Source of the DNA: Candidatus Omnitrophota bacterium
Lineage (GTDB): Bacteria; Omnitrophota; Gorgyraeia; Zapsychrales; Fredricksoniimonadaceae
Assembly (NCBI GenBank): GCA_037131245.1
Contig: JBAXRK010000007.1
Location: forward strand, 7,226 to 71,225
Direction of reading: 5' to 3'
Length of the DNA: 64,000 nt
The stretch's first letter is position 1. Each line of letters starts with the position of its first letter. A program made the position numbers and the translations under genes. Positions 1 to 64,000 of the stretch are shown here, piece after piece. The notes under the pieces are model-generated. The model was not told where the DNA came from. It did not search any database and was given only the letters and a program-made list of their open reading frames with translations.

Positions 1-581
1 TGACATTGACCATTTTGTCAAAGTTTCCCGACCCTGACGTTCTGGCCGGTGTTGAACCGGCGCAGAATGTTATCTTGGCCTCAACACTTAATACCGAGCA
101 TGTTCGGGTCCGCTATGAACGCGGGACCCCTTCGTCTGCCCAACGCCTGAAAGCTCTCGCGACGCTTAAAAAGCAGGGGTGGAAGGTGGCGGTCCGGGTC
201 GATCCCGTGATATTCTATCCCGGTTGGGCGGCTGAGTATGGCCGGCTTTTTAAACAGGCGCGCGCCTTGGGCCCGGAGGCGGTGGTTTTTGGTGTCCTAC
301 GGCACACGCCTGATATCTTCCGACGGTCGTCTACGGCTTTGCGCCGTAAGCTGGAGGAAGATGGTTTGTCCGACATGGGAAGCGGAGAAGAGCGCGTTGC
401 CGAAGTTCACTCTTTGATGCGCCGGTCGCTGGGGACAGCGCTCATGCGGCGTTCTTTACCAATATCATTTAGGGCTGTTCGTCAACCTCTGCCGCTTTTA
501 TGGACCCGCGGGATCGCGGCTAATCCTTTGACGGCGGGTTTGGAGAAGCAGCTTCAGCAAATGGGAATATATGAGCGTTAA
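1..581 (+). CDS. Radical-SAM enzyme, SplB/COG1533-like, C-terminal part only (5' end lies upstream of the window)
   Basis: The frame is open to the window edge. Segment VRVDPVIFYPGWAAEYGRLFKQA resembles the C-terminal half of spore-photoproduct-lyase-type radical-SAM proteins (recalled from memory, not searched). The stop overlaps the next start by 11 nt. Confidence 0.4.
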   Translation, partial: TLTILSKFPDPDVLAGVEPAQNVILASTLNTEHVRVRYERGTPSSAQRLKALATLKKQGWKVAVRVDPVIFYPGWAAEYGRLFKQARALGPEAVVFGVLRHTPDIFRRSSTALRRKLEEDGLSDMGSGEERVAEVHSLMRRSLGTALMRRSLPISFRAVRQPLPLLWTRGIAANPLTAGLEKQLQQMGIYER

Positions 582-1746
582 GGCATCCAACGTTTATTTA
601 AAAAGTTTTTCATGTAATACGGGAAGTGTTTTTCTCGCCCGGCTAGAGCAGCGCTTAAACGCCTTTAAGGGTTTGACGCTTAGCGTCCCGTCGCGTACTT
701 TTTTTGGCAATGACCTGCCTGATCATTTTGCTGACATCCAGGCGGCGGCGCAATGCCGGGTGTGTATCATTGACGGTTGCGCGGTGATGGAATATATCCA
801 TCGGGACGTTCTTGATTATATTGCTCGCTTAAGGGATATGGCGCCGGAAGTGGTCCTGGTCCTGACCGGTTGCGCGGCCAGTTACGCCGTTAAACGGCAG
901 GCTGTTCCCGATGGCATTGCCTGCGCGTCTGATAATATTGATGATATTTGCGCGTTTATTGGTACGCAACTTGGTTTAAGCGCCAGCCCCTCTGTCGATC
1001 GGGCGGCGGTCGATGAACTGATCGCCGACCCGCGCAGTGGCGGTGTCCTGGTACGCTGGGGGTGCAACAATCAGTGCGCGTATTGCGTCGTTCCCAAAGT
1101 CAGGGAAGCCGGCCGGCGGCAGATGGATGTGCCGGCGGAGCGTATTGTTGAAGCCCTTAAGGGGATGTCCTCTCAGGGCATTGATCCGGCGATGCTCAGC
1201 GGCGTGTGTATCAGTTCCTGGCGCGGCCAGATCAAGGGACGCAAAGGAACCTTTGATGATCTGCTGGATCTGATCTTGAAAGAAACACCGGTGCGCATTG
1301 CCCGGCTTTCTTTGCAGCCGAAAGATATCACGCCCAGGACGCTGGAGCTGATCCAAAGTGAGCGGATCCTGCGCCCCTGGATGATCGCGGTCCAGCATTT
1401 TTCCGACCGGATTTTAAAAGCGATGCGCCGGCAGTACGATTCTTACAAGGTGGGGGAGATCTTTGATTTCTTCAAGGCGTCGGGATTGCAGGGGGGCGTG
1501 ATCACCGATCTTATTGTTGGTTTTCCGGGTGAGACGGCCGAAGACCTGGAGTCCCTGGATGTTTTTTTGCGGCGTTATGCGAAGGTTTTGGCCCGGGTGA
1601 AAGTGAGTGCTTACAGCGACCGTGGCCTTACCCTGTCTTCTAAAATGACAGGCCAGATCTCCGAGGAAGAGAAGAAAGAGCGCTCCCGTCTGGTGGCCGG
1701 TTTTTGCGCCAGGCACGGCGTGCCTTGCGAGGAGCTGACGCTATGA
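571..1746 (+). CDS. Radical-SAM methylthiotransferase-like enzyme (MiaB/RimO family architecture, no TRAM domain)
   Basis: CNNQCAYC (aa 165-172, nt 1063-1086) is a CxxxCxxC motif. The N-terminal domain has MTTase-like Cys contexts (FSCNTG, CRVCIIDGC, LTGCAAS). The downstream LIVGFPGETAEDLE block is typical of MiaB/RimO. At 391 aa the protein ends without room for a TRAM domain. Confidence 0.6.
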   Translation: MSVKASNVYLKSFSCNTGSVFLARLEQRLNAFKGLTLSVPSRTFFGNDLPDHFADIQAAAQCRVCIIDGCAVMEYIHRDVLDYIARLRDMAPEVVLVLTGCAASYAVKRQAVPDGIACASDNIDDICAFIGTQLGLSASPSVDRAAVDELIADPRSGGVLVRWGCNNQCAYCVVPKVREAGRRQMDVPAERIVEALKGMSSQGIDPAMLSGVCISSWRGQIKGRKGTFDDLLDLILKETPVRIARLSLQPKDITPRTLELIQSERILRPWMIAVQHFSDRILKAMRRQYDSYKVGEIFDFFKASGLQGGVITDLIVGFPGETAEDLESLDVFLRRYAKVLARVKVSAYSDRGLTLSSKMTGQISEEEKKERSRLVAGFCARHGVPCEELTL

Positions 1747-2678
1747 GGTACCGTGTTCATTACGAGTTCAACCGCGCGTGTGGCCAGGCCTGCGCGTATT
1801 GTTATAACCGTTTTGATCGTCGTCCCGCCGCTGACAGCAAGATGGATGCCCGCCTGGAAGAATATATCATGAAACTTCCCGGTGTAGAAGGTGTTGATGT
1901 TTACCTGACCGGGGGCGAACCTTTGCTCGAGTGGCCGCGTTTGAAAAATTTGTTGCTGCGGTTGAAGGGGTTGCGGAATAAGCAGAACCGCCTGTTCCTT
2001 TTTTCAAGCTTGCGGGGGGCTGGAACACCATTTTTCAGGTTCACGCGCGAGCAGGATGTGGTTCTGTTGATCAATGCTGATAGCGCCGACTTGGAACAGG
2101 CCTGCCGAAGGGGCTTACGGGATATTCCATCTTCTCGCCGTATCCTGACCCATGTCCTTGGCCGCGGCCGGGGGTCTTTGGTCGATCGCTTTAAGGCCTG
2201 GCGACGGTTGGGTTTTCGCGATGTGCGGATCAAATTGCCGTATGCGCCGGACGGGCTGGACCGTTTGCTTAATAAGCCGGAGCAGGCGCGTCTTTTTTCG
2301 CTGATCGATGAAGCCCAAGCGGCCTGCCTGAGCCGGATCAGCCGGGGGGCTCTGACCGCCGAGAGTTCGGCATTATTATCGCTATTCGCGCAGGACATAG
2401 TGTTATTGTCTAAAGGCTCGGTGCCCTGTCCGCCCTGCCGCGCCGGGATCAATTATTTTATGGCCGGGGACGGGAATGTTTTCCCTTGTTTGAAGCTTTC
2501 GACGCCGAAAGTGGTGGCCAAAGGGGGAAGAGGCCATCCCTGCGCGACGGGGAAGCTGGAAAAGAAGTTAAAGGTGCGTTTACGGTCCGGAGCGAAACAA
2601 TTATTATCCGCGATCGACAAGGCGGGCCTTTCTCTTGGGATCATTGAGAAGATCGCAGCAGCATCACCATTTTGTTGA
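1743..2678 (+). CDS. Radical-SAM enzyme with C-terminal Cys-rich twitch/SPASM-like region
   Basis: The internal ATG at 1743 forms an ATGA overlap with the upstream stop, so I prefer it to the track start at 1704. The radical-SAM motif is CGQACAYC, followed by YLTGGEPLL. The C-terminal CPPCRAGINYFMAGDGNVFPC resembles an auxiliary-cluster region. Confidence 0.65.
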   Translation: MRYRVHYEFNRACGQACAYCYNRFDRRPAADSKMDARLEEYIMKLPGVEGVDVYLTGGEPLLEWPRLKNLLLRLKGLRNKQNRLFLFSSLRGAGTPFFRFTREQDVVLLINADSADLEQACRRGLRDIPSSRRILTHVLGRGRGSLVDRFKAWRRLGFRDVRIKLPYAPDGLDRLLNKPEQARLFSLIDEAQAACLSRISRGALTAESSALLSLFAQDIVLLSKGSVPCPPCRAGINYFMAGDGNVFPCLKLSTPKVVAKGGRGHPCATGKLEKKLKVRLRSGAKQLLSAIDKAGLSLGIIEKIAAASPFC

Positions 2679-2697
2679 CGGTTTTGGGAGCGAAAAC

Positions 2698-3411
2698 ATG
2701 AGCAAGACAACGGTCATTGTCACGGGTGGATCAAGGGGCCTGGGCCTGGAATTGGTCCGGGTTTTGTTGCGTGAGGGGTATCAGGTCGCGACGTGTTCGC
2801 GGACTTTGTCTCCGGAGCTCCAGGCCCTGCGCGCGCGGCATTCCGGCTTGCTATGGCAAAAGGTTGATGTGTCGGATGAGAAGCAGGTTAGGGTTCTTTA
2901 CGCGCGGGTTAAAGCCCGTTTTAAGAACATTGACGTTCTGATTAACAATGCCGCGATCCCCGGCCCTCTTGGCTTCTTTAAGGACGTTGCTTTGAAGGAT
3001 TGGGAGCAGGCTTTGCGTGTGAACCTGTTGGGAGCGGTCTATCATACCCATGCGGCTTTGCCTTTAATGGGCAAGAAGCCGGGTGGGCTTATTTTGAATG
3101 TTTCGGCGCCTGTCGCTGGTGATTTGGTCGGTTGCAGTGCTTACGCGGTCGCTAAAACAGCCTTGAATTATTTTTCCGATATTCTTGCGGCAGAATTGAA
3201 GAAAAGCCCTATTGAGGTCAGGACGGTGTTTCCGGGCACGATGGACACCGGGTTTGTTAAAGCCGCGCTGCGAGGCGCGGGAAAGAAGATCCCTTTTTCG
3301 GTGGAGCTGGCACGTCAGAAGCGGCTTGGGGCTTTGCCGGGAGCTGAAGCGGCGGCGGAGAAGATCGTCAGGATGATCGTCGAATGGAGCGCGCGCCATG
3401 GCCGGAAATAA
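2698..3411 (+). CDS. Short-chain dehydrogenase/reductase (SDR)
   Basis: The start is ATG 2698 after GGGAG. TGGSRGLG is a Rossmann motif, NNAA follows, and the Y-x3-K context is SAYAVAKTAL. Length is about 237 aa. Confidence 0.8.
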   Translation: MSKTTVIVTGGSRGLGLELVRVLLREGYQVATCSRTLSPELQALRARHSGLLWQKVDVSDEKQVRVLYARVKARFKNIDVLINNAAIPGPLGFFKDVALKDWEQALRVNLLGAVYHTHAALPLMGKKPGGLILNVSAPVAGDLVGCSAYAVAKTALNYFSDILAAELKKSPIEVRTVFPGTMDTGFVKAALRGAGKKIPFSVELARQKRLGALPGAEAAAEKIVRMIVEWSARHGRK

Positions 3412-4348
3412 AGAAGTGAAGCCGGTCAGAAGAATGCTGCTGGGGTTGACCGACCGCTGCAATATGCGCTGTTCTTATTGTTATGTGCCCTTAGGCCGGC
3501 GCGATATGACCCGGGCCGAGGTGCGTCGGCATTTGACCTGGTTCATTGACGCGCCTGGTGACCGGGAGAAACTGGTTTACCTTTACGGCGGCGAACCGTT
3601 CCTGGTCCCGGAGCTGATGGTTGATGCGGTTGGCTATGGGCAAAAGATCGCGGTCAAACGGGGGAAGAAACTATCTTTCATCGTTGTGACCAATGGAACG
3701 CTGGCCAGCCGGCTGGAGCTGTCGTTCTTTCTTGAGCATCAGATGAAGGTCATGGTCTCGTTCTCCGGTCGCGGCCGGGCCCATGATCGGGTAAGGCCGC
3801 TTCGCGGAGGTAAGGGAACATATGCCACGGCTCTTGCCACCTTGGAGAAATTTGTTGCCTTATTGCCGAATGATCGTCTTTGGTTAAGCGCGACGGTCAC
3901 GCCATCGGGCGTGCGAACGCTGGACGCTGATCTGCGTTATTTTGAAAAGCTGGGTGTAAAGAATTTTCATGTGGAACCGGTCATTCATCCGGACTATCTC
4001 TGGGATAAGCAGGCGGCTGTTTTGAAAGGAGCGGTGGAAGATTTTTTGAGCCGTTTAACGGCGCAGGCCGCGTCAAAAGACAAGAGTCTTTTTAATACGC
4101 TTTTGTGCCGGCAGCTGGAGATGCTTGAGGGGTTGTATCTGCCGCAGGACTATGTGCGTTACAATGATACTCGCTTTTATCCCGGCCGCCGGAGAATGTA
4201 TGATCATTTTGAATTGGATCAGGGGCAACGGCCCGTTTATCCGGTGTGGGACATACTTCGGCAGGTGACCCTGTCGGCGGCGACCGATATTGTTAGACGG
4301 ACAAGGTGCGCGCAATACGTGGAACGCGCTTTGGAAAGGGCCATTTAG
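3398..4348 (+). CDS. Radical-SAM enzyme (no obvious SPASM extension)
   Basis: The motif is CNMRCSYC, followed by YLYGGEPFL. The gene overlaps the SDR stop by 14 nt. Confidence 0.7.
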   Translation: MAGNKEVKPVRRMLLGLTDRCNMRCSYCYVPLGRRDMTRAEVRRHLTWFIDAPGDREKLVYLYGGEPFLVPELMVDAVGYGQKIAVKRGKKLSFIVVTNGTLASRLELSFFLEHQMKVMVSFSGRGRAHDRVRPLRGGKGTYATALATLEKFVALLPNDRLWLSATVTPSGVRTLDADLRYFEKLGVKNFHVEPVIHPDYLWDKQAAVLKGAVEDFLSRLTAQAASKDKSLFNTLLCRQLEMLEGLYLPQDYVRYNDTRFYPGRRRMYDHFELDQGQRPVYPVWDILRQVTLSAATDIVRRTRCAQYVERALERAI

Positions 4349-4359
4349 GGGAGGCGCTC

Positions 4360-5163
4360 ATGGCGGCAAAAAAGAAAGTGATCTTAAATTGGAGCGGGGG
4401 GAAAGATTGTACGCATGCTTTGCATGTCCTTCAGCAGTCGGGTCGGTATGATGTGGTCGGGCTTCTTGAAATAGCGGGCACTCACCGGAATTTACAGCAC
4501 GGGATCCCGCACGCTTTGATCCAGGCGCAGGCGGATAGCCTTGGCTTGCCGTTATTTCGGCATATTGTTACCTGGGACACCAAATCCCTGGCCTTGACCA
4601 GGAACGCTTATCGGGACCTGGTGATCCGGGACCCCGGATTTCACGCGAAACTGCAGGCTTTCAAGAAACTAGGCGTTGCATATCTGGCCGGTGGGGACAT
4701 TGATCCCGACAGTTTTCAGCTCAGGGTGAAGGTCCTGGCGCAATTCGACTCGCTTAAGGCTTTGTGCCCTCTGATCTGCCCGGGCCTGGACCATCGTCTT
4801 TCTGGTGAGGAACGCCGGCAGAGGATGCGGGCTCATTCTTTGGAGCTTGCCCACCGGTTCATCAAAGCCGGTTTTAAGGCTTTGGTCGTTAAAGTTAACC
4901 TTAATACGGAGCGAGGCGACCAAGGCCGGGCGGCCTCTCTGAAGCTTCTTGGCCGCGATTACAACGGGGCTTTTTTGTCTTCCCTGGACAGTTCCATGGA
5001 TCCCTGCGGCGAGTTTTATGAATTCCACACTTTTGTTTACGATGGGCCGGGCTTCCGGAAGAAAGTGGATTTTACGAAAGGCCCGGTGCGTTATGTCAGT
5101 GAGATGGATTACGGGATGCAAGCTATGCTGGATCTAAGCCCGAAGGGCCTGCCGAAAGGATAA
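4360..5163 (+). CDS. PP-loop ATP pyrophosphatase, Dph6/MJ0570 (DUF71)-like
   Basis: The start is ATG 4360 after GGGGAGG. The N-terminal LNWSGGKDC is a PP-loop (SGGKD) and the C-terminal motif is GEFYEFHTFVYDGP. The family assignment is from memory. Confidence 0.6.
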   Translation: MAAKKKVILNWSGGKDCTHALHVLQQSGRYDVVGLLEIAGTHRNLQHGIPHALIQAQADSLGLPLFRHIVTWDTKSLALTRNAYRDLVIRDPGFHAKLQAFKKLGVAYLAGGDIDPDSFQLRVKVLAQFDSLKALCPLICPGLDHRLSGEERRQRMRAHSLELAHRFIKAGFKALVVKVNLNTERGDQGRAASLKLLGRDYNGAFLSSLDSSMDPCGEFYEFHTFVYDGPGFRKKVDFTKGPVRYVSEMDYGMQAMLDLSPKGLPKG

Positions 5164-5171
5164 AGGAGTAT

Positions 5172-5200
5172 TTGTTTTCCTTTTTGACATAGTATATACT
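5172..5200 (+). promoter_or_regulatory. Sigma70-like promoter candidate TTGTTT-N17-TATACT in the only sizeable gap of the rSAM block
   Basis: The hexamers were read directly (5172-5177 and 5195-5200). They lie in the 103-nt AT-rich gap upstream of the Cys-rich gene. A TTGACA at 5184 lacks a well-spaced -10. Confidence 0.35.
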
Positions 5201-5266
5201 TTCATTAAAGAGGTTAAAGAAGCTATTTTCTTAAGACCAATCTTTACTCCGTGAGGGACAAGGCTT

Positions 5267-6385
5267 ATGCGATTTCTTTTCTGCCTGATCGTGCTCTTGT
5301 TTGCTGGTGCCGCTTCCGTTAATGCGGCCGAATCCGCCGCTTGTCCGGTGGGGAGTTCCTGTTCGGATAATTTACCGACCGCGATCGCGGCGGCTTTCAG
5401 CTCGATCAACTGGGATACCTTTACGATCCCTTCTCCGACCTGCCTGGCGGATTGTAGTTGTACGCCAGTCACTGATACGATGCAGTTGGTATGCCTGAGG
5501 GTTAGGGATATGAGGGTTGATGCGATCTATAATTCGATTGCTACCTCGATCGCTGCTGACCCGACGATCTATGGGACAGTTGCCGCCACCGCGAGCAGTA
5601 ACATAACGGCGGCTTTCTCCGGTTTGACTACTCAGGATCAGGCGAAGGCTGCAACGTTGACGCCTAATTTGGTGACCTGGTGGAATTTTAAGATGTGCCG
5701 CAATCAATCGGTTTGTTATGTCTCTGGGGCGCCGGTCGCGGATGGAACCAAACTTCCGGCATCGGTCAATACCCTTGCGGCGTGCAATAATTATAACGGT
5801 ACCGGTTTGTGTGTTAATGCGATGGTTAAACCGAGTTTGACCGCTTCCTGCACCGGGACGCCGACTTTGCTCAATACCAAAGCGAGTCCTGCTAAGGATG
5901 CATGCGTTATTTTAAGCTCCTCAGCTTTTGATCTGACAGCCTTCAATGACTACTATACACTGACCTGCCCGGCGGATAATACGTGCCAGAATGTTCCTCC
6001 GACCGATCCGAGCTATGCCACCAAATTTATTTCGCAGGATACAGTAGCCGGTCTGTTGGCTTTGGCGGAAGGCAATCGCTATGGTGCCGCTAAATATTGC
6101 GAGGATTATGTCCGCGATTATGTGCATGCTCAGGTGCCGGCCGATATATGGACCCCAGCCCGGTATCAATTGATATGGAATTGTAAAATAGCTTTCGGCC
6201 CAGCGGGAACGCGGGATCAGTTGAAAGCGGATATCACCAAATGGGAAGAGAAGGTGTGTGATATGACCTGCGATTCGACGACGGCTCATCCTTATACGAT
6301 CGTTGATACGAGTGTGAAGGATTTTTGTACGGGGACACCGGATACGTATCCCTGGCCTTTGCTGATCGATTACAGTTTGCTGTGA
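5267..6385 (+). CDS. Secreted cysteine-rich protein, unknown function
   Basis: The Sec-type signal peptide is MRFLFCLIVLLFAGAASVNA/AE. The mature part has about 19 Cys (hand count). It is rich in Thr/Ala/Asn/Pro and I recognise no domain. Confidence 0.6.
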   Translation: MRFLFCLIVLLFAGAASVNAAESAACPVGSSCSDNLPTAIAAAFSSINWDTFTIPSPTCLADCSCTPVTDTMQLVCLRVRDMRVDAIYNSIATSIAADPTIYGTVAATASSNITAAFSGLTTQDQAKAATLTPNLVTWWNFKMCRNQSVCYVSGAPVADGTKLPASVNTLAACNNYNGTGLCVNAMVKPSLTASCTGTPTLLNTKASPAKDACVILSSSAFDLTAFNDYYTLTCPADNTCQNVPPTDPSYATKFISQDTVAGLLALAEGNRYGAAKYCEDYVRDYVHAQVPADIWTPARYQLIWNCKIAFGPAGTRDQLKADITKWEEKVCDMTCDSTTAHPYTIVDTSVKDFCTGTPDTYPWPLLIDYSLL

Positions 6386-6401
6386 GGATAGGTGGCGTTT
6401 C

Positions 6402-6704
6402 ATGGTGATCTCGTTACAGAAAGAAGTTTATCCTCCTGAAGCGGTGCTTCAGGCGTGTTATCAGTTCCTTGAGAAAGCGTATTTCTTTATTGATCTTGAC
6501 GCGTCGGGGCAGGTGATCAGGGTCCATATTTCCCGGAAAACCGGGCCGCTTAACAAGGCGTTCAAAAATGTTTTTCTGGAAGAGTTGCTGCATTCTTCGC
6601 TGCGGTTCCAGCTGGCCCGTCGTAATCGCAAACTGCGAGAGTTCATCGTTGGCAGTGCTTTGTTTTCCCGTGATGCCGCGGCCGGAAAGAAACATGTCAA
6701 ATAA
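6402..6704 (+). CDS. hxsD: HxsD-like small protein (His-Xaa-Ser system accessory protein), copy 1
   Basis: It is 100 aa. KEVYPPEAVLQACYQF lies near the N-terminus. ELLHSSLRF sits where the TIGR03976 family carries its LLNDYxLRE signature (from memory). It is immediately upstream of the paired rSAM maturases. Confidence 0.5.
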   Translation: MVISLQKEVYPPEAVLQACYQFLEKAYFFIDLDASGQVIRVHISRKTGPLNKAFKNVFLEELLHSSLRFQLARRNRKLREFIVGSALFSRDAAAGKKHVK

Positions 6705-6921
6705 TAAGCCGGGAACCTGGCGTTTGCTATTTGATAAAAGGGTCTACCCGCTGCGCGCGGTGAAGGCGGCGGCTGATGACTTTTCGCATTTGGGGCGCTT
6801 TGCTGTCCGTCCGGTTCAAGGAATGATCGAAGTGAGCGCTCAGGTGCCAGCGGACGCTTCGCCATCATTGCGTGCGGAGTTCGCGAATTACGCGCTGGGG
6901 GCCGTATGCCAGGGCCGTTGA
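6694..6921 (+). CDS. HxsD-like small protein, copy 2 (divergent paralogue)
   Basis: ATG 6694 overlaps the upstream stop by 11 nt. KRVYPLRAVKAAADDF parallels KEVYPPEAVLQACYQF of copy 1. The C-terminal EFANYALG resembles the DYxL part of the family signature. Confidence 0.45.
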   Translation: MSNNKPGTWRLLFDKRVYPLRAVKAAADDFSHLGRFAVRPVQGMIEVSAQVPADASPSLRAEFANYALGAVCQGR

Positions 6922-8360
6922 AAGGGTTGGAACCCTACGCTTATTTTCGTTTCAGGAAGTTGGGGCGCTCGGTATTGCTGACCAATGAAACGGGTGAGTT
7001 CCAGCATGTGACCCCGGCCCAGTTTGCCGCCATGTCCGCCGGTAAGCTTAAAGCCCTGTTCCCGGACACGTACCAGGCGCTGCGGGACAAGAATTTTGTC
7101 AGGTCTGTTCTTTCAAAGCAAAAAGTAGCCGAACGTTACGCCGGAAAATATTTTGTCGGCGAGGGGTCCAGCCTGCATATTGTGGTCTTAACGCTGCGCT
7201 GCGACCAGGCCTGTGTGTATTGCCATGCCAGCGCGCAGTGCGGCGGTGGCCATGGGCTTGATATGCCGCTTGAGCTGGGCCGCCGGGTGGTTGAGAAGAT
7301 CTTTGAGTCACCATCGCCGACGCTCAGCATTGAGTTCCAGGGCGGCGAGCCGTTGTTGAATTTTGGGGTCCTCAAGGATATTGTCCTGCGGGCCAGTCGT
7401 AAAGCCGCCAGCGGCCAAAGGCCGGTTTCTTTTTCGGTGGTTTCCAATCTGGCGCCGTTGACGGATGAGATGTATCGGTTCTTTCTCAAGCATCATGTTC
7501 AGGTCTGTACATCTCTTGACGGGCCGAAGTGGCTTCATGACCTTCAGCGGCCGCGGGCTGACGGGCGCTCGTCGCACGGGATCGTGACGCGCGGTTTAAA
7601 ACGGCTCGCGACTCGCAAGGATGGGCGTAATGCGTCGTCTCTGCTGACGGTCACCCGCCGCAGTTTGCCCTACTACCGGGAGATCGTTGACGAGTATGTG
7701 AAGCAGGGCATGACGGTCATTCATTTGCGGCCGCTCAATCCTTTGGGCGCGGCGAAGAAAAAGACCGGGTCGATCGGGTATTCAGCGGAAGCATTTGTTA
7801 AGTTCTACCGGCAGGCTCTGGATCATATTTTGTCGCTCAATCGTCAGGGGCGTTTTTTATCTGAGCGCACGGCAGTGATCTATCTGACCAAGATCCTGAC
7901 CAGCACGGACCCGCGATACCTGGACTTGCGGTCGCCCTGCGGGGCGGGGATCGGGCAGGTCGTGTACAATCATGATGGTGATGTGTACACATGTGATGAG
8001 GGGCGGATGCTAGGCACGGCGGGCGATCCGGCGTTTCGGATAGGGCCGCTCGCGTCGTTCTCCTTTAAAACGCTGGGCGATAGCCCGGTGGTCAAGGCGT
8101 GTTGTACCGCGTCGTGCCTTGAGGTCGTGCCGGGTTGTTCCGAGTGCGCGTACAAGCCTTATTGCGGTGTGTGCCCGGTGCTTAACCACGCGATCGGCGG
8201 AAATGTGTTCCGGTCAGCGTCTTTTGTTTGCGAGATAAAAAAAGGGATCCTCGATCATTTGTTCGCAAGGCTCGAGGACCCGCGGGACAGGAAAATATTT
8301 TATCGATGGATCAATGCGCCAAGCGAGGAGGCCAAAGATGGCAAGCAAGAAAAAGGTTAA
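6906..8360 (+). CDS. hxsB: Radical-SAM/SPASM maturase, HxsB-like
   Basis: It is 484 aa. The N-terminal YAYFRFRKLGRSVLLTNETGEFQHVTPAQF precedes the core. The motif is CDQACVYC, followed by FQGGEPLL. C-terminal Cys clusters are CGAGIGQ...YTCDEG and CSECAYKPYCGVCP (SPASM-like). Assignment to HxsB rather than HxsC rests on length and memory only. Confidence 0.55.
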   Translation: MPGPLKGLEPYAYFRFRKLGRSVLLTNETGEFQHVTPAQFAAMSAGKLKALFPDTYQALRDKNFVRSVLSKQKVAERYAGKYFVGEGSSLHIVVLTLRCDQACVYCHASAQCGGGHGLDMPLELGRRVVEKIFESPSPTLSIEFQGGEPLLNFGVLKDIVLRASRKAASGQRPVSFSVVSNLAPLTDEMYRFFLKHHVQVCTSLDGPKWLHDLQRPRADGRSSHGIVTRGLKRLATRKDGRNASSLLTVTRRSLPYYREIVDEYVKQGMTVIHLRPLNPLGAAKKKTGSIGYSAEAFVKFYRQALDHILSLNRQGRFLSERTAVIYLTKILTSTDPRYLDLRSPCGAGIGQVVYNHDGDVYTCDEGRMLGTAGDPAFRIGPLASFSFKTLGDSPVVKACCTASCLEVVPGCSECAYKPYCGVCPVLNHAIGGNVFRSASFVCEIKKGILDHLFARLEDPRDRKIFYRWINAPSEEAKDGKQEKG

Positions 8361-8649
8361 AAAAGCGGGCGTGATCCCAAGGATATCTAAAGGGGTCAAG
8401 GATTTCATGATGGATGAGGAAGGCAAGATCAAAAAGAAGGACATCGCCAAGCTGGGTGTGTCGATGGCCGCGCTGGGCATGATGGTGCATTCGGACGCGG
8501 CGGCCGACGTGACCTGCCCCTATATCACCTCGGATTCGCATTCCAATGCCCTGGTCCTGCCGGTAGCACCCAAGACCTGCTATGAGCACGCGAACACGCA
8601 TACGAATCATTGTAATCATTCGAGCCATAGTGTGGGTGGTTGGTGCTAA
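8338..8649 (+). CDS. hxsA: HxsA-like precursor peptide/protein with C-terminal His-x-Asn/Ser repeat and 4 Cys
   Basis: ATG 8338 lies 5 nt after GAGGAGG, inside the 3' end of the upstream maturase gene. The 103-aa product ends ...CYEHANTHTNHCNHSSHSVGGWC. The stop overlaps the start of the next rSAM gene. Alternative internal starts at 8407/8410 would give a classical Sec signal peptide. Confidence 0.6.
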   Translation: MASKKKVKKAGVIPRISKGVKDFMMDEEGKIKKKDIAKLGVSMAALGMMVHSDAAADVTCPYITSDSHSNALVLPVAPKTCYEHANTHTNHCNHSSHSVGGWC

Positions 8650-9761
8650 AAGCCGCTCAGAAAGAGCTGCAGATCTTTTTGACCGATCGCTGTCAGTTGT
8701 CTTGCCGGTACTGCTATCTTGACCGCCGTGCAAAAAAAGACCTGTCCTGGCCCCTGGTCAAGAAAGCAGTCACGGATTTTTTGGATGGGGCGTCAGCCCC
8801 CCGGGTTGTTTCATTCTATGGCGGCGAACCGCTGCTTTCGTTCCCTCTTTTCAAACGCACTGTTGAGTTCATCCGTCGCGATCATTCGCCGGCGGATGTT
8901 TTTCTTTATCTGGCGACGAACGGGATCCGGGTTGACCGGAAGGTTGCGGCTTTCTGCGCGGCGCAGGCGGTCACGGTTTTGCTGAGTTTCGACGGCCGCC
9001 GTGACCGGCATGATGGCCAGCGTTGCGGTGCTGTGGAGAGCAGTTACGATGCCGCCCGGTCGGCGCTCAAGCATTTGCAAAAAGCGCGTGTTCCGGTGAT
9101 CGCGAATATGGTGATCCGGCCGCAGGATGCCTCGTCCTGGGTAGATGATCTTAAGCATGTGGTCGGTTGTGGTTTCACGCAGGTCCAGTTGCTCCCGGAT
9201 GCGGCGGCCATCTGGTCAACGGTTGAGATCAACCGTTTCGCCCGGTCGCAGCGGGATTTTGTTAGGATGAACATCGATCATTTCACCCGGAAAGGGGCGA
9301 GTGTTTTTACGGTCGAGCAGGTGCGCCGTTTGATCTCATTACGCGATAACCGGGGGGCATGCGGTTGCAATAAACGCATCTTGTCTGCCGATGGAAAATA
9401 TTATGCCTGTGATAAGGCGCTGGCTTGTTCTTCTGATGGCCGTCAGCCGTATGCGACCGGAGATGCCCTGGCAGGGTTTGACGCGGATGGCCGCCGGAAG
9501 ATCATCGGCCGGCTTGATCGCCGGGTAAAAGCCGCAGAACGCGGCAGGCGTTGTGCGGCTTGCCGCTGGCGTGAGGTATGTTTTTGTCCTTTGGGCCTTC
9601 CCGTGTTGAGCGGGGTAGATCCGGACCTTGGTCAGCGCTGGAATTCTTTTTGCCGCATCTCGGACCTGCTGCTGACCTCCTGCCGGCAGATCGTCCTGAA
9701 ATTAAAGGATGAGCCGCGCTTTTGCCGGGCGTACCAACTTAGGCCGGACGCGCCGGCCTGA
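8640..9761 (+). CDS. hxsC: Radical-SAM/SPASM maturase, HxsC-like
   Basis: It is 373 aa. The motif is CQLSCRYC, followed by FYGGEPLL. C-terminal clusters are CGCNKRILSADGKYYACD and CAACRWREVCFCPLG (SPASM-like). It is paired with the upstream maturase across the precursor gene. The start codon (TTG 8640 or GTG 8643) is uncertain. Confidence 0.55.
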   Translation: MVLKAAQKELQIFLTDRCQLSCRYCYLDRRAKKDLSWPLVKKAVTDFLDGASAPRVVSFYGGEPLLSFPLFKRTVEFIRRDHSPADVFLYLATNGIRVDRKVAAFCAAQAVTVLLSFDGRRDRHDGQRCGAVESSYDAARSALKHLQKARVPVIANMVIRPQDASSWVDDLKHVVGCGFTQVQLLPDAAAIWSTVEINRFARSQRDFVRMNIDHFTRKGASVFTVEQVRRLISLRDNRGACGCNKRILSADGKYYACDKALACSSDGRQPYATGDALAGFDADGRRKIIGRLDRRVKAAERGRRCAACRWREVCFCPLGLPVLSGVDPDLGQRWNSFCRISDLLLTSCRQIVLKLKDEPRFCRAYQLRPDAPA

Positions 9762-9776
9762 ATGTTTTGAGGGACA

Positions 9777-10514
9777 ATGGCTATTACCGGAAAACTATTA
9801 GTGATCGATCTCGACGGCCGTTGTAACTGCCGTTGTGTTTTTTGCCTTAAAGAGGACGCTATCCTGACCGCGCCGCGCCGTACCTTGGCCGGGACGCTGA
9901 CGCAGATCCGCCAGGGCATTACCGCCGGCATCGACAGTGTGGATTTTTTCGGTGGTGAACCGACCATGTATCCTTTCCTCAAGAAAGCAGTTGTCTTCAC
10001 GCAGCGGAAGGGATTAAAGGCTTTTCTGGCTACGAACGCGATCGCCTTTTCTTCAAAGGCCTACACGACAGCATTTTTTAAAGGTCTCAAGCCTTTAGCC
10101 GTACGGACCACGCTGCATAGCCATCACGCTGACGTGCATGAGCGGATCACCCGGACGCCCGGCAGTTGGGCCCGGACCATCAAGGGGATAGGCCATTTGC
10201 TGGCGGCCAATGAGCAGGTCACGGTGAACATTGTGATCAATCGCTGGAATTATCGCGAGCTGGTCGCGTGGACCCGGTTCCTGTACGGGCTCGGGGTGCG
10301 TTCCGTGAAATATTCGGCCCTGCAGCACACCGGCGGTGCTTTGGCTTGCGAGGAATTGTGGGTGGGAGATAAACAATACGCGGCCCCGTTACTGAAGGCG
10401 TTGCGCGCAGCATCGAAATTAGGCTTTTATTTTATTGAACTCGAAATGATCCCCGGGCCTGTCGTAGACAAAGCCCGGGGAATGAAGATCAATTGCCACA
10501 GCCGAAGACCCTGA
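9777..10514 (+). CDS. Small radical-SAM enzyme (core domain only)
   Basis: The motif is CNCRCVFC (CxxxCxxC), followed by FFGGEPTM. It is 245 aa with no auxiliary Cys cluster. It is the last gene of the + strand block. Confidence 0.65.
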   Translation: MAITGKLLVIDLDGRCNCRCVFCLKEDAILTAPRRTLAGTLTQIRQGITAGIDSVDFFGGEPTMYPFLKKAVVFTQRKGLKAFLATNAIAFSSKAYTTAFFKGLKPLAVRTTLHSHHADVHERITRTPGSWARTIKGIGHLLAANEQVTVNIVINRWNYRELVAWTRFLYGLGVRSVKYSALQHTGGALACEELWVGDKQYAAPLLKALRAASKLGFYFIELEMIPGPVVDKARGMKINCHSRRP

Positions 10515-12093
10515 AATAGAGGTCCTTGTAGTTACAGGCAAACTTCGCAGGCATCGGGATCTTGTCGGTCATTGGCAGGATCTTGTAGCAGTAAGCGATC
10601 TGCCCTTTGCGGTCCGTTATTTTGTGTTCGTCATCCATGCAATCATAGAACGGTTTGTCGAGTTGCCTGATCGGCGGAACATTGTCTGAGGTGGCTTGGT
10701 AACAGATGGTCCCGTCCTTGGAAAAACATATCCCGATATAGCCGCACACATCAGTGGTCGGATTGGGCGGGCAGATCGCCGGGTCTTCCTGTGAATCGCA
10801 AAGTTTATCACCTTGCACGACAGTCCAGGTAGAGGTCCAGTTCTTGTTGGTAGTATCCGGCCACCAACCGTACCAGCACGCATTCTGTGTGCAGCTTTCA
10901 TTTTCATGCAGCCCGTTAGCGCCCTCAACGTTGGGTGAATACCCTCCGGGACAGGTCCGTTCGCAATAACGATCGGGTGAGCATTGCCCGGTGGCCCCGT
11001 AATTTTTCAAATAGACGTAGTGATTACGATAGGCGTTAATTTTTTCTTGAATGCCTGTTTCGACATATTTGGTCAGGACCCGGTATGGATTGTGATTCGC
11101 TTGCATTGCTATGACCCGGTGCGCCTGAAGCAGGTCCATGTTCGCCGGAGTGGGCGGGAGGGTTGCCATATTCGGCGGATTATCACCCGCATTGGCCGCG
11201 CTCTGGCGGTAAATAACTTCTTTCACCAATTGCCAGCGCTGCGGTATGGAAAGACTATCGTCGTTCTCCAGGCTCATGGCATTTTCGTTAACGTTATGGG
11301 TATCGTCTTCCAAGGTCGTTGAATTAGAGATAATGGTACAAGGCTTTGAGTGCGGGTAAGGATATTGCCAGCAGGAAGGCAGGCAGTTCTGTTCGGTTTC
11401 ACCGCCGAAGCCGTCATGCTTACAGCCGTAAATGGTGTCGGGTGTTGACGGGTGAAGGGCATTGGCGCATTGTTTCGAGTAAATCCGTTCCCCGATCGCG
11501 CAGTCTTTGGTGTCATAAGTCCCCAGGCCGGCTTGAGTCTGGGTGCATGTTCCGATCGGATTAGCGAACTCGCCATTAAAGCGCGCGTCGACCGCGGACC
11601 GGACAGGGTTGCATAGGTTTGCGGCCGAGGGCGCGATCCCGGTGGCCGCCAGGATCTTGGTGCCGCAGCCGACCGGTTTAGCTTCGGTGCAACAGGTTTC
11701 ATCAGGGATCCAGGCTTCTTCCTGGGCGCATTTCAACGGGGTGCATGTGCGGTAATAGTAGCGCATGGTCGGCTTGTTCTTATCCGCGCCGCAATCGCCT
11801 TTGGTCCAGGTATTGATGATCGCCTTCTTCCAGTCGTTATAGTGGGTGGTTTGGTCGGGAAGCGTGACCGGATTGGCCGAACATTTGCAGCTTTTGGGTG
11901 TCAGGGACGGGTCGAGCGTGCTATCTTGTTCGATCTTTTCAGAGGTGGCATCCTTGACGCTTTCTTCGGTCAGCTTGAAATAACCCTGAACCCCTTTGAG
12001 GAGCATGGGGCCGCCGATCGCAATACCGGCCAGGATGATCGTGGCAAGCAGGATATATTCAAGAGCGGATTGGCCTTTTTTCATCAAGCGCAT
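10489..12093 (-). CDS. Flp/class-III-signal prepilin-like N-terminus fused to a ~500-aa cysteine-rich extracellular domain
   Basis: The preferred start is ATG 12093, with GAGG 5 nt upstream. The N-terminus is MRLMKKG/QSALEYILLATIILAGIAIGG, which fits the G/XXXXEY prepilin signature plus a hydrophobic helix. The rest has about 30 Cys by hand count. The 3' end overlaps the convergent rSAM gene by 26 nt. Confidence 0.6.
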   Translation of the reverse strand: MRLMKKGQSALEYILLATIILAGIAIGGPMLLKGVQGYFKLTEESVKDATSEKIEQDSTLDPSLTPKSCKCSANPVTLPDQTTHYNDWKKAIINTWTKGDCGADKNKPTMRYYYRTCTPLKCAQEEAWIPDETCCTEAKPVGCGTKILAATGIAPSAANLCNPVRSAVDARFNGEFANPIGTCTQTQAGLGTYDTKDCAIGERIYSKQCANALHPSTPDTIYGCKHDGFGGETEQNCLPSCWQYPYPHSKPCTIISNSTTLEDDTHNVNENAMSLENDDSLSIPQRWQLVKEVIYRQSAANAGDNPPNMATLPPTPANMDLLQAHRVIAMQANHNPYRVLTKYVETGIQEKINAYRNHYVYLKNYGATGQCSPDRYCERTCPGGYSPNVEGANGLHENESCTQNACWYGWWPDTTNKNWTSTWTVVQGDKLCDSQEDPAICPPNPTTDVCGYIGICFSKDGTICYQATSDNVPPIRQLDKPFYDCMDDEHKITDRKGQIAYCYKILPMTDKIPMPAKFACNYKDLYFRVFGCGN

Positions 12094-12129
12094 AAGGACC
12101 TCTAAGGGGTTTATCAAATGGTCGCTTTA

Positions 12130-12158
12130 AGTATAAAAGACAAAGACCCAATTAGCAA
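12130..12158 (-). promoter_or_regulatory. Sigma70-like promoter TTGCTA-N17-TATACT for the pilin-like gene
   Basis: Read on the minus strand: the -35 is the complement of 12153-12158 and the -10 is the complement of 12130-12135. The spacer is exactly 17 nt. Confidence 0.5.
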
Positions 12159-12191
12159 GATTTTGATTATAAATCAACGGGGTAATTCTGC

Positions 12192-12220
12192 TTGACGAAA
12201 AAAAAGTCGTAGGATATACT
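12192..12220 (+). promoter_or_regulatory. Sigma70-like promoter TTGACG-N17-TATACT upstream of glmU
   Basis: The hexamers are at 12192-12197 and 12215-12220 with a 17-nt spacer. It lies about 79 nt upstream of the glmU ATG. Confidence 0.55.
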
Positions 12221-12298
12221 ATCGCACCTTAGTGATTTTTCAGTGCTTTTTTCGGCCCGTTCACGCCTTTTATTAGTGAACGTGACGGCGCGGGGTTT

Positions 12299-13555
12299 AT
12301 GGGAAAAAATTTAAAGACTATTGTTCTGGCGGCAGGCAAGGGCACGCGCTTCAAGTCTGCTACGCCGAAGGTTTTGCATTGCCTTGCCGGTAAGCCCGCC
12401 TTGCATTATGTGCTGGATGTGGCGGAAGCGGTTGGTTCTTTGACAACGTATGTGGTGGTTGGCCATCAGGCCGAGCTGGTCGCGCAAGCGGTAGGCGGTC
12501 GGGCGGCGATCGTTGAACAGCGGCAGCAGTTGGGCACCGGTCATGCGGTCAAAATGTGCGCGCCTCATTTTAAGAGCGCTGACGGCACGGTCCTGGTGAT
12601 GTGCGGTGATACGCCGCTGCTTGATAAAGCTATTGTGCGCCGTCTGGCGCAGAAACATGAAAAGACCGGCGCGGCGGTCACGGTATTGACCTGCCTCTTG
12701 GCCGAGCCTTCGGGGTATGGCCGTATCATTCGTGACGCGCGGGGCAGGTTTGCGGCGATCCGCGAGCATAAGGACGCTTCGGCCCAAGAGCTTGCGATCC
12801 GTGAGATCAATACGGGCGTTTACTGTTTCAAGGCTAAAGAACTGTTCGGCGCGATCGGTGAGATCCGGCCGAACTCCAAGAAGAAGGAATATTATCTTAC
12901 CGATATTATTGAGTTGTTCCTGGGGCGCGGCCTGGGTGTTGAAACCCTGGTCACGGATGACTGGACCGCCAATCTTGGGCTTAATACCCGTGCCGACCTG
13001 GCTTTATCCGAGGCGATCCTTCGGAAAAAGATCCTGGGCCGGTTGATGCTTGGCGGGGTTACGGTTGTTGATCCTGCGACCACGTACGTAGAAAATGATG
13101 TTGTGATCGGGCAGGATACTGTTATTTATCCTTGCACTTATATTCATCATGACGTCCGGGTCGGACGCGGTTGTTCCCTCGGCCCTTTTGCCCGGTTACG
13201 TCCGGGTACCAGGTTGGGGAATGGCGTTTCAGTGGGGAATTTTACGGAAGTTTCCCGCTCGGTCCTGGGTGATGATGTGAACATGAAGCATTTTAGTTTT
13301 CTGGGGGACACGTCGGTCGGGCGCGGCGCGAATATCGGCTGCGGGACGGTCACCGCGAATTACGATGGAAAAACCAAGAACAAGACTTCGATCGGTCCCG
13401 GCGCGTTCATCGGCTGTGACACGGTCCTGGTCGCTCCGGTCAAGATCGGTAAAGGGTCCAAGGTCGGTGCCGGCAGCGTGGTAACGGCGGGGCGTGATGT
13501 TCCCGCTGGTAAACTGGCGGTCGGGATGCCGGCCAGGGTCATTAAAAAGGTATAG
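12299..13555 (+). CDS. glmU: Bifunctional UDP-N-acetylglucosamine pyrophosphorylase / glucosamine-1-phosphate N-acetyltransferase
   Basis: The N-terminal LAAGKGTRF nucleotidyltransferase motif is present. The C-terminus has left-handed beta-helix hexapeptide repeats. Confidence 0.85.
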   Translation: MGKNLKTIVLAAGKGTRFKSATPKVLHCLAGKPALHYVLDVAEAVGSLTTYVVVGHQAELVAQAVGGRAAIVEQRQQLGTGHAVKMCAPHFKSADGTVLVMCGDTPLLDKAIVRRLAQKHEKTGAAVTVLTCLLAEPSGYGRIIRDARGRFAAIREHKDASAQELAIREINTGVYCFKAKELFGAIGEIRPNSKKKEYYLTDIIELFLGRGLGVETLVTDDWTANLGLNTRADLALSEAILRKKILGRLMLGGVTVVDPATTYVENDVVIGQDTVIYPCTYIHHDVRVGRGCSLGPFARLRPGTRLGNGVSVGNFTEVSRSVLGDDVNMKHFSFLGDTSVGRGANIGCGTVTANYDGKTKNKTSIGPGAFIGCDTVLVAPVKIGKGSKVGAGSVVTAGRDVPAGKLAVGMPARVIKKV

Positions 13556-13559
13556 GATT

Positions 13560-14510
13560 ATGAGCGAGATCTGCGTCCTTTCGGGCAATGCGAATAAAGA
13601 GCTGGCAGAGAAAATCTGCAAGTGCCTGGATATTCCTCTGGCGGAAGTGGTTTGTACCCGTTTTAGTGAGGGAGAGATCCGTGTTCAGATCGTTGAGAAT
13701 GTGCGCGGCAAGGACCTGTTCATTATCCAGCCGACCTGCACGCCGACGAACGATAATTTGATGGAGTTATTGATCCTGATCGATGCTGCCAAGCGCGCGT
13801 CGGCCAAGCGCATTACGGCTGTTATCCCGTTCTATGGATACGCGCGCCAGGACCGCAAGGATCAGCCGCGGGTTCCGATCACAGCTAAGCTGGTGGCGAA
13901 TCTGATCACGGCAGCTGGTGTTGACCGGGTTCTGGCGATGGATCTTCATGCCAGCCAGATCCAGGGGTTCTTTGATATCCCGGTAGATCATCTGTACGCT
14001 ATTAATACGCTGTGCGAATATTTTGAAGCGATGAACATGAAGAACCTGGTGGTCGTTTCTCCCGATGTCGGCGGCATTCGCATGGCGCGCGCGTATGCCA
14101 AACGCCTGGGGGCGGGATTGGCCATCATCGACAAGCGCCGCATGAGCCCTGAAGAGACCGAAGTGATGAATATTCTTGGTAAGGTTAAGGGCAAAACCGC
14201 GGTGCTGGTGGACGATATCGTGGCGACGGGTGGATCGCTCACTGAGGCTATTACGGCGCTTAGTGAGGTTGGCGTCGAGAAAGTTTATGCCGCGGTCAGC
14301 CATGGCGTCCTTTCGGGGCCGGCGGTGGAGCGGATGGCGGAGTGCAAGGCGCTTGAAGAGCTGGTGGTGACGGATAGTATCCCGCTCAGCGCGAAGGCAA
14401 AAAAAGTTTCCAAGATCAAGCAGCTGACGGTCGCGCCGCTTTTGGCGGAAGCGATCAAGCGAATTCATAACGAACAGTCGATCAGCTGCCTGTTCGAAGT
14501 TAATCGGTAG
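13560..14510 (+). CDS. prs: Ribose-phosphate pyrophosphokinase
   Basis: The internal ATG 13560 gives MSEICVLSGNANKELAEKI. Also present are YARQDRK, DLHA.QIQGFF and the PRPP-binding loop VLVDDIVATGGS. Confidence 0.9.
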   Translation: MSEICVLSGNANKELAEKICKCLDIPLAEVVCTRFSEGEIRVQIVENVRGKDLFIIQPTCTPTNDNLMELLILIDAAKRASAKRITAVIPFYGYARQDRKDQPRVPITAKLVANLITAAGVDRVLAMDLHASQIQGFFDIPVDHLYAINTLCEYFEAMNMKNLVVVSPDVGGIRMARAYAKRLGAGLAIIDKRRMSPEETEVMNILGKVKGKTAVLVDDIVATGGSLTEAITALSEVGVEKVYAAVSHGVLSGPAVERMAECKALEELVVTDSIPLSAKAKKVSKIKQLTVAPLLAEAIKRIHNEQSISCLFEVNR

Positions 14511-14535
14511 TTTTTACAAAAGGCGGATGTAGATT

Positions 14536-15258
14536 ATGGAACAGATCAAGTTGGAGTTGCAGGTCAGAGGCGAAGAAGGTTCCGGTGAAGTTAAGGTCCT
14601 GCGTAAAGCGGGTTTTATTCCGGCGGTGGTCTATGGCGGGGCGGAGAAGCCCCTTTCGGTGAAATTGATGCGTAAGGATTTCGACCGGATCATGCGCGAA
14701 CATCATGGTGAAAGTATCCTTTTCCAGGTCGAGATCATCGACGGCGGGAAAAAGGCCGGGAATTGCATCGCTCTCGCCAAAGAGACGTACTACAATCCGG
14801 TGAGTGATGTGGTCGATCATATTGATTTTCAGCGGATCTCGATGGACAAGGAGATCGCGTTCCGGGTGGCGATCCTGGTCAAGGGTGAAGCGATCGGGCT
14901 CAAGAAGCCGGGCGCCACGCTTGAGCACGGGTTGCGTGAATTGGAAGTGATCTGTTTGCCGAAGGATATCCCGCATCATATTGAGGTTGATGTGACGGAT
15001 CTTGATACGCATCACGCGATCCACGTTAGTGACCTGAAGCTTGGGTCCGGCGTGCGCACCAAGATGGATCCGGGCGCGGTCGTGGTGGCGGTGGTATTCT
15101 CGAGTCGTGAAGAAGCTCCTGCGGCAGCGGATGCGGCAGCGGCAGCGGCGCCGACACTTGAGGTTATTAAAGAGAAGCCCAAGGATGCTGCGGCAGAAGC
15201 GGCGCCTGGCGCGAAGCCGGCGGCTGGCGCGGCCAAGCCAGCGGCTCCTAAGAAATAA
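14536..15258 (+). CDS. rplY: Ribosomal protein L25 / general stress protein Ctc, with Ala/Pro/Lys-rich C-terminal tail
   Basis: The LRKAGFIPAVVYGG motif and the two-domain Ctc form are present. It sits in the conserved prs-ctc-pth order. Confidence 0.85.
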   Translation: MEQIKLELQVRGEEGSGEVKVLRKAGFIPAVVYGGAEKPLSVKLMRKDFDRIMREHHGESILFQVEIIDGGKKAGNCIALAKETYYNPVSDVVDHIDFQRISMDKEIAFRVAILVKGEAIGLKKPGATLEHGLRELEVICLPKDIPHHIEVDVTDLDTHHAIHVSDLKLGSGVRTKMDPGAVVVAVVFSSREEAPAAADAAAAAAPTLEVIKEKPKDAAAEAAPGAKPAAGAAKPAAPKK

Positions 15259-15270
15259 GGGAGTGTTGTT

Positions 15271-15852
15271 TTGGGGCTATCGACGTTGCTGGTCGGCCTG
15301 GGGAATCCCGGCCGGCAGTATGAAATGACACGGCATAATATTGGGTTCATGGTCGTGATGGAAGTGGCCCGTTCTGCCGGGGTCGAGTGGAAAAAGAGCC
15401 GCCAGGCTTCGGCGCTGGTGGCGGAGTTGGGGACGGTTGGGCTGGTTTTACCCCTGACATTTATGAATTGTTCGGGGCAAGCAGTTCGCGATATCGCTCA
15501 GTTCAATAAAGTTGGTCCTGCTGATATTCTGGCGGTGGTAGATGATATCAGGCTTGATTTTGGGGTGATGCGCCTGAAGCTGGACGGCTCAGATGGCGGG
15601 CATAATGGCCTGAAGTCCATCGCGGCTGAAATGGGGACTTTCGCCTATCCCCGCTTGCGCCTGGGGGTTGGAGCGCCACCTCCGGGAGTTGATCAGGCGA
15701 ATTACGTTCTTTCAGAGTTCAGTGCCCGGGATAAAAAAGATCTTGGGCTTTTTGTGGCGGATGCGGCCGATTGCTGCCGTCTTTGGATGAAGGGCGAGAT
15801 GTCCCGGGCAATGACGCAATACAATCAAGTAAAAAAGGAAAAAGCACAATGA
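15271..15852 (+). CDS. pth: Peptidyl-tRNA hydrolase
   Basis: Motifs are LLVGLGNPG..Y..TRHNIGF and GGHNGLKS. The start is TTG. Confidence 0.9.
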   Translation: MGLSTLLVGLGNPGRQYEMTRHNIGFMVVMEVARSAGVEWKKSRQASALVAELGTVGLVLPLTFMNCSGQAVRDIAQFNKVGPADILAVVDDIRLDFGVMRLKLDGSDGGHNGLKSIAAEMGTFAYPRLRLGVGAPPPGVDQANYVLSEFSARDKKDLGLFVADAADCCRLWMKGEMSRAMTQYNQVKKEKAQ

Positions 15853-16154
15853 ACAAGTATGAATTGGTTTTTATCGTGGATTCCCGTCTTTCCGACGCGG
15901 AGAAAAGCGATGTGAGCAAGCAGGTGACCGACCTTGTGGCCAAGATGGAAGGGAAGATCATCAACTCCAGCGTTTGGGTCGAGCGTCAGCGGATGGCGTT
16001 CCCGATCAATAAAGCGGCGGAAGGGACCTATTACTTGTTCAATATCGAAATGAAGGGCGCTGAAGTGGCCCGTTTACGCCGTGAACTGTTGATCAATGAG
16101 CGGGTGATGCGCTTTTTGATCATTCGTCCGGAAGAGCAGAAGGTCAAGGCGTAA
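15849..16154 (+). CDS. rpsF: Ribosomal protein S6
   Basis: ATG 15849 forms an ATGA overlap with the pth stop. The product begins MNKYELVFIV. It sits in the rpsF-ssb-rpsR-rplI order. Confidence 0.9.
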   Translation: MNKYELVFIVDSRLSDAEKSDVSKQVTDLVAKMEGKIINSSVWVERQRMAFPINKAAEGTYYLFNIEMKGAEVARLRRELLINERVMRFLIIRPEEQKVKA

Positions 16155-16178
16155 GACGGCTGCGCGGAGGATCCTGGG

Positions 16179-16571
16179 ATGGGAAGTTTGAACAAAGTCC
16201 TGTTGATGGGCAATCTTACCAAGGATCCTGAATTACGGTACACGCCCAAGGGGACGGCGGTGGCTAATATTCGCGTCGCGGCCAGTCGGAAGTTCAGGGA
16301 CCGGTCGGGCGAATGGAGAGAAGAAACCTGTTTTGTTAATGTGGTCGCCTGGGATAAGCAGGCGGAATATAGTACCGGGCATCTGAAGAAAGGGTGCAAG
16401 GTCTTTATAGAGGGCATCCTGCAGTCGCGCTCGTGGGATTCACCCGATGGTCAAAAGCGCAGCGTCGTTGAGGTCCGCGCGGAACTTATACAGGATCTGA
16501 GCGTTGAAGGCGCCCAGAAGGCGGCAGATGAAGCCGCTCCGGCGGCGGAAAATATTGTTTGGGAAGAATAA
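16179..16571 (+). CDS. ssb: Single-stranded DNA-binding protein
   Basis: The OB-fold N-terminus is LNKVLLMGNLTKDPELRYTPKGTAVANIRVA. The C-terminus ends AAENIVWEE rather than the usual DDDIPF-type tip. Confidence 0.85.
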   Translation: MGSLNKVLLMGNLTKDPELRYTPKGTAVANIRVAASRKFRDRSGEWREETCFVNVVAWDKQAEYSTGHLKKGCKVFIEGILQSRSWDSPDGQKRSVVEVRAELIQDLSVEGAQKAADEAAPAAENIVWEE

Positions 16572-16608
16572 AGTAAAAGTTTTTGAAAAATTTTAAAAGG
16601 AGGCACCG

Positions 16609-16932
16609 TTGGAAAAGAGACCGATGAAGCGTTCAAACAGCAGGGATGACAAAGGCGGCAGAGAGCATGGCGGCGGTAAGGATGCTAAAGGTAAAGGTAA
16701 GGACGCGCGTCCTCGCCGGGTCCTGCGGACACCCCGCATTCAGATCGACCTGCCGGAAGTCATCGATTATAAGGATATTGTGCTCCTTAAGAAATTTCTC
16801 ACGGATCGCGGTAAGTTGATGCCGCGCCGTTTCACCGGCGTTTCGGCCAGAAATCAGCGCCTGGTGGCAGTAGCGATCAAACGGGCAAGGTTCTTAGGGT
16901 TACTCTCAAGCGGATCAGCGAAAAGGAAGTAA
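16609..16932 (+). CDS. rpsR: Ribosomal protein S18 with basic/Gly-rich N-terminal extension
   Basis: The core is [43 protein letters not shown]. The TTG start lies 5 nt after AAGGAGG. Confidence 0.85.
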
Positions 16933-16935
16933 ACG

Positions 16936-17379
16936 ATGGAAGTCATTCTCTGCCATGATATGGCCAATTTAGGTAAAACCGGTGATGTGGTGAAGGTCAA
17001 GGACGGCTATGCCCGTAACTTTCTGTTCCCCCGCAACCAGGCACTCGCCGCGACCAAGGCGAACCTCAAGCGGATCGAGGCGCAGAAAGCCAAGCAGGCC
17101 GCGATCGACCTGAAGATCAAGAACGAGGCGCTTACGCTGGCCGAGAAGATCGGCAAGGTTTCCGTGACGTTGACCGTTGAGGTCAATGACCAGGAAAAGC
17201 TTTACGGCGCTGTTGCCGAGACCGACATCCTGCGCGCGCTCGAGCAGGAAGGGTTTAAGTACGAACGCAAGGATCTTGTGATCGAGAAGGCCGTGGAAGA
17301 GCTCGGCATTTTCGAGATCGGGGTTAAACTTCATCCGGAAGTCACGGCTAAGTTCCGGTTATGGGTAACGAAGAAATAA
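16936..17379 (+). CDS. rplI: Ribosomal protein L9
   Basis: The product begins MEVILCHDMANLGKTGDVVKVKDGYARNFLFP. The position is conserved. Confidence 0.9.
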   Translation: MEVILCHDMANLGKTGDVVKVKDGYARNFLFPRNQALAATKANLKRIEAQKAKQAAIDLKIKNEALTLAEKIGKVSVTLTVEVNDQEKLYGAVAETDILRALEQEGFKYERKDLVIEKAVEELGIFEIGVKLHPEVTAKFRLWVTKK

Positions 17380-18698
17380 AACTTCCGCCGCAGAACCTTG
17401 AGGCCGAAAAGGCTGTTCTGGGCGCGATGCTTATTGATGAAGATGCTATCGGGGCGGTGATCGAACGCCTCGATAGCTCTTTTTTTTATAGCGCGGCGCA
17501 TCAGCGGATCTTTGACGGCATTAAGGGCCTTTACGCGGACCGCCGCAATGTTGACATTATTACCCTTTCCGACCGGCTTAAATCGGAGGGGGCGCTTGAG
17601 GTTGTGGGCGGCGCTACCTACCTGACCGAACTGGCCGATTCCGTCCCGACCGCCGCCAATGTCCTGCATTACGCGGATATCGTTAAGGAAAAAGGCGTCC
17701 GCCGCAAGCTGATCCGCAATGCCACCGAGATCGTCACTCAGAGTTTTAGTACGGAAAAAGGCGTTGAGGAGTTGGTTGACGAGGCCGAGCGCCTGATCTT
17801 CGAGATAGCTTCTTCCAATGAAAAACAGCAGGCGTCTTCCGTTCGCGATATTGTCAAGGACGCGATGGCCAAGATCGACCTGTTATACCGGCGCAAAGAA
17901 ACGGTGACCGGCGTGCCGACAGGCTTTTACGAGCTTGATAAAATGACGTCCGGTTTGCAGCCGTCGGACCTGGTGATCATCGCGGCGCGGCCTTCGATGG
18001 GTAAAAGTGCCCTGGCCAGCGCTATTGCCGAGAATGCGTCGATCATTAAGGGGCTGCCGGTAGCTTTTTTCAGCCTGGAGATGTCCAAAGAACAGCTGGT
18101 GATGCGCATGCTCTGTGGGCAGGCGAGGGTGGATGCATCCAAGGTACGGACCGGCATGTTATCACCATCGGACTGGCCGCTGCTGACGGGGGCTTCGTCC
18201 AAGCTGTCCAAGATCAAATATTTTATTGACGACACGCCCGCCATTTCGCCGTTGGAGCTCCGGGCGAAAGCCAGGCGGCTCAAATCCCAGCATGATATTA
18301 AAATGATCGTGATCGATTATATGCAGCTGATGCGGGGCAATTCGAAGTTTGAGAACCGCCAGCAGGAGATCTCGGAGATCTCCCGGTCGCTTAAGGCCCT
18401 GGCCCGCGAGCTTTCCGTGCCGGTCATCGCGCTCAGCCAGCTGAACCGGGCCGTCGAAGGGCGTACCGACCGTAAACCGCAGCTTTCCGACCTGCGGGAA
18501 TCCGGCGCGATCGAGCAGGACGCCGACGTGGTCATTCTTTTGACGCGTGATGAGATGTACGAGGCTAAGCCCGAGAATATTGGTTTGGCCGATATCATCA
18601 TTGCCAAGCAGCGCAATGGCCCGACGGGGTCTTTCAAGGTGAGGTTTTCCAGGGAGTATGTTCGTTTTGAGAATTTGGACCTGGCCCACGCGGAATAA
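17361..18698 (+). CDS. dnaB: Replicative DNA helicase
   Basis: Features are PPQNLEAEKAVLGAML, the Walker A ARPSMGKS, and the DnaB C-terminal RecA-like domain motifs. Confidence 0.9.
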   Translation: MGNEEIKLPPQNLEAEKAVLGAMLIDEDAIGAVIERLDSSFFYSAAHQRIFDGIKGLYADRRNVDIITLSDRLKSEGALEVVGGATYLTELADSVPTAANVLHYADIVKEKGVRRKLIRNATEIVTQSFSTEKGVEELVDEAERLIFEIASSNEKQQASSVRDIVKDAMAKIDLLYRRKETVTGVPTGFYELDKMTSGLQPSDLVIIAARPSMGKSALASAIAENASIIKGLPVAFFSLEMSKEQLVMRMLCGQARVDASKVRTGMLSPSDWPLLTGASSKLSKIKYFIDDTPAISPLELRAKARRLKSQHDIKMIVIDYMQLMRGNSKFENRQQEISEISRSLKALARELSVPVIALSQLNRAVEGRTDRKPQLSDLRESGAIEQDADVVILLTRDEMYEAKPENIGLADIIIAKQRNGPTGSFKVRFSREYVRFENLDLAHAE

Positions 18699-18711
18699 AA
18701 TGGCTTAACTC

Positions 18712-18740
18712 TTTACAGCCCGTTATAAGGAAAGTATAAT
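18712..18740 (+). promoter_or_regulatory. Sigma70-like promoter TTTACA-N17-TATAAT ending 7 nt before the bamA ATG
   Basis: The hexamers are at 18712-18717 and 18735-18740. No Shine-Dalgarno sequence lies between the -10 and ATG 18748. Confidence 0.5.
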
Positions 18741-18747
18741 CACCCCT

Positions 18748-21177
18748 ATGAAAAAAACCATCCTACTCCCTTTCATTGTTACAGGCTTTGTTCTTTCCAT
18801 CGGGTCTTTGGCTATGGCCGAGGATATGTCCGGCAACACGGTCGCTAAAGAGGCGGATGTTGCCGCCACGCTTGACGCGGTCGAGATGAACGCGCCGGTG
18901 GCTGTACCCGCGGCTGAGCCCGCTCCGGCCGCGCCACCCTCTGAGGATGCGATGGCCGGCAAGCAGGTGGCAGCCATTGATATTCAGGGTAATAAGAGCA
19001 TCGGGGTCGCCACGATCCTGGCCAAGATCAAGACGCGCGTTGGCCAGGAATACCGCCAGAACGTTATTTCGGATGACCTCAAGCGTTTGTACAATACCGG
19101 CTACTTTTCTGATGTCCGGGTCGATCGCAAGGAAGAGGCGGCGGGCCTGAAAGTGATCATTATCCTGGAAGAGAAGCCGATCGTTGATGAGATCACTTTT
19201 TCGAAGATCAAGTATTTTAACAAGAAGGTGATCCTCTCCAAGATCAAGATACAGAGCGGCAAGTTCCTGGACAAGAAGTCCCTTAATGACGACATTAATA
19301 CTATTGAAGAGATGTACGCCAAGAAAGGCCTGACGCAGGTCAAGGTTGATGTCGAGCAGTTCGTGGATGCGGCGACCAATAAAGCGTCACTGCATTTTAT
19401 TATCCGTGAAGGCTACCGGGTCAAGATCAGGAAGATCAAGGTCCTTGGTAACCTGGCCTATAACGACGACAAAGTCATCAAGGCGATGAAGTCCCGTTCG
19501 GCCTGGTTGTTCAATTCCGGTTTTCTTAAGGAAGATGTTCTGACTGAAGATATGGACCGCATCGCCGCTTTTTACGAGAAGAACGGCTATATTGATGCCA
19601 AAGCCACCTATACGGTCGAGCAGTTACAGCATGGCCTGGTGAATGTGGATGTGACCGTTGAAGAGGGCAAGCGGTATTATGTCGGGGATATCCAGTTCAA
19701 GGGTAATGTGGTTTTGACTGAGCCGGAAGTGGCCGGTGCCATGAAGGATATTAAGAGGGGAAAGATCTTCTCCAAGGCGAAATTGGCCGATGATGTGGCC
19801 AATATCAAGTCGCTGTATTTTGACCGTGGCTATATCTTTGCCAAAGTTGAGGAGTCAACCTCCCTGAACCCCGGGGACGGGAAAGTAGACCTTAAGCTCG
19901 ACATCGTTGAGGGCGGGGTGGCTTACATTAACAAGATCAAGATCCAGGGGAATACGCAGACGCGGGATATTGTTATCCGCCGTGAACTGCGGATGTATCC
20001 GGGCGATCAGTTTGACGGCGTCAAACTGCGCCGCAGCAAAGAGCGCCTGAATAACCTGGGGTATTTTGAAGACGTCGGCTTTGACATCGAGGATACGGAA
20101 ACGCCCGACCAGAAAGACCTGGTGGTCGATGTCAAGGAAGCCAAAACGGGCAGTTTCAGTTTTGGCGGCGGGTACAGCACCGTCGACCAGCTGATCGGTT
20201 TCGTCGAACTTGACCAGAAGAACTTCGATTTTTCGAACTGGCCGAGCTTTACCGGCGGTGGTCAGCGGGTGACGGCCCGGGCTGAAGTGGGCTCAAGCCG
20301 CAATAATATCCTGCTCTCCTTTACGGAGCCCTGGATGTTCGATTATCCTGTTTCCGGTGGATTCGATCTTTACCGTTCGCAGTATAACCGTTCGAGCAGC
20401 ACGGGTTATGCTTACGACCAGACGCGCATCGGCGGCAAGTTGCGCGCGGGCAAAGAGTTGTCCGAATATGTTTCTACGGCCGGGTATTACCGTCTGGAAA
20501 GCGTCGATATCAGCAACATGGAAGATAATGTGTCGGCTGACCTTAAAGACGAACAGGGCAAGAGCAATCTGAGCGTGTTCGGCGCTTCGGTTTCCAATGA
20601 TCATCGCGACAGCACCATTTCGCCTACCAAGGGCTGGTTGGTTTCTGCCGCGGGCGACCTGGCAGGCGGGCCGGTCGGCGGGACCAAGGACTTCTATCGC
20701 CTGGAGACGAATGGTTCCTACTATATCCCCTTGCGTTTTAACTCGGTGGTGGAGTTCTCCGGCCGGTTGGGGATGGTGACGTCCTATGGTAAATCCAGCA
20801 AGGTGCCGATATTCGAGCGTTATTTCGCGGGTGGCGCCCGCACGATCCGCGGGTACAGCGAGCGCGCTGTTGGCCCCATTGACCCGGGTAATAGCGACCC
20901 GATCGGCGGCGAGGGCATCATGTTGGGCAGCGTTGAGTACACGATCCCGCTTATTGACGTGATCAAGTTCGCCACGTTCTTTGATTCCGGGACGGTGTCG
21001 GCGAAGTACGGCGACGTGCTTTCTGAAAAGCTTTACTCCGGGACCGGTATCGGTTTCCGTGTTAAAACGCCCATTGGCCCGATGAACCTTGATTACGGTA
21101 TTCCCTTGAATACCGAACCGGGGCAATCTTCGCGTTCAAGCGGGAAGTTCTATTTCAGCGTTAGTAGAGGATTTTGA
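18748..21177 (+). CDS. bamA: Outer membrane protein assembly factor BamA
   Basis: It has a signal peptide, POTRA-type repeats and a C-terminal Omp85 barrel ending FYFSVSRGF. It is followed by skp and lpxD. Confidence 0.9.
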   Translation: MKKTILLPFIVTGFVLSIGSLAMAEDMSGNTVAKEADVAATLDAVEMNAPVAVPAAEPAPAAPPSEDAMAGKQVAAIDIQGNKSIGVATILAKIKTRVGQEYRQNVISDDLKRLYNTGYFSDVRVDRKEEAAGLKVIIILEEKPIVDEITFSKIKYFNKKVILSKIKIQSGKFLDKKSLNDDINTIEEMYAKKGLTQVKVDVEQFVDAATNKASLHFIIREGYRVKIRKIKVLGNLAYNDDKVIKAMKSRSAWLFNSGFLKEDVLTEDMDRIAAFYEKNGYIDAKATYTVEQLQHGLVNVDVTVEEGKRYYVGDIQFKGNVVLTEPEVAGAMKDIKRGKIFSKAKLADDVANIKSLYFDRGYIFAKVEESTSLNPGDGKVDLKLDIVEGGVAYINKIKIQGNTQTRDIVIRRELRMYPGDQFDGVKLRRSKERLNNLGYFEDVGFDIEDTETPDQKDLVVDVKEAKTGSFSFGGGYSTVDQLIGFVELDQKNFDFSNWPSFTGGGQRVTARAEVGSSRNNILLSFTEPWMFDYPVSGGFDLYRSQYNRSSSTGYAYDQTRIGGKLRAGKELSEYVSTAGYYRLESVDISNMEDNVSADLKDEQGKSNLSVFGASVSNDHRDSTISPTKGWLVSAAGDLAGGPVGGTKDFYRLETNGSYYIPLRFNSVVEFSGRLGMVTSYGKSSKVPIFERYFAGGARTIRGYSERAVGPIDPGNSDPIGGEGIMLGSVEYTIPLIDVIKFATFFDSGTVSAKYGDVLSEKLYSGTGIGFRVKTPIGPMNLDYGIPLNTEPGQSSRSSGKFYFSVSRGF

Positions 21178-21201
21178 TTTCTCAAGGATTCTTGAGAAAT
21201 C
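21176..21201 (+). other. Perfect 11-bp stem-loop directly after the bamA stop (GATTTCTCAAG-GATT-CTTGAGAAATC)
   Basis: The arms were read directly. There is no following T-run, so it is probably an mRNA-stability or attenuation hairpin rather than a full terminator. Confidence 0.45.
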
Positions 21202-21286
21202 ATCCCTGAGCTGCCTGATGGCCATTAGGCCATCGGGGCGAAGGGATTTCCTTACAAAAAGAAACGATAAAAAACGGGAGGGTTTT

Positions 21287-21805
21287 ATGAAGTTCATCAA
21301 GATGTTGGCTTTAGCTGTTGTGTTCGTGTTCGTGGCATCCACCTTCGCTCGCGCCGAGGAATTGAAGTTCGCTTACGTTGATCTGGCAAAATTGTTCGAT
21401 CAGTACGATCGCACCAAGGAATACGATAAGGTGCTCGAAGGGGAGAACAACAAGTTCCAGGAAGAGCGCAACAAAAAGATCGAGAAGATCCGTGATATGC
21501 AGGGCAAAGCGGCGATGCTCAAGGATGACGCCAAGGCGAAGAACGACAAGGATATCGAAGCGCTCAAGAACGAGATCCTGGAGTTCGACCGCACCAAACG
21601 GACCGACCTCACCAAGGCTCGCGACGAGAAAGTACGCGAGATCCTGCTGGAGATCGAAAAGACCGTCAGCGAATACGCCAAGGCGCAGAACATTACGTTC
21701 GTCCTTAATGACCGGGTCCTGATCTACGGGAAAGATACGCTTAACATTACCGACCCGATCCTCAAGACGCTCAATGACAACTACGCCAAGCCGGCGAAAA
21801 AGTAA
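21287..21805 (+). CDS. skp: OmpH/Skp periplasmic chaperone
   Basis: The internal ATG 21287 gives the signal peptide MKFIKMLALAVVFVFVAS. The body is a Lys/Glu-rich coiled coil. It sits between bamA and lpxD. Confidence 0.8.
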   Translation: MKFIKMLALAVVFVFVASTFARAEELKFAYVDLAKLFDQYDRTKEYDKVLEGENNKFQEERNKKIEKIRDMQGKAAMLKDDAKAKNDKDIEALKNEILEFDRTKRTDLTKARDEKVREILLEIEKTVSEYAKAQNITFVLNDRVLIYGKDTLNITDPILKTLNDNYAKPAKK

Positions 21806-21808
21806 GCC

Positions 21809-22849
21809 ATGCGCCAAACCCTGAACGAGATCGCTCAGCTGGTTGGCGGCAGGCTTGTTGGTGACGGGGGGATGGTCATTACCGGGGTCTCCGGCATCAA
21901 GGAGGCTGTGCCTGGCGACCTGACTTTCCTGGCTAATCTGAAATACCTGCCTTTAGCTTCGTCCACTCAAGCTTCAGCGATCATTGTTGGCCGCGATGTG
22001 CTTATCAGCGGGAAAGCGGTCATTCAGGCCGATAATCCTTCGATGGCCTTCGCCAGGGTCGTTGGCATGATCAAAGAGAATTTAACGCCGCGGATCTCGG
22101 GTATCCACCCGACCGCGGTCGTTGCCTCCGATGCTGTTTTGGGGGAGGGCGTTGGTATCGGACCGCACGTGGTGATCGAAAGCGGCGTCCGTATTGGCAA
22201 GAACAGCCTTATTTGCGCGGGTGTTTTCGTCGGTCAAAAGTCCTTGCTGGGGGATAATGTCCTTATTTATCCGAATGTGACCATCCGCGAGGATGTGTCC
22301 ATTGGTAACCGGGTCATTATCCACAGCGGTACGGTCATTGGTTCCGACGGTTTTGGTTATCTTCAGGTGGGGGACCGTCACGAGAAGATCCCTCAGATGG
22401 GGACGGTGGTCGTTGAGGATGATGTTGAGATCGGCGCCTGTGTGACGGTCGATCGCGCGCGGTTCGATAAAACACTGATCGGCCGCGGCACCAAGATCGA
22501 TAATCTGGTGCAGATCGCGCATAATGTCCGCATTGGTGAGAATTGCCTGATCATTGCCTTGGCCGGGATCGCGGGGAGTGCCACCATAGGCAATAACGCG
22601 ATCATTGCCGGTCAGGTGGGTGTGGCCGGGCATGTGACCGTTGGTGAACGGGCGGTGGTCGCCGCGCAGTCGGGGATCACCAAAGATGTCGAGCCGCAAG
22701 CGAAGATGTTCGGCACACCCGCCGAAGAATATTCCAAGGCGACTCGCGTGATGGCGCATGTTAAACGCCTGCCGCGTTACGCCGATGAGCTTAAGGAGCT
22801 TAGGCAGAGAATTCAGCAATTGGAAGAAAGATCAGGGAAGGGCGCGTAA
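21809..22849 (+). CDS. lpxD: UDP-3-O-acylglucosamine N-acyltransferase
   Basis: It has hexapeptide repeats and the LpxD N-terminal domain. The operon context supports the call. Confidence 0.9.
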
Positions 22850-24165
22850 TGTTGTTGAAACAGAGGACCATTGCTCAAGAGGTTAAGGTGTCCGGGGCCG
22901 GTTTGCATACCGGCCATGTGGTCAATGTGGTCTTCAGGCCCGCCCAAGCTGATGAAGGGATCATTTTTAAGCGCTCTGACCTGCCGGGTAGCCCCGCGGT
23001 CAGGCTGGGAAGCATGTCGGTCATCATCGGCGGTGTTTCCGGGCGTTATTCCGCGGTCAAGATCGGCGAAGGCCAGATCTATACCATCGAGCATATGATG
23101 AGCGCGCTCGCCGGCCTTGGGATCGATAATATTATTATCGACATGGATGGCGATGAGGCTCCCGGCCTTGATGGCAGCGCGATCGAATATATTAAAGCGT
23201 TCAAATCCGCCGGGGTCGTCGACCTGGAGGCGGATAAAAAATATTTTGAGATCAAGGAACCGATCTGCGTTTCCAAGGACGGCGCGTCGGTCATGATCGT
23301 TCCGGCCGATGATTTCAAGGTGTCTTACGCGTTGGAATATGCTCATCCGATGCTTCGTGCCTCGGTCACGTTCGCGTTAACGCCGGAAAATTTTGAGAAA
23401 GAGATCGGCCTATGCCGCACCTTCTGCCTTAAGGATGAAGCGGATGCCTTGAAGGCCAAGGGTTTCGGCCAGGGGGCCACTTACGATAATACGCTGGTCT
23501 TCGGGCCTGAGGGTGTTGTGAAGAACGCCCTGCGTTTTCCCGACGAGCCGGCCCGGCATAAATTGATGGATTGCATCGGCGACCTGTACTTGCTGGGGGT
23601 GCCGTTAAAGGGGCATGTTTTTGCTTTTAAGAGCGGGCATAATCTGAACCGCGACCTGCTTAAGAAGATCGCCGAGCAGAAGGATAAATTCGAAGCGAAA
23701 CGCGAGCAGTTCAAGCTTGAGGTCAAGGAAGGCGCGACGGGGCTCGACGTGCGGGGGATCATGAATATCATCCCGCATCGCTATCCTTTCCTGCTGGTCG
23801 ACCGTATTACCGAGATCGAGCCGGGCAAGCGGGCGGTCGCGATCAAGAATGTCACCATGAACGAAGCGTTCTTTCAGGGGCATTTCCCGGCCCGTCCGGT
23901 CATGCCGGGGGTCCTGATGGTGGAGGCGATGGCGCAGGTGGTTGGCGTCACGATGCTCAGCAATCCGGAACTCCGCGGCAAACTGGCCTTTTTTATGTCG
24001 GTGGATAAAGTTAAATTCCGCAAGGTCATTGAACCGGGCGATCAGGTAGTGATGGAAATTGAAGTGACCAAAGCGCGTTCCCGCATCGCGCAGGCTGCCG
24101 GCGTTTGCAAGGTGGATGGCCAGGTGGTCTGCGAAGCGGAAATGGGTTTTGCTTTCGGGGAATGA
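22849..24165 (+). CDS. Bifunctional UDP-3-O-acyl-GlcNAc deacetylase / 3-hydroxyacyl-ACP dehydratase (LpxC-FabZ fusion)
   Basis: The N-terminal LpxC part has GAGLHTG and HMMSAL. The C-terminal FabZ part has PHRYPFLLVDRI and FFQGHFP..PVMPGVL. Confidence 0.85.
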   Translation: MLLKQRTIAQEVKVSGAGLHTGHVVNVVFRPAQADEGIIFKRSDLPGSPAVRLGSMSVIIGGVSGRYSAVKIGEGQIYTIEHMMSALAGLGIDNIIIDMDGDEAPGLDGSAIEYIKAFKSAGVVDLEADKKYFEIKEPICVSKDGASVMIVPADDFKVSYALEYAHPMLRASVTFALTPENFEKEIGLCRTFCLKDEADALKAKGFGQGATYDNTLVFGPEGVVKNALRFPDEPARHKLMDCIGDLYLLGVPLKGHVFAFKSGHNLNRDLLKKIAEQKDKFEAKREQFKLEVKEGATGLDVRGIMNIIPHRYPFLLVDRITEIEPGKRAVAIKNVTMNEAFFQGHFPARPVMPGVLMVEAMAQVVGVTMLSNPELRGKLAFFMSVDKVKFRKVIEPGDQVVMEIEVTKARSRIAQAAGVCKVDGQVVCEAEMGFAFGE

Positions 24166-24172
24166 GGGAATA

Positions 24173-24982
24173 ATGCCTAATACGATCCACGCTACAGCTA
24201 TTATCGGCCCGGATGTCAAGCTGGGGGAGAATATTATTATCGGGCCTTATGCCGTTATTGAGGGCGAGGTTTCCCTTGGTGATGGCACCGAGGTCGGGGC
24301 GCACGCGGTCGTTTCGGGTTGGACCAAGGTCGGCAAAGGGAACCGCATTTTTCCTCATGCCGCCGTCGGGTTCGATCCGCAGGACAAGAAATACAAGAGG
24401 GGCGACAAAACGTTTCTCGAGGTGTCCGATAACAATATTTTTCGTGAGTTCTGCACGATCCATCGGGGAACGATCGAAGGCAACGGGGTAACGCGCATCG
24501 GCAGCAATAACCTGTTCATGGCGTATTCCCATGTGGCGCATGATTGCGTGGTGGGCAATGGTTGCGTGCTGGCGAATTCGGGCACGCTGGCCGGGCATGT
24601 GACGGTGGAAGATTTTGTGATCGTTGGCGGCCTTTCAGCCGTTCATCAGTTCTGCCGGGTGGGGAAGAATGCCATGATCGGCGGTTGTTCGCGGGTGGTG
24701 CAGGATGTCCCCCCGTATTCGTTGTGCGTCGGCGGGCCGGCCCTGGTTTATAATTTGAACGCGATCGGGTTGCGCCGCGCGGGTGTTACGTCGGATTCGA
24801 TGAAACAACTTAAAGAAGCTTTCCGTATCATGTTCCATTCCGGCCTGGCCAAGAATTCGGCGGTGGAGCAGATCGAACGTGATGTTCAGCTGACGGAACA
24901 TGTTAAGCATCTGCTGGATTTTGCCAAGGCCTCCGAGCGCGGGCTGTGCGGCTCGGTCAAAGAACCTTCCAACGCGGAGTGA
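24173..24982 (+). CDS. lpxA: Acyl-ACP--UDP-N-acetylglucosamine O-acyltransferase
   Basis: The internal ATG 24173 gives MPNTIHATAIIGPDVKLG. It has hexapeptide repeats and the LpxA C-terminal helical domain. Confidence 0.9.
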   Translation: MPNTIHATAIIGPDVKLGENIIIGPYAVIEGEVSLGDGTEVGAHAVVSGWTKVGKGNRIFPHAAVGFDPQDKKYKRGDKTFLEVSDNNIFREFCTIHRGTIEGNGVTRIGSNNLFMAYSHVAHDCVVGNGCVLANSGTLAGHVTVEDFVIVGGLSAVHQFCRVGKNAMIGGCSRVVQDVPPYSLCVGGPALVYNLNAIGLRRAGVTSDSMKQLKEAFRIMFHSGLAKNSAVEQIERDVQLTEHVKHLLDFAKASERGLCGSVKEPSNAE

Positions 24983-25809
24983 TGCCCGTGCCTGCCTCGG
25001 GTTTACCTTCAGTCATAGGCCTTATCGCCGGTAGCGGCCGTTTCCCGATCCTTTTCGCGGAAGCAGCACGGCGCCAGGGCATCAAGGTGATCGTGGCGGC
25101 GTCAAAAGGCGATGCGTCTTTCCTTATCCGTTTTGCCGCCGATGAAGTTCGCTGGTTTTCCTCCGGCCAGTTCAAGGATATGTTCTCTTTCTTCCGTCAG
25201 CGCGGGATCAAGTCGGTCTTGATGGCTGGCCAGATCGATCCGGATACTCTTTTCAATCAGAATTTTAAGGCCGATGATGAGTACAGGGCGGTGTTTGCCG
25301 CGCTCGCCGACCGGCGTTGTGATACCATTTTTGGCGCGGTGGCCGACCGTTTAAAAGCCGAGGGTATGGAGATCCTTGATTCTACCTTGCTGCTCAAAGA
25401 GTTCCTGGCGCCCCGGGGGACGCTTACACGGCGCGCGCCGACCGAGATCGAGTTGGCTGATATTACGTTCGGGTTGGGGATCGCCAAGCAGATCGGCGGC
25501 ATCGATATTGGCCAGACGGTCGTGGTTAAAGGCAAAGCAATTTGCGCGGTCGAGTCCATGGAGGGCACGGACCGTTGTATTTTACGGGGAGGAGCGATCG
25601 CTCGCGGCGGGGCGGTGGTGGTGAAAGCCTCGAAGCCGAATCAGGACAGCCGTTTTGACGTGCCGGTGATCGGGCCGCGCACTATTGCCACGATGGCGAA
25701 GGTCCATGCCGGGTTACTGGCGATCGAGGCCGGGAAAACCCTGATCATCGACCGGGATAAGACCGTGGCGCTCGCCGATCGTCAGGGTATTTCGATCGTT
25801 TCGGCATAA
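24982..25809 (+). CDS. lpxI: UDP-2,3-diacylglucosamine pyrophosphatase LpxI (DUF1009)
   Basis: ATG 24982 overlaps the lpxA TGA. Motifs are IGLIAGSGRFP and the C-terminal FDVPVIGPRTI...AIEAGKTLIIDR. Confidence 0.75.
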   Translation: MPVPASGLPSVIGLIAGSGRFPILFAEAARRQGIKVIVAASKGDASFLIRFAADEVRWFSSGQFKDMFSFFRQRGIKSVLMAGQIDPDTLFNQNFKADDEYRAVFAALADRRCDTIFGAVADRLKAEGMEILDSTLLLKEFLAPRGTLTRRAPTEIELADITFGLGIAKQIGGIDIGQTVVVKGKAICAVESMEGTDRCILRGGAIARGGAVVVKASKPNQDSRFDVPVIGPRTIATMAKVHAGLLAIEAGKTLIIDRDKTVALADRQGISIVSA

Positions 25810-25821
25810 AAGAAATTGTTG

Positions 25822-25850
25822 TTGCGTATTTTCACGCCCGTCACTATAAT
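25822..25850 (+). promoter_or_regulatory. Sigma70-like promoter TTGCGT-N17-TATAAT
   Basis: The hexamers are at 25822-25827 and 25845-25850, upstream of the 63-aa gene. Confidence 0.5.
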
Positions 25851-25923
25851 GCGGGCTTCCAAGTAGAAATTTGTGCGGGGAATGTCCCCGGACTATAGTC
25901 TCTTGGGGAAATAAAGGGGTCAT

Positions 25924-26115
25924 ATGGGTAAGGTTAAGCCGGAAAATGAATGGAAGTTCAAGTGTGCTAATACCGGAAAAGCGATCAAGCGCAAGAAGCG
26001 TTATTATCGTAACGGGAAATATTACGTGACCAAGCAGGCCTGGGCGGCTCAAATGAAGAAGGAAGCCGAAGACAAGGCCAAGAAAGCCGCGGAAGCCGCA
26101 CCGGCCGCAGCGTAA
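25924..26115 (+). CDS. Small lysine-rich protein, unknown function
   Basis: It is 63 aa with its own promoter, an RBS (AAAGGGG) and a terminator hairpin. The C-terminal half is Lys/Ala-rich. Confidence 0.5.
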   Translation: MGKVKPENEWKFKCANTGKAIKRKKRYYRNGKYYVTKQAWAAQMKKEAEDKAKKAAEAAPAAA

Positions 26116-26136
26116 ACGTTAGAGCTTGTTTTTCTG

Positions 26137-26175
26137 ATCCCGGTATTGTTGAAAAACATTACCGGGATAATTTTT
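26137..26175 (+). terminator. Rho-independent terminator candidate (ATCCCGGTA...TACCGGGAT + T5)
   Basis: A 9-bp outer stem has further inner pairing. It is followed by AATTTTT. Confidence 0.5.
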
Positions 26176-26203
26176 GCATTTCGCATGGTTCGTTTGCTAT
26201 ACT
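26174..26203 (+). promoter_or_regulatory. Sigma70-like promoter TTGCAT-N18-TATACT
   Basis: The hexamers are at 26174-26179 and 26198-26203, upstream of the 97-aa secreted protein gene. Confidence 0.45.
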
Positions 26204-26240
26204 TTAGCGGGGTTGTTAGGTTGGTAACCGAAAGGACAAG

Positions 26241-26534
26241 ATGAACAAGGGCTCCAGGCTGGTCGTTGTGCTGTTGCTGTTGTTGAGTGTGGCTTGTCCG
26301 GCGCAGGCGTCGTTGATGCGCGCGGATATGAGCCTTGTCCGTGGTAAAGTGATCAGTTACAATCCCAAGACCAGGGCGCTGGTGGTGGACGGTAACCGCG
26401 GGGAGGGCAAGGTGAGCTTCGACCTTTCCGCCGCGCAGGTGACGGTGGCGACCAATCCCGGTGAAGAAGTTGTTGTGATCTACAAGGTGGACGGAAAGAA
26501 GGCCACGCTGGTGAAGCCGCCACCGAAGCGATAG
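26241..26534 (+). CDS. Small secreted protein, unknown function
   Basis: The signal peptide is MNKGSRLVVVLLLLLSVACPAQA/S. It is 97 aa and is followed by a strong terminator. Confidence 0.55.
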   Translation: MNKGSRLVVVLLLLLSVACPAQASLMRADMSLVRGKVISYNPKTRALVVDGNRGEGKVSFDLSAAQVTVATNPGEEVVVIYKVDGKKATLVKPPPKR

Positions 26535-26558
26535 TAAGACATTTGTGTTAATAAAAAA

Positions 26559-26587
26559 GCCTCGTGTTTGTTCACGAGGCTTTTTTT
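26559..26587 (+). terminator. Rho-independent terminator GCCTCGTG-TTTGTT-CACGAGGC + T7
   Basis: A perfect 8-bp GC-rich stem is preceded by an A-run and followed by seven T. It could act in both directions. Confidence 0.75.
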
Positions 26588-26638
26588 GTTTTGCGTGATC
26601 CCGCCGGTTTTCTCTTGAATTTTTATTGGGTAAATGGA

Positions 26639-26679
26639 GCTGCCCTGAAATTCCAGGTTAACCGGAATTTCAGGGCAGC
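26639..26679. repeat. 16-bp-arm hairpin GCTGCCCTGAAATTCC...GGAATTTCAGGGCAGC (CTGAAAT-core hairpin, copy 1)
   Basis: The inverted repeat is perfect and was read directly. The loop contains the palindrome GGTTAACC. The core is shared with the hairpin at 31391-31420. Confidence 0.7.
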
Positions 26680-26722
26680 ATTGTTTTTCTCTGAGAAAAG
26701 ATTTTGAGGAAAAACAATGCTG
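26676..26722 (-). other. 14-bp stem pairing the tRNA-Leu 3' end plus trailer (CAGCATTGTTTTTC) with a downstream complement
   Basis: Arms 26676-26689 and 26709-26722 are perfectly complementary. The right arm includes the last 5 nt of the tRNA. The left arm overlaps the previous hairpin by 4 nt. Confidence 0.6.
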
Positions 26723-26800
26723 GAGGTGGGACTCGAACCCACACACCCGTTAAGATATCGGTTTTTGAGACCGACGCGTATACCGTTCCGCCACTCCAGC
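26718..26800 (-). tRNA. tRNA-Leu (anticodon CAA), long variable arm, no encoded CCA
   Basis: The reverse complement GCTGGAGTGGCGGAACGG...TCGGTCTCAAAAACCGA...GTGGGTTCGAGTCCCACCTCCAGCA folds as a cloverleaf. The anticodon loop is CTCAAAA. Confidence 0.9.
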
Positions 26801-26825
26801 AATATCACAAAATAAGCAGGACTAC

Positions 26826-26854
26826 TTTATAGCAGAATTCTTTTGCGCCGTAAA
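26826..26854 (-). promoter_or_regulatory. Sigma70-like promoter TTTACG-N17-TATAAA for tRNA-Leu
   Basis: Read on the minus strand. The -10 lies about 25 nt upstream of the tRNA 5' end. Confidence 0.5.
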
Positions 26855-27068
26855 GAGTGTTCTTAGCAATAAATCAGCGTTTTAATTTTTCCACCGATTT
26901 TGCCCCAAATCGTGTTATTTAGACTAAATCCCCTTCATCTTCATGGCTTTACGATAATTAGCCATCTTTAGGCAAGAAAACGCTTTCCCTTATAACGCCT
27001 CGTTGCCCCCGTTTCCCCCTATTAATATTGTAAACTTATCTAGTAGTGTCCTTGGCAAGGGAAGGGTT

Positions 27069-30000
27069 ATGAACAATTTTGGCGTATATAAAAATTTGAT
27101 CCTGCGCAGGGTTGTGGCGTCTTTAGTGCTGTTGGCATTTTTGCTGACCAGCGTGATCGCGCCCGGCCACTATGCTTATGCCCAGGCGGCTTTTCAACTT
27201 CCCGCGGCGGGCACGCGGATCGATTTTAGCCCGTCTTTTACGCCGCCGGTCCTCAAGGGTATTAAGGTTTATCCGGAGAATCCTTTTCGTTTCGATTTTA
27301 TCCTTGATAAGGGGAACTCCCCGGACGTTGGCGACGCAATAAAAGATGAATCGCTCCGGCTGGTTAAATATTTTATGGCGTCGCTCACCGTGCCCGAGAA
27401 AGACCTTTGGGTCAACTTGTCGCCCTATGAAAAGGACCGCATTGTGCCGGAGGCTTTCGGCCAGACGGAAATGGGGCGCGATATCCTGGCGCAGGATTAC
27501 ATTCTTAAACAGATCACCGCGTCGGCCATTTACCCGGAAGGGGATACCGGCAAGAAATTCTGGGCCAGGGTGTATCAGCTTGCGTCGGAGAAGTATGGCA
27601 CCACGGATATCCCGCTCGACACCTTCAATAAGGTTTGGATCGTTCCGCAGAAAGCCGTGGTTTATGAGAACGCGGCAAGCGGTACAGCTTATATCGTTGA
27701 GAGCAAGTTAAAGGTCATGCTGGAGAGCGATTATCTGGCGCTGGAGAAGAATGCCGGCCTTGCCGCGGCGCCTCAGGTTGATCCAAGGGTAAATGAGAGC
27801 CAGGAATTGGCCAAGAATGTTATTCGCGATATTGTCCTGCCTTTGTTGGAGCGGGAAGTTAACGAGGGTGGTAACTTTATCAGGCTAAGGCAAGTGTTCC
27901 AGTCGCTTATTTTGGCGGCCTGGTATAAAAAGAAGATCAAGGACAGCCTTCTGTCGCAGGTTTACTCGGATAAGAACAAGATAAGTGGTGTGAGTATAGA
28001 CGACCCAAAGGAAGCCGAGAAAATCTGGGCGCAGTATGTGGAGGCGTTCAAGAAGGGCGTTTACAACTACATCAAGGAAGAGAAAGATCCGCTGACGGAT
28101 GAATTGATCCCGAGAAAGTATTTCTCCGGCGGAGTGATCTTAACGTTGGATCCAGATGGCGCTCAATCGGTTCTTGAGATCAAGGAAGGTGCGGCGAACA
28201 GGCCTGGGGGCTCATTAAATAATGCGTCGCAAAATGTTCTGTCAGTTTTTTTTAAACCATTCTTTAGACCCAATAGTTCCCCAAAGAGTGTTCAGGCGGA
28301 AATGCAGCCAGTAGCGGCTCCGGTTGTCGAGCCTGTTCTTTCAGATGAAGACAGGTCATTGTTGAAAGATCAAGAAATCTTTAGGCAACTATATGACGGG
28401 AAGATCGGTTCGATAGCGGACATGTGGCGTGAAGTTGAGTACAGGATCCAGGAACACCCTGCTTTTCGTGCAATGTTCATAGGGAATGAACTGACTGATC
28501 AGGCGCGCTCTTTTTTCCTGGATGTCCTGGCAGACCCGAGCTTGGAGTATCGCGATATCGCGTTTGATAAGCTAGGTAAGACCGTTATTTTTAATCGCAA
28601 GGATATCAGTTCAACCCATCGCGAGGCGGTGCTGGAGTATACACTGCGCATGGCCGGGACACTTTCAATTGATGAATTGCGGAAAGCGCTTCCGGATGTT
28701 TTGTCCGGCATGAGATTGGCCTTTTCGGCCGGAAAACAGCTTGATTCTTACCTTGCGGTTTTAATAAAGATGGGCCCGGAGGCCGCGGATGCCGCCAAGG
28801 AGTTGACTTTGATTCTTGACGGGGGGATCTCTTCGCCAGGCCCGATCTATAAGGCCCTGGCTCACATTGGCTCGACAGAAGCTGTTGATAAGATCGAGGA
28901 GGGATTGAAGGACGCCCGCCCTGAAAGAGTGAAGGGAGCGGTTGAGGCTCTTAGGGATGTTCGTTTAAATTCTCCGGGAGAAGTGTTACCAAAGACTTTG
29001 GTTGATTTGTTTAGAAAGCATGTCAGGGAGAGTTCCGAGTTGTTGTTGCTCACAACACAGGCCGTGAGAATGGTCAATCATCTTTTTACCATAGAAGAAG
29101 CTAAATTGATGGATTTGTTGGGGAGTAGAGAAAATATTGAAAAATTCTACGCCCTACCCTCGGAGTTCCAGGCTGCCGTGAGGCAACAGACTGAGGTTTC
29201 TTTGGCGCAGGGGTTGTTGCAGTTTATTGTCGAGGTACGAAAGAATCCGTACAAATCAACGACTATTGACCTGATCAGATCAATGTGGGTCCTCCCACCA
29301 GGGTTGATAGCCGGCTTGTTTATTGATCTTCTTTCAAATTCCCCAAGAGAACCACTGCGCAAGATCAAAGACGATGCCCGTGGAAAGTTGCTGGAAGAAT
29401 TTATCTCGCGTGTCATGAACAAGGATGCCGAGGGATTCAAAACATTGCTCTGGGACCGTTTAAAAGATGACCAAAAGGATATGATCAGGGAGTATATCAA
29501 GTCCTTTGCGCACATTCGTTTAAATATTCATCAACTTGAGTTAATGTTCCCGGAAACGATAGGGCAATTAAGCAGTCCCGCCGTTGATTACATTGATACG
29601 AAGGAGCTTGTGAATAAGAGTGAAGTTGAGGAACTCAAGGAGCGATTTAAAGATGCGCAGATAGAGGTCCATGAACCAAATAATAGAAATCAGGATGAAG
29701 TGGAGACAGCGATCATGGGTATTGCGAGCGACATTACCAGGCCCATGTTTAAGTCTTCAGAAGAACTTATAGAATTCAAGAAGAGCCTGCAGGCTGATTT
29801 TTTGACATCTCACAGTCATGCCCGGGTTATTTTACTAAGAGATAGTCCTTCAGGAAAAGTAATTGCTTATGCTATTTACAAAATGGACGCCGGAGATGAA
29901 GGTATATTTGCTGGTTATTTAAGCCATCTTGCTGCAGATAAACAATACATAGGTGCCGGCGGAATCCTGCTTGCGTATGCCGTTAAGAATATGCGAGATA

Positions 30001-30476
30001 TGGGTCTGTTAAGTGCGGTTTACAAGCCGGTCAATAGTGCGGTGGTGGTTGGGTTTTATGATCGATGGGTTCAAAAGAGGCAGGAATCCTCGGAAAGTAA
30101 GGTTATGGTAAAAGGCTTTAGTAATGAAAAGGGCGATGGCAATTATAGTCTTAATTTTCCTGAGTATGGTGATTATGAAAAACGCTGGGACAATGCTCCA
30201 GACATGAGGGAGTCGGAGAAAAGTTCAACCGCGCCCGTGACTGAAAAAGGCGCAAATGTGGCTACGACTGAAGATAATGCTGCAGCGGCAAACGGCGGTA
30301 TCGACTTAGCGCCGGATATGATGGACCTTCAGGTGAAGAATGGTTCTGGCGCGATCAAATTCAATTTCGATCCCGCGATGATCGAGCAAATGCAGAACGC
30401 CCCCGGATTTACTCCCGAGATCCTCGACATGCACCCGTTGAATAGCGTGCAGACCTTCTTAGGTTTGTCTGAATAG
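27069..30476 (+). CDS. Large (1135 aa) membrane-anchored/secreted protein: conserved N-terminal domain, HEAT-like repeats, GNAT-like motif, conserved-looking C-terminal tail
   Basis: ATG 27069 follows GGGAAGGG. The N-terminal hydrophobic segment is VVASLVLLAFLLTSVIAPGHYAYA. HEAT/PBS-lyase-like ALAHIGSTEAVDKIEEGLKDARPERVKGAVEALRDV is present. QYIGAG (nt 29942-29959) fits GNAT motif A (Q/R-x-x-G-x-G/A). GC drops from about 63% (5' part) to 35-42% (3' part) by hand counts. Confidence 0.6.
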   Translation: MNNFGVYKNLILRRVVASLVLLAFLLTSVIAPGHYAYAQAAFQLPAAGTRIDFSPSFTPPVLKGIKVYPENPFRFDFILDKGNSPDVGDAIKDESLRLVKYFMASLTVPEKDLWVNLSPYEKDRIVPEAFGQTEMGRDILAQDYILKQITASAIYPEGDTGKKFWARVYQLASEKYGTTDIPLDTFNKVWIVPQKAVVYENAASGTAYIVESKLKVMLESDYLALEKNAGLAAAPQVDPRVNESQELAKNVIRDIVLPLLEREVNEGGNFIRLRQVFQSLILAAWYKKKIKDSLLSQVYSDKNKISGVSIDDPKEAEKIWAQYVEAFKKGVYNYIKEEKDPLTDELIPRKYFSGGVILTLDPDGAQSVLEIKEGAANRPGGSLNNASQNVLSVFFKPFFRPNSSPKSVQAEMQPVAAPVVEPVLSDEDRSLLKDQEIFRQLYDGKIGSIADMWREVEYRIQEHPAFRAMFIGNELTDQARSFFLDVLADPSLEYRDIAFDKLGKTVIFNRKDISSTHREAVLEYTLRMAGTLSIDELRKALPDVLSGMRLAFSAGKQLDSYLAVLIKMGPEAADAAKELTLILDGGISSPGPIYKALAHIGSTEAVDKIEEGLKDARPERVKGAVEALRDVRLNSPGEVLPKTLVDLFRKHVRESSELLLLTTQAVRMVNHLFTIEEAKLMDLLGSRENIEKFYALPSEFQAAVRQQTEVSLAQGLLQFIVEVRKNPYKSTTIDLIRSMWVLPPGLIAGLFIDLLSNSPREPLRKIKDDARGKLLEEFISRVMNKDAEGFKTLLWDRLKDDQKDMIREYIKSFAHIRLNIHQLELMFPETIGQLSSPAVDYIDTKELVNKSEVEELKERFKDAQIEVHEPNNRNQDEVETAIMGIASDITRPMFKSSEELIEFKKSLQADFLTSHSHARVILLRDSPSGKVIAYAIYKMDAGDEGIFAGYLSHLAADKQYIGAGGILLAYAVKNMRDMGLLSAVYKPVNSAVVVGFYDRWVQKRQESSESKVMVKGFSNEKGDGNYSLNFPEYGDYEKRWDNAPDMRESEKSSTAPVTEKGANVATTEDNAAAANGGIDLAPDMMDLQVKNGSGAIKFNFDPAMIEQMQNAPGFTPEILDMHPLNSVQTFLGLSE

Positions 30477-30593
30477 ACTGCCTTCCAGTTGTGGTCATCA
30501 AATAATAATTGATAAATAATCAACGCGTTGATAAAGTATTCCACCCCCTGTTAGTTCGTAGTTAATCCATGTTTAGTCTCTTTTCGGCTAAGG

Positions 30594-30621
30594 TTGACTA
30601 ATATACCAAATATGGTATATT
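30594..30621 (+). promoter_or_regulatory. Promoter TTGACT-N16-TATATT overlapped by a 20-bp palindrome ATATACCA-AATA-TGGTATAT (candidate antitoxin operator)
   Basis: The hexamers are at 30594-30599 and 30616-30621. The palindrome at 30601-30620 was read directly. It lies 17 nt upstream of the toxin ATG, with AAGGGG as RBS. Confidence 0.55.
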
Positions 30622-30637
30622 TACAAGGGGATACGCA

Positions 30638-30988
30638 ATGAGGTTGCTTGTTTTTGTAGGTGCTTCTCGGGAAGATCTTAAGCAGTTTCCAGAGGAGGTG
30701 CGTCAGGATGTCGGGTTTGCGTTATATCAAGCTCAATGTGGCGGTAAGACATATGCCGCAAGATCTTTAAAAGGGTTTGGCTGTTCTGGTGTCCTAGAGA
30801 TCAGGGAAGACCACGATGGCGATACATACAGGGCCGTTTATACGGTGAAATTTGGGGAAGTAATTTATGTGTTACATTGTTTTCAAAAGAAGTCAAAGAG
30901 CGGGATTCGGACACCGCTTCAAGATATTGAGTTGATCAAGCGGCGTTTGAGAGCCGCAGAGGAAGATCATAAAGCGAACTATAAGTGA
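30638..30988 (+). CDS. Type II toxin, RelE/ParE superfamily, phage Gp49/HigB-like (DUF891)
   Basis: It is 116 aa. DLKQFPEEVRQDVGFALYQAQCGGK...LKGFG.SGVLEIRED..GDTYRAVYTVKFGEVIYVLHCFQKKSK matches the Gp49-like toxin pattern from memory. The toxin-first gene order is typical of HigBA. Confidence 0.7.
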   Translation: MRLLVFVGASREDLKQFPEEVRQDVGFALYQAQCGGKTYAARSLKGFGCSGVLEIREDHDGDTYRAVYTVKFGEVIYVLHCFQKKSKSGIRTPLQDIELIKRRLRAAEEDHKANYK

Positions 30989-30995
30989 GGCGGTC

Positions 30996-31337
30996 ATGAG
31001 GATAAAAGAGAAGATCCATAGAAGCAGTGGTAATGTTTTTGCGGATATTGGCTTGTATCATCCCGAGAGGGTCATGGCGCGAGCCCAGGTCATGTTACGG
31101 ATCACTGAGATCATCAGGGAGCGCGGTTTGACGCAGAAAGCAACTGCTGAACTGTTAGGGATCCCTCAGTCTAAGGTGTCTTGCCTGATGAATGGTAAAC
31201 TTAGCATGTTTTCTTTAGATCATCTTTTTGCGTTATTAAATATTTTGGGCCGGGAGGTTGAGATCGTTATTCGTCCGGGAAGGGCACCCGACCGAGTGGC
31301 AGCTACACATGTGTCGATGGCCGCGGCTTGTTCTTGA
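30996..31337 (+). CDS. XRE-family HTH antitoxin (HigA-like)
   Basis: SGNVFADIG and the HTH segment LTQKATAELLGIPQSKVSCLMNGK..FSLDHL are present. It starts 8 nt after the toxin stop. Confidence 0.7.
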   Translation: MRIKEKIHRSSGNVFADIGLYHPERVMARAQVMLRITEIIRERGLTQKATAELLGIPQSKVSCLMNGKLSMFSLDHLFALLNILGREVEIVIRPGRAPDRVAATHVSMAAACS

Positions 31338-31363
31338 GCTAACTTGCCCCGAAAAGGCCCTGG

Positions 31364-31385
31364 CCCCCGAAGGGGGATTGTTTTC
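31364..31385 (+). terminator. Weak terminator candidate CCCCC-GAA-GGGGG followed by ATTGTTTT
   Basis: It is a 5-bp GC stem only. It lies downstream of the antitoxin gene. Confidence 0.3.
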
Positions 31386-31390
31386 AACGA

Positions 31391-31420
31391 GGTCTGAAAT
31401 CCGGGGACGGATTTCAGACC
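31391..31420. repeat. 13-bp-arm hairpin GGTCTGAAATCCG-GGGA-CGGATTTCAGACC (CTGAAAT-core hairpin, copy 2)
   Basis: The inverted repeat is perfect with a GNRA-type tetraloop. It shares the CTGAAAT/ATTTCAG core with 26639-26679 and holds the same position relative to a minus-strand tRNA. Confidence 0.7.
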
Positions 31421-31504
31421 ACCATCTATCTTCTCTTATAAAAAAGAAAAACTTTCACTCCCTTACGGGTAATGAAAGTTTTTCTTGGAGAAGATAGATG
31501 GTGG
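31419..31504 (-). terminator. Composite rod-like hairpin 3' of tRNA-Ala: 17-bp outer stem (includes the tRNA CCACCA end) enclosing a 13-bp terminator hairpin + T-run
   Basis: The outer arms 31419-31435 and 31488-31504 are perfectly complementary (CCACCATCTATCTTCTC / GAGAAGATAGATGGTGG). The inner arms are 31445-31457 and 31473-31485 (AGAAAAACTTTCA / TGAAAGTTTTTCT). TTTTT follows on the minus strand. Confidence 0.65.
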
Positions 31505-31574
31505 AGCTGAGGGGGATCGAACCCCTGACCTCCTGAATGCCATTCAGGCGCTCTCCCAGCTGAGCTACAGCCCC
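31499..31574 (-). tRNA. tRNA-Ala (anticodon GGC), CCA encoded
   Basis: The reverse complement is GGGGCTGTAGCTCAGCTGGGAGAGCGCCTGAATGGCATTCAGGAGGTCAGGGGTTCGATCCCCCTCAGCTCCACCA. The anticodon loop is ATGGCAT. Confidence 0.92.
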
Positions 31575-31589
31575 ATAAAATCGAAGGGG

Positions 31590-31618
31590 AATATAACATC
31601 CGCAGTATCCTTTGTCAA
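31590..31618 (-). promoter_or_regulatory. Sigma70 consensus-like promoter TTGACA-N17-TATATT for tRNA-Ala
   Basis: Read on the minus strand. The -10 ends 15 nt upstream of the tRNA 5' end. Confidence 0.6.
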
Positions 31619-31707
31619 AGGCAAAAAATGTATTACAAGGGGTTCATTTTGCCTTGTCCAAGGCGGAGCAACCTCCGCCAAGACAAGGAAAGAGTAGAAA
31701 GAGCGCA

Positions 31708-31739
31708 TTGTAAACCAAGATACTTATTCCGGTTGACAA
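31708..31739 (+). promoter_or_regulatory. BirA operator (bioO-like) TTGTAAACC-N14-GGTTGACAA overlapping a TTGACA -35 box
   Basis: This is an inverted repeat with one mismatch to the known BirA site consensus TGTAAACC-N14/15-GGTTTACA. It lies directly upstream of the birA-bio operon. TTGACA (31733-31738) followed by TAAAAT (31757-31762, 18-nt spacer) looks like the promoter. Confidence 0.7.
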
Positions 31740-31760
31740 TGTCTTATCCCGCGAATTAAA

Positions 31761-32732
31761 ATGCCTTCCATGCGTTCCAGGATCCTTCAACAGTTAAGAA
31801 AGACCGACGGGTTCATCTCCGGGGAAGATTTGAGCCGCGAGCTTGGCGTAAGCCGTGCCGCCGTCTGGAAGTGTATCGAGGACCTTCGGTCGGACGGGTA
31901 CAAGATCGAAGCCCTGCCGCATCATGGCTATAAACTTACGGCTTCAACGGATAAATTGATCGCCGTGGAAGTGCAGCACGGGTTGGGAACACGGAAATTC
32001 GGCTGTGACGTTCGGTATTTTGATGAGATGCCCTCAACGATGGATGAAGGTTTTCAGCTGGGGATGAACGGCGCGCCCGAAGGCACGCTGGTGGTCGCTG
32101 AAACGCAAACCAAAGGCCGCGGGCGGCTTGGCCGCGCGTGGTCATCGCCGAAAGGCAAGGGCTTGTATTGTTCTTTGCTCCTTCGTCCCGCGCTTTCAAC
32201 TGCTGAAGCGGCGCGACTAACACTGGTCTCGGCCGTGGCTTTGAGTGAAGCGGTTGAAACGGTCACGGGCCTCAGGCCTCTGATCAAGTGGCCGAACGAT
32301 CTTTTGCTAAGCGGCAAGAAACTTGCCGGAATATTGACGGAGTTACGCGCCGAGGTCGATCGGGTGGATTTCGCGGTTGTCGGGATAGGGCTTAACGTTA
32401 ACAGCGCTGTGAAAGAGCTTCCGCCGGAGGGGACGTCGCTGAGTGAGGTGAAGGGCGAGCTTTGTGACCGGGCTGAAATATTAAGAGCTTTTCTGCGTTG
32501 TTTTGAAAAGAGATACTTACAGTTGAAAAAGAGCGGCTTCGGGTCCGCGCTCGAGGAATGGCGCCGGCGGTCGGCGACTATCGGACGCCGGGTGCGTTTT
32601 GAAGAACGTGGCCGCCAACGCGAAGGCCTGGCGACAGGCCTTGATGAGGACGGTGGCCTTCTGGTACGGCTCGATACCGGTGAGATCATTAAACGGATGG
32701 CCGGGGATGTTATTCTGGAGGTTAAGGGGTGA
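31761..32732 (+). CDS. birA: Bifunctional biotin operon repressor / biotin-[acetyl-CoA-carboxylase] ligase
   Basis: It has an N-terminal winged HTH (ISGEDLSRELGVSRAAVWKCIEDLR) and the GRGRLGRAW biotin-ligase motif. The true start may be ATG 31770 (see finding). Confidence 0.88.
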   Translation: MPSMRSRILQQLRKTDGFISGEDLSRELGVSRAAVWKCIEDLRSDGYKIEALPHHGYKLTASTDKLIAVEVQHGLGTRKFGCDVRYFDEMPSTMDEGFQLGMNGAPEGTLVVAETQTKGRGRLGRAWSSPKGKGLYCSLLLRPALSTAEAARLTLVSAVALSEAVETVTGLRPLIKWPNDLLLSGKKLAGILTELRAEVDRVDFAVVGIGLNVNSAVKELPPEGTSLSEVKGELCDRAEILRAFLRCFEKRYLQLKKSGFGSALEEWRRRSATIGRRVRFEERGRQREGLATGLDEDGGLLVRLDTGEIIKRMAGDVILEVKG

Positions 32733-33898
32733 GCCTCATGGACCGGGTGCTTCAGGCAGAGTTGACGGATCTCGACCGGCAGGGGCTGCGCCGTTCGTTG
32801 CGCGAGGTGTCTTCAGTTCAGTCAAGGGAGATCATCCTCGATGGGCTGAAGGTTTTGAATTTTTGTTCCAATGATTATCTGGGGCTTGCCAGTGATCATC
32901 GTTTAGTGGCCGCGGCGGCTTTAGTGGCGGAACAACGCGGGTTTGGGGCGGGAGCTTCCCGTCTGGTTTGTGGTCACTCTGATGAGCATGCCGCTCTTGA
33001 GCGGGAGATCGCTGCCCTAAAGGGTACCGAAGCGGCTATATTGTTTTCCTCCGGGTATATGGCGAATGTCGGGATCATTCCGGCCCTGGTGGGGCGGGAG
33101 GACGCGGTTTTCTCCGATCGGCTTAATCATGCCTCGATCGTTGACGGGATGGTGCAAAGCCGCGCGCAGATCAAGCGGTACCCGCATAACGATATGGCCG
33201 CGCTTGAGGCCATGTTGTCGGAGGCAGGGAAATTCCGCCGGAAACTGATCGTCACTGATACGGTCTTTAGTATGGACGGTGATATCGCGCCGCTGAAGGA
33301 ACTCACGGTGTTGGCCAAACGGCATCAGGCCTGGTTGATGGTCGATGAAGCGCATGCTTTCGGGCTTTTCGGCGCGTCGGGTTCCGGGATGGCCGAAGAG
33401 GCGGGAGTTGCCGCGGATGTTGATATCCAGATGGGGACCCTTTCGAAAGCGGCCGGTTCTTTTGGCGCTTACGCGGCCGGGTCACGCGTGCTGGTCGATC
33501 ATCTGTTGAATTCAGCGCGAAGCGTGGTTTTTACGACGGCACTTCCGCCGTCGGTCGCGGCGGCCAGCCGGGCGGCGCTTGGGATCATCAGGAGCGAGCC
33601 GGGGCGCCGGCAGCACGTATTAGCTTCGGCGGCCTTCTTGCGCCGGGAACTGCGCGCGCTGGGCCTTAATGTTCCCGAGGGAGTTACGCCGATCATCCCG
33701 GTGATCCTGGGAGAAGCCGGGCCCGCGATCGCTTGGTCTAAAGCTTTGTTGGAAAAAGGAATCTTTGTTTCCGCGATCCGCCCGCCGACGGTCCCGGCCG
33801 GGACGGCGCGGTTACGGGTCACGGTAACGGCGGCACATACGGACGCGGATCTAGAGCGCTGCTTAAACGTTTTTAAAGAGGTGATGTCGCATGAGTGA
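32729..33898 (+). CDS. bioF: 8-amino-7-oxononanoate synthase
   Basis: It is an alpha-oxoamine synthase fold with FCSNDYLGL and the PLP-Lys context GTLSKA. The operon context supports the call. Confidence 0.88.
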   Translation: MSLMDRVLQAELTDLDRQGLRRSLREVSSVQSREIILDGLKVLNFCSNDYLGLASDHRLVAAAALVAEQRGFGAGASRLVCGHSDEHAALEREIAALKGTEAAILFSSGYMANVGIIPALVGREDAVFSDRLNHASIVDGMVQSRAQIKRYPHNDMAALEAMLSEAGKFRRKLIVTDTVFSMDGDIAPLKELTVLAKRHQAWLMVDEAHAFGLFGASGSGMAEEAGVAADVDIQMGTLSKAAGSFGAYAAGSRVLVDHLLNSARSVVFTTALPPSVAAASRAALGIIRSEPGRRQHVLASAAFLRRELRALGLNVPEGVTPIIPVILGEAGPAIAWSKALLEKGIFVSAIRPPTVPAGTARLRVTVTAAHTDADLERCLNVFKEVMSHE

Positions 33899-34634
33899 AC
33901 CGGTTGTTTTTATCCACGGATTCGGCGGTTCGGGTGGTATCTGGCAGTGGCAGCAAGATTATTTTGCCGCCAGCCGAAAGGTCATTCTGGTAGACCTTCC
34001 CGGTCATGGCTCCTGTCCATGGAAGAATGAAGGGCTTGATGAGATGGCGCGCCTCGTCGCGGCGCAGTGCCGCGAGGCAGGGGCGTCATCGGTGGATATT
34101 GTGGCCAGTTCTTTCGGAGGCCTGGTTGCGATCAAGCTGGCTGAAGGTTATCCTGGCCTTGTCCGGCGCATTGTTTTTGCCGGTGCTTTACCCCGGTTTA
34201 CGGGCACTGACAATTTTCCGGCCGGCCTGGTGCCGGCCAAGATCCGCAAGTTGGCCGCCCAGCTGCAAGGGGATACGGCCGTGGTGCTTGATATGTTCGT
34301 CCGGTCGTTATTCACCCGTAAGGAAAAAGAACGGCCCCGTTATTTTCAGATCAAAGAACTGCGCGCTCAGTCGCCGCTGCCGACTCTTGAAGGGTTGCTG
34401 GGGATCCTGGACCTCCTTGAGACGGAAGACCTGCGGGAGCAATTCAAGCAATTGGCTCAGCCTTGCTTGTTCATTACCGGGGATAGCGACCCGATCTGTC
34501 CGATGGCGGTGGCCGGCCCCTTGAACGCCTTGTTGCCGTCTATGCGCGTGGAGCTCCTTAAGGATGTGTCGCATTTTCCTTTTTTAAGCATTCCCGAAGT
34601 ATTCAACCGGCGGGTGGAGAGATTCTTTCAATGA
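33891..34634 (+). CDS. bioH: Alpha/beta hydrolase, pimeloyl-ACP methyl ester esterase (BioH-type)
   Basis: Features are HGFGG, the nucleophile elbow VASSFGG, and the position between bioF and bioC. The specific esterase family was not verified. Confidence 0.65.
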   Translation: MSEPVVFIHGFGGSGGIWQWQQDYFAASRKVILVDLPGHGSCPWKNEGLDEMARLVAAQCREAGASSVDIVASSFGGLVAIKLAEGYPGLVRRIVFAGALPRFTGTDNFPAGLVPAKIRKLAAQLQGDTAVVLDMFVRSLFTRKEKERPRYFQIKELRAQSPLPTLEGLLGILDLLETEDLREQFKQLAQPCLFITGDSDPICPMAVAGPLNALLPSMRVELLKDVSHFPFLSIPEVFNRRVERFFQ

Positions 34635-35380
34635 CCTCTTGCTCGGACACGTCCAAATGTTTCTCTGATGCCGCGGCATTATACGATACCCGGGCTCATA
34701 TTCAACGCGCGCTGGCGGTCGAGTTGGCGGAGCGGGTACGGGTTCGTCCCGGTTCGATCGTGGCTGATATCGGCACGGGGACCGGGCGCTTGATCGAAGA
34801 ATTACAGCGGAAGTATCCTGACGCCCGGTATGTAGGCGTGGATTCTTCGGAGGGGATGCTGGCCAGGGGCCAGGGCGCGCGCGTCAGGGCCGATCACGCG
34901 CGCCTTCCGTTTCGGCCAGGGGCTATCGACCTGATCGTTTCGTCGTCATGTTATCACTGGTCGCCTGAGTTGCGCACGGCCTTCGCTGCGGCGGTAACCG
35001 CGCTTCGAGCGGGCGGCCGTTTTGAGGTGGTCCTTTTTGGCCATGATACCTTAAAGGAGCTTTTTGAGTCCTTAGGTGCGGTTTCTCCGGTGTTGATGGA
35101 GAGGCTCGGGCGGATGCCCCGGCTTCCAACGCTGGAAGATGTGTGTTCAGCCCTGGCGCTTTCGGGATTCCAATCGTTCGATTTTGAACGCGAAGTTCGC
35201 CGGGAAGCGTTCGCGACGCTGAAAGAGGTTTTGCGCTGGTCGCGCGAGACGGGGACCAATGGCCTCGGCCGCGGCATGTTCATCGGTAAAGATGTTCTTT
35301 CCCGGGCCGAAGAATATTATCAGTCAACATTTAAAGGACAGGTCTCTTTTGACGTGATCTGGGTCCAGGCGCAAACATGA
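34631..35380 (+). CDS. bioC: Malonyl-ACP O-methyltransferase
   Basis: It has the SAM-binding motif VADIGTGTGRL and sits in a bio operon. Confidence 0.7.
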   Translation: MTSCSDTSKCFSDAAALYDTRAHIQRALAVELAERVRVRPGSIVADIGTGTGRLIEELQRKYPDARYVGVDSSEGMLARGQGARVRADHARLPFRPGAIDLIVSSSCYHWSPELRTAFAAAVTALRAGGRFEVVLFGHDTLKELFESLGAVSPVLMERLGRMPRLPTLEDVCSALALSGFQSFDFEREVRREAFATLKEVLRWSRETGTNGLGRGMFIGKDVLSRAEEYYQSTFKGQVSFDVIWVQAQT

Positions 35381-37425
35381 GCCGCGTTATTTTTGTTACA
35401 GGGACGGATACCGGTGTCGGCAAGACGATGGCGACCTATGCCATAGGACTTCTCCTGAAGGCCAGAGGACTGTCGGTGGGCGTGATGAAGCCGGTTCAAA
35501 CCGGCAGCGATGTTCCGGGTGACGCTCAGTTCCTGAAGAAGGGCTTGGGCCTGACGGATGATATCCGTGAGATCAATCTTTATTCCGCTCCGGAGCCGAT
35601 CGCGCCCCATTTGGCGTTCAAGCGCGCGGGGATCGTGTTCAACAAGCATAAGGTCCTGTCAGTGGCGGCCAGGCTGGCAGCGAAATACGACATTCTGCTG
35701 ATCGAGGGCGCCGGGGGGTTGCTGGCTCCGATCAGCCATGATTATTTGATGGCGGATATGGCGGCGGATATCGGGGCGGAGGTATTGATCGTATCGCGCC
35801 TTGGACTCGGGACGATCAACCATACGCTGCTGACAGTTCGGGAGGCAGAGCGCCGGGCACTTTGTGTTACCGGGATCCTTTTTTCGGAAGCGAGCGGAAA
35901 GCGTCGAGGGGTGTCGGAGCTGACGAATCCGGGATCCCTCAAAGCATTGAGCGGTGTGCCTATTCTGGGTGAGGTTCCGTTCCTAAAGAAACATGACCCC
36001 AAGAGCGTCCTGACGCTTTGCCGTCGAAAGATCAACATGGCCTTGCTGATCAAAGACCGGCCGTCCTTGACCAAAGAGCTGGTAGATAAAGACAAGGCGT
36101 TTGTCTGGCACCCGTTTACCCAGATGCGCGATTGGCAGTCGGATATCCCTGGCGCTCCGCTGGTGATCGATCGCGCGGCGGGTTCGTATTTATACGATTC
36201 GGATGGGAAGAAGTATTTAGACGGTGTTTCCAGCCTTTGGGTGACGGTGCATGGCCACGGGCGGCCGGAGATCACGAAAGCGATCGCCTGTCAGGCGGCG
36301 AAACTGGATCATTCCACCATGCTGGGCCTGGCCAATACACCGGCGGTCGAGCTGGCCGAGAGGCTTGTTGGCATAGCACCGACGGGACTGGAGAAGGTTT
36401 TTTATTCTGATAACGGCTCGACCTCGGTCGAGATCGCGGTCAAGATGGCCTATCAGTATTGGCAGAATACGGGCGTTCCCAAGAAATCCATGATCTGCCA
36501 CCTGGAGAATTCGTATCACGGCGACACGTTGGGGAGTGTCAGCGTCGGAGGCATCGATCTTTTTCATAAGGTTTACCGTAAGCTGGTTTTCAAGGCGCAT
36601 CAGGTGCCTTTTCCGGACTGCTACCGGGATACCCGGGCCTTTGAGGCGGTTGAGGCGTTTGAGGGCTTTCTTAAAAAAGAACATTCAAAAGTGGCCGCGC
36701 TGGTGCTTGAGCCTATTGTTCAGGGTGCGGCCGGGATGTTCATGTGGCCGGCGGGCGTGTTGAAATGCTTTGAAGTCCTTTGCCGGAAATATGACGTGCT
36801 GTTGATCTGTGATGAAGTGGCCACGGGTTTTGGCCGGACGGGCCGGATGTTCGCTTGTGAGCATGAAGATGTCCATCCGGATCTTTTGTGCGTGGCCAAG
36901 GGGCTTTCCGCTGGGGTATTGCCGCTTGCGGCGACACTGACGACCGGCCGTATTTTCGACGGGTTCAAATTCCCGTATAAGGACATGAAAGCTTTCTTTC
37001 ACGGCCATACGTATACCGGTAACCCTATCGCCTGCGCGGCGGCACTGGCGAATCTGGAATTGTTCAGGAAGGATCGAACGCTTGATCATGTTCGTATCAC
37101 GGCCGGGCTTTTAGCGCGCGGTCTTGAACGTTTTCGGGATATGGTTGAAGTGGGGGATATACGCCAGCGAGGTTTGATGGTGGGCATTGAGCTGGTCAAA
37201 GACAGGGCCACGAAAGCCCCATTTGATTGGAAGGAACGCGTGGGGGTGCGTGTTTGCCAGAAGGCCCGGGACTATGGCGTGATCATCCGTCCTTTGGGGA
37301 ACGTGATCGTGCTGATGCCGCCCTTGTCGATCTCCTCCGGGGAGATCGACATTCTTCTGGGTGCTGTGGAGCGTTCGATCAAGGATATTCTGGCAGATAG
37401 GAATAAACCATATTGCGGTTGTTGA
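35377..37425 (+). CDS. Fused dethiobiotin synthetase / adenosylmethionine-8-amino-7-oxononanoate aminotransferase (BioD-BioA)
   Basis: The N-terminal P-loop is FVTGTDTGVGKT (BioD). From about aa 230 it is a class-III aminotransferase (WHPFTQM, SYHGDT, DEVATGFGRTG) typical of BioA. The ORF is a single uninterrupted 682 aa. Confidence 0.85.
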   Translation: MSRVIFVTGTDTGVGKTMATYAIGLLLKARGLSVGVMKPVQTGSDVPGDAQFLKKGLGLTDDIREINLYSAPEPIAPHLAFKRAGIVFNKHKVLSVAARLAAKYDILLIEGAGGLLAPISHDYLMADMAADIGAEVLIVSRLGLGTINHTLLTVREAERRALCVTGILFSEASGKRRGVSELTNPGSLKALSGVPILGEVPFLKKHDPKSVLTLCRRKINMALLIKDRPSLTKELVDKDKAFVWHPFTQMRDWQSDIPGAPLVIDRAAGSYLYDSDGKKYLDGVSSLWVTVHGHGRPEITKAIACQAAKLDHSTMLGLANTPAVELAERLVGIAPTGLEKVFYSDNGSTSVEIAVKMAYQYWQNTGVPKKSMICHLENSYHGDTLGSVSVGGIDLFHKVYRKLVFKAHQVPFPDCYRDTRAFEAVEAFEGFLKKEHSKVAALVLEPIVQGAAGMFMWPAGVLKCFEVLCRKYDVLLICDEVATGFGRTGRMFACEHEDVHPDLLCVAKGLSAGVLPLAATLTTGRIFDGFKFPYKDMKAFFHGHTYTGNPIACAAALANLELFRKDRTLDHVRITAGLLARGLERFRDMVEVGDIRQRGLMVGIELVKDRATKAPFDWKERVGVRVCQKARDYGVIIRPLGNVIVLMPPLSISSGEIDILLGAVERSIKDILADRNKPYCGC

Positions 37426-37443
37426 TCAGGGAGAAGCTGGCGC

Positions 37444-38553
37444 ATGAAGGCGGTAGGCGGAAAAATATTGGTGGCTATGTCCGGCGGGGTGGATTCATCC
37501 GTTGCCGCGGGCCTGCTTCTTGAGCAGGGCTATGAGGTTGAGGGCGTGACCATGTGCTTTGAACTCCCCGCTTCGGACGCGGCCCGGCGGCCGAGTTGCT
37601 GCGGCCTGGCATCTATTGAGGATGCCCGTCGTGTCGCTAAAGCGCTGGGGATCCGGCATCATGTGCTTAATTACGGCGATGCTTTGCACGCGACGGTGAT
37701 CGATGATTTTGTGGCTGAATACCTGAAGGGGCGTACGCCCAACCCTTGTGTGCGTTGTAATCAGTATTTAAAGTTTGTCCGGCTTTTCAATGATTCCGTC
37801 GGCCTGGGCGCTGATCGGTTGGCGACGGGCCATTATGCCCGGATCGAGCATGACCCTCAATGGGGCTGGTGCCTTAAGAAGGGCCTCGATGAACGGAAAG
37901 ACCAATCGTATTTTTTATATGGCATCCCGAGAGAGATCTTGCCGCGGGTGATGTTCCCGCTGGGAGGCCTGACCAAAGCGGCGGTGCGCGATGCCGCCAG
38001 GAGAATGGCCTTACCAACGGCAGAAAAGCGGGAGAGCCAGGACATTTGTTTTATCCCGGACGGCGATTACCGCCGCTTTCTTGGTGCCAGGGCGCCAGCG
38101 CTATCTGTTCCCGGCGATATGCTTGACCATACCGGCAAGAAGGTCGGGACCCACCAGGGTGTTGCGCATTATACGGTCGGCCAGCGCGAGGGGTTGGGGA
38201 TCGCCCTTGGCTTTCCGGTGTATGTTTACCAGATCGATGTTCCGTCTAACATCATTCGGGTAGGGCCCCGGGAGTGCCTTCTGGCGCAGGGGCTTAAGGC
38301 CAGCGGGCTTAACCTGGTGAGCATGAATTTTTCAAAAGAAAGCATCGAAGCCGGCGTAAAGATAAGGTATAATCACACCGATATTGACGCTGTCGTGGAA
38401 ATTCTAGACTCTAAGCGGATCGCGGTCCGCTTCCAGCACCCGCAGCCCTCGGTTACGCCGGGGCAATCGGTTGTTTTTTATAGGGGCGATGTGCTTTTAG
38501 GCGGGGCGCTTATTGACAGTGAGTTAAAAAATTTTCCGGATGGAAATTTTTAA
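37444..38553 (+). CDS. mnmA: tRNA 2-thiouridine(34) synthase
   Basis: It has the PP-loop VAMSGGVDSSVAA, the motif RTPNPCVRCN, and KDQSYFL. Confidence 0.9.
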   Translation: MKAVGGKILVAMSGGVDSSVAAGLLLEQGYEVEGVTMCFELPASDAARRPSCCGLASIEDARRVAKALGIRHHVLNYGDALHATVIDDFVAEYLKGRTPNPCVRCNQYLKFVRLFNDSVGLGADRLATGHYARIEHDPQWGWCLKKGLDERKDQSYFLYGIPREILPRVMFPLGGLTKAAVRDAARRMALPTAEKRESQDICFIPDGDYRRFLGARAPALSVPGDMLDHTGKKVGTHQGVAHYTVGQREGLGIALGFPVYVYQIDVPSNIIRVGPRECLLAQGLKASGLNLVSMNFSKESIEAGVKIRYNHTDIDAVVEILDSKRIAVRFQHPQPSVTPGQSVVFYRGDVLLGGALIDSELKNFPDGNF

Positions 38554-38563
38554 GGAGAATAAA

Positions 38564-39277
38564 ATGAAAAAGAGCCTGGGATTGTTGATGGTGAGCATGC
38601 TGGTGGCCGGTATGGCGATGGCCGCGGAGGTACAGGTGAATGACGGTCTTTCCCGAACGTATTACAAGTCGGGGGCTGTCATGAAAGAGGCAAATTACCG
38701 GAATCGCCAGCTTGATGGTGAGGTGACTGAATATTACGAGAGCGGCGCGCGCAAAGCGGTGACGATGTATGCCGCCGGACAGCGCGCGGGGGAGAGTAAA
38801 ACGTATTATGAGTCCGGCATTGTGAAGACGGAAGGGTCTTACCGGGCCAATAATCTGACAGGAATTTTCCGGCAGTACGATAATGCGGGCCGGCTGCAGA
38901 AGGATGATACTTATACGGATGGTATTCTTAACGGGGAGAGCAAGTCATATTATCCGAGCGGGATCATGCGCCGTCAGGCTTATTACGAGAACGCGGTGTT
39001 GACCGGCGGCGCGGTGGAGTATTATGAAGACGGAAAAATGAAACTTCAGCAATCATACAAGGCGGGGGTTCTGGTTAGTTCAACATCTTTTGAAGCTTCA
39101 GCGGATCTGGCGTCCAAGCCGGCCGCTGCGCCGAAAGGTAGCGAAGCGGCTCCGGTCACAAAAAAGACGGTAGTGGCAAAACCTATTCCTCCGGCCATCA
39201 AGCCGGCTAACGCCGACAAGCCGGCTGTCGCCGACAAGCCGGTAGGGACAGATAAGGCTGTTGACGCGAAGAATTAA
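38564..39277 (+). CDS. Secreted MORN-variant/YwqK-like repeat protein with Pro/Ala/Lys-rich tail
   Basis: ATG 38564 follows AAGGAG. The signal peptide is MKKSLGLLMVSMLVAGMAMA. It has repeated Y(Y/E)SG...G......Y units. Confidence 0.6.
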   Translation: MKKSLGLLMVSMLVAGMAMAAEVQVNDGLSRTYYKSGAVMKEANYRNRQLDGEVTEYYESGARKAVTMYAAGQRAGESKTYYESGIVKTEGSYRANNLTGIFRQYDNAGRLQKDDTYTDGILNGESKSYYPSGIMRRQAYYENAVLTGGAVEYYEDGKMKLQQSYKAGVLVSSTSFEASADLASKPAAAPKGSEAAPVTKKTVVAKPIPPAIKPANADKPAVADKPVGTDKAVDAKN

Positions 39278-39312
39278 GATCGTTAACCATAGCGAGAGAG
39301 CGGGATTTTATT

Positions 39313-40587
39313 ATGGGCATTTCACTGGGCACTGAATATTTAAAGGGTTTTGTCAATGAAGCGGAGATCGCGGCTTTCGGGCCGGCGGTAGCAAAAGCGC
39401 ATCAGGATCTGCATCAAAAGACTGGCGCCGGGAATGAATTTCTCGGTTGGGTTAATTTACCTTCACAGGTTCCAGATGCCCTGATCGAAGAATTGGCCGT
39501 TTTAGCTAAAGAAGTGCAGGGCCATTCGGAGGCGATCATTTCGATCGGCATCGGCGGGTCGTATTTGGGCATCCGTTCAACGCTTGAGTTCCTGGGGGGA
39601 GACCAGAAAGTCCCTGTTTATTATGCCGGCCACAACATGTCGTCGGTCGATATGAGCCGTATTGTTGCGTTGATCGAGAAAAAGAAAGTCACGGTCGTGG
39701 TGATCTCAAAATCAGGGACGACGACGGAACCGGCCCTGGCTTTTCGTATTGTGGACGCCGCGATGAAGCGCAAGTACGGGCCCGCTGAATTAAAAAAGCG
39801 CGTGATCTGCGTGACAGATGCCCGCAAAGGGGCCCTTCGGAAGATCGCCGATAAAGAAGGCTACCGTTCTTATATTATTCCCGATGATGTTGGCGGGAGG
39901 TTCTCCATCCTTACGCCGGTCGGCCTGGTCCCGCTGGCGCTGGCAGGCGTCGACATCCGGGCTTTTGTCGATGGATTTAAGGCTGCCGAGATAGAATATG
40001 CCGAGCCAGACCTGAACCGGAACCTTTGCTATCGTTACGCGGCGATCCGCCAGGTGCTTTACAAAAAAGGCAAATGTATTGAAATGATGGCATCTTTTTA
40101 TCCTAACGTGCAATATGTAACGGAATGGTGGAAGCAGCTCTATGGCGAGAGCGAGGGCAAGGGCGGTAAGGGGATATTCCCGGCCTCAACGATCCTGTCG
40201 ACCGATCTGCATTCAATGGGCCAGTTGATGCAGGACGGGATGCGCAATATTTTTGAGACTTTTGTGATGATCACCGCTGTTGACGCGCAGGTCATCGTCC
40301 CGATGTTACCGGAGGATACGGACCAGTTCAATTGTGTGGCGGGTAAAGAACTCGACTGGGTCAATAAGCAGGCGTACCGGGCTACGGCGGATGCTCATTT
40401 TGAGGGCGGTGTGCCGAATTTGTGCCTGACGCTTGATAAGGCTGACGCGCGGCATATTGGCCAGTTGTATTATTTTTTCGAGAAGGGTGTCGGTATTTCC
40501 GGGTATTTGTTGGGCGTCAATCCGTTCGATCAGCCCGGTGTTGAGGCGTACAAGAAAAAGATGTTCGCGTTGCTGGGCAAAGCCTGA
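39313..40587 (+). CDS. pgi: Glucose-6-phosphate isomerase (short bacterial/archaeal type)
   Basis: Motifs are IGIGGSYLG, ISKSGTTTEP, GGRFS and ESEGK. Confidence 0.88.
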   Translation: MGISLGTEYLKGFVNEAEIAAFGPAVAKAHQDLHQKTGAGNEFLGWVNLPSQVPDALIEELAVLAKEVQGHSEAIISIGIGGSYLGIRSTLEFLGGDQKVPVYYAGHNMSSVDMSRIVALIEKKKVTVVVISKSGTTTEPALAFRIVDAAMKRKYGPAELKKRVICVTDARKGALRKIADKEGYRSYIIPDDVGGRFSILTPVGLVPLALAGVDIRAFVDGFKAAEIEYAEPDLNRNLCYRYAAIRQVLYKKGKCIEMMASFYPNVQYVTEWWKQLYGESEGKGGKGIFPASTILSTDLHSMGQLMQDGMRNIFETFVMITAVDAQVIVPMLPEDTDQFNCVAGKELDWVNKQAYRATADAHFEGGVPNLCLTLDKADARHIGQLYYFFEKGVGISGYLLGVNPFDQPGVEAYKKKMFALLGKA

Positions 40588-40594
40588 CGAACGC

Positions 40595-42898
40595 TTATTT
40601 TAGGGTTAGCCCCGTTTTCTTTATGAATTCCTCTTTGAAGCGGGGGTCAAAAGCCACTCCTTTGTCGACCGCGTTCTTGAACGCGGCGATGGCCTTGTCC
40701 GTTTGCCCCAATTCGTAATAAGTCACCACCACATTACGCAGGATCACTTCAACACCCGGTGAAAGCCGGTCGGCCGCCAGGAAGTCTTCCAGGGCTTCGC
40801 CGGCCCGGTTGAGTCTCCGGCGGATATTGCCGCGGTTATTGTAAGCCACGCTGAGTTGAGGGCTGGCTTTGATGGTCAGGGAATAGAACATGTCGGCTTT
40901 GTCGAGTTCACCGAGTTGCGCAAATGCAACGCCGGTATTAAAAAGGGCTTCGGGCATGGCGGGCGTTATTTTCAGAGCGGCATAAAATTCACCCAGTGCT
41001 TTTTTCGGGTCTTTCATGGCTGAATAGGCGTTGCCGCGCCCCAGCAAATATTCCGGGGCATGCCCCGGGTCATTTTGTAATCCTGATGTAAAAATGGCCA
41101 GGGCTTCTTCGTAGCGGCCTTTTTCCGTCAGCAGATTGCCCATATTGTTGTAAGCATCGCGTAATTTGGGATCAAGGTCAAGGGCGCTGCGGTAATCGGC
41201 CAGGGCTTTTTCGGTCTCTTTCAGCTTGGCGTACGCGTCGGCCCGATTTTTGTAGGCCATGGGCGCAAACTGGCTCACCGTGATGGCCATATTGTAATCA
41301 TTAATGGCTTTTTCGTATTCGCCGAACTGGCGGTACAAGTTACCGCGGTTATTGTAAGGGTCGTCATATTTCGGATTAGCGGCAATGGAGCGGTTGAAAT
41401 CGTCCATGGCAGCCTTGAAGTCGCCCTTCATGTAATAAACGACCGCCCGGCTGTTGAGGGCTTTGTAGCCATAGGGCATGACAGCGATCGCTTTGTTGTA
41501 GAAGGGGAGAGACTTATCGTAATGGCCCTGTAGCTGGTAAACATTGCCGAGGTTAAGGTTAGCCCGGTATTTGTTCGGTGATTTTTTGACAACGTCTTCC
41601 CAGAGGGTCTGTTCCGTTCGCCACACCATATTGCGTTTGATCGTGGCGATCCCAAGGACCAGGGTGAGGATGATCATGATCATCGGGGCGAATCTTTTTA
41701 AGAAAGGGTGCTCCCATATCAGGTAAGCAGCGGTGATGAACAGGCCGATCGAGATCAGGTAGAATTTGTGTTCAAAGATCACATGGACGCGCGGATAGAA
41801 TTCCGGCAGGTAGGTGACGAAGAACCAGATGATCCCCAGTGAAACGACGAAATTTCTTTTGAACATTTTCCAGGCGAGGCCGGCCAGCCCCAGCAGGCAC
41901 AGGAGGCTGATGAGCGTGGCGGGAGGTGTCAGCAGGCCGGTTGACATCGGAAAATCATAGTCCAGGGTCTGGTTGACGGGCAGGATAAAAAGGCGCAGCA
42001 TGACACCCATGACCCTCAGCTGTGTCAGGAAAAAGGTTTTGAACGTCAGGATATCCCCTTCGTGAGATGAGGACGGCAGATGCGAAGCCAGGATGCCGGC
42101 GAAGTTGAAGTGGAACAGGGCCGGGATGATCAGGCCGAGGCTGCTCAGGGCCAGAAGCATGATGATCAGGGCCGTTCTTTGTTGCCGTGGTGTGTTCTTT
42201 TGTACCGGGACATTGGCAGCCGGGGTGGCGATACACAGCCGGTCAATGATCAGGGCCAGGATCGGTAGCGTGATGACGATCTCTTTGGAAAGCATCCCCA
42301 TGACGGTGGCAATGACGGCCAACAGATAAAATGCCAGGCCGGGCCAGAGGCGCTGGGTTAGACGGGCTTTGAGGTAGAAGGCCAGGGCGCCGATGTAGAA
42401 CATGGTGGCCATGGAGGCAAAACGTTGGGTGATATAGCTAATGGCTTGCGTGTTGGCCGGATGGCACAGGAAGAGCAGGGCGGCGCAAAAAGCGATGTTT
42501 TCTTTGGAATCGACGGTAACGCGCGAATAGAATCGCGGCGTTGACAGCAGGAGGCGGGTGAGTTGCCAGACGCCCAGCGTGGTCAGGATGTGGATGATAG
42601 TGTTGAAAACATGGTAGCCGAAGACATCGAGGCGGTTGAGGTGATAATTAAGCGCCATGGAGAAAAAGACCACGTGCCGGGCGTGTTCGCCGAGGATGCT
42701 TTTACCGATCAGCGCCAGGTTGGTGATGTCCCGGATGGTCGGGTTCTTGACGATGAAAGGGATGTCGTCTAAATGGAATTCGCCGTGCAGTGTATTGGCA
42801 TATAAAAGGAAACCAAGTCCGGAAAAAATGAGAAGCTTGACCCAGAAGTTCAGTTTTGGCATAGCAATAAGGGTATAGCGAGGCCCGGTTTGAATCAA
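40595..42898 (-). CDS. Polytopic GT-C-like membrane domain (TMTC/DUF1736-like) fused to ~10 C-terminal TPR repeats
   Basis: The N-terminal ~430 aa are multi-pass hydrophobic, with HLDD in the first loop. The C-terminal ~330 aa carry canonical TPR units (A..YNN.G..Y...G.Y..A). The start may be the internal MPKLNFW. Confidence 0.65.
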   Translation of the reverse strand: MIQTGPRYTLIAMPKLNFWVKLLIFSGLGFLLYANTLHGEFHLDDIPFIVKNPTIRDITNLALIGKSILGEHARHVVFFSMALNYHLNRLDVFGYHVFNTIIHILTTLGVWQLTRLLLSTPRFYSRVTVDSKENIAFCAALLFLCHPANTQAISYITQRFASMATMFYIGALAFYLKARLTQRLWPGLAFYLLAVIATVMGMLSKEIVITLPILALIIDRLCIATPAANVPVQKNTPRQQRTALIIMLLALSSLGLIIPALFHFNFAGILASHLPSSSHEGDILTFKTFFLTQLRVMGVMLRLFILPVNQTLDYDFPMSTGLLTPPATLISLLCLLGLAGLAWKMFKRNFVVSLGIIWFFVTYLPEFYPRVHVIFEHKFYLISIGLFITAAYLIWEHPFLKRFAPMIMIILTLVLGIATIKRNMVWRTEQTLWEDVVKKSPNKYRANLNLGNVYQLQGHYDKSLPFYNKAIAVMPYGYKALNSRAVVYYMKGDFKAAMDDFNRSIAANPKYDDPYNNRGNLYRQFGEYEKAINDYNMAITVSQFAPMAYKNRADAYAKLKETEKALADYRSALDLDPKLRDAYNNMGNLLTEKGRYEEALAIFTSGLQNDPGHAPEYLLGRGNAYSAMKDPKKALGEFYAALKITPAMPEALFNTGVAFAQLGELDKADMFYSLTIKASPQLSVAYNNRGNIRRRLNRAGEALEDFLAADRLSPGVEVILRNVVVTYYELGQTDKAIAAFKNAVDKGVAFDPRFKEEFIKKTGLTLK

Positions 42899-42967
42899 GT
42901 AAAATATTAGCCTCGTTTTTATGCGGACATATTCTTTGCTGATTATTTTTTATGATATAGTGTGTCC

Positions 42968-43345
42968 ATGAAGAACTGGTCCGTTTTAATTCTGTTAGCG
43001 GCGGCCTGCGGTCTGGTGTCATGCTCAAAACTGCAGTATATTGACCAGGCTTTTGCGGTGAAAGCTTATTCGGATGAGCAGGATGCCATGGCCCGGGATG
43101 TTGCGCGCCGGGACGCGCAGTTTGAGCAACTGCTGGAGATGGTCCGTCGTGGCGAAGCCACGGGTGCGGTAAAGACGGCAGCGCAGCTGGAGGGCCGGTG
43201 GGGGCCTCCGGTCCTCAAACGCGATGCCCCGGGGAAGGGGTGGGCGACGTGGCTGTACCGTTATCAGCTTAAGCGGCAGGGGGCCAAGGTATATGTCCTT
43301 ATCCGGCCCGATGGGAGTATTGATGGGTTCCATCTTGAAGAGTAA
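42968..43345 (+). CDS. Small lipoprotein, unknown function
   Basis: MKNWSVLILLAAACGLVSC contains a lipobox (LVSC). Confidence 0.55.
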   Translation: MKNWSVLILLAAACGLVSCSKLQYIDQAFAVKAYSDEQDAMARDVARRDAQFEQLLEMVRRGEATGAVKTAAQLEGRWGPPVLKRDAPGKGWATWLYRYQLKRQGAKVYVLIRPDGSIDGFHLEE

Positions 43346-43387
43346 AATTTCCGGCGTTAAGTCAAAAGAAAGAGAGAGGAACATGAT

Positions 43388-43765
43388 ATGGTGAAGAAGA
43401 TCCTGGTTGTTGACGATGATCCGGTGGAAATAGCTCTTCTGGAAGGCCGTCTGACCAAGGCGGGTTATGATGTTGACCTGGCGTTCAACGGTGAGCAGGG
43501 GCTTAAGTTCGCCAGGGCGATCGCGCCTGCCTTGATCATCCTTGACGTTGAAATGCCGGAAATGAACGGGTATACGTTCCTTCACGAGCTCAGGAAGATC
43601 GAGGGCTTCATGGAAACACCGGTCATTGTCCTGACTGCGCATGAAGAAAATCAAAAGATCTTCGCCCGCAAGGGGGTTTCCCATTATCTGATCAAGCCGG
43701 TTAATTTTGAGGTGCTGTTCCAGTTAATGGACAAGGTCATCGGGCCCGGGCCGGCTAAAAACTGA
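43388..43765 (+). CDS. Stand-alone response-regulator receiver domain (CheY-like)
   Basis: ILVVDDD, the phospho-acceptor context ILDVEMPEMNG, and LIKP are present. It is 125 aa with no output domain. Confidence 0.85.
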   Translation: MVKKILVVDDDPVEIALLEGRLTKAGYDVDLAFNGEQGLKFARAIAPALIILDVEMPEMNGYTFLHELRKIEGFMETPVIVLTAHEENQKIFARKGVSHYLIKPVNFEVLFQLMDKVIGPGPAKN

Positions 43766-43766
43766 T

Positions 43767-44828
43767 ATGCCTTTGGTCGATATCCTGCTCTTTATTTTTC
43801 TTGGGATCCTGGGAGCGGCGGTCATTACGTTGATCGTGCAGAACACTCGTTTGAGTGAATTGATCCGTTCCCAGCGGGATGACGCGCGCGCCCGTGATAC
43901 CAGCGCGCTGGCGGGAGAGGAAGCCCGCCGGGTCTCGCTTGAGGGGGCGGTGCGCTCGCTGGAAGACAAACTACGCGCGTACGACGCGCTCTTGCGCGAG
44001 TGGGAAAAAGACCGCGCCCAGAAGTTCGGGCAGTTGTCGAGCGAGCTCCAGGGAGCGAATCAGGCTACCATACGCTTACAGCAGACGACCCAGGCCCTGG
44101 CGAGCACGCTGAGCAATAATAAGCTGCGCGGCCAGTGGGGGGAGCGGATGGCCGAGGATATTATCCGTTATGCCGGCCTGTTGGAAAATATCAATTACCG
44201 CAAGCAGGTCGCTTTGGGTTCCAGCGGGACCCGGCCGGATTTTGTTTTCCTTTTGCCGGAAGAGCGCGTGGTGAACATGGATGTGAAATTCCCGTTGAAT
44301 AATTATCTGGCTATGGTCAATGCTTCGACCCAACCTGAGCGGGAGGCATCCGAAAAAGAGTTTTTCAAGAATGTCCGCGCCCGTATTAAGGAGCTCCGCG
44401 GCCGCGAGTATATCAATCCGGCGGAGAACACCCTCGATTTTGTCCTGCTGTTCATTCCTAACGAGCAGGTGTTCGGGTTCATGCAGGAAAAAGCGCCGGA
44501 GATCATGGACGAGGCGCTCAGGGATAAGGTGGTCCTTTGCTCGCCGTTCACGCTTTTTGCGGTCCTGAGCGTTATCCGCCAGGCGCATGAACATTTCCGT
44601 TTTGAAAAGGATATTAAAAAGATCCTCGGGCATATTGACCTGTTTGCCAAACATTTTGAGACCTTCAAAGGGCGCTTTATCGAGTTCGGCGAGCTCATTG
44701 TCAAGCTCCAGGATAAATACGCTGACCTGCGGGATACCAGTTTCAAGCAGATCGAGACAAAGCTCAGGCATATTGAGGAACATAAAAGCGGCTCAGCGGT
44801 AACGGATGATAAGCCGGAGGCAAGTTGA
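43767..44828 (+). CDS. rmuC: DNA recombination protein RmuC
   Basis: It has an N-terminal TM segment plus coiled coil. The C-terminal RmuC nuclease-like region has RPDFVFLLP and MDVKFPL. Confidence 0.8.
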   Translation: MPLVDILLFIFLGILGAAVITLIVQNTRLSELIRSQRDDARARDTSALAGEEARRVSLEGAVRSLEDKLRAYDALLREWEKDRAQKFGQLSSELQGANQATIRLQQTTQALASTLSNNKLRGQWGERMAEDIIRYAGLLENINYRKQVALGSSGTRPDFVFLLPEERVVNMDVKFPLNNYLAMVNASTQPEREASEKEFFKNVRARIKELRGREYINPAENTLDFVLLFIPNEQVFGFMQEKAPEIMDEALRDKVVLCSPFTLFAVLSVIRQAHEHFRFEKDIKKILGHIDLFAKHFETFKGRFIEFGELIVKLQDKYADLRDTSFKQIETKLRHIEEHKSGSAVTDDKPEAS

Positions 44829-45469
44829 TGGCTGTTGTGCGTTATGAGCGGTATTTGGGTGATGTGGTGGCTTTTTCTGCCGACGCGGTGTTGGACCTCC
44901 TTCCGGGGGGGTGCGCGGTTATTTTTCCCAAGCAGGTCCATGGGGATGTTATTTGGGACGTGACGGCCAAAGACAATGCTTTAAGCGGTGTTCATGAGGC
45001 TGACGCGATCGTGACGGCCGAGACGGGCCTCGCGGTCGCGGTGCGCACGGCGGATTGCTTGCCGCTTTTATTATTCTCGCCGGGAAAGAAGGTGGTTGCG
45101 GCCGTCCATGCCGGTTGGAAAAGTACCCGCCTGGATATCGTGGCCAAGACGGTCGGTTTGCTGAAGAAGAAATATGGGGCCGATCCGGCGGGAATCAAGG
45201 TCGCGATCGGTCCGTGTATCCGCCCCCGGAGTTATCAGGTAGGGGCGGAGTTCAAGGCGTTCTTTCCTAAGGAAGTTGCCGAGCTGGACGGGCGCCTGTG
45301 TTTTGATATCGCGGCGGCCAATCGCCGTCAGTTGCTTGGCCAAGGGATCCTACCGGAAAATATATTTGATAGTGGCTATGACACTTACGCGGATAAACAG
45401 TGGCATTCTTTTCGCCGGGATGGCGATGCTTCCGGCCGGAGTGTTCACGCGATCATGATGCGGGGGTGA
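44825..45469 (+). CDS. pgeF: Laccase-domain protein YfiH/PgeF (peptidoglycan editing factor / purine nucleoside phosphorylase)
   Basis: Motifs are QVHG, DAIVT, RTADCLPLL and AAVHAGWKS. Confidence 0.8.
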   Translation: MMAVVRYERYLGDVVAFSADAVLDLLPGGCAVIFPKQVHGDVIWDVTAKDNALSGVHEADAIVTAETGLAVAVRTADCLPLLLFSPGKKVVAAVHAGWKSTRLDIVAKTVGLLKKKYGADPAGIKVAIGPCIRPRSYQVGAEFKAFFPKEVAELDGRLCFDIAAANRRQLLGQGILPENIFDSGYDTYADKQWHSFRRDGDASGRSVHAIMMRG

Positions 45470-45471
45470 CC

Positions 45472-45789
45472 ATGGGGCATATAGTTGTGCTGGTGACCGC
45501 CAAGGACCAGAGCGAGGCTGAAAAGATCGCACGCGCCCTGCTGGAGAAAAAGCTGGCGGCGTGTTGTAATATTATCGGGGGGATCCGTTCCTTGTACTGG
45601 TGGCAGGGGAAGATCGCGGATGGCCACGAGGTCCTTTTGCTGGTCAAGAGCCGCGCGGATCTTTTTGAAGAAATAAAAGGGACGGTCATCGCCTGTCACA
45701 GCTATACCGTCCCTGAGATCATCGCCCTGCCGGTTTCGGATGGCAGCGCGCCGTATCTGGCCTGGCTTGACGCAAGCCTTAGATCTTGA
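45472..45789 (+). CDS. cutA: Divalent-cation tolerance protein CutA
   Basis: The internal ATG 45472 gives MGHIVVLVTAKDQSEAEKIARALLEKKLAACCNI. YWWQGKI and HSYTVPEI are present. Confidence 0.85.
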   Translation: MGHIVVLVTAKDQSEAEKIARALLEKKLAACCNIIGGIRSLYWWQGKIADGHEVLLLVKSRADLFEEIKGTVIACHSYTVPEIIALPVSDGSAPYLAWLDASLRS

Positions 45790-47212
45790 TCTTATCGATG
45801 TAACTCTCCAGCTTTGCCTTTTCCTTGATCCCCTTGATCACGCGGTTCATGGCGGACACTTTTTGCTCTTCGTAGATCGAAGCGGCAAAATCCTTCTTAA
45901 CGTCAGCGAATTTCTTTTCATCCACGGGCTGTAATGCTTCAAAGTGCAGGATCACCGGCCCGCGGGAGGTCGTGACCACGTCGCTGAGTGGTTTGGCGCT
46001 GCTCAGGGTGAAAGCCGCGGCGGAAAAGTCCTCCGACAGGCCGATCTCCGGGACATATTCCCCCAGAGCGAAGAAGGGGGTGGTTTTCCTGGTCAGGTTG
46101 AGTTCGGTAAGAGCGGTCTCAAAGGCCACATTGGCGGCTGTTTTGGCCAGGAGGTCTTTCTGGATCCCGGCGGCTTTGTTTTTTGCCAGGGCCAGGGATC
46201 TTTCGCTAAGGATCTTTTCCTTGATCGCGTTCACGGCCTTATCAAACGGCGGGATGGAGGCGGGCTTTTTTTCGCTCACCTTGATCACCTGAGAGCCGCT
46301 GTCCGTTTTGACCGGTTTGAGGATCTCGCCCGCTTTCGCTTCAAAAGCTTTCTGCAGGGTTTCCAGCGGCCAGTTGAGGCCCATATCAGCTTGTTCCATG
46401 TTGAAAAAACCGGTTTCCTTGACCTGAGCTCCGGCGGCAAGGGCGGATTTATTGAAATCATCGGAGGATTTGACCGTCTCGTAGAAGGCAAGGGCTTTGG
46501 TGGCGTTCGTGAACGTGGCGTAGCTGAGGTTCACCGACTCCGGCTCAAGGAAATCCTGCCGGTGGGCGTCAAAATACTGCTGGAGCTCCGGGTTGTCGAT
46601 CTTGACCTCGCTGACAAAGCTCTTGGGATCGATGAGCGTATAGCTGACCTGGATCTTCTGGTTACGCCGTTCGTACTCTTTGCGCACGGCCTCATCGGAA
46701 ATACTTAGCCCCTCGGTATCTTCACGGAAGAGTTTTGCGATCTTGATCTGGTCGCGGATGCCTTCTTCGAAAGCGCGGGGCTCGCGCTGGAACGAATATT
46801 TGATGATGTTCTCATAGGAAGGGCGGTCGAATTCGCCGTCGCGCTGAAAGAAGGGGACTTCGGCGATATAGGCGATCACTTCCGGGTCGGAGGCCTTGAT
46901 CCCGCGGCGGTCGGCTTCTTTAACGAGCAGCAGGCGTGTCCAGGCTTCATTATCGAGGTCCATCATGGCGCTGACCTTGCGGAAATTATCGCCGTACATC
47001 ATCATGGCCTGGGCGCGGGCGTCGAGGTATTTTTCGCGGAACTCCTTAATGCTGACTTTTTTCCCGAAAGCTTTACCGGCAGAATCGGTCAGGGATATCT
47101 TGGACCCGTAACGCGACATGCCGAACCCGAACCCGAAAGAGATAATGATGATCCCCGAGATGACCCAGAGGACTTTCTTGGCAACACCTTTGTGGCGCAT
47201 GATCTTGAGCAT
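45779..47212 (-). CDS. Periplasmic chaperone / peptidyl-prolyl isomerase, PpiD/SurA-like
   Basis: It has an N-terminal membrane anchor (KKVLWVISGIIIISFGFGF) and a SurA-N-like chaperone region. The 3' end overlaps cutA by 11 nt (convergent). Confidence 0.65.
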   Translation of the reverse strand: MLKIMRHKGVAKKVLWVISGIIIISFGFGFGMSRYGSKISLTDSAGKAFGKKVSIKEFREKYLDARAQAMMMYGDNFRKVSAMMDLDNEAWTRLLLVKEADRRGIKASDPEVIAYIAEVPFFQRDGEFDRPSYENIIKYSFQREPRAFEEGIRDQIKIAKLFREDTEGLSISDEAVRKEYERRNQKIQVSYTLIDPKSFVSEVKIDNPELQQYFDAHRQDFLEPESVNLSYATFTNATKALAFYETVKSSDDFNKSALAAGAQVKETGFFNMEQADMGLNWPLETLQKAFEAKAGEILKPVKTDSGSQVIKVSEKKPASIPPFDKAVNAIKEKILSERSLALAKNKAAGIQKDLLAKTAANVAFETALTELNLTRKTTPFFALGEYVPEIGLSEDFSAAAFTLSSAKPLSDVVTTSRGPVILHFEALQPVDEKKFADVKKDFAASIYEEQKVSAMNRVIKGIKEKAKLESYIDKIKI

Positions 47213-47390
47213 GGTGAATTCTCCTTATTTTTAAAGAAGTCGATTATATCTACGCCCTACCCGGCTGGCAAGTTATTTCAGGATCCTTCGCTGAAATATT
47301 ATTCTTCTTTACTTATTTGAAACCTCTAATATATAATGAGCGCCATTTTGCTGTGAGAATGGAGTCCTAAACACTACGGAGAAAAGATCA

Positions 47391-48266
47391 ATGAAGGTTT
47401 TAAAGCTGGGTTTACCGAAAGGCAGTTTGCAGGACGCGACCGTCGCCCTTTTTGAAAAGGCGGGGTTCAAGGTCGTGGTATCGAGCCGTTCCTATTTTCC
47501 TCATATTGATGACGTGGAGATCAAACCGGTGCTGCTGCGCGCGCAGGAAATGTCCCGTTACGTCGAGGATGGCACGCTTGATTGTGGTATTACCGGGGCG
47601 GATTGGATCCTGGAGAATGGTTCAAAGATCGATGTTATTACCGAGCTGCAGTATTCGAAAGCCACGTCGAACAAGGTGCGCTGGGTACTGGCCGTGCCGG
47701 AAGACTGCCCGATCAAGTCGGTGAAAGACCTGGGGGGAAAAAAGATCGCGACGGAGGTCGTCGGTATTACGAAGAAATACCTGGCCAAGCATAAGGTCAA
47801 GGCGCATGTCGAATTCAGTTGGGGCGCGACGGAGGCTAAGGTAACGTCGGGGTTGGTGGATGCTATCGTTGAGCTCACCGAGACCGGCAGCAGCCTGCGG
47901 GCGAACAAATTGCGTATCGTGGAAACGTTATGCGAATCTTCCACCCAGTTCATTGCCAACAAGACGGCGGTGAAGGATGCCTGGAAGGTCAAGAAGATGG
48001 AGCAGATCGTTATGCTTCTTAAAGGGGCGTTGGCGGCGAACAATATGGTCGGGCTGAAGCTCAATATTGAAGAAAAGAACCTGAAAGCCGTGCTGGAAAC
48101 ACTGCCCGCGCTGAAGAATCCGACCGTGGCTCCGTTGGCCCGGGAGGGTTGGGTGGCGCTGGAGACGATCATTGACGAGAGTGTCGTGCGGAATATTATC
48201 CCCGCGCTGAAGGAAAGCGGCGCGCAGGGGATTATTGAATATTCGATCAACAAGCTGATTTATTAA
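47391..48266 (+). CDS. hisG: ATP phosphoribosyltransferase (long form)
   Basis: Motifs are [23 protein letters not shown]-like [18 protein letters not shown], and the C-terminal regulatory domain. Confidence 0.88.
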
Positions 48267-48286
48267 TAACCAGGAGGGGTCATTTT

Positions 48287-48388
48287 ATGCCGTGCGGGAG
48301 AAAAAGAAAGCTTCGCAAGATCAAGACACACAAGCGTAAGAAACTGCGCAAGGCTCTGCGTCACCTCAAGAAGCGCGAGACTCGCTAA
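48287..48388 (+). CDS. 33-aa highly basic protein, bS22 / AURKAIP1-COX24-like small ribosomal protein candidate
   Basis: It is absent from the ORF track (too short). ATG 48287 lies 9 nt after AGGAGG. The product is MPCGRKRKLRKIKTHKRKKLRKALRHLKKRETR, ending at TAA 48386-48388. The pattern MP.G(K/R)KRK..K..THKRKK..R resembles bS22-type peptides (from memory). Confidence 0.55.
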   Translation: MPCGRKRKLRKIKTHKRKKLRKALRHLKKRETR

Positions 48389-48400
48389 AGGATAGAAGTT

Positions 48401-49366
48401 ATGCGGCAAAAGCCCGGCTTCATTGCTTTGTTCGCCGCTGGGTTTATTCTTCTGTCGGCTTTCCCAGGGCAGGCGGCACCACCACCCGTAGCGACCGATC
48501 GGCCGCCTACGGCGCGGGGTGTCGCCTGCTACATTATGGGCTATAATGCCGAATTAATGGGCGTCATGGATGAGGCCGCGGATTATTATGAGCGCGCCGT
48601 CAGGGAAGATGGCTCTTCCAAGGCCGCTCGGCTGCGCCTCGCGGCTGCCTTGGCCCAGCTGGAACGTTACGCTGAGGCCCAGCGTGAGGTGCTGGCGGCT
48701 GAGGCGATCGACCCGGCAGATCTGACGAGTCATTATTTGGCCGCCTTGCTCTATTCACAGCAGAAGTTAGAGGATAAAGCTTCGGTCGAGTATGAGCTGA
48801 TTTTTAAAACTTTGGCTGAGCGAAACCCTTCCAGTGGGGAATTCCCGCGCTACCTGGGCCAGCTTTATTATTCCAGAGGCCTGGATGAAAAAGCGATGGA
48901 GCAGTTCGCCGCCGCCCTTAAGCTCGAGCCCAAAAATACAGCGTTACTTTACATCCTCGGCACGTATTATCTTAATGGTTCCCGTCGTGCGGAAGGCTTG
49001 GGGTTGGTAAAACAGTGTCTGTCCCTGGAGCCGTCTAACGCCGATTGCCTCAATTCTCTTGCGTACGCGTACGCTGAGGATAATATTAATCTGGATGAGG
49101 CGCTGGCCCATGTTAACGCGGCGCTGAAAGCGGAACCTGACAATGCTGCTTATCTGGACACGCGTGGCTGGCTCTATTATCGTCAGGGCCAGTATCCGCA
49201 GGCGTTGAAGGAATTAATGCGGGCTGACAGCCTGCTTAAGGATCCGGAGATCCTCGGGCATATCGCTGAAGTTTATCTTAAGCTGGGATCTCCCGAGGAA
49301 GCCAGGAAATATCAGCAGTTACAACAAGAGCAAGTTCTTAATGCCAAAAGCAACAAGGCCCGGTAA
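48401..49366 (+). CDS. Secreted TPR-repeat protein
   Basis: It has a signal peptide (FIALFAAGFILLSAFPGQA) and several TPR units. Confidence 0.7.
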   Translation: MRQKPGFIALFAAGFILLSAFPGQAAPPPVATDRPPTARGVACYIMGYNAELMGVMDEAADYYERAVREDGSSKAARLRLAAALAQLERYAEAQREVLAAEAIDPADLTSHYLAALLYSQQKLEDKASVEYELIFKTLAERNPSSGEFPRYLGQLYYSRGLDEKAMEQFAAALKLEPKNTALLYILGTYYLNGSRRAEGLGLVKQCLSLEPSNADCLNSLAYAYAEDNINLDEALAHVNAALKAEPDNAAYLDTRGWLYYRQGQYPQALKELMRADSLLKDPEILGHIAEVYLKLGSPEEARKYQQLQQEQVLNAKSNKAR

Positions 49367-50240
49367 GTCTTTTACACTGCTATCTCCGGCGAAATTAAAT
49401 CTTGCTTTGCAGGTCGTTGGGCGAGAGCCTGATGGGTTTCATTTGTTGAACACGCTCTTTGAACGCATTGATCTGTCGGATCGTATGGTTTTTCTACCTG
49501 CTGACAAAGGCATCCAGCTTTCCTGCGATCATCCCGGTGTTCCGTTGGACGGGAGGAATCTGGTCGTCAAAGCGGCTTTGGCCTTGCGTGAGGAAACGGG
49601 CGTTTCGCGGGGTGCCAGGATCAGGATCATCAAAAAGATCCCGGTGGCGGCTGGTCTGGCGGGGGGGTCGAGCAATGCGGCGACCGCGCTGCTGGGGCTT
49701 AACAGGTTGTGGGATCTGAAGCTGCCACGGGAGACATTGCTCCGGTTGGCGCGGAAGATCGGCAGCGATGTGGCGTTCTTTTTACATGATACGCCTTTTG
49801 CGCGGGGGACAGGCAGGGGGGATCGTATCCGGCCGCTTGAGATCGCGCCGCGCTACTGGCATGTTCTGATCACGGCCAAACAGCCGCTCCTGACCAAGGA
49901 TGTTTATGAGGCCTACGCCAGCCGCTTTCTTGCCTTGAATGAGGCTGGTTTGACAATAAAATCGGCGGATGTTACCATGTTGATCCGTTCCCTTAAGAAT
50001 AATGATGTTCCGTCGGTAAAGAGGCTGCTTTTCAATGATCTTCAAGGCCCTATTGGGGTCCTTCGTCCCGCTTTGTTAAAGCTTAAGACGCGGGTAGAGC
50101 GCTTGGCCGGAACTGGGGTTTGTTTCTCTGGCAGCGGGCCGTCCATATTTGCTTTAACCGCAACGCGAGCGGAAAGCGAAAAGATCGCGGCGGTTTTTCG
50201 CCGGCAGTATAAGCAGGTCTTTGTGGTGAGAACGGCATAA
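49341..50240 (+). CDS. ispE: 4-diphosphocytidyl-2-C-methyl-D-erythritol kinase
   Basis: Motifs are SPAKLNLALQVVG.R.DGFH and the GHMP kinase motif PVAAGLAGGSSNAA. Confidence 0.88.
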   Translation: MPKATRPGKSFTLLSPAKLNLALQVVGREPDGFHLLNTLFERIDLSDRMVFLPADKGIQLSCDHPGVPLDGRNLVVKAALALREETGVSRGARIRIIKKIPVAAGLAGGSSNAATALLGLNRLWDLKLPRETLLRLARKIGSDVAFFLHDTPFARGTGRGDRIRPLEIAPRYWHVLITAKQPLLTKDVYEAYASRFLALNEAGLTIKSADVTMLIRSLKNNDVPSVKRLLFNDLQGPIGVLRPALLKLKTRVERLAGTGVCFSGSGPSIFALTATRAESEKIAAVFRRQYKQVFVVRTA

Positions 50241-50265
50241 ATTAAAGAAAGAAGGAAACTTCTTT

Positions 50266-50336
50266 TGCCCTGTGGTGTAATGGTAGCACACCGCCCTTTG
50301 GAGGCGAGAGCCATGGTTCGAACCCATGCGGGGCAG
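50266..50336 (+). tRNA. tRNA-Gln (anticodon TTG), no encoded CCA
   Basis: TGCCCTGTGGTGTAATGGTAGCACACCGCCCTTTGGAGGCGAGAGCCATGGTTCGAACCCATGCGGGGCAG folds as a cloverleaf. It has a U1-A72 pair, the anticodon loop CTTTGGA, and one C-A mismatch at 27-43. Confidence 0.8.
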
Positions 50337-50387
50337 GATTTTTTGAGGGTTATCTGAATTACATTTGATTAATAACAAGGAGTTCCC

Positions 50388-51830
50388 GTGGAAATCGACG
50401 AGATCAAGCAGTTCCGTATCCAGAAATTGAACACGCTCCGTGAAAAGGGCCTCAACCCTTATGGCGGGCGGGTGCAGGGCCTAGAGCCGGTTGCTGATGT
50501 GCTTAAAGGTTTCGCCGAGGAAAAGCCGGCTTTTACCGCGGGGCGCGTCATGTCGAAGCGCGATCAGGGTAAGGTTTGCTTTTGCGACCTGATGGATCAG
50601 ACCGGCCGCTTGCAGCTGTTTTTTAAAGAAGCCGTTCTGGCGGATCAATGGGATGTCTTTAAATTGCTCGATATCGGCGACATTATCAGTGCCGAAGGCA
50701 AACTGTTCATTACCCGCACCGGCCAGCAGAGCTTGCGTGTCGAAAAGTTCGCGGTGCTGTCAAAGTCCCTGATGTGCTTGCCGGAAAAGTGGCATGGACT
50801 GAAGGATGTTGATATCCGTTACCGCCAGCGGTATGTCGATATGATCGCGAATCCCGAGGTGAGGGACGTGTTCATCAAGCGCAGCAAGATCGTTTCGTAC
50901 ATTCGCAACTTTCTGGATACCCGCCGCTTTCTTGAGGTCGAGACGCCCATGCTCCAGACGCAGGCTGGCGGGGCCCGCGGCCGCCCGTTCCAGTCAAAAC
51001 ATAATGCGTACAACATGGATGTTTTCCTGCGCATTGCGCCTGAATTGTATCTAAAGCGTTTGCTGGTCGGCGGGCTTGACCGGGTATACGAGATCAACCG
51101 TAATTTCCGTAATGAAGGCGTTTCAACCCGGCATAACCCCGAGTTCACGATGCTTGAGTTGTACCAGGCTTATGGCGATATGCAGGATATGATGGATATT
51201 ACCGAGACGCTCATCAGTTCGCTGGCCAAGGATATTACCGGTGACTATAAGGTGAAGTTCGGTGAGCATACCATTGATTTTACGACGCCCTGGAAGCGTG
51301 TGTCGTTCGCCGGGTTGATCAAGGACAAGTTCGATATCGACCCCACCGATTCCGCCGAGACGATGCTGGCCAAGGTCAAGGTCAAGCGCCCCGGCAATTA
51401 CAAGATGGACAAGCTGACCAAGTCGAATATCATGAAGATCGTCGAGGAAGTGCTTGATGAGGATGCCACGATGGATCCGGTGTTCTTTACTGATTATTTC
51501 ACGTTTCTGTGCCCGTTGGCCAAGACCGATCCGGCGAACCCCGCGCTTTCCAAGCGCTTTGAGTTCTTCATCGCCGGGATGGAAGTGGGCAATGCTTATT
51601 CGGAGCTCAATGACCCTCAGGAACAGCGTTTGCGGTTGGAGGAAGACCTGCAGGACGATACCGAGACCGGTTTGCGCAATATCGACGAAGATTTTGTACG
51701 GGCCCTGGAATACGGTATGCCACCGGCAGGCGGTTTGGGTATCGGCATCGACCGTTTGGTGATGCTGCTGACCAATTCCCCCAGCATCCGGGACGTGATC
51801 CTTTTCCCCTTAATGAAACCTCAGGAATAA
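50388..51830 (+). CDS. lysS: Lysyl-tRNA synthetase, class II
   Basis: The GTG start follows AAGGAG. It has an OB anticodon-binding domain and class II motifs (FRNEG, GGLGIGIDRL). Confidence 0.9.
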   Translation: MEIDEIKQFRIQKLNTLREKGLNPYGGRVQGLEPVADVLKGFAEEKPAFTAGRVMSKRDQGKVCFCDLMDQTGRLQLFFKEAVLADQWDVFKLLDIGDIISAEGKLFITRTGQQSLRVEKFAVLSKSLMCLPEKWHGLKDVDIRYRQRYVDMIANPEVRDVFIKRSKIVSYIRNFLDTRRFLEVETPMLQTQAGGARGRPFQSKHNAYNMDVFLRIAPELYLKRLLVGGLDRVYEINRNFRNEGVSTRHNPEFTMLELYQAYGDMQDMMDITETLISSLAKDITGDYKVKFGEHTIDFTTPWKRVSFAGLIKDKFDIDPTDSAETMLAKVKVKRPGNYKMDKLTKSNIMKIVEEVLDEDATMDPVFFTDYFTFLCPLAKTDPANPALSKRFEFFIAGMEVGNAYSELNDPQEQRLRLEEDLQDDTETGLRNIDEDFVRALEYGMPPAGGLGIGIDRLVMLLTNSPSIRDVILFPLMKPQE

Positions 51831-53033
51831 ATGAATTACGTTCCCTGGCTTAGCCTGCGTTACCTGGTGGCGAAAAAGGATAAATTCCTGGCGTTGATCA
51901 ACTGGGTGTCGATCTTAGGGATTGCTATCGGGGTAGCCGCGCTTATTGTTGTTATCGGGGTCATGACCGGTTTCGACCGTGACCTGCGCGACAAGATCGT
52001 CGGGACTAACGCGCATATCGTCATTGAACGCGAAAGCGGCGTGAAGGGATTTGAGGCCTTACGTGATAAGGTGGCAGGCATCAAGGGCGTGGCGGGCGCG
52101 TCGCCCTATGTTTTGGGAAATGTTTTTCTGGAAAGCGGCAACAGGGCATCGGGCCTGGTGTTGCGCGGTATCGATCCGAAGAATGAGGGCGCGGTCACCA
52201 AGATCGATAAGTACTTGCAAAAAGGTTTCAAGGTCAAGGACCTGAAGCTGGAGCAGGTGATCATCGGTAAAGAAATGGCGCGGTATTACGGTCTTAAAGC
52301 GGGTGATGAGGTCTCCCTGCTTTCACCTGTTTCAGGGGTTGCGGGGGATGGTTGGCGGTTTAAGTTCAAGGTGGCCGCTGTTTTTAATTCCGGCATGTAC
52401 GATTATGATCGTAATTTGATCCTGGTGGATTACAAAAGCGCCCAGGATGTTTTTAACCTCCCGCCGGAGGTGGTTTCCGGCATTGGAGTAAAACTTAATG
52501 ATATCGATCAGGCCGCGCAGGTCAAGGAAGCTATTCGCGCGCAGGTCGGGTTCGCTTACGAGGTGCGCACCTGGATCGAGCAGAACGCTAATTTTTTTGA
52601 GGCGCTTAATCTTGAGAAGTTCGCGATGTTCGTTATCCTCACGTTGATCGTCCTGGTCGCGTCCTTCAATATTATCAGCACGCTGATCGTGACCGTTACA
52701 GCCAAGACCAAGGATATCGGGATCTTACGTTCCATCGGGGTTCCTGCTGCAGCGATCAGGCAGATCTTTACACTTTACGGCGTGGCCCTGGGTTTTATTG
52801 GCACTTTTCTTGGGCTTGCCGGCGGCCTGGGTATCGCTTATGTGCTGCGGGAGACCGAGCTGATCAAATTGCCGCAAACGGTCTACTATATTGACCATCT
52901 TCCGGTGCTTATCCAGGCCAATGATGTGCTCTTGATAACCGGCAGCGCGATGCTGATCAGTTTTCTGGCGACGATCTATCCGTCGGCGAAAGCCGCGGCC
53001 CTTGAGCCGGTGGAAGCGTTGAGGTACCAGTAG
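51831..53033 (+). CDS. Lipoprotein-releasing ABC transporter permease (LolC/LolE family)
   Basis: It has MacB-like FtsX topology and is followed by lolD. Confidence 0.8.
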   Translation: MNYVPWLSLRYLVAKKDKFLALINWVSILGIAIGVAALIVVIGVMTGFDRDLRDKIVGTNAHIVIERESGVKGFEALRDKVAGIKGVAGASPYVLGNVFLESGNRASGLVLRGIDPKNEGAVTKIDKYLQKGFKVKDLKLEQVIIGKEMARYYGLKAGDEVSLLSPVSGVAGDGWRFKFKVAAVFNSGMYDYDRNLILVDYKSAQDVFNLPPEVVSGIGVKLNDIDQAAQVKEAIRAQVGFAYEVRTWIEQNANFFEALNLEKFAMFVILTLIVLVASFNIISTLIVTVTAKTKDIGILRSIGVPAAAIRQIFTLYGVALGFIGTFLGLAGGLGIAYVLRETELIKLPQTVYYIDHLPVLIQANDVLLITGSAMLISFLATIYPSAKAAALEPVEALRYQ

Positions 53034-53036
53034 GCC

Positions 53037-53711
53037 ATGTTAATAGTGGAAAATATATCCAGGTCGTATTCGGACACCCTTAAGCGCGTGGATGTGCTTA
53101 AAGCCGTCAGCCTTTCGGTGAGTGCCGGTGAAAGCGTGGCGGTGGTCGGGCCTTCAGGCGCCGGCAAATCAACACTCTTGCATATTATCGGCGGATTAGA
53201 CCGGCCCGATCAGGGACGGGTGATGCTCAGTGGGCGTGATCTGTACCGTCTTTCCGATGCCGAGCGTTCTGCTGCGCGCAACACGACGATCGGTTTTGTT
53301 TTTCAGTTCTATCATCTGTTGCCGGATCTGACGGCTCTTGAGAATGTGATGCTGCCGTTGATGGTCAGTGATAAAACCGGAGCGCAGGCACGCGTTAGCG
53401 CGCAGAAAGCGGCGAAACGTTTGCAGGAAGTCGGGCTGGCGGATCGGATGGACCATAAACCCAATCAACTTTCCGGCGGAGAGCAGCAGCGGGTGGCGGT
53501 GGCCCGCGCGCTGATCACTGACCCGGCATTGCTGCTGTGTGATGAACCAACCGGCAACCTGGATTCGGCCTCCGGACGCGCGGTCATTGACCTGTTGTTT
53601 TCCCTGCAAACCAGCGAGAAACGAACCTTGATCATGGTAACCCATGATGAAAACCTGGCTGGCCGCGCCGCGCGTACCGTTCGTATCAAAGATGGCGTCC
53701 TGCTCGCGTAG
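53037..53711 (+). CDS. lolD: Lipoprotein-releasing ABC transporter ATP-binding protein
   Basis: It has Walker A GPSGAGKST, the signature LSGGEQQR, and Walker B LLLCDEP. Confidence 0.8.
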   Translation: MLIVENISRSYSDTLKRVDVLKAVSLSVSAGESVAVVGPSGAGKSTLLHIIGGLDRPDQGRVMLSGRDLYRLSDAERSAARNTTIGFVFQFYHLLPDLTALENVMLPLMVSDKTGAQARVSAQKAAKRLQEVGLADRMDHKPNQLSGGEQQRVAVARALITDPALLLCDEPTGNLDSASGRAVIDLLFSLQTSEKRTLIMVTHDENLAGRAARTVRIKDGVLLA

Positions 53712-53800
53712 CCCCGCGCGTTCGAGTAAATCCTCTCTAAATCCCATAGCAATAAATACTTATTTAAGTATAATAATACAAACTTAAGGGAGACGTGTTT

Positions 53801-54667
53801 ATGAAAATTTATTTGAACGGAAAACTGGTGGAAAAGGAAGACGCCCGCGTGTCGGTGTTCGATCACGGGCTTCTCTACGGGGACGGGGCTTTTGAAGGGA
53901 TCCGCGCTTATAGCGGCGTGGTCTTCAAGCTGGGGGAGCATATTGACCGGCTTTACGAGACCTGCCACACCATGATGATCAATGTGGGAATGACTAAAAA
54001 GCAGATGATCGAGGCCGTGGTGAAAACCCTGCGGGCCAATAACCTGCGCGACGGGTATATCCGCCTGGTGATCACGCGCGGCGATGGCGATCTGGGCCTG
54101 GACCCGCGTAAATGCAAGGGCAGCCCGAATATCATTATTATCGCCGACAAGATTACGCTTTATCCGGATGAGATGTATAAGAACGGGCTGACCATTGTGA
54201 CCGTCCCGACCGTGCGCAATCATCCGGAGGCGATCAATCCGCAGCTGAAGTCGCTCAATTATCTTAACAATATCATGGCCAAGATCGAGGCGAACAACGC
54301 TGGAGTGCCAGAAGCGATCATGCTTGATGGCAGCGGCTATGTGGCGGAATGTACCGGTGATAATATTTTTATGATCAAGGGGTCCGCGATCAAGACGCCG
54401 ATGCAGGGGCGTTTGCGCGGGATCACCCGTGACGCGGTCATGGCCCTGGCGGAAAAGAGACTGAAGCTCGATGTGCAGGAAACGTTGATCACCCGGCATG
54501 AGTTTTATAATGCCGATGAAGTGTTCCTCACCGGAACAGCGGCAGAGCTTATCCCGGTGGTGAAGATCGACGGCCGGCTGATCGGCAGTGGAAAACCCGG
54601 CCCGCTTACTTTGAAGTTGCTTAAGCTTTTTCATGACGTGACACGCAAAGATGGAGTGACGTTCTGA
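53801..54667 (+). CDS. ilvE: Branched-chain amino acid aminotransferase (class IV)
   Basis: ATG 53801 follows AAGGGAG. Motifs are VFDHGLLYGDGAFEGIR, YIRLVITRG and LNYLNN. Confidence 0.85.
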   Translation: MKIYLNGKLVEKEDARVSVFDHGLLYGDGAFEGIRAYSGVVFKLGEHIDRLYETCHTMMINVGMTKKQMIEAVVKTLRANNLRDGYIRLVITRGDGDLGLDPRKCKGSPNIIIIADKITLYPDEMYKNGLTIVTVPTVRNHPEAINPQLKSLNYLNNIMAKIEANNAGVPEAIMLDGSGYVAECTGDNIFMIKGSAIKTPMQGRLRGITRDAVMALAEKRLKLDVQETLITRHEFYNADEVFLTGTAAELIPVVKIDGRLIGSGKPGPLTLKLLKLFHDVTRKDGVTF

Positions 54668-55230
54668 TGAAATGCGATAAATGCCCGAAAAAAGCGACAG
54701 TGCACTTGACTGAGATCGTTGATGGTAAGGCCGCTGAAATGCATTTGTGCGAAGATTGCGCGCGCGACCAGAGCCAGCATATGGAGCAGCAGTTCGGCCT
54801 GGCCGATCTGCTGGCAGGGCTGACGGATTTCGGCAAGCATGTGCCCGAGGTGCCGAAAGAGTCCCTTTTATGCCCGGCCTGCGGTTTGTCTTACGAGGAT
54901 TTCCGTAAATTCGGCCGTTTCGGTTGTGCGAAATGTTATGTGGCTTTCACGGAACATTTGAAAACATTGCTCAAGAAGATCCACGGGTCGAATATCCATT
55001 TGGGCAAGAAGCTGGCCGGAGTGGTGCCGGAGGCGGCGCCATCCAAGATCAAGGTCGTTACTGTCGAGCCACAGGTGCCAGCACCGGCCTTAAGCGCGGC
55101 CCCGCTTCCGCCCGGAGTGGAAACGGCCGACAGTTTGCGTATCAAGATGCATCAGGCGATCGAGAAGGAAGATTTCGAGTTGGCAGCTTCTTTGCGCGAC
55201 AAGATCCGGGAACTGGAGCAGAAAGGTTAA
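54667..55230 (+). CDS. mcsA: Protein-arginine kinase activator McsA (zinc-finger + UVR motif protein)
   Basis: It has the CDKC...CEDC and CPAC...CAKC Cys pairs and a C-terminal UVR-like EDFELAASLRDKIRELE. It is immediately upstream of mcsB-clpC. Confidence 0.8.
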   Translation: MKCDKCPKKATVHLTEIVDGKAAEMHLCEDCARDQSQHMEQQFGLADLLAGLTDFGKHVPEVPKESLLCPACGLSYEDFRKFGRFGCAKCYVAFTEHLKTLLKKIHGSNIHLGKKLAGVVPEAAPSKIKVVTVEPQVPAPALSAAPLPPGVETADSLRIKMHQAIEKEDFELAASLRDKIRELEQKG

Positions 55231-56283
55231 ATGGAACTTAACGACCTTATTCATCATACCGGCGAATGGCTCAGGGGGACCGGCCCGCATGCCCATATCG
55301 TCCTTTCATCACGGATCCGCCTGGCGCGCAACCTTAAGGGAGTCCTTTTCACCAACCGGGCGCAGCGCAAGGATTTCGACGCTGTCTTGTCTTCGGTCGA
55401 GACGGCCGTTAAAGAGATCTCTTTGTTCAATGAGTCCCGGTTTTTCCGGTTGAGCGAGCTTGATAATGTGGATAGGCAATTCCTGGTGGAGCGGCACTTG
55501 ATGAGCCACGATCACGCGTCGAACCCGCAGGGCAAGGCGGTGGTCGTTTCCAAGGAAGAGGCGCTCTCCGTCATGGTCAATGAAGAGGATCATTTGCGGA
55601 TCCAAGTCATGCAGTCCGGCCATAATCTCGACGGGACGTGGGAGATCATCAACAATATCGATAACGCGCTTAGCGAGAAGATCGATTATGCCTATCTTCC
55701 CGAATGGGGCTATTTGACGGCTTGTCCGACGAACACCGGTACGGCGATGCGCGGTTCGGTCATGCTCCATTTACCGGCGCTGGTCATGACGCGCCAGATC
55801 AATAAGGTGCTGATGGCCATTTCCAAACTGAGTTTTGCTTCCCGCGGATTTTACGGTGAGGGGACGCAGGCGATCGGGAATTTCTATCAGATTTCCAATC
55901 AGGTTTCTCTAGGGCATAGTGAACTGGATATTATTTCGAATATCAACGGCTTGATTCGCCAGATCGTGGATCAGGAGGAGCAAGCCCGCCAGGCGCTGCT
56001 GGTGCAGAACCGCCTGATGCTGGAGGATAAGATCTGCCGCGCCTGGGGGATCCTTAAGCACGCGCGGATCGTTTCCAGCCAGGAGACGATCGAACTTATG
56101 TCGATGGTGCGCCTTGGGCTGGATATGGGGATCCTGCAGGAGATCGATAGCAAGGCGATGAACGATCTTTTTATCATGATCCAGCCGGCGCATTTGCAGA
56201 AGCTGGAAGGCCGCAAGCTTAATTCCGCCGAGCGGGACATCCGCCGGGCTTTGTTGATTAGGGAGAAGGTTCGTAAGACTTAA
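55231..56283 (+). CDS. mcsB: Protein arginine kinase McsB (ATP:guanido phosphotransferase)
   Basis: It has the phosphagen-kinase C-domain motifs (EEDHLRIQ, CPTNTGT.MR). Confidence 0.85.
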   Translation: MELNDLIHHTGEWLRGTGPHAHIVLSSRIRLARNLKGVLFTNRAQRKDFDAVLSSVETAVKEISLFNESRFFRLSELDNVDRQFLVERHLMSHDHASNPQGKAVVVSKEEALSVMVNEEDHLRIQVMQSGHNLDGTWEIINNIDNALSEKIDYAYLPEWGYLTACPTNTGTAMRGSVMLHLPALVMTRQINKVLMAISKLSFASRGFYGEGTQAIGNFYQISNQVSLGHSELDIISNINGLIRQIVDQEEQARQALLVQNRLMLEDKICRAWGILKHARIVSSQETIELMSMVRLGLDMGILQEIDSKAMNDLFIMIQPAHLQKLEGRKLNSAERDIRRALLIREKVRKT

Positions 56284-56308
56284 GGTATCCTATCGAAAGG
56301 GAATCAAT

Positions 56309-58756
56309 ATGTTTAACAGGTTCACGGAACGCGCGCGTAAGGTCATCGTTTTTGCTAAAGAAGAGGCGAAGCGCTTCAATCATGATTATATCGGGACGGA
56401 ACACCTGCTTCTCGGGCTTATTCGTGAAGGGGAAGGGGTGGCTTCCGCTGTCCTGCAGAAGCTCGGGCTTGATCTGGAGTCGATCCGTATTGAGGTCGAA
56501 AAACTGGTTCAGCCGGGGCCGCAGACCCAGGTCGTGGGGGATATTCCCTTTACGCCCCGTTCCAAGAAAGCGCTTGAGCTGGCCGCGGAAGAAGCTCGCG
56601 CTTTGGGCCATAATTACATAGGCACCGAACATTTATTGCTGGGGTTGGTCAAGGAGGGCGAAGGGATGGCCTATCGCGTCCTTTTAAACCTCGGGCTTGA
56701 CCTCGGGAAATTGCGTAATGAAGTGATGGAGCTTCTGGGGTCCGGTATCCCGGGTTATAACCAGCAGCAACAGCAGCAACAGCAGCCCCAGGACCCGCAG
56801 AAGAGTGGCAGTAAAACGCCGGCGATCGACGCTTACGGGCGAAACCTGAACAAATTCGCCAAGGATGGCAAGCTTGATCCGGTCATCGGTCGCAAGAACG
56901 AGATCGAACGTGTTATTCAGGTGCTTTCCCGCCGGACGAAGAATAATCCAGTCTTGTTGGGAGAAGCTGGCATCGGTAAGACCGCGATCGTGGAGGGCCT
57001 GGCCCAGCAGATCGTGGCTGGCGAAGTGCCCGAGATCCTGCGGGACAAGACCATCGTGGTATTGGACTTGGCCATGATGGTGGCTGGCACAAAATACCGC
57101 GGTCAGTTCGAGGAGCGTATCAAGGCGGTCATGGAAGAGCTTAAGCGTAATGGCAAGCTGGTCCTATTTATCGACGAGATCCATACTCTGGTCGGGGCCG
57201 GCGCCGCGGAAGGGGCTATTGACGCGGCTAATATCCTTAAGCCCGCGCTCGCCCGCGGCGAGATCCAGTGCATCGGGGCGACGACACTCGATGAGTACCG
57301 CAAGAATATCGAGAAGGACGCGGCCCTCGAGCGGCGGTTCCAGACGATCCAGGTCAACCCACCGACGGTGGAGCAGACCATCCTGATCCTTAAGGGCTTG
57401 CGCGATAAATACGAAGCGCATCACCGGGTCAAGTATTCCGATGAGTCGCTTGAAGCCGCGGCAAAACTTTCCGACCGGTATATTTCCGGACGGTTTCTGC
57501 CGGATAAAGCGGTTGATATCATTGACGAAGCGGGCGCTAGCGCCCGGCTGAAGGCGATGGTCACGCCCGATGACATTAAGGAGATGGAAGCCGGGATCGA
57601 GGACTTGCGTAAAGAAAAAGAGTCTTTTATCAAGCGGCAGGATTTTGAGAAGGCTGCCCAGTTGCGTGATCAGGAACGGGATGTGCGCGAGAAGCTTGAG
57701 AAACGCCGTAGCGAATGGATGACCAGCCGCGACAGCGCGTCGCTGGTGATTGGTTATGAAGAAATGGCCCGCGTCGTTTCCCAGTGGACCGGGGTCCCGC
57801 TTATCCGCTTGGAGGAAAAAGAGACGGAGCGGTTACTCAAGATGGAAGAGCATATGGCGAAAGTGGTGATCGGCCAGAGCGAACCGATCTCGGCGATCGC
57901 GCGCGCGGTCAGGCGTTCGCGCGCCGGCATCAAGAACCCGCGGCGCCCGATCGGGTCGTTTATTTTTCTGGGCCCGACCGGTGTCGGCAAAACCCTGCTG
58001 GCTCGCGCTCTTTCCGAGTTCATGTTCGGCGACGAGAATGCCTTGATCCAGATCGACATGTCCGAGTACATGGATAAATATAATGTATCGCGCCTGGTGG
58101 GTGCGCCGCCGGGTTACGTGGGTTACGAAGAGGGCGGCCAGCTGACGGAAAAAGTCCGCCGCCGGCCTTATTCGGTGATCCTGCTTGATGAGATCGAGAA
58201 AGCGCATGCTGACGTGTTCAATATCCTGCTTCAGGTGCTGGAAGACGGGCGTTTGACCGATAGCCTCGGTCGGGTGGTGGACTTTCGTAATACGGTGATC
58301 CTGATGACGTCCAATATTGGCGTCGACATGCTGCGCAAGACCGGGGCGCTGGGTTTTGCGCCGCGAACAGAGACCGAGACCTATGATCAGCTCAAGGATA
58401 AGCTGCTGGGCGAGGTCAAAAGGGTTTTTAAGCCTGAGTTCCTTAACCGTATTGACGATATCATTGTGTTCAAGTCATTGACCAAGGAAGACCTTTACCG
58501 GATCATCGACCTTGAGATCAACGCGGTCCGGCTACGTCTTAAAGAAAAGAACATTGCCGTAGAGTTTACTCAGGAGGCGATCGACTTTTTGATCGAGAAA
58601 GGCTTTGACCCTGTTTATGGCGCCCGCCCGCTCAAGCGGACGATCCAGCGGTATGTGGAGGATCCGATGTCTGAGATGATCATCTCTGGCGGCTTTAAAG
58701 CCGATGGCAAAGTGACCGTCCGTCCGGACAATGACAGGCTTGTGTTCGATCAATGA
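56309..58756 (+). CDS. clpC: ATP-dependent Clp protease ATP-binding subunit ClpC
   Basis: It has a double Clp_N repeat, two AAA+ modules ([16 protein letters not shown]) and a UVR motif in the M-domain ([11 protein letters not shown]). A poly-Gln linker follows the N-domain. Confidence 0.9.
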
Positions 58757-59757
58757 TGCGACGGGCAGGATGTTGCTTAGCGGTGTTGTTAAGTGTCATG
58801 GTCGGGGCAGTGGTTTGTCCCGGACCGGTCATGGCCCAAGCGTCGCTGACCAGCATTCCTTTCACCGGTTTCATTGATCTGGGGGAGTCCCGGGCCGAAC
58901 TGCGATTCGGCCGTTCGCAAGGGGCCAGGGCGTTCACGATCGATGCCCTGATGACCGGCCGTGGCAGGTACCATGTGAAGATGGATATTTCTCATGTGCC
59001 CCTGCCCAATCTGGACATCGCCGCTGTTGTTGAAGGAGATGTCAGGGTGACCGGGAATGAGCCCCGTGCCCAGGAATTTTCCGGAGAATTTAAAAGTTCG
59101 TATCTGTTAATGAATTACGCGCCTTTTCGCGATCTGAGCATTAAGTTCATGGTGCGGGACCGCAAGTTCATTGTTGATTCTTTGTGGGCGGGTGGGGTTT
59201 CCGCCAGCGGGAACATCGAGCTGACGGGCCAGCACCGCATGGATCTTGCCCTGGACGTGGTTTCGGCGGATATCGAGGAGATATCAGCGATCGTTCGGGT
59301 GCTTAACGGCATTAGTACCTCTGATCCGCTGACGTTCACCGGGGTCATGAAGGGCGCGTTCCATATGAGCGGTAAATTACCCCGGCCGTTCGTGCAGGGG
59401 CGTTTGTCGGCTTATAACGGCCGGGTGAAGAATTTTTATTTCGATACGATCAGCCTGGATTTCGACGGACAGTATCCGCTGATCAATATTAAGGAGGCGC
59501 TGATCACGCAGGCCGAAGGCTTGAGTTTTCGCTTGGCCGGAGGGCTTGATGTCAGCGATTGGGCGGGGCTTCCCGCTCAGGTCCGGTTGCTCAAGAAGTT
59601 CCCGATGGTTACTTCCGATGATAATCGGCGGGAATGGGTCTTCAAGCGGGTCCAGTCGTCAGACGCGACGCGTACGGAAATGAAGTATTTTTTCACCAAG
59701 AATGACCGCGGCGATACAGAAGCGGTCTTGGGTATCCAGAAAAGCATCGGGTTCTAA
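58753..59757 (+). CDS. Secreted protein, unknown function (weakly AsmA/TamB-like by eye)
   Basis: An ATGA overlap joins it to the clpC stop. It has a signal peptide (CCLAVLLSVMVGAVVCPGPVMA/QA). It precedes mlaEFD. Confidence 0.45.
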   Translation: MMRRAGCCLAVLLSVMVGAVVCPGPVMAQASLTSIPFTGFIDLGESRAELRFGRSQGARAFTIDALMTGRGRYHVKMDISHVPLPNLDIAAVVEGDVRVTGNEPRAQEFSGEFKSSYLLMNYAPFRDLSIKFMVRDRKFIVDSLWAGGVSASGNIELTGQHRMDLALDVVSADIEEISAIVRVLNGISTSDPLTFTGVMKGAFHMSGKLPRPFVQGRLSAYNGRVKNFYFDTISLDFDGQYPLINIKEALITQAEGLSFRLAGGLDVSDWAGLPAQVRLLKKFPMVTSDDNRREWVFKRVQSSDATRTEMKYFFTKNDRGDTEAVLGIQKSIGF

Positions 59758-59759
59758 TT

Positions 59760-60560
59760 ATGCTGCAGAATGTCCTTACAGCGGCTGGTACGACGATCGG
59801 TGTTGCGGTCTTTGATCTTATCCGTTACATCGGCAGGCTCAACATCCTTTTTGGGCAAACAGTGGTGAGCATCCTGACCACGCCGCTTAACGCCTACCGG
59901 TTTTTGTCCCAGGCCAAGCGGGTGGGCCCGGGGAGCTTCTTTATTTCATCGCTGGTGGCTTTCTTTGTCGGCATGATCATCGCCTTGCAAATGGCGTACA
60001 TGATGGTCCGTCTTTCCGCCGAGATATATATTCCCAACGTGATCGCGGTTTCGCTCACGCGGGAACTGGGCCCGGTCCTGACCGCTTTGATCGTGGCTGG
60101 CCGTATCGGCGCGGGGATCACCGCTGAGATCGGGGCCATGACGGTGACAGAACAGGTGGACGCGCTACGGGCTTTTGCCGTTGACCCGGTCCGCTACCTG
60201 GTCGTGCCGCGTTTCCTGGCGCTGGTGCTGATGCTGCCGATCCTGACCCTATTCGCGGTGCTGGTTGGCATTACCGGCGGGTTTCTGATCTGTTCGCTTA
60301 AGCTTTCGATCAACGCGCACACCTATTGGAGCATGGTCGCCGATTCGCTGGCGATCAAGGACGCCCTGACCGGCCTTCTTAAACCATTATTTTTCGGGAT
60401 GATCATTGCGATCGTCGGTTGTTTTGAAGGCCTTAATGTCAGGGGCGGCGCCGACGGTGTTGGCAAGGCCACGACCGTTTCCGTGGTGAGGTCGTTCATT
60501 TTTATCATCATGTTTGATTGTTTTTTCACGTTCATCTTTTATTTTTTATTTAACTCATGA
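59760..60560 (+). CDS. mlaE: Phospholipid/retrograde lipid ABC transporter permease MlaE
   Basis: It looks like the MlaE/YrbE permease family (RELGPVLTALIVAGR.GA..TAEIG.M.VTEQ.DAL). Confidence 0.85.
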   Translation: MLQNVLTAAGTTIGVAVFDLIRYIGRLNILFGQTVVSILTTPLNAYRFLSQAKRVGPGSFFISSLVAFFVGMIIALQMAYMMVRLSAEIYIPNVIAVSLTRELGPVLTALIVAGRIGAGITAEIGAMTVTEQVDALRAFAVDPVRYLVVPRFLALVLMLPILTLFAVLVGITGGFLICSLKLSINAHTYWSMVADSLAIKDALTGLLKPLFFGMIIAIVGCFEGLNVRGGADGVGKATTVSVVRSFIFIIMFDCFFTFIFYFLFNS

Positions 60561-61330
60561 TCGAGATACGCGACCTTTATAAAACGTTCGACCGCAAGCA
60601 GGTCCTTAATGGCCTGAACCTGTCCGTGCGCGCGGGCGAGACGAAAGTTATCATCGGGCGCTCCGGCGCGGGTAAAAGCGTGCTTCTTAAGTGTATCGTG
60701 GGGATCGTACAGGCAGATAACGGTTCGATCAAGGTTGGCGGGGAAGAATTAATGGGCCTCGGCCAGCGGGATTACAATCGTGTCCGCAGCAATATCGGCC
60801 TGGTATTTCAGGGCGGGGCGCTTTTTGATTCACTTAATGTCGGCGAAAATGTAAGTTTTTTCCTGGATGAGCACACCTTGCTGACCGCGGCGCAGAAGAA
60901 GGAGCGGATGATGCACGCCCTCTCGCTCGTTGGGTTGACGGGGATCGAGGAATTGATGCCGTCGTCACTGTCGGGGGGGATGCGCAAGCGCGTGTCGCTC
61001 GCGCGGATCCTGTGCATGGAGCCGAAGATCATCCTCTACGATGAGCCGACCAGTGAGGTCGACCCGATAACGGCTGACGCGATCAACAATATTATTATTG
61101 ATATGCGCGACAAGCTTAAGGTCACCTCCATTGTTGTGACCCATGACATGAGCGCGGCCTTTAAGGTGGGCGATTCGGTGGCCATGTTCTATCACGGGCA
61201 GGTCATCGCGGATGGTTCGCCGGATGTGATCAGGAATTCCCGGCATCCGGTGGTCAGGCAGTTCATCAGCGGTGACGCGGTGGGCCCCATTACTGAGGAT
61301 GAGAGCATGAAATTCGGGCACGTTAAATAA
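60557..61330 (+). CDS. mlaF: ABC transporter ATP-binding protein MlaF
   Basis: It has Walker A GRSGAGKS, the signature LSGGMRKR, and Walker B ILYDEPT. Confidence 0.85.
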   Translation: MIEIRDLYKTFDRKQVLNGLNLSVRAGETKVIIGRSGAGKSVLLKCIVGIVQADNGSIKVGGEELMGLGQRDYNRVRSNIGLVFQGGALFDSLNVGENVSFFLDEHTLLTAAQKKERMMHALSLVGLTGIEELMPSSLSGGMRKRVSLARILCMEPKIILYDEPTSEVDPITADAINNIIIDMRDKLKVTSIVVTHDMSAAFKVGDSVAMFYHGQVIADGSPDVIRNSRHPVVRQFISGDAVGPITEDESMKFGHVK

Positions 61331-61339
61331 GAGGTCATT

Positions 61340-62128
61340 ATGCCTAAGGAAAGCAGCTTGGAATTGAAGGTCGGGGCGTTCGTGGTGCTGGCGCTCATTT
61401 GTCTGATGGGGTTTGTTTTTGCGGTCAGCGATTTCTCTTTCTTCGAAAAGGGCGATGATTATGCCGCGGTCTTTTCGTACGCCAATGGGCTCAAGAAAGG
61501 CGCGCCTGTCCGCCTGGCGGGCGTGGATGCCGGCCATGTGAAGGATCTGGTTATATTTTATGATGCGGAGCAATTGCGTACGAAGGTTCGCGTGGGCTTA
61601 TGGGTCATGCGCGGGATGAATGTGCCCGAGGATTCCCGGGTCCTGATCAATCAGCTTGGGTTGTTGGGTGAAAAATATGTCGAGATCATCCCTGGGTCGG
61701 CGGCCAAGTTCCTGCCGGTTGGCGCCCGCATGACGGGAGAGGATCCGGTCGCGATGGAATCGATCATGGCGATGGTGGGCAGTATTTCTTCCAAATTGGA
61801 TATGACCCTGGCGAATGTTAATCAGCGCATTCTGACTGAGGCGAACACTAAGGCATTATCTGAGTCACTTCAGAACCTGGCGGCGATCACGACTTCGTTG
61901 CGCAAAGGTGAAGGCAGCCTCGGCAAGTTGTTCTCTGATGAGAGTGTCTACCAGAACCTTTCGTTGACGCTGGCGAATGTCGCGGCGCTGACGGATAAAT
62001 TGAACAAGGGCGAGGGCACGGTGGGGATGTTCCTCCATGATCCGCGGGTCTATCAGAATTTAGAGGAGTTATCCGCCGACTTGAAGGCGAACCCGTGGAA
62101 ACTTTTCTTCCGGCCCAAAGGGAAATAG
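61340..62128 (+). CDS. mlaD: MCE-domain substrate-binding protein MlaD
   Basis: It has an N-terminal TM segment and an MCE domain (GLKKGAPVRLAGVDAGHV). Confidence 0.8.
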   Translation: MPKESSLELKVGAFVVLALICLMGFVFAVSDFSFFEKGDDYAAVFSYANGLKKGAPVRLAGVDAGHVKDLVIFYDAEQLRTKVRVGLWVMRGMNVPEDSRVLINQLGLLGEKYVEIIPGSAAKFLPVGARMTGEDPVAMESIMAMVGSISSKLDMTLANVNQRILTEANTKALSESLQNLAAITTSLRKGEGSLGKLFSDESVYQNLSLTLANVAALTDKLNKGEGTVGMFLHDPRVYQNLEELSADLKANPWKLFFRPKGK

Positions 62129-62143
62129 GCGGCGTACTTCTTG

Positions 62144-63529
62144 ATGAAAAATAAAGCCGGCACTAAAACAGTTTTCATCTGCCAGAGCTGCGGCCAGGAG
62201 TCTTCCCGCTGGCTGGGAAAATGCCCGGGGTGCAATGGCTGGAATTCGTTCGTGGAAGAGACCGCGGCGCTTAAGCCGGCGAAAGAGACCCAGCGGGGTT
62301 TATTGACTAGCATGGACGCGCCGGTCCTGCTTGGCGATATTTCCTCTGTCCATGAGAAGCGGTATGTGACCGGTATCAAGGAATTCGACCGCGTGCTCGG
62401 CGGCGGGATGGTGGTAGGTTCGGTCACGTTGATCGGTGGCGACCCGGGGATCGGAAAATCCACCATTGCCTTGCAGGCGGCTTGCCGTTTCAGTGAGGAA
62501 GGCTTGAAAGTCCTCTATGTTAGCGGCGAGGAGTCGATCGCGCAGACCAAGATGCGTGCCGATCGTATTGTGCGTAAGGCCAACGCCAATTTGTTCATTG
62601 TCAATCAGATCGACCTTAATATCATTATTGAGTTCATCAATAAAGTTCAGCCGGCGGTCGTGATCATCGATTCGATCCAGGTGGTCTACGAGCCGAACAT
62701 GGGTTCTTCACCGGGCAGCGTGGGGCAAGTGCGCGAATGCGCGGCGTTGCTGACGCAACTGGCGAAGTCCCGCGGCGTCGCGATGATGATCATCGGCCAT
62801 GTTACCAAAGACGGGGCGATCGCGGGGCCGAGGGTGCTTGAGCATATTGTTGATACCGTCCTTTATTTCGAAGGCGAGCGCTACTCCGCTTATCGGGTGC
62901 TGCGCACCACCAAGAACCGTTTTGGTTCCACCAATGAGCTGGGCGTTTTTGAAATGACTTCGGCGGGCCTGATGGAGGTAGAGAATCCCTCCGAGATCTT
63001 TCTTTCCGAGCGGGCGAAAGCTTCGTCAGGATCGGTGGTCGTTCCTATCCTGGAGGGGACACGCCCTTTCCTGGTGGAAGTGCAGGGTTTGGTCAGCCGT
63101 TCGGCGTTCGGCATGGTTCGCCACCGCGCGCAGGGGTTTGACGCGAACCGGTTGTCATTGCTTACCGCGGTCCTGGAGAAAAGGGTGGGGTTGCGGTTGG
63201 AGGATCAGGATATCTTTTTGAATATTGTCGGCGGGGTAAGAGTGGAAGATCCGGCAGGCGACCTGGGGGTGGCCCTGGCGGTGGCGTCGTCGTTCCTGGA
63301 TAAGCCGCTGCCGTCTGACATCGCGGTGCTGGGGGAAGTTGGCCTGTCGGCGGAGGTGCGCAGCGTGGCGCATATTGTGCCCCGCCTGATCGAAGCGGAG
63401 AAATTGGGGTTCAAGAAGTGCTTCATTCCAAAGAATAACCTGAAAGCGCAGAGCGGGCTGAAGCTCAAGACGCTCCAGGTTGTTCCGGTGGCGGGGGTGC
63501 GTGAGGCGCTCGATCTTATTAGAGGCTAA
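62144..63529 (+). CDS. radA: DNA repair protein RadA/Sms
   Basis: It has the zinc ribbon CQSCGQES..W.GKCPGC, Walker A GGDPGIGKST, KNRFG, and a Lon-like C-terminal domain. Confidence 0.9.
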   Translation: MKNKAGTKTVFICQSCGQESSRWLGKCPGCNGWNSFVEETAALKPAKETQRGLLTSMDAPVLLGDISSVHEKRYVTGIKEFDRVLGGGMVVGSVTLIGGDPGIGKSTIALQAACRFSEEGLKVLYVSGEESIAQTKMRADRIVRKANANLFIVNQIDLNIIIEFINKVQPAVVIIDSIQVVYEPNMGSSPGSVGQVRECAALLTQLAKSRGVAMMIIGHVTKDGAIAGPRVLEHIVDTVLYFEGERYSAYRVLRTTKNRFGSTNELGVFEMTSAGLMEVENPSEIFLSERAKASSGSVVVPILEGTRPFLVEVQGLVSRSAFGMVRHRAQGFDANRLSLLTAVLEKRVGLRLEDQDIFLNIVGGVRVEDPAGDLGVALAVASSFLDKPLPSDIAVLGEVGLSAEVRSVAHIVPRLIEAEKLGFKKCFIPKNNLKAQSGLKLKTLQVVPVAGVREALDLIRG

Positions 63530-63541
63530 CGGAGACGGAAT

Positions 63542-64000
63542 ATGACCTTGTTATTCATTCGTATTTTTTTTACGGTGCTCAGCGGTATTGTCGGTTATCT
63601 GATCGGCAGTTTTTACAATCAGGAAGTTTTTGGTACCGCGTGCGGCCTGGCTGGGGCAGGGGTCTGGGTTGGCGTGGAGGCGATGACAAAGCAGGTTTCC
63701 GTGCGGGGGCTTTCCAGCGTGGTTTTCGGGCTGGTGTTCGGTGTGATCATGGCCAAGCTAGTCTCGGATATCCTGGCGCTGGTGCCGTTCAGCGAAACAT
63801 TCCATGCGGCGTTGCGGGTGGTGCTCACCTTGATCTTCTCGTATCTCGGCGCTGTGATCGCGCTGCGCGGCAAGGATGAGTTCAATTTGATCATTCCGTA
63901 TGTTCGTTTTAAGCGCACGGATGTGAAGGATAGCGTTATTTTGCTCGATACCAGCGCGATCATTGACGGCCGCGTTGCCGATATTTTTCGCAGCCATTTT
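63542..64000 (+). CDS. PIN/TRAM-domain membrane protein (YacL-like), 3' end beyond the window
   Basis: The frame is open from ATG 63542 to the window end and is not in the ORF track. It has N-terminal TM helices, then ILLDTSAIIDGRVADI, which is typical of the PIN domain start. radA-yacL adjacency is seen in Firmicutes. Confidence 0.65.
   Translation, partial: MTLLFIRIFFTVLSGIVGYLIGSFYNQEVFGTACGLAGAGVWVGVEAMTKQVSVRGLSSVVFGLVFGVIMAKLVSDILALVPFSETFHAALRVVLTLIFSYLGAVIALRGKDEFNLIIPYVRFKRTDVKDSVILLDTSAIIDGRVADIFRSHF

Follow-up and report, generated by a model that had tools for sequence, protein, structure and literature searches.

A probable Omnitrophota variant of the Hxs peptide-maturation system enlarged by additional tailoring genes

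Radical-SAM (rSAM) genes crowd the first 10,514 nucleotides of a 64,000-nucleotide stretch of DNA from an uncultivated Omnitrophota bacterium (the window), where a preliminary description had placed a His-Xaa-Ser (Hxs)-type locus and proposed an undescribed kind of system. Does this locus represent a new system, or a form of one already known? We favor, with a probability of about 0.7, a chromosomal Omnitrophota-lineage variant of the HxsA3/A4-type Hxs maturation system, to which lineage-specific tailoring genes have been added. The proposal of an undescribed system no longer holds, as NCBIfam already contains models for variant Hxs families, namely HxsA3 (NF038309), HxsA4 (NF038313), HxsC4 (NF038332), and HxsD_rel (NF038315). 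These families are defined by HMM only, and a literature search found no papers describing them.

The region comprises 13 genes, all on the + strand and with the coordinates originally reported, separated by gaps of -11, -4, 19, -14, 11, 103, 16, -11, -16, -23, -10, and 15 nt; the seven negative values account for the seven overlaps described. Six genes carry a readable CxxxCxxC motif (CNNQCAYC in 571..1746, CGQACAYC in 1743..2678, CNMRCSYC in 3398..4348, CDQACVYC in 6906..8360, CQLSCRYC in 8640..9761, and CNCRCVFC in 9777..10514). The fragment at the window edge was correctly recognized as a spore-photoproduct-lyase (SPL)-type rSAM and brings the window total to seven, since its full-length form (305 aa; 6928..7845 on contig L001) bears CFGFCDYC. 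Contig L001 is identical to the window (0 mismatches over 11,746 nt) and carries the operon 3.9 kb further upstream, as anticipated, with genes for a PilZ protein, a response regulator, an eighth rSAM (rSAM0, motif CNLDCGYC), an A24-type aspartic peptidase, and an unknown 274-aa protein. From PilZ to the HxsC-like gene, 18 genes thus follow one another on the + strand with gaps of at most 22 nt, the sole exception being 103 nt, placing eight rSAM enzymes in one long operon around an Hxs core.

Table 1 Features of the locus, in window coordinates
Feature	Position	Strand	Evidence
SPL-like rSAM, C-terminal 192 aa	1..581	+	PF20903 27.2 bits; TIGR04070 E 3.7e-11
Methylthiotransferase (MTTase)-family (MiaB/MtaB/RimO-like) rSAM without TRAM	571..1746	+	TIGR00089 173 bits, cut-off 251
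Small rSAM (CGQACAYC), twitch-like C-terminal Cys cluster	1743..2678	+	Weak matches to PF13353 and PF04055
Short-chain dehydrogenase/reductase (SDR)	2698..3411	+	PF00106 142.9 bits
rSAM (CNMRCSYC), N-terminal two-thirds PapB-like, no SPASM cluster	3398..4348	+	NF047865 116 bits, residues 13-222
Dph6/PF01902-type PP-loop ATP pyrophosphatase (NWSGGKD)	4360..5163	+	PF01902 54.3 bits
Secreted Cys-rich protein, Sec signal	5267..6385	+	19 Cys in mature part
HxsD-like small protein	6402..6704	+	TIGR03976 49.3 bits, cut-off 50; PF27806:HxsD precomputed
HxsD_rel, second HxsD-like protein	6694..6921	+	NF038315 47.7 bits, cut-off 41
HxsB, radical-SAM/SPASM maturase	6906..8360	+	TIGR03978 476.4 bits, cut-off 370, full length
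Precursor peptide, 103 aa, HxsA3/A4-like	8338..8649	+	NF038309 HxsA3 E 1.6e-9, 37.4 bits, cut-off 65
PapB/CteB-like radical-SAM/SPASM enzyme	8640..9761	+	NF047865 114 bits
HxsC-like radical-SAM protein, 245 aa	9777..10514	+	HxsC4 71 bits (cut-off 500); HxsC 67 bits (cut-off 267.9)
Convergent 542-aa protein, 30 Cys, class III (type IV pilin/Flp-like) signal KKG/QSALEYILL (cut at "/")	10489..12117	-	Motif scan

The assignment to the Hxs type with extra enzymes is supported by HxsB, which exceeds its family cut-off by a wide margin (Table 1). Its C-terminal SPASM Cys pattern reads GDVYTC ... CSECAYKPYCGVC, and among solved structures CteB (5wgg) is nearest. The first HxsD-like protein falls marginally short of its cut-off and is conserved in all ten related loci at 39-71% identity. 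The second passes HxsD_rel, so HxsD is duplicated as described, and tblastn finds it in nine of the ten loci. These ten (L002, L014, L015/16, and L017-L022) are from Omnitrophota wherever an organism name is given; HxsD, HxsB, and a peptide of about 100 aa are kept in every one of them, an HxsC-like rSAM in 9/10, and the other rSAMs vary. Within the supposed four-gene core, HxsB, an HxsD-like protein, and an H-x-[S/N] peptide are sound, but the gene named as HxsC, 8640..9761, is not: HxsC is absent from its best 25 family matches, among which PapB, the CXXX-repeat maturase, and CcpM lead. The only HxsC-like gene is 9777..10514, of which almost every related locus has a homologue (25-62% identity); it scores far under cut-off and lacks an auxiliary-cluster domain. 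The HxsC and HxsA cut-offs are not reached by any gene, the HxsA3 score of the peptide being about half of that required.

The precursor nonetheless aligns to the HxsA3 model end to end (model positions 2-80 of 81), and the peptides of the related loci score 42-54 bits on the same model, with that of L020 passing HxsA4. A conserved Lys-rich leader (KDFxxDEEGKIxKKDIAKLG) is followed by a hydrophobic Sec-like segment, an AxA site, and a core with five H-x-[S/N] triplets, four Cys, and a C-terminal GGWC. The triplets exceed expectation (5 observed versus 1.1 expected, P = 0.0006). In an alignment of 11 homologues the leader is invariant and the H-x-[S/N] repeats are present, and a profile search extends the family to 247 representatives. 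The earlier statement that no protease or exporter is visible needs correction, given the A24-type peptidase upstream and the precursor's own Sec-like segment with AxA site.

The gene directly after the peptide, 8640..9761, carries the SPASM motif GKYYAC ... CAACRWREVCFC and likewise has CteB (PDB 5wgg) as its nearest solved structure. With HxsB and 1743..2678 (GNVFPC / GRGHPC, twitch-like), it makes up the three rSAMs to which extra C-terminal Cys clusters had rightly been ascribed. Such a SPASM rSAM directly follows the peptide in 6/6 loci with Cys-containing cores and in 0/4 with Cys-free cores, a correlation across ten loci that are not phylogenetically independent. Judged from this co-occurrence, the Cys residues of the core are the probable target of 8640..9761. 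We therefore envisage a cytoplasmic step in which the leader of about 35 residues would serve as the recognition element; by analogy with E. coli, HxsB may work with the HxsC-like rSAM and the two small HxsD-type adaptors to modify the H-x-S/N repeats, and 8640..9761 may modify the core Cys, probably forming thioether-type cross-links. The modified peptide, in which a Sec-type segment with an AxA-like site precedes a core of about 50 residues, would then be exported and lose its leader.

The genes at the other end of the operon are less readily tied to this peptide. The SDR, the Dph6-like ATP pyrophosphatase, and the MiaB/RimO-like enzyme are as first described, the last recovered under its cut-off. 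Six genes lie between A24 and the pyrophosphatase: the 274-aa unknown, the SPL-like rSAM, the MTTase-like rSAM, the small rSAM, the SDR, and rSAM 3398..4348. This cassette looks inserted because A24 and the pyrophosphatase (25-27% identity) are adjacent in L002 and L014. From window positions 1..5163, only the ATP pyrophosphatase and paralogues of rSAM 3398..4348 recur in related loci; the latter has only 2 Cys past its CNMRCSYC motif and is itself a paralogue of rSAM0 (30% identity). The two halves of the locus, 1-5163 and 6402-10514, are thus co-located in relatives for these two genes but not for those of 1..3411: the ten related Hxs loci all lack the SPL-like, MiaB-like, small-rSAM, and SDR genes, with no orthologue of the small rSAM in any of them, so that gene order alone links these four genes to the peptide. 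By gene content, the six-gene cassette is specific to this genome relative to those ten loci, whereas loci of this kind repeatedly include rSAM0, the A24-type peptidase, and the PP-loop ATP pyrophosphatase as accessories.

These observations invite a doubtful but serious alternative in which two unrelated modules lie side by side and the cassette serves a separate pathway, such as small-molecule, nucleoside, or lipid modification. The same partial order (296 aa, SPL, MiaB-like at 63% identity, 293 aa) recurs on contig P0125, although that contig spans only 3.9 kb and could adjoin an Hxs core. The classical substrates of MTTases and SPL-family enzymes are nucleic acids (MiaB/MtaB, SplB). The enzyme at 571..1746 shares with MiaB, MtaB, and RimO (TIGR00089) the two-domain layout and both Cys triads, with the auxiliary-cluster triad C15/C70/C101 and the rSAM triad C165/C169/C172 invariant against MtaB/MiaB, but it has a 19-residue insertion in the N-terminal domain and stops at the point where TRAM would begin. 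The loss of this RNA-binding domain argues against a tRNA substrate. Apart from the 63% relative, its closest matches are housekeeping MTTases at about 31% identity, yet it sits within a peptide-maturation operon. Against separate modules, the cassette lies on the same strand and meets its neighbors at either end with gaps of 11-12 nt or overlaps, and consensus scans find no more terminator-like or promoter-like sites than in shuffled controls. Other Hxs loci of the clade also carry large, variable rSAM/tailoring sets, and those of L022 include MTTase-like genes (30% identity, covering 88% of the query). Within the enlarged Hxs system that we prefer, the cassette might add further modifications, for example methylthiolation, or act on another substrate.

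A different substrate is suggested by the two Cys-rich proteins that frame the core. The protein at 5267..6385, described earlier as a secreted 19-Cys protein, has 20 Cys in all, 19 of them past the signal peptide; it has no Pfam or NCBIfam match, and its AF2 model is unusable (pLDDT 35). A protein of this type lies directly upstream of HxsD in all three closest loci, with 31-32% identity to those in L002 and L014. The pilin-like 10489..12117, which has no family match, has homologues at the 3' end of L002 (49%) and L014 (47%). Judging by its signal, it is likely the substrate of the upstream A24 peptidase (GGGDAKLF motif, borderline PF01478 match), and processing of this neighbor is the most plausible role for that enzyme. 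An A24-like gene occurs in six loci, five of which also hold a class III-signal protein (window, L017, L018) or a window-type homologue whose N-terminus lies outside the DNA examined (L002, L014); in L015, which has the A24-like gene, a class III-signal protein was not found.

These two proteins could be the main substrates and the Hxs peptide one client of a protein cross-linking or surface-structure system tied to type IV filament machinery and c-di-GMP signaling, a scenario we regard as quite improbable. Fixed positions in the three closest loci, the A24 peptidase with class III signals, T2SS/T4P E and F genes beside L015 and L020, and PilZ with a response regulator at the operon head in three genomes all fit it, as do the different Cys-rich secreted proteins that more distant loci have in these positions (a TTYYPSPYG-family protein upstream of HxsD, a protein of about 240 aa after HxsB). 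However, the H-x-[S/N] peptide is the only element kept with HxsB and HxsD in every locus, and conservation is far higher in its leader than in any of the Cys-rich proteins. The latter bear conventional export signals and show no homology to one another across the broader set of loci, and the E. coli Hxs enzymes act on HxsA (PMC13128918).

What the matured peptide does is a separate matter. The view that Hxs systems lack an assigned function is outdated: in E. coli, HxsABCD protects against phage and matures HxsA, an effector located in the periplasm (Li et al., Nat Commun 2026, PMC13128918). By analogy, the Omnitrophota product might form an envelope-located anti-phage barrier. This is the weakest step of the scheme, because the core here is short and non-basic and has no peptidoglycan-binding domain. 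Cores across the family contain 15% His, frequent Cys, and about 2% Lys+Arg and end in GGWC, and the window core has 1 K/R versus 4 D/E, so the proposal that E. coli HxsA binds DNA electrostatically (PMC13128918) does not carry over.

With the same enzymology, a product rich in His, Cys, Ser, and Asn and without a peptidoglycan-binding domain could instead be an exported metal-binding peptide, metallophore-like or metal-buffering, which we consider unlikely though worth weighing. The locus is flanked by housekeeping or PilZ/response-regulator genes rather than by a defense island, an Rrf2 regulator, an Fe-S protein, and hcp adjoin it in three genomes, and PADLOC returns generic rSAM matches and nothing specific. 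Nevertheless, family searches find no transporter, TonB-type receptor, or metal regulator inside the operon, L019 sits beside a recombinase and a HEPN/nucleotidyltransferase pair, and phage defense is the only function that experiments have assigned to an Hxs system (PMC13128918).

Compared with E. coli HXS, the window shares a bona fide HxsB, an HxsD-type small protein, a second, HxsC-like rSAM, and a substrate of His-Xaa-Ser-type repeats whose gene adjoins those of the enzymes and whose N-terminus carries an export signal. In E. coli, none of HxsB, HxsC, and HxsD is dispensable, a mass change of +8 Da is located in an SHRSS repeat, and the second Fe-S domain of HxsC matters (PMC13128918); the HxsC-like protein here fails the family cut-off and has no auxiliary cluster domain. 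The gene order also differs (D, D_rel, B, A, SPASM-rSAM, C-like versus D-B-C-A), as does the substrate, which at 103 aa is non-basic, lacks a peptidoglycan-binding domain, and has H-x-S/N repeats with four interspersed Cys. Beyond the E. coli set, the locus adds a duplicated HxsD, six further rSAMs, the SDR, the ATP pyrophosphatase, the A24 peptidase, and two Cys-rich secreted proteins, and its host is an Omnitrophota lineage, whereas 99.7% of HXS systems are in Pseudomonadota (PMC13128918).

Among ranthipeptide/SCIFF maturases, PapB (NF047865) is the best NCBIfam match of 8640..9761, 3398..4348, and rSAM0, at 93-116 bits, far under the 340-bit cut-off. The window substrate lacks a SCIFF or ranthipeptide-type Cys-rich C-terminus; the SPASM enzyme of the Hxs loci co-varies with core Cys, the proposed cross-link being deduced from the genes alone. 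With respect to the NCBIfam variant families, the second HxsD-like protein passes HxsD_rel and 9777..10514 finds its best match in HxsC4, although this protein and the peptide (37 bits) score far under their cut-offs. Nothing in these models implies the Cys-containing core, the dedicated PapB-like SPASM rSAM, or the six-gene cassette. Taken together, these comparisons describe an unusual, heavily decorated form of a known Hxs system rather than a wholly new one.

The ORF list places 13 plus-strand genes within 1..10514, at the coordinates of the preliminary description, and the CxxxCxxC motifs of six of the encoded proteins read letter for letter as transcribed there. The genes, which derive from a Candidatus Omnitrophota MAG, are separated by gaps of -11, -4, 19, -14, 11, 103, 16, -11, -16, -23, -10 and 15 nt. 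L001, a public contig without a single mismatch to the window across 11,746 nt, adds 7,264 nt upstream. Because this extension contains further upstream genes, including an eighth radical-SAM (rSAM) enzyme, rSAM0, the whole unit spans ~14.4 kb and comprises 18 genes, eight of them rSAMs. The locus is surrounded by housekeeping genes (glmU, prs, L25, pth, dnaB and bamA), and a promoter and terminator consensus scan found no more sites than in shuffled sequence. Genes for a PilZ protein and a receiver-only response regulator head the operon in three genomes (L001, in the stretch 3379..6098, and the related loci L002 and L014); their leading position hints at control by c-di-GMP or a two-component system. 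Elsewhere in the window, positions 26001..32000 have a lower G+C content (0.465-0.49 versus ~0.54) and include an ORF, 27003..30476, that encodes a 1157-aa protein lacking a Pfam match.

Features of the operon, its upstream extension on L001 and related Hxs loci; positions refer to the window unless L001 or another locus is named
Feature	Position	Strand	Remarks
PilZ protein	L001, upstream of window nt 1	+	no gap >22 nt
Receiver-only response regulator	L001, upstream of window nt 1	+	no gap >22 nt
rSAM0, eighth rSAM	L001, upstream of window nt 1	+	CNLDCGYC; PapB-like
A24-type peptidase-like membrane protein	L001 5190..6098	+	PF01478, 26.1 bits
274-aa protein	L001, upstream of window nt 1	+	matches no family
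SPL-like (spore-photoproduct-lyase family) rSAM, C-terminal fragment	1..581	+	PF20903, 27.2 bits; TIGR04070, E 3.7e-11
MiaB-like (methylthiotransferase-family) rSAM	571..1746	+	TIGR00089, 173 bits vs 251
SDR	2698..3411	+	
PP-loop ATP pyrophosphatase	4360..5163	+	PF01902
Secreted Cys-rich protein	5267..6385	+	Sec signal; 19 Cys in mature part; no family
HxsD-like protein	6402..6704	+	
HxsD_rel	6694..6921	+	
HxsB	6906..8360	+	
Precursor peptide	8338..8649	+	
PapB/CteB-like SPASM rSAM	8640..9761	+	
HxsC-like rSAM	9777..10514	+	
542-aa pilin-like Cys-rich protein	10489..12117	-	30 Cys; signal KKG↓QSALEYILL, of class III (Flp/type IV pilin-like); converges with operon end
TTYYPSPYG family	L017 8814..9395; L018 4338..4880; L019 8906..9388		
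TTYYPSPYG family	L020 8761..9351; L021 8723..9364; L022 8549..9383		
~240-aa signal-peptide protein	L015 7508..8209; L019 11448..12170; L020 11467..12207		
~240-aa signal-peptide protein	L021 11470..12222; L022 11446..12210		

Three genes of the operon core had been proposed as members of the His-Xaa-Ser (Hxs) families, and they fared differently in profile searches. HxsB is confirmed, matching TIGR03978 at 476.4 bits against a cut-off of 370 over residues 12-469 of 484. The HxsD-like protein falls just short of TIGR03976 (49.3 bits, cut-off 50) and reads FLEELLHSSLR where the family motif has LLNDYxLRE; a PF27806:HxsD match is recorded for the same gene. The third assignment, of the rSAM that follows the peptide gene to HxsC, does not hold: this protein has no HxsC match among the 25 best families listed and scores 114 bits against PapB, being a PapB/CteB-like SPASM enzyme. 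The small gene between the HxsD-like gene and HxsB lies above the HxsD_rel cut-off (NF038315, 47.7 bits versus 41). The only HxsC-like gene scores 71 bits against HxsC4 (cut-off 500) and 67 against HxsC (cut-off 267.9); its 245-aa product has just two Cys past the rSAM motif, lacks an auxiliary-cluster domain and is not encoded next to HxsB. Neither of these two genes is a canonical HxsC, the second rSAM that is paired with HxsB, lies beside it and contains an auxiliary Fe-S domain. Single-sequence AlphaFold2 models of HxsD (pLDDT 54) and the 372-aa Cys-rich protein (pLDDT 35) were both poor.

The 103-aa peptide has no Pfam domain, no peptidoglycan-binding domain like that of E. coli HxsA and no match to TIGR03979 (HxsA). 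Its one HxsA-type match is to HxsA3, at 37.4 bits (E 1.6e-9) with the whole model length aligned and a cut-off of 65 bits. Related peptides score 42-54 bits, and only that of L020 passes the HxsA4 cut-off of 55 bits, at 60.7. By these profile scores the window precursor is homologous to the curated HxsA3 and HxsA4 families yet outside them. In alignment A1 the leader is strongly conserved, K.IKDFxxDEEGKIxKKDIAKLG(V/I)SLAVLGMM followed by QPExAxA, and the core is variable, with H-x-[S/N] repeats and GGWC or HGQW as a frequent ending. Searched against 1.84 billion proteins, a profile built from three members retrieved 247 representatives at E <= 1e-3. His makes up 15% of family cores, Ser 18%, Asn 7% and Lys+Arg 2%. 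Against a family median of 6 H-x-[S/N] triplets, the 51-residue core of the window peptide includes five, where 1.1 would be expected (P = 0.0006).

Ten related loci were compared (L002, L014, L015/16, L017, L018, L019, L020, L021 and L022; HxsB 44-68% identity). HxsD, HxsB and the ~100-aa peptide, the last at 39-69% identity to the window's, are kept in all ten. HxsD_rel was found by tblastn in nine, and HxsC-like rSAMs (25-62% identity) occur in every locus except L022, the same one that lacks an HxsD_rel hit. Recurrent accessories are the rSAM0 family, an A24-like peptidase (six loci), a PP-loop enzyme (PF01902 or AsnB-like) and U32-family proteins. NCBIfam has existing models for HxsA3, HxsA4, HxsC4 and HxsD_rel. 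Overall, the preliminary observation is confirmed and its interpretation holds in part: the locus is an HxsA3/A4-type Hxs system with a genome-specific six-gene rSAM cassette; this kind of system is already recognised, and comparable multi-rSAM Hxs loci are common in the clade.

Several of these loci have features of their own. L020 and L021 are Omnitrophota Hxs loci with still longer rSAM gene runs: L020 (run at 12493..21470) has nine rSAM genes, one of them B12-binding, within the 21.5-kb stretch that contains its HxsB, and seven of the nine come after the peptide; L021 (12551..21455) has more than six further rSAMs, including an 849-aa rSAM and an rSAM-glycosyltransferase fusion. Next to the Omnitrophota locus L019 (1232..8339) are genes for a large serine recombinase, for a Toprim protein and for a HEPN/nucleotidyltransferase pair, a setting that, in contrast to that of the window, resembles a mobile element or a defence island. 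At the head of L002 stands a 576-aa protein (6512..8242) in which an HxsC-like rSAM domain is fused to a PP-loop (SGGVDS) domain. The recurrence of PP-loop or AsnB-like enzymes in four loci (L002, L014, L017 and L022) suggests that carboxylate activation is a common tailoring step.

In each of the six loci with Cys-containing cores (window, L002, L014, L015, L019 and L022), the gene after that of the peptide encodes the SPASM rSAM, recognisable by GxYYxC...CxxCx5CFC. It is missing from all four with Cys-free cores (L017, L018, L020 and L021), where a SPASM-less rSAM is found instead. Fisher's exact test on this 6/0 versus 0/4 distribution gives 1 in 210 at face value, the loci not being phylogenetically independent. 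Since the enzyme is present only beside Cys-containing cores, we infer that it probably acts on the Cys residues of the core peptide, and the covariation defines a directly testable enzyme-substrate pairing. The L022 copy (12520..13670) is split over two reading frames, reflecting a frameshift or an assembly error.

The left half of the operon is a cassette of six genes, encoding the 274-aa protein, the SPL-like, MiaB-like and small rSAMs, the SDR and the rSAM at 3398..4348. On L001 the SPL-like protein is full-length, with 305 aa and the motif CFGFCDYC. The MiaB-like protein retains the Cys triads C15/C70/C101 and C165/C169/C172 and stops where TRAM should start; lacking TRAM and scoring below cut-off with both TIGR00089 and PF00919 (22.6 bits, cut-off 27), this methylthiotransferase-family enzyme does not qualify as a full MiaB/RimO member. 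L002 and L014, the two closest loci, share with the window their upstream flanks (Rrf2, Fe-S protein, hcp, PilZ and response regulator) and the pilin-like Cys-rich gene that closes the 3' end. In both, the rSAM0-A24-pyrophosphatase block lies downstream of the core, with A24 adjoining the pyrophosphatase; in the window the block lies upstream, its A24 and pyrophosphatase genes separated by the six inserted ones. A PDB sequence search with the pyrophosphatase gave no match. Counterparts of the SPL-like, MiaB-like, small-rSAM and SDR genes were found in none of the ten related Hxs loci. Just one relative is close to the MiaB-like protein (63% identity), and its 3.9-kb contig repeats the local gene order: 296 aa, SPL, MiaB-like, 293 aa. 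The other relatives of the MiaB-like protein are housekeeping methylthiotransferases at ~30% identity, and a metagenome scan returned only such enzymes, at 25-28% identity, with no neighbours in common. Because the same gene order recurs on the relative's contig, the left half is a real, conserved cassette. Its association with Hxs genes is documented in this genome only.

The A24-type protein scores 26.1 bits against the PF01478 cut-off of 26.5, and its GGGDAKLF and LEDARSHRISN motifs are readable. One candidate role is as leader peptidase of the Hxs peptide, at the conserved K-L-G↓V-S-L-A. We rejected this as the primary reading because neither the basic residue usual at -2 nor the Glu at +5 is present at the site, and also because three of the six A24 loci encode proteins with canonical class III signals. 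These are Cys-rich proteins with a G↓xxxxE signal, the convergent 542-aa protein in the window and proteins encoded upstream of HxsD in L017 and L018. L002 and L014 have a homologue of the window protein, its N-terminus lying outside the fetched DNA; in L015, neither a class III-signal protein nor such a homologue was found. The Cys-rich protein would be a more canonical A24 substrate than the Hxs peptide.

Other Cys-rich proteins accompany these systems. The 542-aa protein, which occupies the same place in L002 and L014, has no family match. Directly 5' of HxsD, the distant loci encode a small secreted family with an (I/V)T(x)TTYYPSP(F/Y)G N-terminal motif and a Cys-rich C-terminus, often with CC; those of L017 and L018 bear class III signals, and the L019 member, the one tested, matched no NCBIfam model. 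Five loci, not including the window, L002 or L014, encode a ~240-aa signal-peptide protein between HxsB and the precursor gene; it is Cys-rich in the three translated (L015, L019 and L020), and the L019 member has no family match. The secreted 19-Cys protein of the window was considered as a relative of either group and shows no BLAST-level similarity to them.

The family memberships, operon structure, conserved core and peptide architecture were observed; the maturation route that follows is a proposal. If the E. coli system is a guide, the H-x-S/N repeats would be modified in the cytoplasm by HxsB together with the two HxsD-type proteins and the HxsC-like one; the SPASM rSAM would cross-link core Cys residues; the cassette enzymes would supply extra tailoring; and Sec export would be followed by leader removal. 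A more far-reaching reading has a probability of roughly 0.3. It holds that the clade, whose named genomes are Omnitrophota, would produce exported, extensively modified peptides, rich in His, Ser and Asn, that form a new class and receive Hxs modification and Cys cross-linking by a dedicated SPASM rSAM. In this genome, the same reading would add methylthiolation by the TRAM-less MiaB-like enzyme and radical chemistry from the SPL-like and two other rSAMs. The product would act alongside surface proteins that are Cys-rich and pilin-like, either in defence of the envelope or in contact with a host, a role different from the DNA-binding barrier of E. coli. If confirmed, a peptide operon employing a methylthiotransferase that lacks TRAM would extend this enzyme family to a new use.

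The preliminary description regarded Hxs systems as having no assigned function, which is outdated: E. coli HXS is an anti-phage system (Li et al., Nat Commun 2026, PMC13128918). HxsD-HxsB-HxsC-HxsA stops phage DNA entry and needs every one of its four genes, and HxsC and HxsD bind each other (PMC13128918). [quoted passage not shown] In E. coli, this shift on a single repeat of the 214-aa protein is what is known of the modification. The clade's substrates have ~50-residue cores and a strongly conserved leader and should therefore be easier to analyse, and its loci form a natural series of 4 to >10 rSAMs that could be dissected enzyme by enzyme.

Counted from HxsA in NCBI genomes, 99.7% of HXS systems were placed in Pseudomonadota (PMC13128918). 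Our HxsB homologue search returned 4311 clusters at E <= 1e-50, and the organism-named matches among the best 120 belong to uncultivated Omnitrophota, Schekmanbacteria and Patescibacteria. HxsB is widespread well beyond the Pseudomonadota-centred published range, at odds with the 99.7% figure. PADLOC (2023, without Hxs models) reported generic pVip-type rSAM similarity and nothing specific. An anti-phage role for the window locus is only an analogy, and a part in metal binding or in surface interactions is equally plausible. Protection against phage is shown for the E. coli system only. The window locus lies among housekeeping genes; its short core is neutral or acidic and has no domain for binding peptidoglycan, whereas E. 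coli HxsA combines such a domain with basic repeats.

What the first reader, a model, noticed from the sequence alone, without database searches (positions are those of the whole stretch)
5172..6385. Secreted 19-Cys protein with its own promoter embedded between the two rSAM sub-blocks
The only non-enzymatic large ORF inside the block encodes a Sec signal peptide (cleavage about VNA/AE). It is followed by about 350 aa with about 19 Cys (hand count) and no domain I recognise. It is preceded by the single AT-rich gap of the locus (TTGTTT-N17-TATACT).

rSAM/SPASM enzymes are known to act on whole proteins as well as peptides. Examples are anaerobic sulfatase maturases, and QhpD forming Cys-Asp/Glu thioethers in the Cys-rich QhpC subunit. 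By analogy this protein could be a substrate of the neighbouring maturases rather than a bystander. The odd number of Cys also argues that not all are in disulfides.
Basis: partly seen in the sequence, partly recalled or inferred. Interest (0 to 1): 0.55.

Follow-up and report, generated by a model that had tools for sequence, protein, structure and literature searches.

The report
Secreted 19-cysteine protein heading Hxs operon
This is a real gene for an exported, cysteine-rich protein of a very rare, unnamed family, and it always sits as the first gene of an unusual His-Xaa-Ser radical-SAM operon in a few Omnitrophota bacteria; it is probably an outside-the-cell partner of that system rather than a proven target of the enzymes.

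Summary
Window 5267-6385 (+) encodes a 372-aa protein with a Sec-type signal peptide (cleavage VNA/AE), 19 Cys in the mature part and no Pfam, NCBIfam, PHROG, PADLOC or PDB match. It follows the only sizeable intergenic gap of the block.

The family is tiny: an exhaustive HMMER search of 1.84 billion representatives found four members. The two that carry names are Omnitrophota. In all three loci where the downstream gene is visible, the gene lies 16-28 nt upstream of hxsD. It heads a variant His-Xaa-Ser operon: CysRich, hxsD, hxsD-like, hxsB, hxsA3-like, rSAM/SPASM, hxsC-like.

The protein evolves fastest in the operon (35% identity against 55-71%) yet keeps every Cys. Cys are gained or lost in even numbers, and mature counts are always odd (19, 19, 17, 15).

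Related variant Hxs operons carry other, non-homologous secreted Cys proteins instead, and these are mutually exclusive with this family.

Best reading: a disulfide-scaffolded extracytoplasmic partner of the matured HxsA3 peptide (confidence 0.42). I class it as a new variant of a known kind.

The parts
5172..5201 (+). Conserved promoter-like or operator element TTGTTTTCC-N-AGTATATACTT.
   Evidence: Invariant blocks TTTGTTTTC and GTATATACTT at the same position in the window, L002 and L010. Single occurrence in the 64-kb window. Not listed by the consensus scan.
5253..5258 (+). Ribosome-binding site GAGGGA, 8 nt before the ATG.
   Evidence: Read from the sequence. A purine-rich GA(A/G)AG(G/A)G is also present in L002 and L010 before the ATG.
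5267..5326 (+). Signal peptide codons 1-20 (MRFLFCLIVLLFAGAASVNA), with predicted signal peptidase I cleavage after VNA.
   Evidence: n-h-c layout and a (V/A)xA site in all four family members. It is the only hydrophobic segment in the protein. No predictor was run.
5327..6385 (+). Mature 352-aa acidic protein (pI about 4.6) with 19 Cys, plus the stop codon. It has an N-terminal Cys cluster (C26-C76), a variable middle part (absent in P0004) and a conserved C-terminal domain of about 160 aa with 8 Cys (C213-C354) ending YPWP.
   Evidence: There are 11 Cys invariant in all four members, and 20 of 20 Cys columns are shared with the 35%-identical L002 orthologue.
6402..6704 (+). hxsD, 16 nt downstream of the target's stop codon.
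   Evidence: TIGR03976 scores 49.3 bits against a cut-off of 50. Precomputed Pfam PF27806 HxsD hit. The same junction is seen in L002 and in L010/L013.
6694..6921 (+). Second, short HxsD-like gene.
   Evidence: NF038315 scores 46.2 bits against a cut-off of 41. Gene call in L001 at 11428-11655.
6906..8360 (+). hxsB, a radical SAM/SPASM maturase.
   Evidence: TIGR03978 scores 476 bits against a cut-off of 370.
8338..8649 (+). HxsA3-like precursor (103 aa). It has a conserved leader, a hydrophobic stretch and a His/Ser/Cys-rich core ending GGWC. It is the obvious substrate of the maturases.
   Evidence: NF038309 scores 36.9 bits against a cut-off of 65. The leader aligns across nine loci.
8643..9761 (+). 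Radical SAM/SPASM enzyme. Its best match is the PapB-type ranthipeptide maturase model, below the cut-off.
9777..10514 (+). HxsC/HxsC4-like radical SAM enzyme. It is the last gene of the operon.
   Evidence: NF038332 scores 71 bits and TIGR03977 scores 67 bits, both below their cut-offs.
4360..5163 (+). PP-loop ATP pyrophosphatase (Diphthami_syn_2), the gene immediately upstream of the gap. The pair rSAM + PP-loop enzyme precedes the target in two of four loci, and as a fusion protein in a third.
   Evidence: The L002 fusion at 6512-8242 carries an SGGVDS motif.

Best explanation
The gene encodes a Sec-exported, acidic protein of about 350 residues whose fold is held together mainly by disulfide bonds. 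One conserved cysteine is left over. It founds a very small, unannotated family confined to a narrow Omnitrophota clade.

It is transcribed from a conserved promoter as the first gene of a variant His-Xaa-Ser operon: CysRich, hxsD, hxsD-like, hxsB, hxsA3-like, rSAM/SPASM, hxsC-like.

Proposed mechanism:
1. The radical SAM enzymes and HxsD mature the small HxsA3-like precursor in the cytoplasm.
2. That peptide and the Cys-rich protein are both exported.
3. Outside the cytoplasm the Cys-rich protein acts as scaffold, anchor, receptor or co-effector for the matured HxS peptide. It would supply in trans the envelope-located module that canonical HxsA carries in cis as a peptidoglycan-binding domain.

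Shown: the gene, the signal-peptide layout, Cys conservation and parity, operon position, promoter footprint, and mutual exclusivity with other secreted Hxs-associated proteins.

Inferred: disulfide bonding, co-export, physical or functional partnership with HxsA3, and any defence role.
For: - Real, conserved gene: four family members with 11 invariant Cys. All 20 Cys columns are shared with the L002 orthologue at only 35% identity.
- Conserved junction to hxsD of 16-28 nt in the window, L002 and L010/L013, while the genes upstream of it differ. The window has an rSAM block, L002 has an rSAM-PP-loop fusion and L013 has nothing.
- The upstream element is conserved across three loci.
- It is the fastest-evolving operon member: 35% identity against HxsD 68, HxsB 66, HxsA3 71, rSAM/SPASM 55 and HxsC-like 56. 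This is typical of an exposed extracytoplasmic protein.
- Cys changes come in even numbers: C234+C240 are lost together in L013, and P0004 loses six and gains two. This fits disulfide pairs.
- Six other variant Hxs loci encode other secreted Cys proteins in the operon: P1 upstream of hxsD and P2 between hxsB and hxsA, the latter with 10 invariant Cys.
- Across the 18 fetched loci these families never co-occur with the 19-Cys family, which suggests functional replacement.
- The operon has its own precursor with a leader conserved in nine loci.
- Canonical HxsA combines a signal peptide, HxS repeats and a peptidoglycan-binding domain, and acts in the periplasm (PMC13128918).
Against: - There is no direct evidence of any interaction with HxsA3.
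- No fold could be obtained. AlphaFold2 gave pLDDT 35 and 42, and Foldseek and PDB sequence searches returned nothing meaningful.
- The four members come from closely related genomes. The HCP gene upstream is 92% identical between the window's contig (L001) and L002. Part of the conserved adjacency may therefore simply be inherited synteny.
- P1 and P2 are not detectably homologous to this family, so 'replacement' rests on position only.
- Some variant Hxs loci (L012) have no secreted Cys protein at all.
- The conserved odd Cys count is not explained by a pure disulfide scaffold.
- Whether these environmental Hxs variants are defence systems at all is unknown.
Confidence: 0.42

Rival explanations
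1. The Cys-rich protein is itself a whole-protein substrate of one or more neighbouring radical SAM/SPASM enzymes. These would install thioether or other crosslinks on Cys in the cytoplasm, on the unfolded pre-protein, before Sec export.
For: - The gene is always next to rSAM genes.
- The island holds far more rSAM enzymes (about 8 in L001) than one 103-aa precursor seems to need.
- The odd Cys number is conserved at 19, 19, 17 and 15.
- Canonical HxsA is a signal-peptide-bearing exported protein matured by HxsB/C/D (PMC13128918).
- Anaerobic sulfatase maturases act on Sec substrates before export (established knowledge, not tested here).
- An rSAM plus a PP-loop enzyme sit directly upstream in three of four loci.
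Against: - A dedicated HxS precursor is present, with a conserved leader and its own 4-6 Cys.
- The target has no HxS motif, no sulfatase C/SxPxR motif and no leader before the signal peptide.
- QhpC-type maturation needs a 28-residue leader, the QhpE protease and the QhpF ABC exporter, none of which is present.
- Cys are gained and lost in pairs, as expected for disulfides.
- In L013 no rSAM gene precedes the gene.
- Related operons have other, non-homologous secreted proteins in the same place, including P1 with few Cys.
Confidence: 0.2
2. It is a cargo or component of a type IV pilus / type II secretion-like apparatus encoded in the same island. After Sec export and disulfide folding in the periplasm, it would be displayed or secreted as a surface adhesin or tip protein together with the 534-aa Cys-rich pilin-like protein. 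The Hxs genes would be only loosely connected.
For: - A second Cys-rich protein (30 Cys) with a class III prepilin-type signal (KKGQSALEY) converges on the operon end at 10489-12117. It is conserved in L002 at 57% identity.
- A Peptidase_A24-like gene is present in L001, L002 and L013.
- L014 has T2SSE, MshEN and T2SSF immediately upstream of its hxs operon.
- PilZ and a receiver-domain protein are conserved upstream.
Against: - The target has a Sec signal, not a prepilin signal.
- It shows no similarity to the pilin-like protein.
- It is tightly coupled to hxsD (16 nt), not to the pilin or A24 genes, whose positions differ between loci.
- The A24 hits are at or just below the Pfam cut-off.
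Confidence: 0.15
3. It is a functionally unrelated secreted lineage-specific protein that happens to be inherited in this position within a few closely related genomes.
For: - There are only four members, from a narrow clade with extensive shared synteny (HCP, PilZ and RR lie upstream in all).
- No functional domain is recognisable.
Against: - The gene-hxsD junction and the promoter footprint survive although the flanking gene content was rearranged three different ways.
- It would be the first cistron of the operon, sharing its promoter.
- Analogous secreted proteins occur in other variant Hxs operons.
Confidence: 0.1

Closest known systems
Canonical HXS anti-phage system, HxsD-HxsB-HxsC-HxsA (Li et al., Nat Commun 2026, PMC13128918)
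   Same: - The gene belongs to an operon with a bona fide HxsB (476 bits), HxsD-type proteins, further rSAM enzymes and a His/Ser-rich precursor.
- In the canonical system the end product also works outside the cytoplasm, and the substrate carries a signal peptide.
   Different: - The canonical system has four genes, and 99.7% of systems are in Pseudomonadota.
- Its HxsA carries the HxS repeats and a peptidoglycan-binding domain in one polypeptide.
- Here the HxS protein is a short A3-like peptide.
- HxsC is met only at sub-threshold score.
- There are two HxsD-type genes.
- An extra secreted 19-Cys protein with no HxS repeat heads the operon.
- The host is Omnitrophota.
P1 ('TTYYPSPYGVY...CC') and P2 (10 invariant Cys) secreted proteins of other variant HxsA3/HxsA4 operons, defined here as alignments A8 and A7
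   Same: - They are signal-peptide-bearing, Cys-containing proteins of unknown function encoded inside variant Hxs operons.
- P1 occupies the same slot directly upstream of hxsD.
   Different: - No detectable homology (hhalign probabilities at or below 1%).
- Different sizes and Cys counts (4-9 in P1, 12-15 in P2).
- They never co-occur with the 19-Cys family.
QhpC/QhpD: the gamma subunit of quinohemoprotein amine dehydrogenase, crosslinked by an rSAM/SPASM enzyme
   Same: A Cys-containing protein destined for the periplasm and encoded next to an rSAM/SPASM enzyme.
   Different: - QhpC is small and has a 28-residue leader needed for QhpD binding.
- It is cleaved by QhpE and exported by the ABC transporter QhpF (PMC7876137).
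- The target is 372 aa, has a plain Sec signal and has no such neighbours.
- The QhpD model scores far below its cut-off on every rSAM enzyme here.
Anaerobic sulfatase-maturating enzymes and their Sec-exported sulfatases
   Same: A cytoplasmic rSAM/SPASM enzyme modifies a signal-peptide-bearing protein before export.
   Different: The target has no sulfatase domain and no C/SxPxR motif. The anSME model is below its cut-off on all rSAM enzymes of the block.

Membership tests
Variant His-Xaa-Ser (Hxs) operon, the system the gene is filed under | HxsB radical SAM/SPASM maturase (TIGR03978 equivalog) | tested here: met
   476.4 bits against a cut-off of 370 for window 6906-8360.
Variant His-Xaa-Ser (Hxs) operon, the system the gene is filed under | HxsD small protein (TIGR03976 / PF27806) | tested here: inconclusive
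   49.3 bits against a cut-off of 50. The precomputed Pfam PF27806 hit is positive. The second gene passes NF038315, at 46.2 bits against 41.
Variant His-Xaa-Ser (Hxs) operon, the system the gene is filed under | HxsC radical SAM partner (TIGR03977 equivalog) | tested here: not met
   The best candidate, 9777-10514, scores 67 bits against 267.9, and 71 bits against 500 for HxsC4. It is related but not an equivalog.
Variant His-Xaa-Ser (Hxs) operon, the system the gene is filed under | His-Xaa-Ser repeat precursor (HxsA, A3 or A4) | tested here: inconclusive
   Window 8338-8649 scores 36.9 bits against 65 for NF038309. Its leader aligns with A3/A4-type proteins of eight other loci, and the core is His/Ser-rich.
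HxsA effector (could the target itself be an HxsA?) | His-Xaa-Ser repeats | tested here: not met
   The mature protein has 2 His and no H.S tripeptide. Other members have 0-3 His.
HxsA effector (could the target itself be an HxsA?) | Match to the HxsA/A3/A4 models, or a peptidoglycan-binding domain | tested here: not met
   No NCBIfam or Pfam hit at E <= 0.01 or 0.1 respectively.
QhpC-type rSAM-crosslinked protein | Small subunit with an N-terminal leader required for maturase binding, plus QhpD/QhpE/QhpF neighbours | tested here: not met
   The protein is 372 aa and its signal peptide starts at residue 2. The QhpD model reaches at most 90 bits against a cut-off of 453. There is no subtilisin or ABC exporter in the island.
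QhpC-type rSAM-crosslinked protein | [quoted passage not shown] | not testable with these tools
   This needs mass spectrometry of the protein.
Anaerobic sulfatase (anSME substrate) | Sulfatase domain with a C/SxPxR motif | tested here: not met
   No Pfam hit. The motif is absent in all four members.
Sec-exported soluble protein | N-terminal n-h-c signal peptide with a small-x-small cleavage site, and no further transmembrane segment | tested here: met
   This rests on sequence inspection only, as no predictor was available. MR, then a hydrophobic core, then (V/A)xA in all four members. It is the only hydrophobic 19-mer window, and there is no RR and no lipobox.
P2 Hxs-associated secreted Cys-rich family (alignment A7) | Sequence or profile homology | tested here: not met
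   hhalign probability 1.0%, covering only the signal peptide. The HMM search found no cross-hits.

The most novel reading that the evidence does not exclude
Either of two readings would be new.

(a) The 19-Cys protein is a whole-protein substrate of the island's radical SAM/SPASM enzymes. A 350-residue Sec-exported protein would carry rSAM-installed crosslinks, with the conserved odd Cys marking the site.

(b) It is the extracytoplasmic co-effector of a split, two-component version of the HXS phage-DNA-entry barrier in ultra-small Omnitrophota. The HxS peptide and its envelope module would be separate gene products. In other phyla the unrelated P1/P2 proteins would play the same part.
Probability: 0.3. 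Interest if true: 0.7.

Novelty: new variant of a known kind. Interest (0 to 1): 0.45.

Why it matters
The HXS system was only recently shown to be an anti-phage defence. Its rSAM-matured effector works in the periplasm, and it was described as almost exclusive to Pseudomonadota (PMC13128918).

This locus, and the related loci collected here, show that uncultured phyla carry re-organised Hxs operons. These include Omnitrophota, Elusimicrobia and unclassified or candidate-phylum MAGs. In them the HxS-repeat protein is a short peptide, and one or two separate secreted, cysteine-containing proteins are built into the operon.

If these proteins are partners of the matured peptide, they point to how the system is anchored or targeted outside the cell. 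If they are substrates, they would extend rSAM chemistry to large exported proteins.

Either way, the 19-Cys family gives a concrete, cloneable test case: a conserved odd cysteine, a conserved promoter and a defined operon.

Tried and rejected
- **Word-indexed homologue search, single sequence and family profile.** It found only the protein itself and the L002 orthologue. The exhaustive search was needed to find four members.
- **JGI metagenome scan with the family alignment.** Nothing found.
- **JGI metagenome scan with the HxsA3 alignment.** Two loci only.
- **AlphaFold2, single sequence and four-sequence alignment.** pLDDT 35 and 42, unusable.
- **Foldseek against PDB with the poor model.** Best E-value 2, TM 0.16, meaningless.
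- **PDB sequence search with the family profile.** No hits at E <= 10.
- **PADLOC and PHROGs.** Nothing for the target. There were only generic viperin-like rSAM similarities for the enzymes.
- **Rfam on 1-13000.** Nothing relevant in the 5' gap.
- **Homology to the second Cys-rich protein of the window (10489-12117).** None.
- **Paralogues in the window.** None.
- **Remote homology to the P1, P2 or Elusimicrobia-type Cys proteins.** None.
- **Lipoprotein, Tat substrate, c-type cytochrome (CxxCH), sulfatase and HxsA identities.** All rejected on sequence.
- **Antisense ORFs 5134-5472 and 5921-6403.** Mechanical ORFs with no support. They were not pursued.
Full report
**1. The observation**

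The ORF is at 5267-6385 on the + strand. It starts with ATG and encodes 372 aa. The frame opens only at 5255, so the start is unambiguous. A GAGGGA ribosome-binding site lies 8 nt upstream.

The protein has 20 Cys. The N-terminus (MR, hydrophobic core, SVNA) is the only hydrophobic stretch. It has no twin-arginine and no lipobox. No signal-peptide predictor was available, so the Sec assignment rests on these rules and on the same layout in all homologues.

The mature protein is acidic (pI about 4.6) and has 2 His. It has no HxS, CxxCH or C/SxPxR motif. Pfam, NCBIfam, PADLOC, PHROGs and PDB sequences give no hit.

The 103-nt gap at 5164-5266 is the only intergenic gap longer than 30 nt in the block, and it is AT-richer than its surroundings. 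TTGTTT-N17-TATACT is at 5172-5200. It fails the consensus scanner, because the -35 box matches 3 of 6. A single such match is not significant by itself.

**2. Who has this protein**

The window comes from a Candidatus Omnitrophota MAG, and the protein is WCO69_03955. An exhaustive phmmer search of 1.84 billion cluster representatives found only four members:
- the query itself;
- P0002, 351 aa, from an Omnitrophica MAG (locus L002);
- P0003, on contigs L010/L013, whose true start gives 334-335 aa with a signal peptide;
- P0004, 240 aa, a shorter form lacking the middle region.

Profile-based word search and a JGI metagenome scan added nothing. There is no paralogue in the window.

**3. Cysteine pattern**

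The window protein and its L002 orthologue are 35% identical, yet they share all 20 Cys columns. Eleven Cys are invariant in all four members, against 35 invariant columns overall.

Differences between members come in even numbers. L013 lacks C234 and C240 together. P0004 lacks six Cys and has two new ones. Mature counts are 19, 19, 17 and 15, always odd.

This is what one expects if nearly all Cys form intramolecular disulfides and one conserved Cys does something else. With four related sequences the parity argument is suggestive, not proof.

**4. Genomic context**

| Genes (window coordinates) | Identification |
|---|---|
| Upstream, 571-5163 | MiaB-like rSAM, a weak rSAM, an SDR, a PapB-like rSAM lacking a clear SPASM half, and a PP-loop ATP pyrophosphatase |
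| 6402-6704 | hxsD (16 nt after the target's stop codon) |
| 6694-6921 | HxsD-like |
| 6906-8360 | hxsB (476 bits against 370) |
| 8338-8649 | HxsA3-like precursor |
| 8643-9761 | rSAM/SPASM |
| 9777-10514 | HxsC/HxsC4-like rSAM |

The 'second sub-block' is therefore a variant His-Xaa-Ser system.

The same junction, target then 26-28 nt then hxsD, is seen in L002 and L010/L013. What lies upstream of the target differs:
- In the window there is an rSAM block.
- In L002 there is a 576-aa HxsC-like rSAM fused to a PP-loop domain.
- In L013 there is nothing between the PilZ/receiver pair and the target.
- On the short P0004 contig there is an rSAM plus a Diphthami_syn_2 gene.

Being 'between two rSAM blocks' is thus not conserved. 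Being the first gene of the hxs operon is.

**5. The promoter**

I aligned the three upstream regions. TTTGTTTTC and GTATATACTT are invariant and equally spaced, although the proteins are only 35-38% identical. The element occurs once in the 64-kb window. It contains the palindrome (A)GTATATAC(T), so it may be an operator as well as a -10 box.

Downstream genes are separated by 16 nt or less, or they overlap. The element therefore most likely drives the whole operon from 5267 to 10514, not the Cys-rich gene alone.

**6. Evolutionary rate**

Between the window and L002 the target is 35% identical. The other products compare as follows:

| Protein | Identity (%) |
|---|---|
| HxsD | 68 |
| HxsB | 66 |
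| HxsA3 | 71 |
| rSAM/SPASM | 55 |
| HxsC-like | 56 |
| Receiver protein | 77 |
| HCP | 92 |

A fast-evolving sequence on an invariant Cys scaffold is typical of an exposed extracytoplasmic protein.

**7. What other variant Hxs operons carry**

I collected loci through HxsB and HxsA3 relatives. A recurrent layout appears: P1, HxsD, HxsD-like, HxsB, P2, HxsA3/A4, then rSAM genes.

- P1 is a signal-peptide protein with a TTYYPSPYGVY motif and a C-terminal CC. It is present in L004, L006, L009, L016, L017 and L018 (alignment A8).
- P2 is a secreted 233-290-aa protein with 12-15 Cys, ten of them invariant. It is present in L004, L006, L009, L014/L015, L016 and L017 (alignment A7).

Neither family has a Pfam or NCBIfam model. 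Neither is detectably homologous to the 19-Cys family.

HMM searches over all ORFs of all 18 fetched loci and the window show strict mutual exclusivity. Loci with the 19-Cys family have no P1 or P2, and the reverse also holds.

A Deltaproteobacteria locus (L003) has a 1213-aa, 73-Cys choice-of-anchor-D protein upstream of hxsD. A low-GC locus (L012) has none. Secreted Cys proteins are therefore a common but not universal built-in component of these operons.

**8. The precursor**

The HxsA3-like gene has a leader, KKxxLPxIKKxIKDFLxxEEGKIxKKDIAKLGVSLAVLG. It is conserved across nine loci and is followed by a His/Ser-rich core. In the 19-Cys clade the core carries 4-6 Cys and ends GGWC. In other clades it has 0-2 Cys.

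The operon therefore has an obvious substrate, including Cys for any thioether-forming SPASM enzyme.

**9. What is known**

Canonical HXS (HxsD-HxsB-HxsC-HxsA) is an anti-phage system. HxsA has a signal peptide, five HxS repeats and a peptidoglycan-binding domain. It is matured by the rSAM enzymes (N-terminal processing and a +8 Da change on SHRSS) and acts in the periplasm against phage DNA entry. Of the systems found, 99.7% were in Pseudomonadota (PMC13128918). I found no literature on A3/A4 variants or on this protein.

None of these is present here.

**10. Interpretation**

*Best-supported reading (0.42).* The protein is an exported, disulfide-scaffolded accessory or partner of the variant Hxs system. 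It would supply in trans the extracytoplasmic module that canonical HxsA has in cis.

Canonical HxsA and the anaerobic sulfatases show that rSAM enzymes can act on signal-peptide-bearing proteins. The island has many rSAM enzymes, and the odd Cys is conserved. Against it stand several points:
- there is no positive evidence;
- a dedicated precursor exists;
- Cys are gained and lost in pairs;
- the upstream rSAM block is not conserved.

*A pilus or T2SS-linked role (0.15).* This is suggested by three observations:
- the convergent 534-aa pilin-like protein with 30 Cys (10489-12117, class III signal, conserved in L002);
- the Peptidase_A24-like genes in the island;
- the T2SSE/T2SSF genes next to the L014 operon.

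*A mere passenger (0.1).* This is unlikely given the conserved junction and promoter.

**11. Limits**

- Structure prediction failed (pLDDT 35 and 42), so no fold, disulfide map or binding surface is available. The Foldseek output is noise.
- All family members come from a narrow clade, so conserved adjacency is partly inherited.
- No experiment links these environmental Hxs variants to defence.

**12. Verdict**

It is a new, unannotated protein family forming a new variant of a known kind of system. Interest is moderate, at 0.45.

Noticed in passing
window 10489-12117 (-); L002 21001-22032 (-): A second large Cys-rich protein (534-542 aa, 30 Cys) has a class III prepilin-type signal (KKGQSALEYILL) and no family match. 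It converges on the end of the hxs operon. The partial L002 orthologue (cut by the locus end) is 57% identical. Peptidase_A24-like genes lie in the same island (L001 2660-3568, L002 19294-20202, end of L013).
   Followed up: partly
window 8338-8649 (+); alignment A9 of nine loci: The HxsA3-like precursor is below the NCBIfam cut-off (36.9 against 65 bits). Its leader, KKxxLPxIKKxIKDFLxxEEGKIxKKDIAKLGVSLAVLG, is conserved across phyla. In the 19-Cys clade the core has 4-6 Cys and ends GGWC, while other clades have 0-2 Cys.
   Followed up: partly
L016 5906-6388, L017 5761-6351, L018 5814-6395, L004 8759-9520, L006 8651-9361, L009 2407-3612: P1 is an unannotated secreted protein family with a TTYYPSPYGVY motif and a C-terminal CC. 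It is encoded directly upstream of hxsD in variant Hxs operons of several phyla.
   Followed up: partly
L016 8448-9170, L017 8467-9207, L014 7508-8209, L006 11828-12700, L004 11434-12222, L009 5619-6437: P2 is an unannotated secreted family of 233-290 aa with ten invariant Cys. It is encoded between hxsB (or hxsD) and the HxsA3/A4 precursor. It never occurs together with the 19-Cys family.
   Followed up: partly
L002 6512-8242; window 3398-5163; P0004 contig: An HxsC-like radical SAM domain is fused to a PP-loop (SGGVDS) domain in L002, directly upstream of the Cys-rich gene. In the window and on the P0004 contig an rSAM gene and a Diphthami_syn_2 ATP pyrophosphatase are adjacent as separate genes. 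This hints at a coupled rSAM/adenylation step.
   Followed up: no
window 5191-5200: A perfect 10-bp palindrome, AGTATATACT, lies inside the conserved promoter-like element. Its core GTATATAC is invariant in three loci. It could be an operator, and a receiver-domain protein and a PilZ protein are conserved just upstream of the island.
   Followed up: no
L003 5571-9212: In a Deltaproteobacteria MAG the gene upstream of hxsD encodes a 1213-aa, 73-Cys secreted protein with choice-of-anchor D and MXAN_6577-like Cys-rich repeats.
   Followed up: no
L016 2556-5339: In another Omnitrophota contig the hxs operon lies next to a HEPN/nucleotidyltransferase pair and a serine recombinase. This context resembles a mobile defence island.
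   Followed up: no
L014 884-4287: Type II secretion / type IV pilus assembly genes (T2SSE, MshEN, T2SSF) and a Cys-free secreted coiled-coil protein lie immediately upstream of the hxs operon.
   Followed up: no
window 6402-6921: Two HxsD-type genes lie in tandem (HxsD, then a 75-aa HxsD-like protein). This arrangement recurs in L002, L012, L014, L016, L017 and L018, whereas the canonical system has a single HxsD.
   Followed up: no

Follow-up and report, generated by a model that had tools for sequence, protein, structure and literature searches.

A short reading frame wedged between two radical SAM/SPASM genes of a Candidatus Omnitrophota bacterium raised the question of which peptide class it encodes, which enzymes mature the product and what the product does. 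The window analysed was a stretch of 64,000 nucleotides (assembly GCA_037131245.1, contig JBAXRK010000007.1, forward strand, positions 7,226 to 71,225); positions below are counted from its first letter and features are collected in Table 1. The peptide is rather likely to be the substrate of an Omnitrophota Hxs radical-SAM cassette, belonging to the G-G-W-C subtype of the HxsA3/HxsA4 branch and matured and exported by the mechanism proposed below.

Table 1. Features of the precursor gene and of the surrounding cassette in the window.
Feature	Position	Strand	Basis or remark
Additional radical SAM enzyme (rSAM0), 316 aa, no SPASM domain	3398..4348	+	PapB-like, N-terminal core only
Secreted Cys-rich protein, 372 aa, possible partner	5267..6385	+	Directly upstream of HxsD; homologue in locus L001
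HxsD, small accessory protein, 100 aa	6402..6704	+	TIGR03976, 49.3 bits vs cutoff 50, borderline; precomputed PF27806
HxsD-like protein, 75 aa	6694..6921	+	NF038315 (HxsD_rel), 46.2 bits, above cutoff 41; overlaps both neighbours; publicly called
HxsB, radical SAM/SPASM maturase, 484 aa	6906..8360	+	TIGR03978, 476.4 bits, above cutoff 370; profile positions 2-466 of 466
Shine-Dalgarno-like GAGGAGG	8325..8331	+	6 nt before ATG; read from sequence
Precursor peptide, HxsA3/A4-type, GGWC subtype	8338..8649	+	103 aa plus stop
Lys-rich conserved leader, aa 1-36	8338..8445	+	Conservation; synonymous/non-synonymous 6/3; AlphaFold2
Signal-peptide-like segment	8452..8505	+	h-region L39-V50 (LGVSMAALGMMV), c-region H51-S-D-A-A-A56; hydropathy, family pattern, AlphaFold2
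Predicted 47-aa core, D57-C103	8506..8646	+	Variable spacer with conserved H68-S-N-A-L, then His repeats and tail
His-x-Asn/Ser repeat block, H84 to S98 (HANTHTNHCNHSSHS)	8587..8631	+	Shuffle test; conservation
G-G-W-C C-terminal motif	8635..8646	+	Probably acted on by the SPASM enzyme encoded 3'; co-occurs with orthologues of 8640..9761
Accessory PapB-like radical SAM/SPASM enzyme (rSAM2), 372-373 aa	8640..9761	+	PapB, 114 bits, best NCBIfam match
Short HxsC-like radical SAM enzyme (rSAM3), 245 aa	9777..10514	+	HxsC4, 71 bits (cutoff 500); HxsC, 67 bits (cutoff 267.9)

The reading frame was read from ATG 8338 to TAA 8647-8649; His: 51, 68, 84, 88, 91, 94, 97; Cys: 60, 81, 92, 103; final 20 residues: HANTHTNHCNHSSHSVGGWC (nt 8587-8646); overlap with the upstream HxsB gene (stop 8358-8360): 23 nt; distance between the flanking genes: 279 nt (8361-8639). 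On these points the preliminary description, which had reported a 103-aa precursor-like frame from ATG 8338, seven His and four Cys with the last Cys terminal, the same C-terminus and the same upstream overlap, was accurate. The GAGGAGG that it placed 5 nt before the ATG is present at a spacing of 6 nt, and its 10-nt overlap with the downstream SPASM gene holds for a TTG 8640 start and shrinks to 7 nt if the gene begins at GTG 8643, as the public gene call has it. GenBank lists the identical protein, from Candidatus Omnitrophota, under the name 'hypothetical protein WCO69_03975'. When the codons of the frame were compared with those of a homologue of 69% identity, the synonymous/non-synonymous differences were as follows: aa 1-24, 6/3; aa 25-49, 12/4; aa 50-83, 7/18; aa 84-103, 8/4, which indicates purifying selection on the frame. 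In 200,000 composition-preserving shuffles four His at period 3 were obtained in 0.07% and at least five H-x-[SN] in 0.03%, so that the His pattern is above chance (p < 1e-3). The frame is a genuine gene and encodes a small His-repeat peptide of the Hxs radical-SAM system that is probably exported; as had been expected, it is more than a shadow of overlapping gene ends, in view of the purifying selection, its homologues and the 279 nt between its neighbours.

Within the Hxs system the peptide belongs, as a divergent member, to the small-peptide branch HxsA3/HxsA4. It was matched by NCBIfam HxsA3 (NF038309; E = 1.6e-9, 37.4 bits, profile positions 2-80 of 81; trusted cutoff 65 bits), and TIGR03979 (HxsA), the model named earlier, did not match it at E up to 0.01. 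The earlier reading as a His-x-Asn variant of a His-Xaa-Ser precursor is borne out by the full-length HxsA3 match, the HxsB and HxsD genes upstream and the mixture of H-x-N and H-x-S in relatives. By exhaustive profile search 247 cluster representatives (about 250) with the layout of the peptide were collected from Omnitrophota, Elusimicrobiota and Patescibacteria; in all of them a conserved leader rich in Lys (PxIKKxIKDFLxxEEGK) is followed by a hydrophobic segment of 12 residues carrying an AxA site, by a spacer that varies and by H-x-S/N repeats, and the C-terminus is aromatic. HxsA3 was matched by 128 of 131 family members and HxsA4 by 64, and one relative was annotated as HxsA4 by PGAP. 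Against the profile of these 131 members the peptide scored 106.6 bits, the underlying alignment including the peptide itself, and no other reading frame of the window was matched. The architecture of the branch is present end to end, 3' of HxsB: length class, leader motif, repeat logic and the slot directly after the HxsB gene are those of HxsA3/HxsA4. The peptide differs in its score (37.4 vs 65 bits), in mostly H-x-N repeats, in a GGWC terminus instead of HGQW or HSSY, and in being accompanied by two enzymes that the non-GGWC members lack, the PapB-like one with a SPASM domain and one more radical SAM enzyme. HxsA3 and HxsA4 (NF038313) exist as curated models; no publication on them was found in the literature.

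The genes for HxsD, the HxsD-like protein, HxsB, the peptide, the PapB-like SPASM enzyme and the HxsC-like enzyme follow in this order, all overlapping or abutting, and the locus is neighboured by the housekeeping genes glmU, prs, rplY and pth. The order HxsD, (HxsD-like), HxsB, peptide was found in most of the approximately 130 related loci with contigs long enough, many of them with an HxsD-like homologue at the equivalent position. HxsD is 70% identical to the gene in the syntenic locus L001 and 26% to canonical Aeromonas HxsD. Up to 91 homologues of HxsB retain its CxxxCxxC motif (C99/103/106) and the cysteines of its C-terminal SPASM region; by sequence the solved structure nearest to HxsB is 5WGG. 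The HxsC-like enzyme has CxxxCxxC as sole conserved motif, lies far below the HxsC (TIGR03977) and HxsC4 cutoffs and lacks the auxiliary-cluster domain as well as the domains that canonical HxsC has at its two ends (245 vs 401 aa); homologues of 295-304 aa lie 3' of the peptide in other loci, with HxsC4/HxsC again top-ranked. The 372-aa Cys-rich protein gave no Pfam or NCBIfam family match and has a 31%-identical homologue at the equivalent position in L001. Unrelated secreted Cys-rich proteins occupy this slot in other loci.

The downstream SPASM enzyme, rSAM2, falls outside the PapB family as defined by its cutoff (NF047865; 114 vs 340 bits) and is without an N-terminal recognition domain; its residue 4 onward aligns with chain residue 93 onward of 5WGG, the nearest solved structure. 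Conserved Cys: C18/22/25, C243, C257, C305, C308, C314, C316 and C338, the seven C-terminal ones in 12-14 of 14 orthologues; a SPASM maturase with seven auxiliary-cluster Cys stands beside a Cys-containing precursor. PapB (ranthipeptides), CteB/SCIFF (PDB 5WGG) and QhpD, all Cys-thioether-forming, are its best family and structure matches and share the seven-Cys SPASM signature and a Cys in the (candidate) target. rSAM2 differs from them in scores far under the family cutoffs, in the missing recognition domain and in its candidate target, a single C-terminal W-C instead of repeated CxxxD/E or Cys-rich motifs.

W-(x)-C termini, all of them GGW(x)C, were found in 18 of 102 distinct family peptides. 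Orthologues of rSAM2 (threshold 100 bits), mostly immediately 3' of the peptide, were detected near 13/18 of these and near 0/84 of the others (Fisher p = 9e-13, a statistic that ignores phylogenetic kinship); this confinement to W-(x)-C loci among the sampled family peptides is new. In a rough neighbour-joining tree of HxsB the GGWC loci fall in at least four separate places. Five of the 18 GGWC loci are without an orthologue at 100 bits; three of the five have weaker candidates (70-76 bits), and in L004 and L006, GGWC loci with ample flanking sequence, no candidate whatsoever was found. Orthologues of rSAM0 (at least 75 bits), in which CxxxCxxC is the sole conserved motif, were present at 10/18 GGWC loci and 1/84 others. 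Conservation of the His/Cys pattern across relatives, which the preliminary description had made a condition of its reading, was partial: the five repeat His (H84, H88, H91, H94, H97) and the terminal Cys are kept, and the other three Cys are not conserved in the GGWC subtype. Judged by sequence, the window peptide represents a GGWC subtype within an unstudied small-peptide branch, the tail of which co-occurs with an extra, apparently dedicated maturase; rSAM2 probably acts on the terminal Cys, and the association of tail and enzyme lends indirect support to sactipeptide-like Cys cross-linking.

The leader motif is P14-R-I-S-K18-G-V-K-D-F23-M-M-D-E27-E-G29-K-I-K-K-K-D-I; K18, F23, E27 and G29 are kept in at least 90% of 131 family members, and P14, K17, K18, E28, G29, K30 and I31 in at least 90% of 41. 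The residues before Met24/25 form the best-conserved stretch of the approximately 250 representatives, and a helix (16-26) was modelled by AlphaFold2 at moderate to low confidence. Conservation and purifying selection upstream of Met24/25 favour the ATG 8338 start and a bipartite leader over a start at 8407/8410, the two options left side by side previously. For the N-terminal 97 aa of HxsB, which in the sequence alignment sit where CteB has its N-terminal domain, no PqqD or significant Pfam/PDB match was obtained in a search for an RRE/PqqD-like recognition domain, and the HxsD structure model (pLDDT 49) was too poor for use; docking of the maturase on the leader is therefore pure inference.

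A Sec-signal-like region after the Lys-rich extension, as described before, was recovered by heuristic measures: the h-region has a mean Kyte-Doolittle value of 1.97 over 12 residues, a small-x-small site follows within 14 residues of the hydrophobic 12-residue segment in 129/131 members, and a helix (33-49; pLDDT 77-81) was given by AlphaFold2. The charge ahead of the segment is net +7 (aa 1-36), the n-region of about 36 residues being atypically long. Cleavage is predicted after A54-A-A56, before D57, and the peptide is probably exported and cut there. BamA, LpxC and SurA are encoded in the window, so that a periplasm exists.

The core was modelled as disordered (AlphaFold2) and has net charge -2 and six His. 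H68 of its spacer is invariant across 19 close relatives; the spacer as a whole shows 18 non-synonymous vs 7 synonymous differences. The repeats comprise four H-x-N and one strict H-x-S, with His at period 3 four times. Family-wide, 19% of repeats have Asn as their third residue, and H-x-N and H-x-S are freely mixed among close relatives. As many as 37 His, spaced by small residues (G, S, A), occur in family cores, and 91% of the cores have a net charge of zero or below (canonical 25-residue repeat segment: +4).

The following course of maturation is proposed. By its sequence the precursor consists of three parts, namely the Lys-rich leader (aa 1-36), a Sec-type segment with the predicted A-A-A site (aa 39-56) and the His-rich core of 47 aa. 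In the cytoplasm the leader would recruit HxsB along with HxsD and the HxsD-like protein, and, on the pattern of the canonical system, the H-x-S/N region would be the target of HxsB and of the HxsC-like enzyme, both steps being modelled on homology. From co-occurrence and family resemblance rSAM2 would act on the C-terminal Trp-Cys, most likely forming a thioether-type cross-link from the terminal Cys, and rSAM0 may contribute too. The modified peptide would leave via Sec, signal peptidase I cutting before D57 and removing leader and signal together, to give a cross-linked peptide of about 47 aa in the periplasm of a diderm organism. QhpD/QhpC provide a precedent for radical-SAM cross-linking ahead of periplasmic export.

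The canonical HxsD-HxsB-HxsC-HxsA set (TIGR03976-03979; Haft & Basu 2011) is a published antiphage system with function shown in E. coli (Li et al., Nat Commun 2026, PMC13128918); in the model given there a radical-SAM-matured periplasmic His-repeat effector engages DNA electrostatically and stops phage DNA entry. Covalent modification dependent on radical SAM enzymes, N-terminal processing and the antiphage phenotype are known for the E. coli system only, where a +8 Da change is unexplained, and 99.7% of canonical systems in the published survey are from Pseudomonadota (PMC13128918). Canonical HxsA bears a signal peptide and is periplasmic (PMC13128918), with which the Aeromonas sequence agrees. 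The window has in common with this system an HxsB orthologue (476 bits; 37% identity to HxsB of a canonical plasmid-borne operon), an HxsD-type small protein, and a substrate with a probable export signal and with repeats akin to tandem His-x-Ser ones, after which an aromatic residue comes; radical SAM maturation would likewise precede export. The differences are as follows: substrate, 103 aa vs about 190-214 aa; no peptidoglycan-binding or other Pfam domain was found in the window peptide, whereas canonical HxsA has a peptidoglycan-binding domain; signal peptide, at the extreme N-terminus in canonical HxsA and behind a conserved leader of about 36 residues here; repeats, H-x-N/S with small x, no Arg and an acidic core vs Arg-rich; gene order, D, D', B, A, X, C' vs D, B, C, A; HxsC, in its place a relative of 245 aa confined to the core, with extra radical SAM enzymes; host, Omnitrophota.

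Since the acidic 47-aa core contrasts with the basic, peptidoglycan-anchored canonical effector, the function of the peptide is put forward by inference. An extracytoplasmic His-array peptide binding metal or a surface is a tentative proposal, an HXS-like anti-phage envelope effector is somewhat unlikely, and a role other than these two is quite conceivable, if short of probable. In its narrower form, in which the mature product is mainly a binder of Ni, Zn or Cu and serves as metal chaperone or metallophore in the periplasm or outside the cell, the first proposal is rather unlikely. The six His at period 3 and four Cys within 47 residues, family cores of up to 37 His spaced by G/S/A and an acidic or neutral core suited to cations rather than DNA agree with it; the argument is one of composition, however, and leaves the need for up to six radical SAM enzymes unexplained, no gene for a metal transporter or a metalloenzyme is linked in the window and related loci, and the sole metal-related family match was non-significant (UreE_C, E = 0.47, one relative).

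That the window system works like the published one, with a His-repeat effector blocking phage DNA entry, is distinctly unlikely. HxsB, HxsD, the His-x-Ser-type repeat and a probably exported substrate are common to it and the E. coli system (PMC13128918), and the 37% identity of HxsB to the plasmid-borne operon's enzyme speaks in the same direction. Against it stand the missing peptidoglycan-binding domain and the length (103 aa vs 192-214 aa), the net charge of the core (-2, with 91% of family cores at zero or below, vs +4), a different gene order with an only remotely similar HxsC, a locus among glmU, prs, rplY and pth and not in a defence island, and PADLOC, which returned generic radical-SAM matches only. 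The family is moreover frequent in Patescibacteria, which are generally regarded as being without an outer membrane. With an acidic core in place of Arg-rich repeats the published DNA-binding mechanism is not simply transferable.

Two readings bear on processing of the precursor. If the hydrophobic segment were an uncleaved signal-anchor, the His-rich tail would be tethered at the outer face of the inner membrane; the long basic N-terminus (net +7) before a hydrophobic helix suits such an N-in, C-out topology, but an h-region of 12 residues is too short for a stable transmembrane helix and, throughout the family, is followed by a Pro or polar residue and then by a small-x-small site of the type usual in substrates of signal peptidase I, which makes the anchor very improbable. 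It is just as doubtful that F-x-x-x-E-E-G/K (slash, cleavage) is a class III prepilin-type site for the A24 aspartic peptidase of the cluster and the peptide a pilin-like surface subunit inserted into the membrane. Acidic residues precede an almost invariant G29 in a basic N-terminal leader, as in Flp prepilins (site FLKDESG/ATAIEY), several relatives reading FLTDESGKITKKDA; eight related loci (about six distinct), including the contig of the window, contain a gene for an A24-type peptidase in which both catalytic Asp motifs are present; in L092/L094 it immediately follows the SPASM gene on the 3' side, and in seven of these eight loci no classical prepilin ORF was found. The Gly is followed, however, by about nine mostly charged residues (KIKKKDIAK) in place of the hydrophobic helix of Flp/Tad and type IV prepilins, there is no Glu at +5 and no Pfam Flp_Fap match at E up to 10, the A24 association is not significant (3/18 GGWC vs 4/84 others), and the window and L001 offer an obvious alternative substrate, a protein of 534 aa whose class III signal (KKG/QSALEY) is of the textbook kind. 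Cleavage before D57 by signal peptidase I is retained as the preferred reading. The possibility that the frame arose by chance between real genes, with nothing but its small size and the 'hypothetical protein' annotation in its favour, was rejected on the conservation data and is practically negligible, given the strong Shine-Dalgarno-like sequence, purifying selection, 247 homologous cluster representatives, a slot directly 3' of HxsB kept in most related loci with contigs reaching there, and the shuffle tests (p < 1e-3).

That HxsA3/A4-type peptides constitute an undescribed RiPP-like class with leader plus export signal, a modular radical SAM set and removal by A24 at E-E-G/K is very unlikely in this full form. 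If true, it would place in uncultivated small-cell Omnitrophota, Elusimicrobiota and Patescibacteria a class with the leader fused ahead of the export signal, a PapB-like SPASM enzyme dedicated to GGWC and possibly a new Trp/Cys-terminal cross-link, A24 cleavage yielding a pilin-like, radical-SAM-modified His-array surface peptide. Hxs-type cassettes are widespread in these three phyla, as against the 99.7% Pseudomonadota of the published survey, and because of the acidic cores the DNA-binding antiphage model may not hold family-wide. The chemistry of Hxs maturation is unsolved; it was not reconstituted by the authors of the HXS study because HxsA was insoluble and the enzymes scarce. With precursors of about 100 aa, a defined leader, a short core and modular accessory enzymes whose targets can be guessed by co-occurrence, the small-peptide branch may be more tractable in vitro and may help to establish the roles of HxsB and HxsC.

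The open reading frame of 103 codons was read from ATG 8338 to TAA 8647–8649; its extent, the His positions (51, 68, 84, 88, 91, 94 and 97), the Cys positions (60, 81, 92 and 103) and the last 20 residues, HANTHTNHCNHSSHSVGGWC, agree with the preliminary description, as do the 23-nt overlap with the end of the upstream gene and the 279 nt between the two flanking genes. The 10-nt overlap reported on the downstream side applies if that gene starts at TTG 8640; it is 7 nt with GTG 8643, the start in the public gene call. The Shine-Dalgarno sequence GAGGAGG (8325–8331) sits 6 nt from ATG 8338, not 5 nt as counted earlier. Description of the repeat as a His-x-Asn variant holds (H-x-N four times), strict H-x-S occurring just once. 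Shuffling these residues 200,000 times gave four in-register His at period 3 in 0.07% and five H-x-[SN] in 0.03% of cases; the His pattern is thus not an effect of composition. No second copy of the peptide was found in the 64-kb window with the family profile; Rfam and tRNA scans of the peptide region gave no matches, and the result of a promoter/terminator scan was equalled by shuffled sequence.

That ORF 8338–8649 is a real gene is shown by several findings. A protein identical to its product has already been called, without a name, in a Candidatus Omnitrophota MAG. Lack of a conserved reading frame in relatives had been named as evidence that would count against the gene; what was found is a 69%-identical homologue within a syntenic cluster of a second Omnitrophota genome, and a purifying codon pattern. 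Synonymous vs replacement differences from this homologue were: aa 1–24, 6 vs 3; aa 25–49, 12 vs 4; aa 50–83 (spacer), 7 vs 18; aa 84–103, 8 vs 4; constraint thus acts on the leader and the His-rich tail, and the spacer can vary freely. A start at ATG 8407/8410, offered earlier as an alternative, was dismissed and ATG 8338 favoured because the most conserved residues of the family, K18, F23, E27 and G29, are located 5' of Met24/25 or on either side of it, K18 and F23 (conserved and selected) being 5' of both codons. A longer ORF from ATG 8314 was likewise dismissed: no Shine-Dalgarno sequence precedes it, and both the public call and the homologues begin at the equivalent of 8338.

Features of the Hxs cluster and other features noted in the window (bit scores with model cutoffs)
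Feature	Position	Strand	Match or remark
A24-type peptidase and two uncharacterised genes	far upstream end of cluster		public contig
MiaB/RimO-like radical SAM enzyme, methylthiotransferase relative	571–1746	+	173 bits, under cutoff
Radical SAM enzyme, 311 aa	1743–2678	+	
Short-chain dehydrogenase	2698–3411	+	
rSAM0, radical SAM enzyme	3398–4348	+	
Dph6-like ATP pyrophosphatase	4360–5163	+	
Secreted Cys-rich protein, 372 aa	5267–6385	+	matches no known family
HxsD	6402–6704		NCBIfam 49.3 bits, cutoff 50; precomputed PF27806 match
HxsD-like (NF038315)	6694–6921		46.2 bits, exceeds cutoff 41
HxsB	6906–8360		NCBIfam 476 bits, cutoff 370
Peptide, HxsA3 (NF038309)	8338–8649	+	E = 1.6e-9, profile positions 2–80 of 81; 37.4 bits, cutoff 65
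rSAM2, radical SAM/SPASM	8640–9761		top NCBIfam match PapB, 114 bits, cutoff 340
rSAM3, short radical SAM	9777–10514		top matches HxsC4 71 and HxsC 67 bits, far under cutoffs
Cys-rich protein, 534 aa, class III signal	10489–12093	−	unmatched in Pfam and NCBIfam
BamA, five POTRA domains	18748–21177	−	
LpxC-FabZ fusion	22849–24165	−	
ORF, 1157 aa	27003–30476	+	no Pfam match at E up to 1e-5
SurA-like chaperone	45779–47212	−	

Each of the six genes from HxsD to rSAM3 overlaps or abuts the next. The cluster extends upstream of HxsD on the public contig; six radical SAM genes, the Hxs ones included, lie within 10 kb, and the housekeeping genes glmU, prs, rplY and pth follow downstream. Seven C-terminal Cys of rSAM2 are kept across its orthologues; rSAM3 is without auxiliary-cluster cysteines. 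The TIGR03979 (canonical HxsA) search proposed earlier left the peptide unmatched, as did Pfam and PADLOC scans, and HxsA3 was its sole profile match, under cutoff. The preliminary interpretation as a His-Xaa-Ser (Hxs) type precursor is essentially right. The locus is a divergent form, in Omnitrophota, of the established Hxs system; it falls in the small-peptide branch HxsA3/A4 and there in the GGWC subtype (peptides ending W-(x)-C). As curated models for this branch exist, it does not make up a new category.

When 1.84 billion cluster representatives were searched exhaustively with a profile (E up to 1e-3), 247 relatives were obtained, mostly of 80–130 aa and of one shared plan: basic N-terminus with the motif P-x-I-K-K-x-I-K-D-F-L-x-x-E-E-G-K-I-x-K-K; hydrophobic segment of ~12 residues; Pro/polar residue and small-x-small site; variable region, often holding H-x-N-x-[FL] and G-G-H-x-S; tandem H-x-S/N repeats. 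An aromatic residue falls within the last three positions in 86 of 102 distinct peptides, the commonest endings being HGQW, GGWC and HSSY. Among 131 members, 128 matched HxsA3, 64 HxsA4 and 6 canonical HxsA; one Omnitrophota relative is named HxsA4 by PGAP. The third repeat position is Asn in 19% of family repeats, and H-x-N alternates with H-x-S in the closest relatives, so the His-x-Asn variant is normal family variation.

Loci were collected by exact-protein look-up (7), from GTDB species genomes (54) and from metagenomes (80); an alignment of 19 closer sequences served as query in a locus search. By record titles they were assigned to Omnitrophota, Elusimicrobiota and many Patescibacteria lineages, a few MAGs being labelled Planctomycetia or Gammaproteobacteria. 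The recurring core is HxsD, (HxsD-like), HxsB, the peptide directly 3' of HxsB and then a varying number of radical SAM genes; a precursor between radical SAM genes is therefore a rule of the branch, not an oddity of the window. In other loci an HxsC-like enzyme of 295–304 aa usually follows (top matches HxsC4 and HxsC, under cutoffs). One locus (L006, 6164–13138; GCA_002348085.1) holds three HxsB paralogues, two HxsD genes and just one GGWC peptide, whose HGS repeat is long, and is without an rSAM2 orthologue. A minimal family member, of 70 aa, was found in two loci (L092, 4423–4635; L094, 602–814); its core of ~16 residues, A-C-W-D-L-P-G-G-G-H-N-R-G-G-W-C, is near-symmetric (CW...WC) with a single His, and its gene is followed by a candidate rSAM2 orthologue (70–76 bits) and, directly 3' of this SPASM gene, by an A24-like gene.

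Co-occurrence with the C-terminus was counted for the 102 distinct peptides with complete C-termini, 18 ending W-(x)-C and 84 others (Fisher p without phylogenetic correction throughout). An rSAM2 orthologue (≥100 bits, ≤4.5 kb from the peptide) accompanies 13/18 vs 0/84 (top score 85; p 9e-13); an rSAM0 orthologue, 10/18 vs 1/84 (p 2e-8); a secreted Cys-rich protein of ~250 aa, encoded in most such loci between HxsB and the peptide, 12/18 vs 11/84 (p 9e-6). Of the five W-(x)-C exceptions for rSAM2, L087, L092 and L094 hold weaker candidates in the same 70–76-bit range, the L087 contig ending 897 nt downstream of the peptide; no candidate was found in L004 or L006. In the GGWC loci the start of the rSAM2 orthologue usually falls at or within the peptide stop codon. 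GGWC loci occupy at least four separate places of a rough neighbour-joining HxsB tree, and their sisters have other termini and no rSAM2 (HSSY or HGSY in the sister clade of the window). The terminal Cys is the only one conserved in the subtype (consensus H-x-[SN]-H-[SG]-x-G-G-W-C); importance of all four Cys was dismissed, C60, C81 and C92 being common to the nearest homologue only. The NCBIfam families nearest to rSAM2 are PapB, CXXX-repeat, CcpM, SCIFF and QhpD, all of which form Cys thioethers; the nearest solved structure, 5WGG (CteB), is likewise that of a thioether-forming enzyme. These neighbours suggest that rSAM2 cross-links the terminal Cys of the peptide.

In many loci, secreted Cys-rich proteins without known family adjoin HxsD or are encoded between HxsB and the peptide (L002, 5525–6115 and 8231–8971; L005, 6316–6897). 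One type, of ~190 aa, has a TTYYPSPFG motif and C-terminal CC; the second is of ~250 aa; the 372-aa protein of the window occupies the same position and is unrelated to both.

The peptide is predicted to be exported. Segment L39–V50 has a mean hydropathy of 1.97, with a net +7 region before it and H-S-D-A-A-A↓D after it, and an equivalent segment with small-x-small site was found heuristically in 129/131 relatives. The predicted mature product D57–C103 has 47 aa, 6 His, 4 Cys and net charge −2; AlphaFold2 (41 sequences) gave helices 16–26 and 33–49 (the latter at pLDDT 77–81) and a disordered core. The organism is diderm, as the window encodes BamA, an LpxC-FabZ fusion and a SurA-like chaperone. 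The N-terminal 97 aa of HxsB occupy the place of the N-terminal domain of 5WGG; no significant match, to an RRE/PqqD-like domain or to anything else, was obtained for them in Pfam and PDB profile searches. The HxsD model (3-sequence alignment; pLDDT 49) was too poor for a fold search.

The leader motif F-x-x-x-E-E-G↓K is similar to the leaders of Flp prepilins and might instead be a prepilin-like site processed by the A24 peptidase of the cluster; eight related loci, the window's own contig included, encode an A24-type peptidase in which both catalytic Asp motifs are present, and a classical prepilin ORF near the A24 genes was sought and not found in seven of the eight. Such processing is nonetheless improbable: nine charged residues come after the leader Gly, Flp/prepilin profiles gave no match to the peptide at E up to 10, association of A24 genes with GGWC peptides is not significant, and the 534-aa protein is a possible alternative substrate. 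The latter has a textbook prepilin/archaeal-type signal (MRLMKKG↓QSALEYILL); its gene is convergent with the end of the Hxs cluster (26-nt overlap), and L001 has a homologue beside the cluster. A24-type genes (L008, the window's own contig, 1–497, just upstream of window position 1; L001, 17861–18769; L005, 11837–12796; L094, 1936–2751) recur in Hxs3/4-type loci, their products keeping D-x5-I-x-N and GGDAKLF.

Computational definition of the Hxs families is due to Haft and Basu (cited in PMC9062424). In 2026 an antiphage function was demonstrated for the canonical HxsD-B-C-A operon: HxsA undergoes N-terminal processing and a +8 Da modification requiring HxsB, HxsC and HxsD, and blocks entry of phage DNA (PMC13128918). 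A signal peptide is likewise present in canonical HxsA, whose site of action is the periplasm. Against the canonical operon of an Aeromonas plasmid, HxsB is 37% and HxsD 26% identical, rSAM3 is 20% identical to HxsC in the radical SAM core alone, and the peptide resembles HxsA in the repeat block only, lacking the peptidoglycan-binding domain and having an extra conserved leader. By this homology the Hxs maturation logic transfers. The electrostatic DNA-binding mechanism would not obviously do so, because the peptide has an acidic core and the canonical repeat segment is rich in Arg (+4); net charge is ≤0 in 91% of family cores.

No mention of HxsA3, HxsA4 or Hxs in Omnitrophota was found in the literature searched, and the HxsA3/A4 branch is experimentally untouched. 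Its leader–export signal–core layout is documented here for ~250 cluster representatives, and the association of the SPASM enzyme with the GGWC tail provides a concrete enzyme–substrate assignment open to testing.
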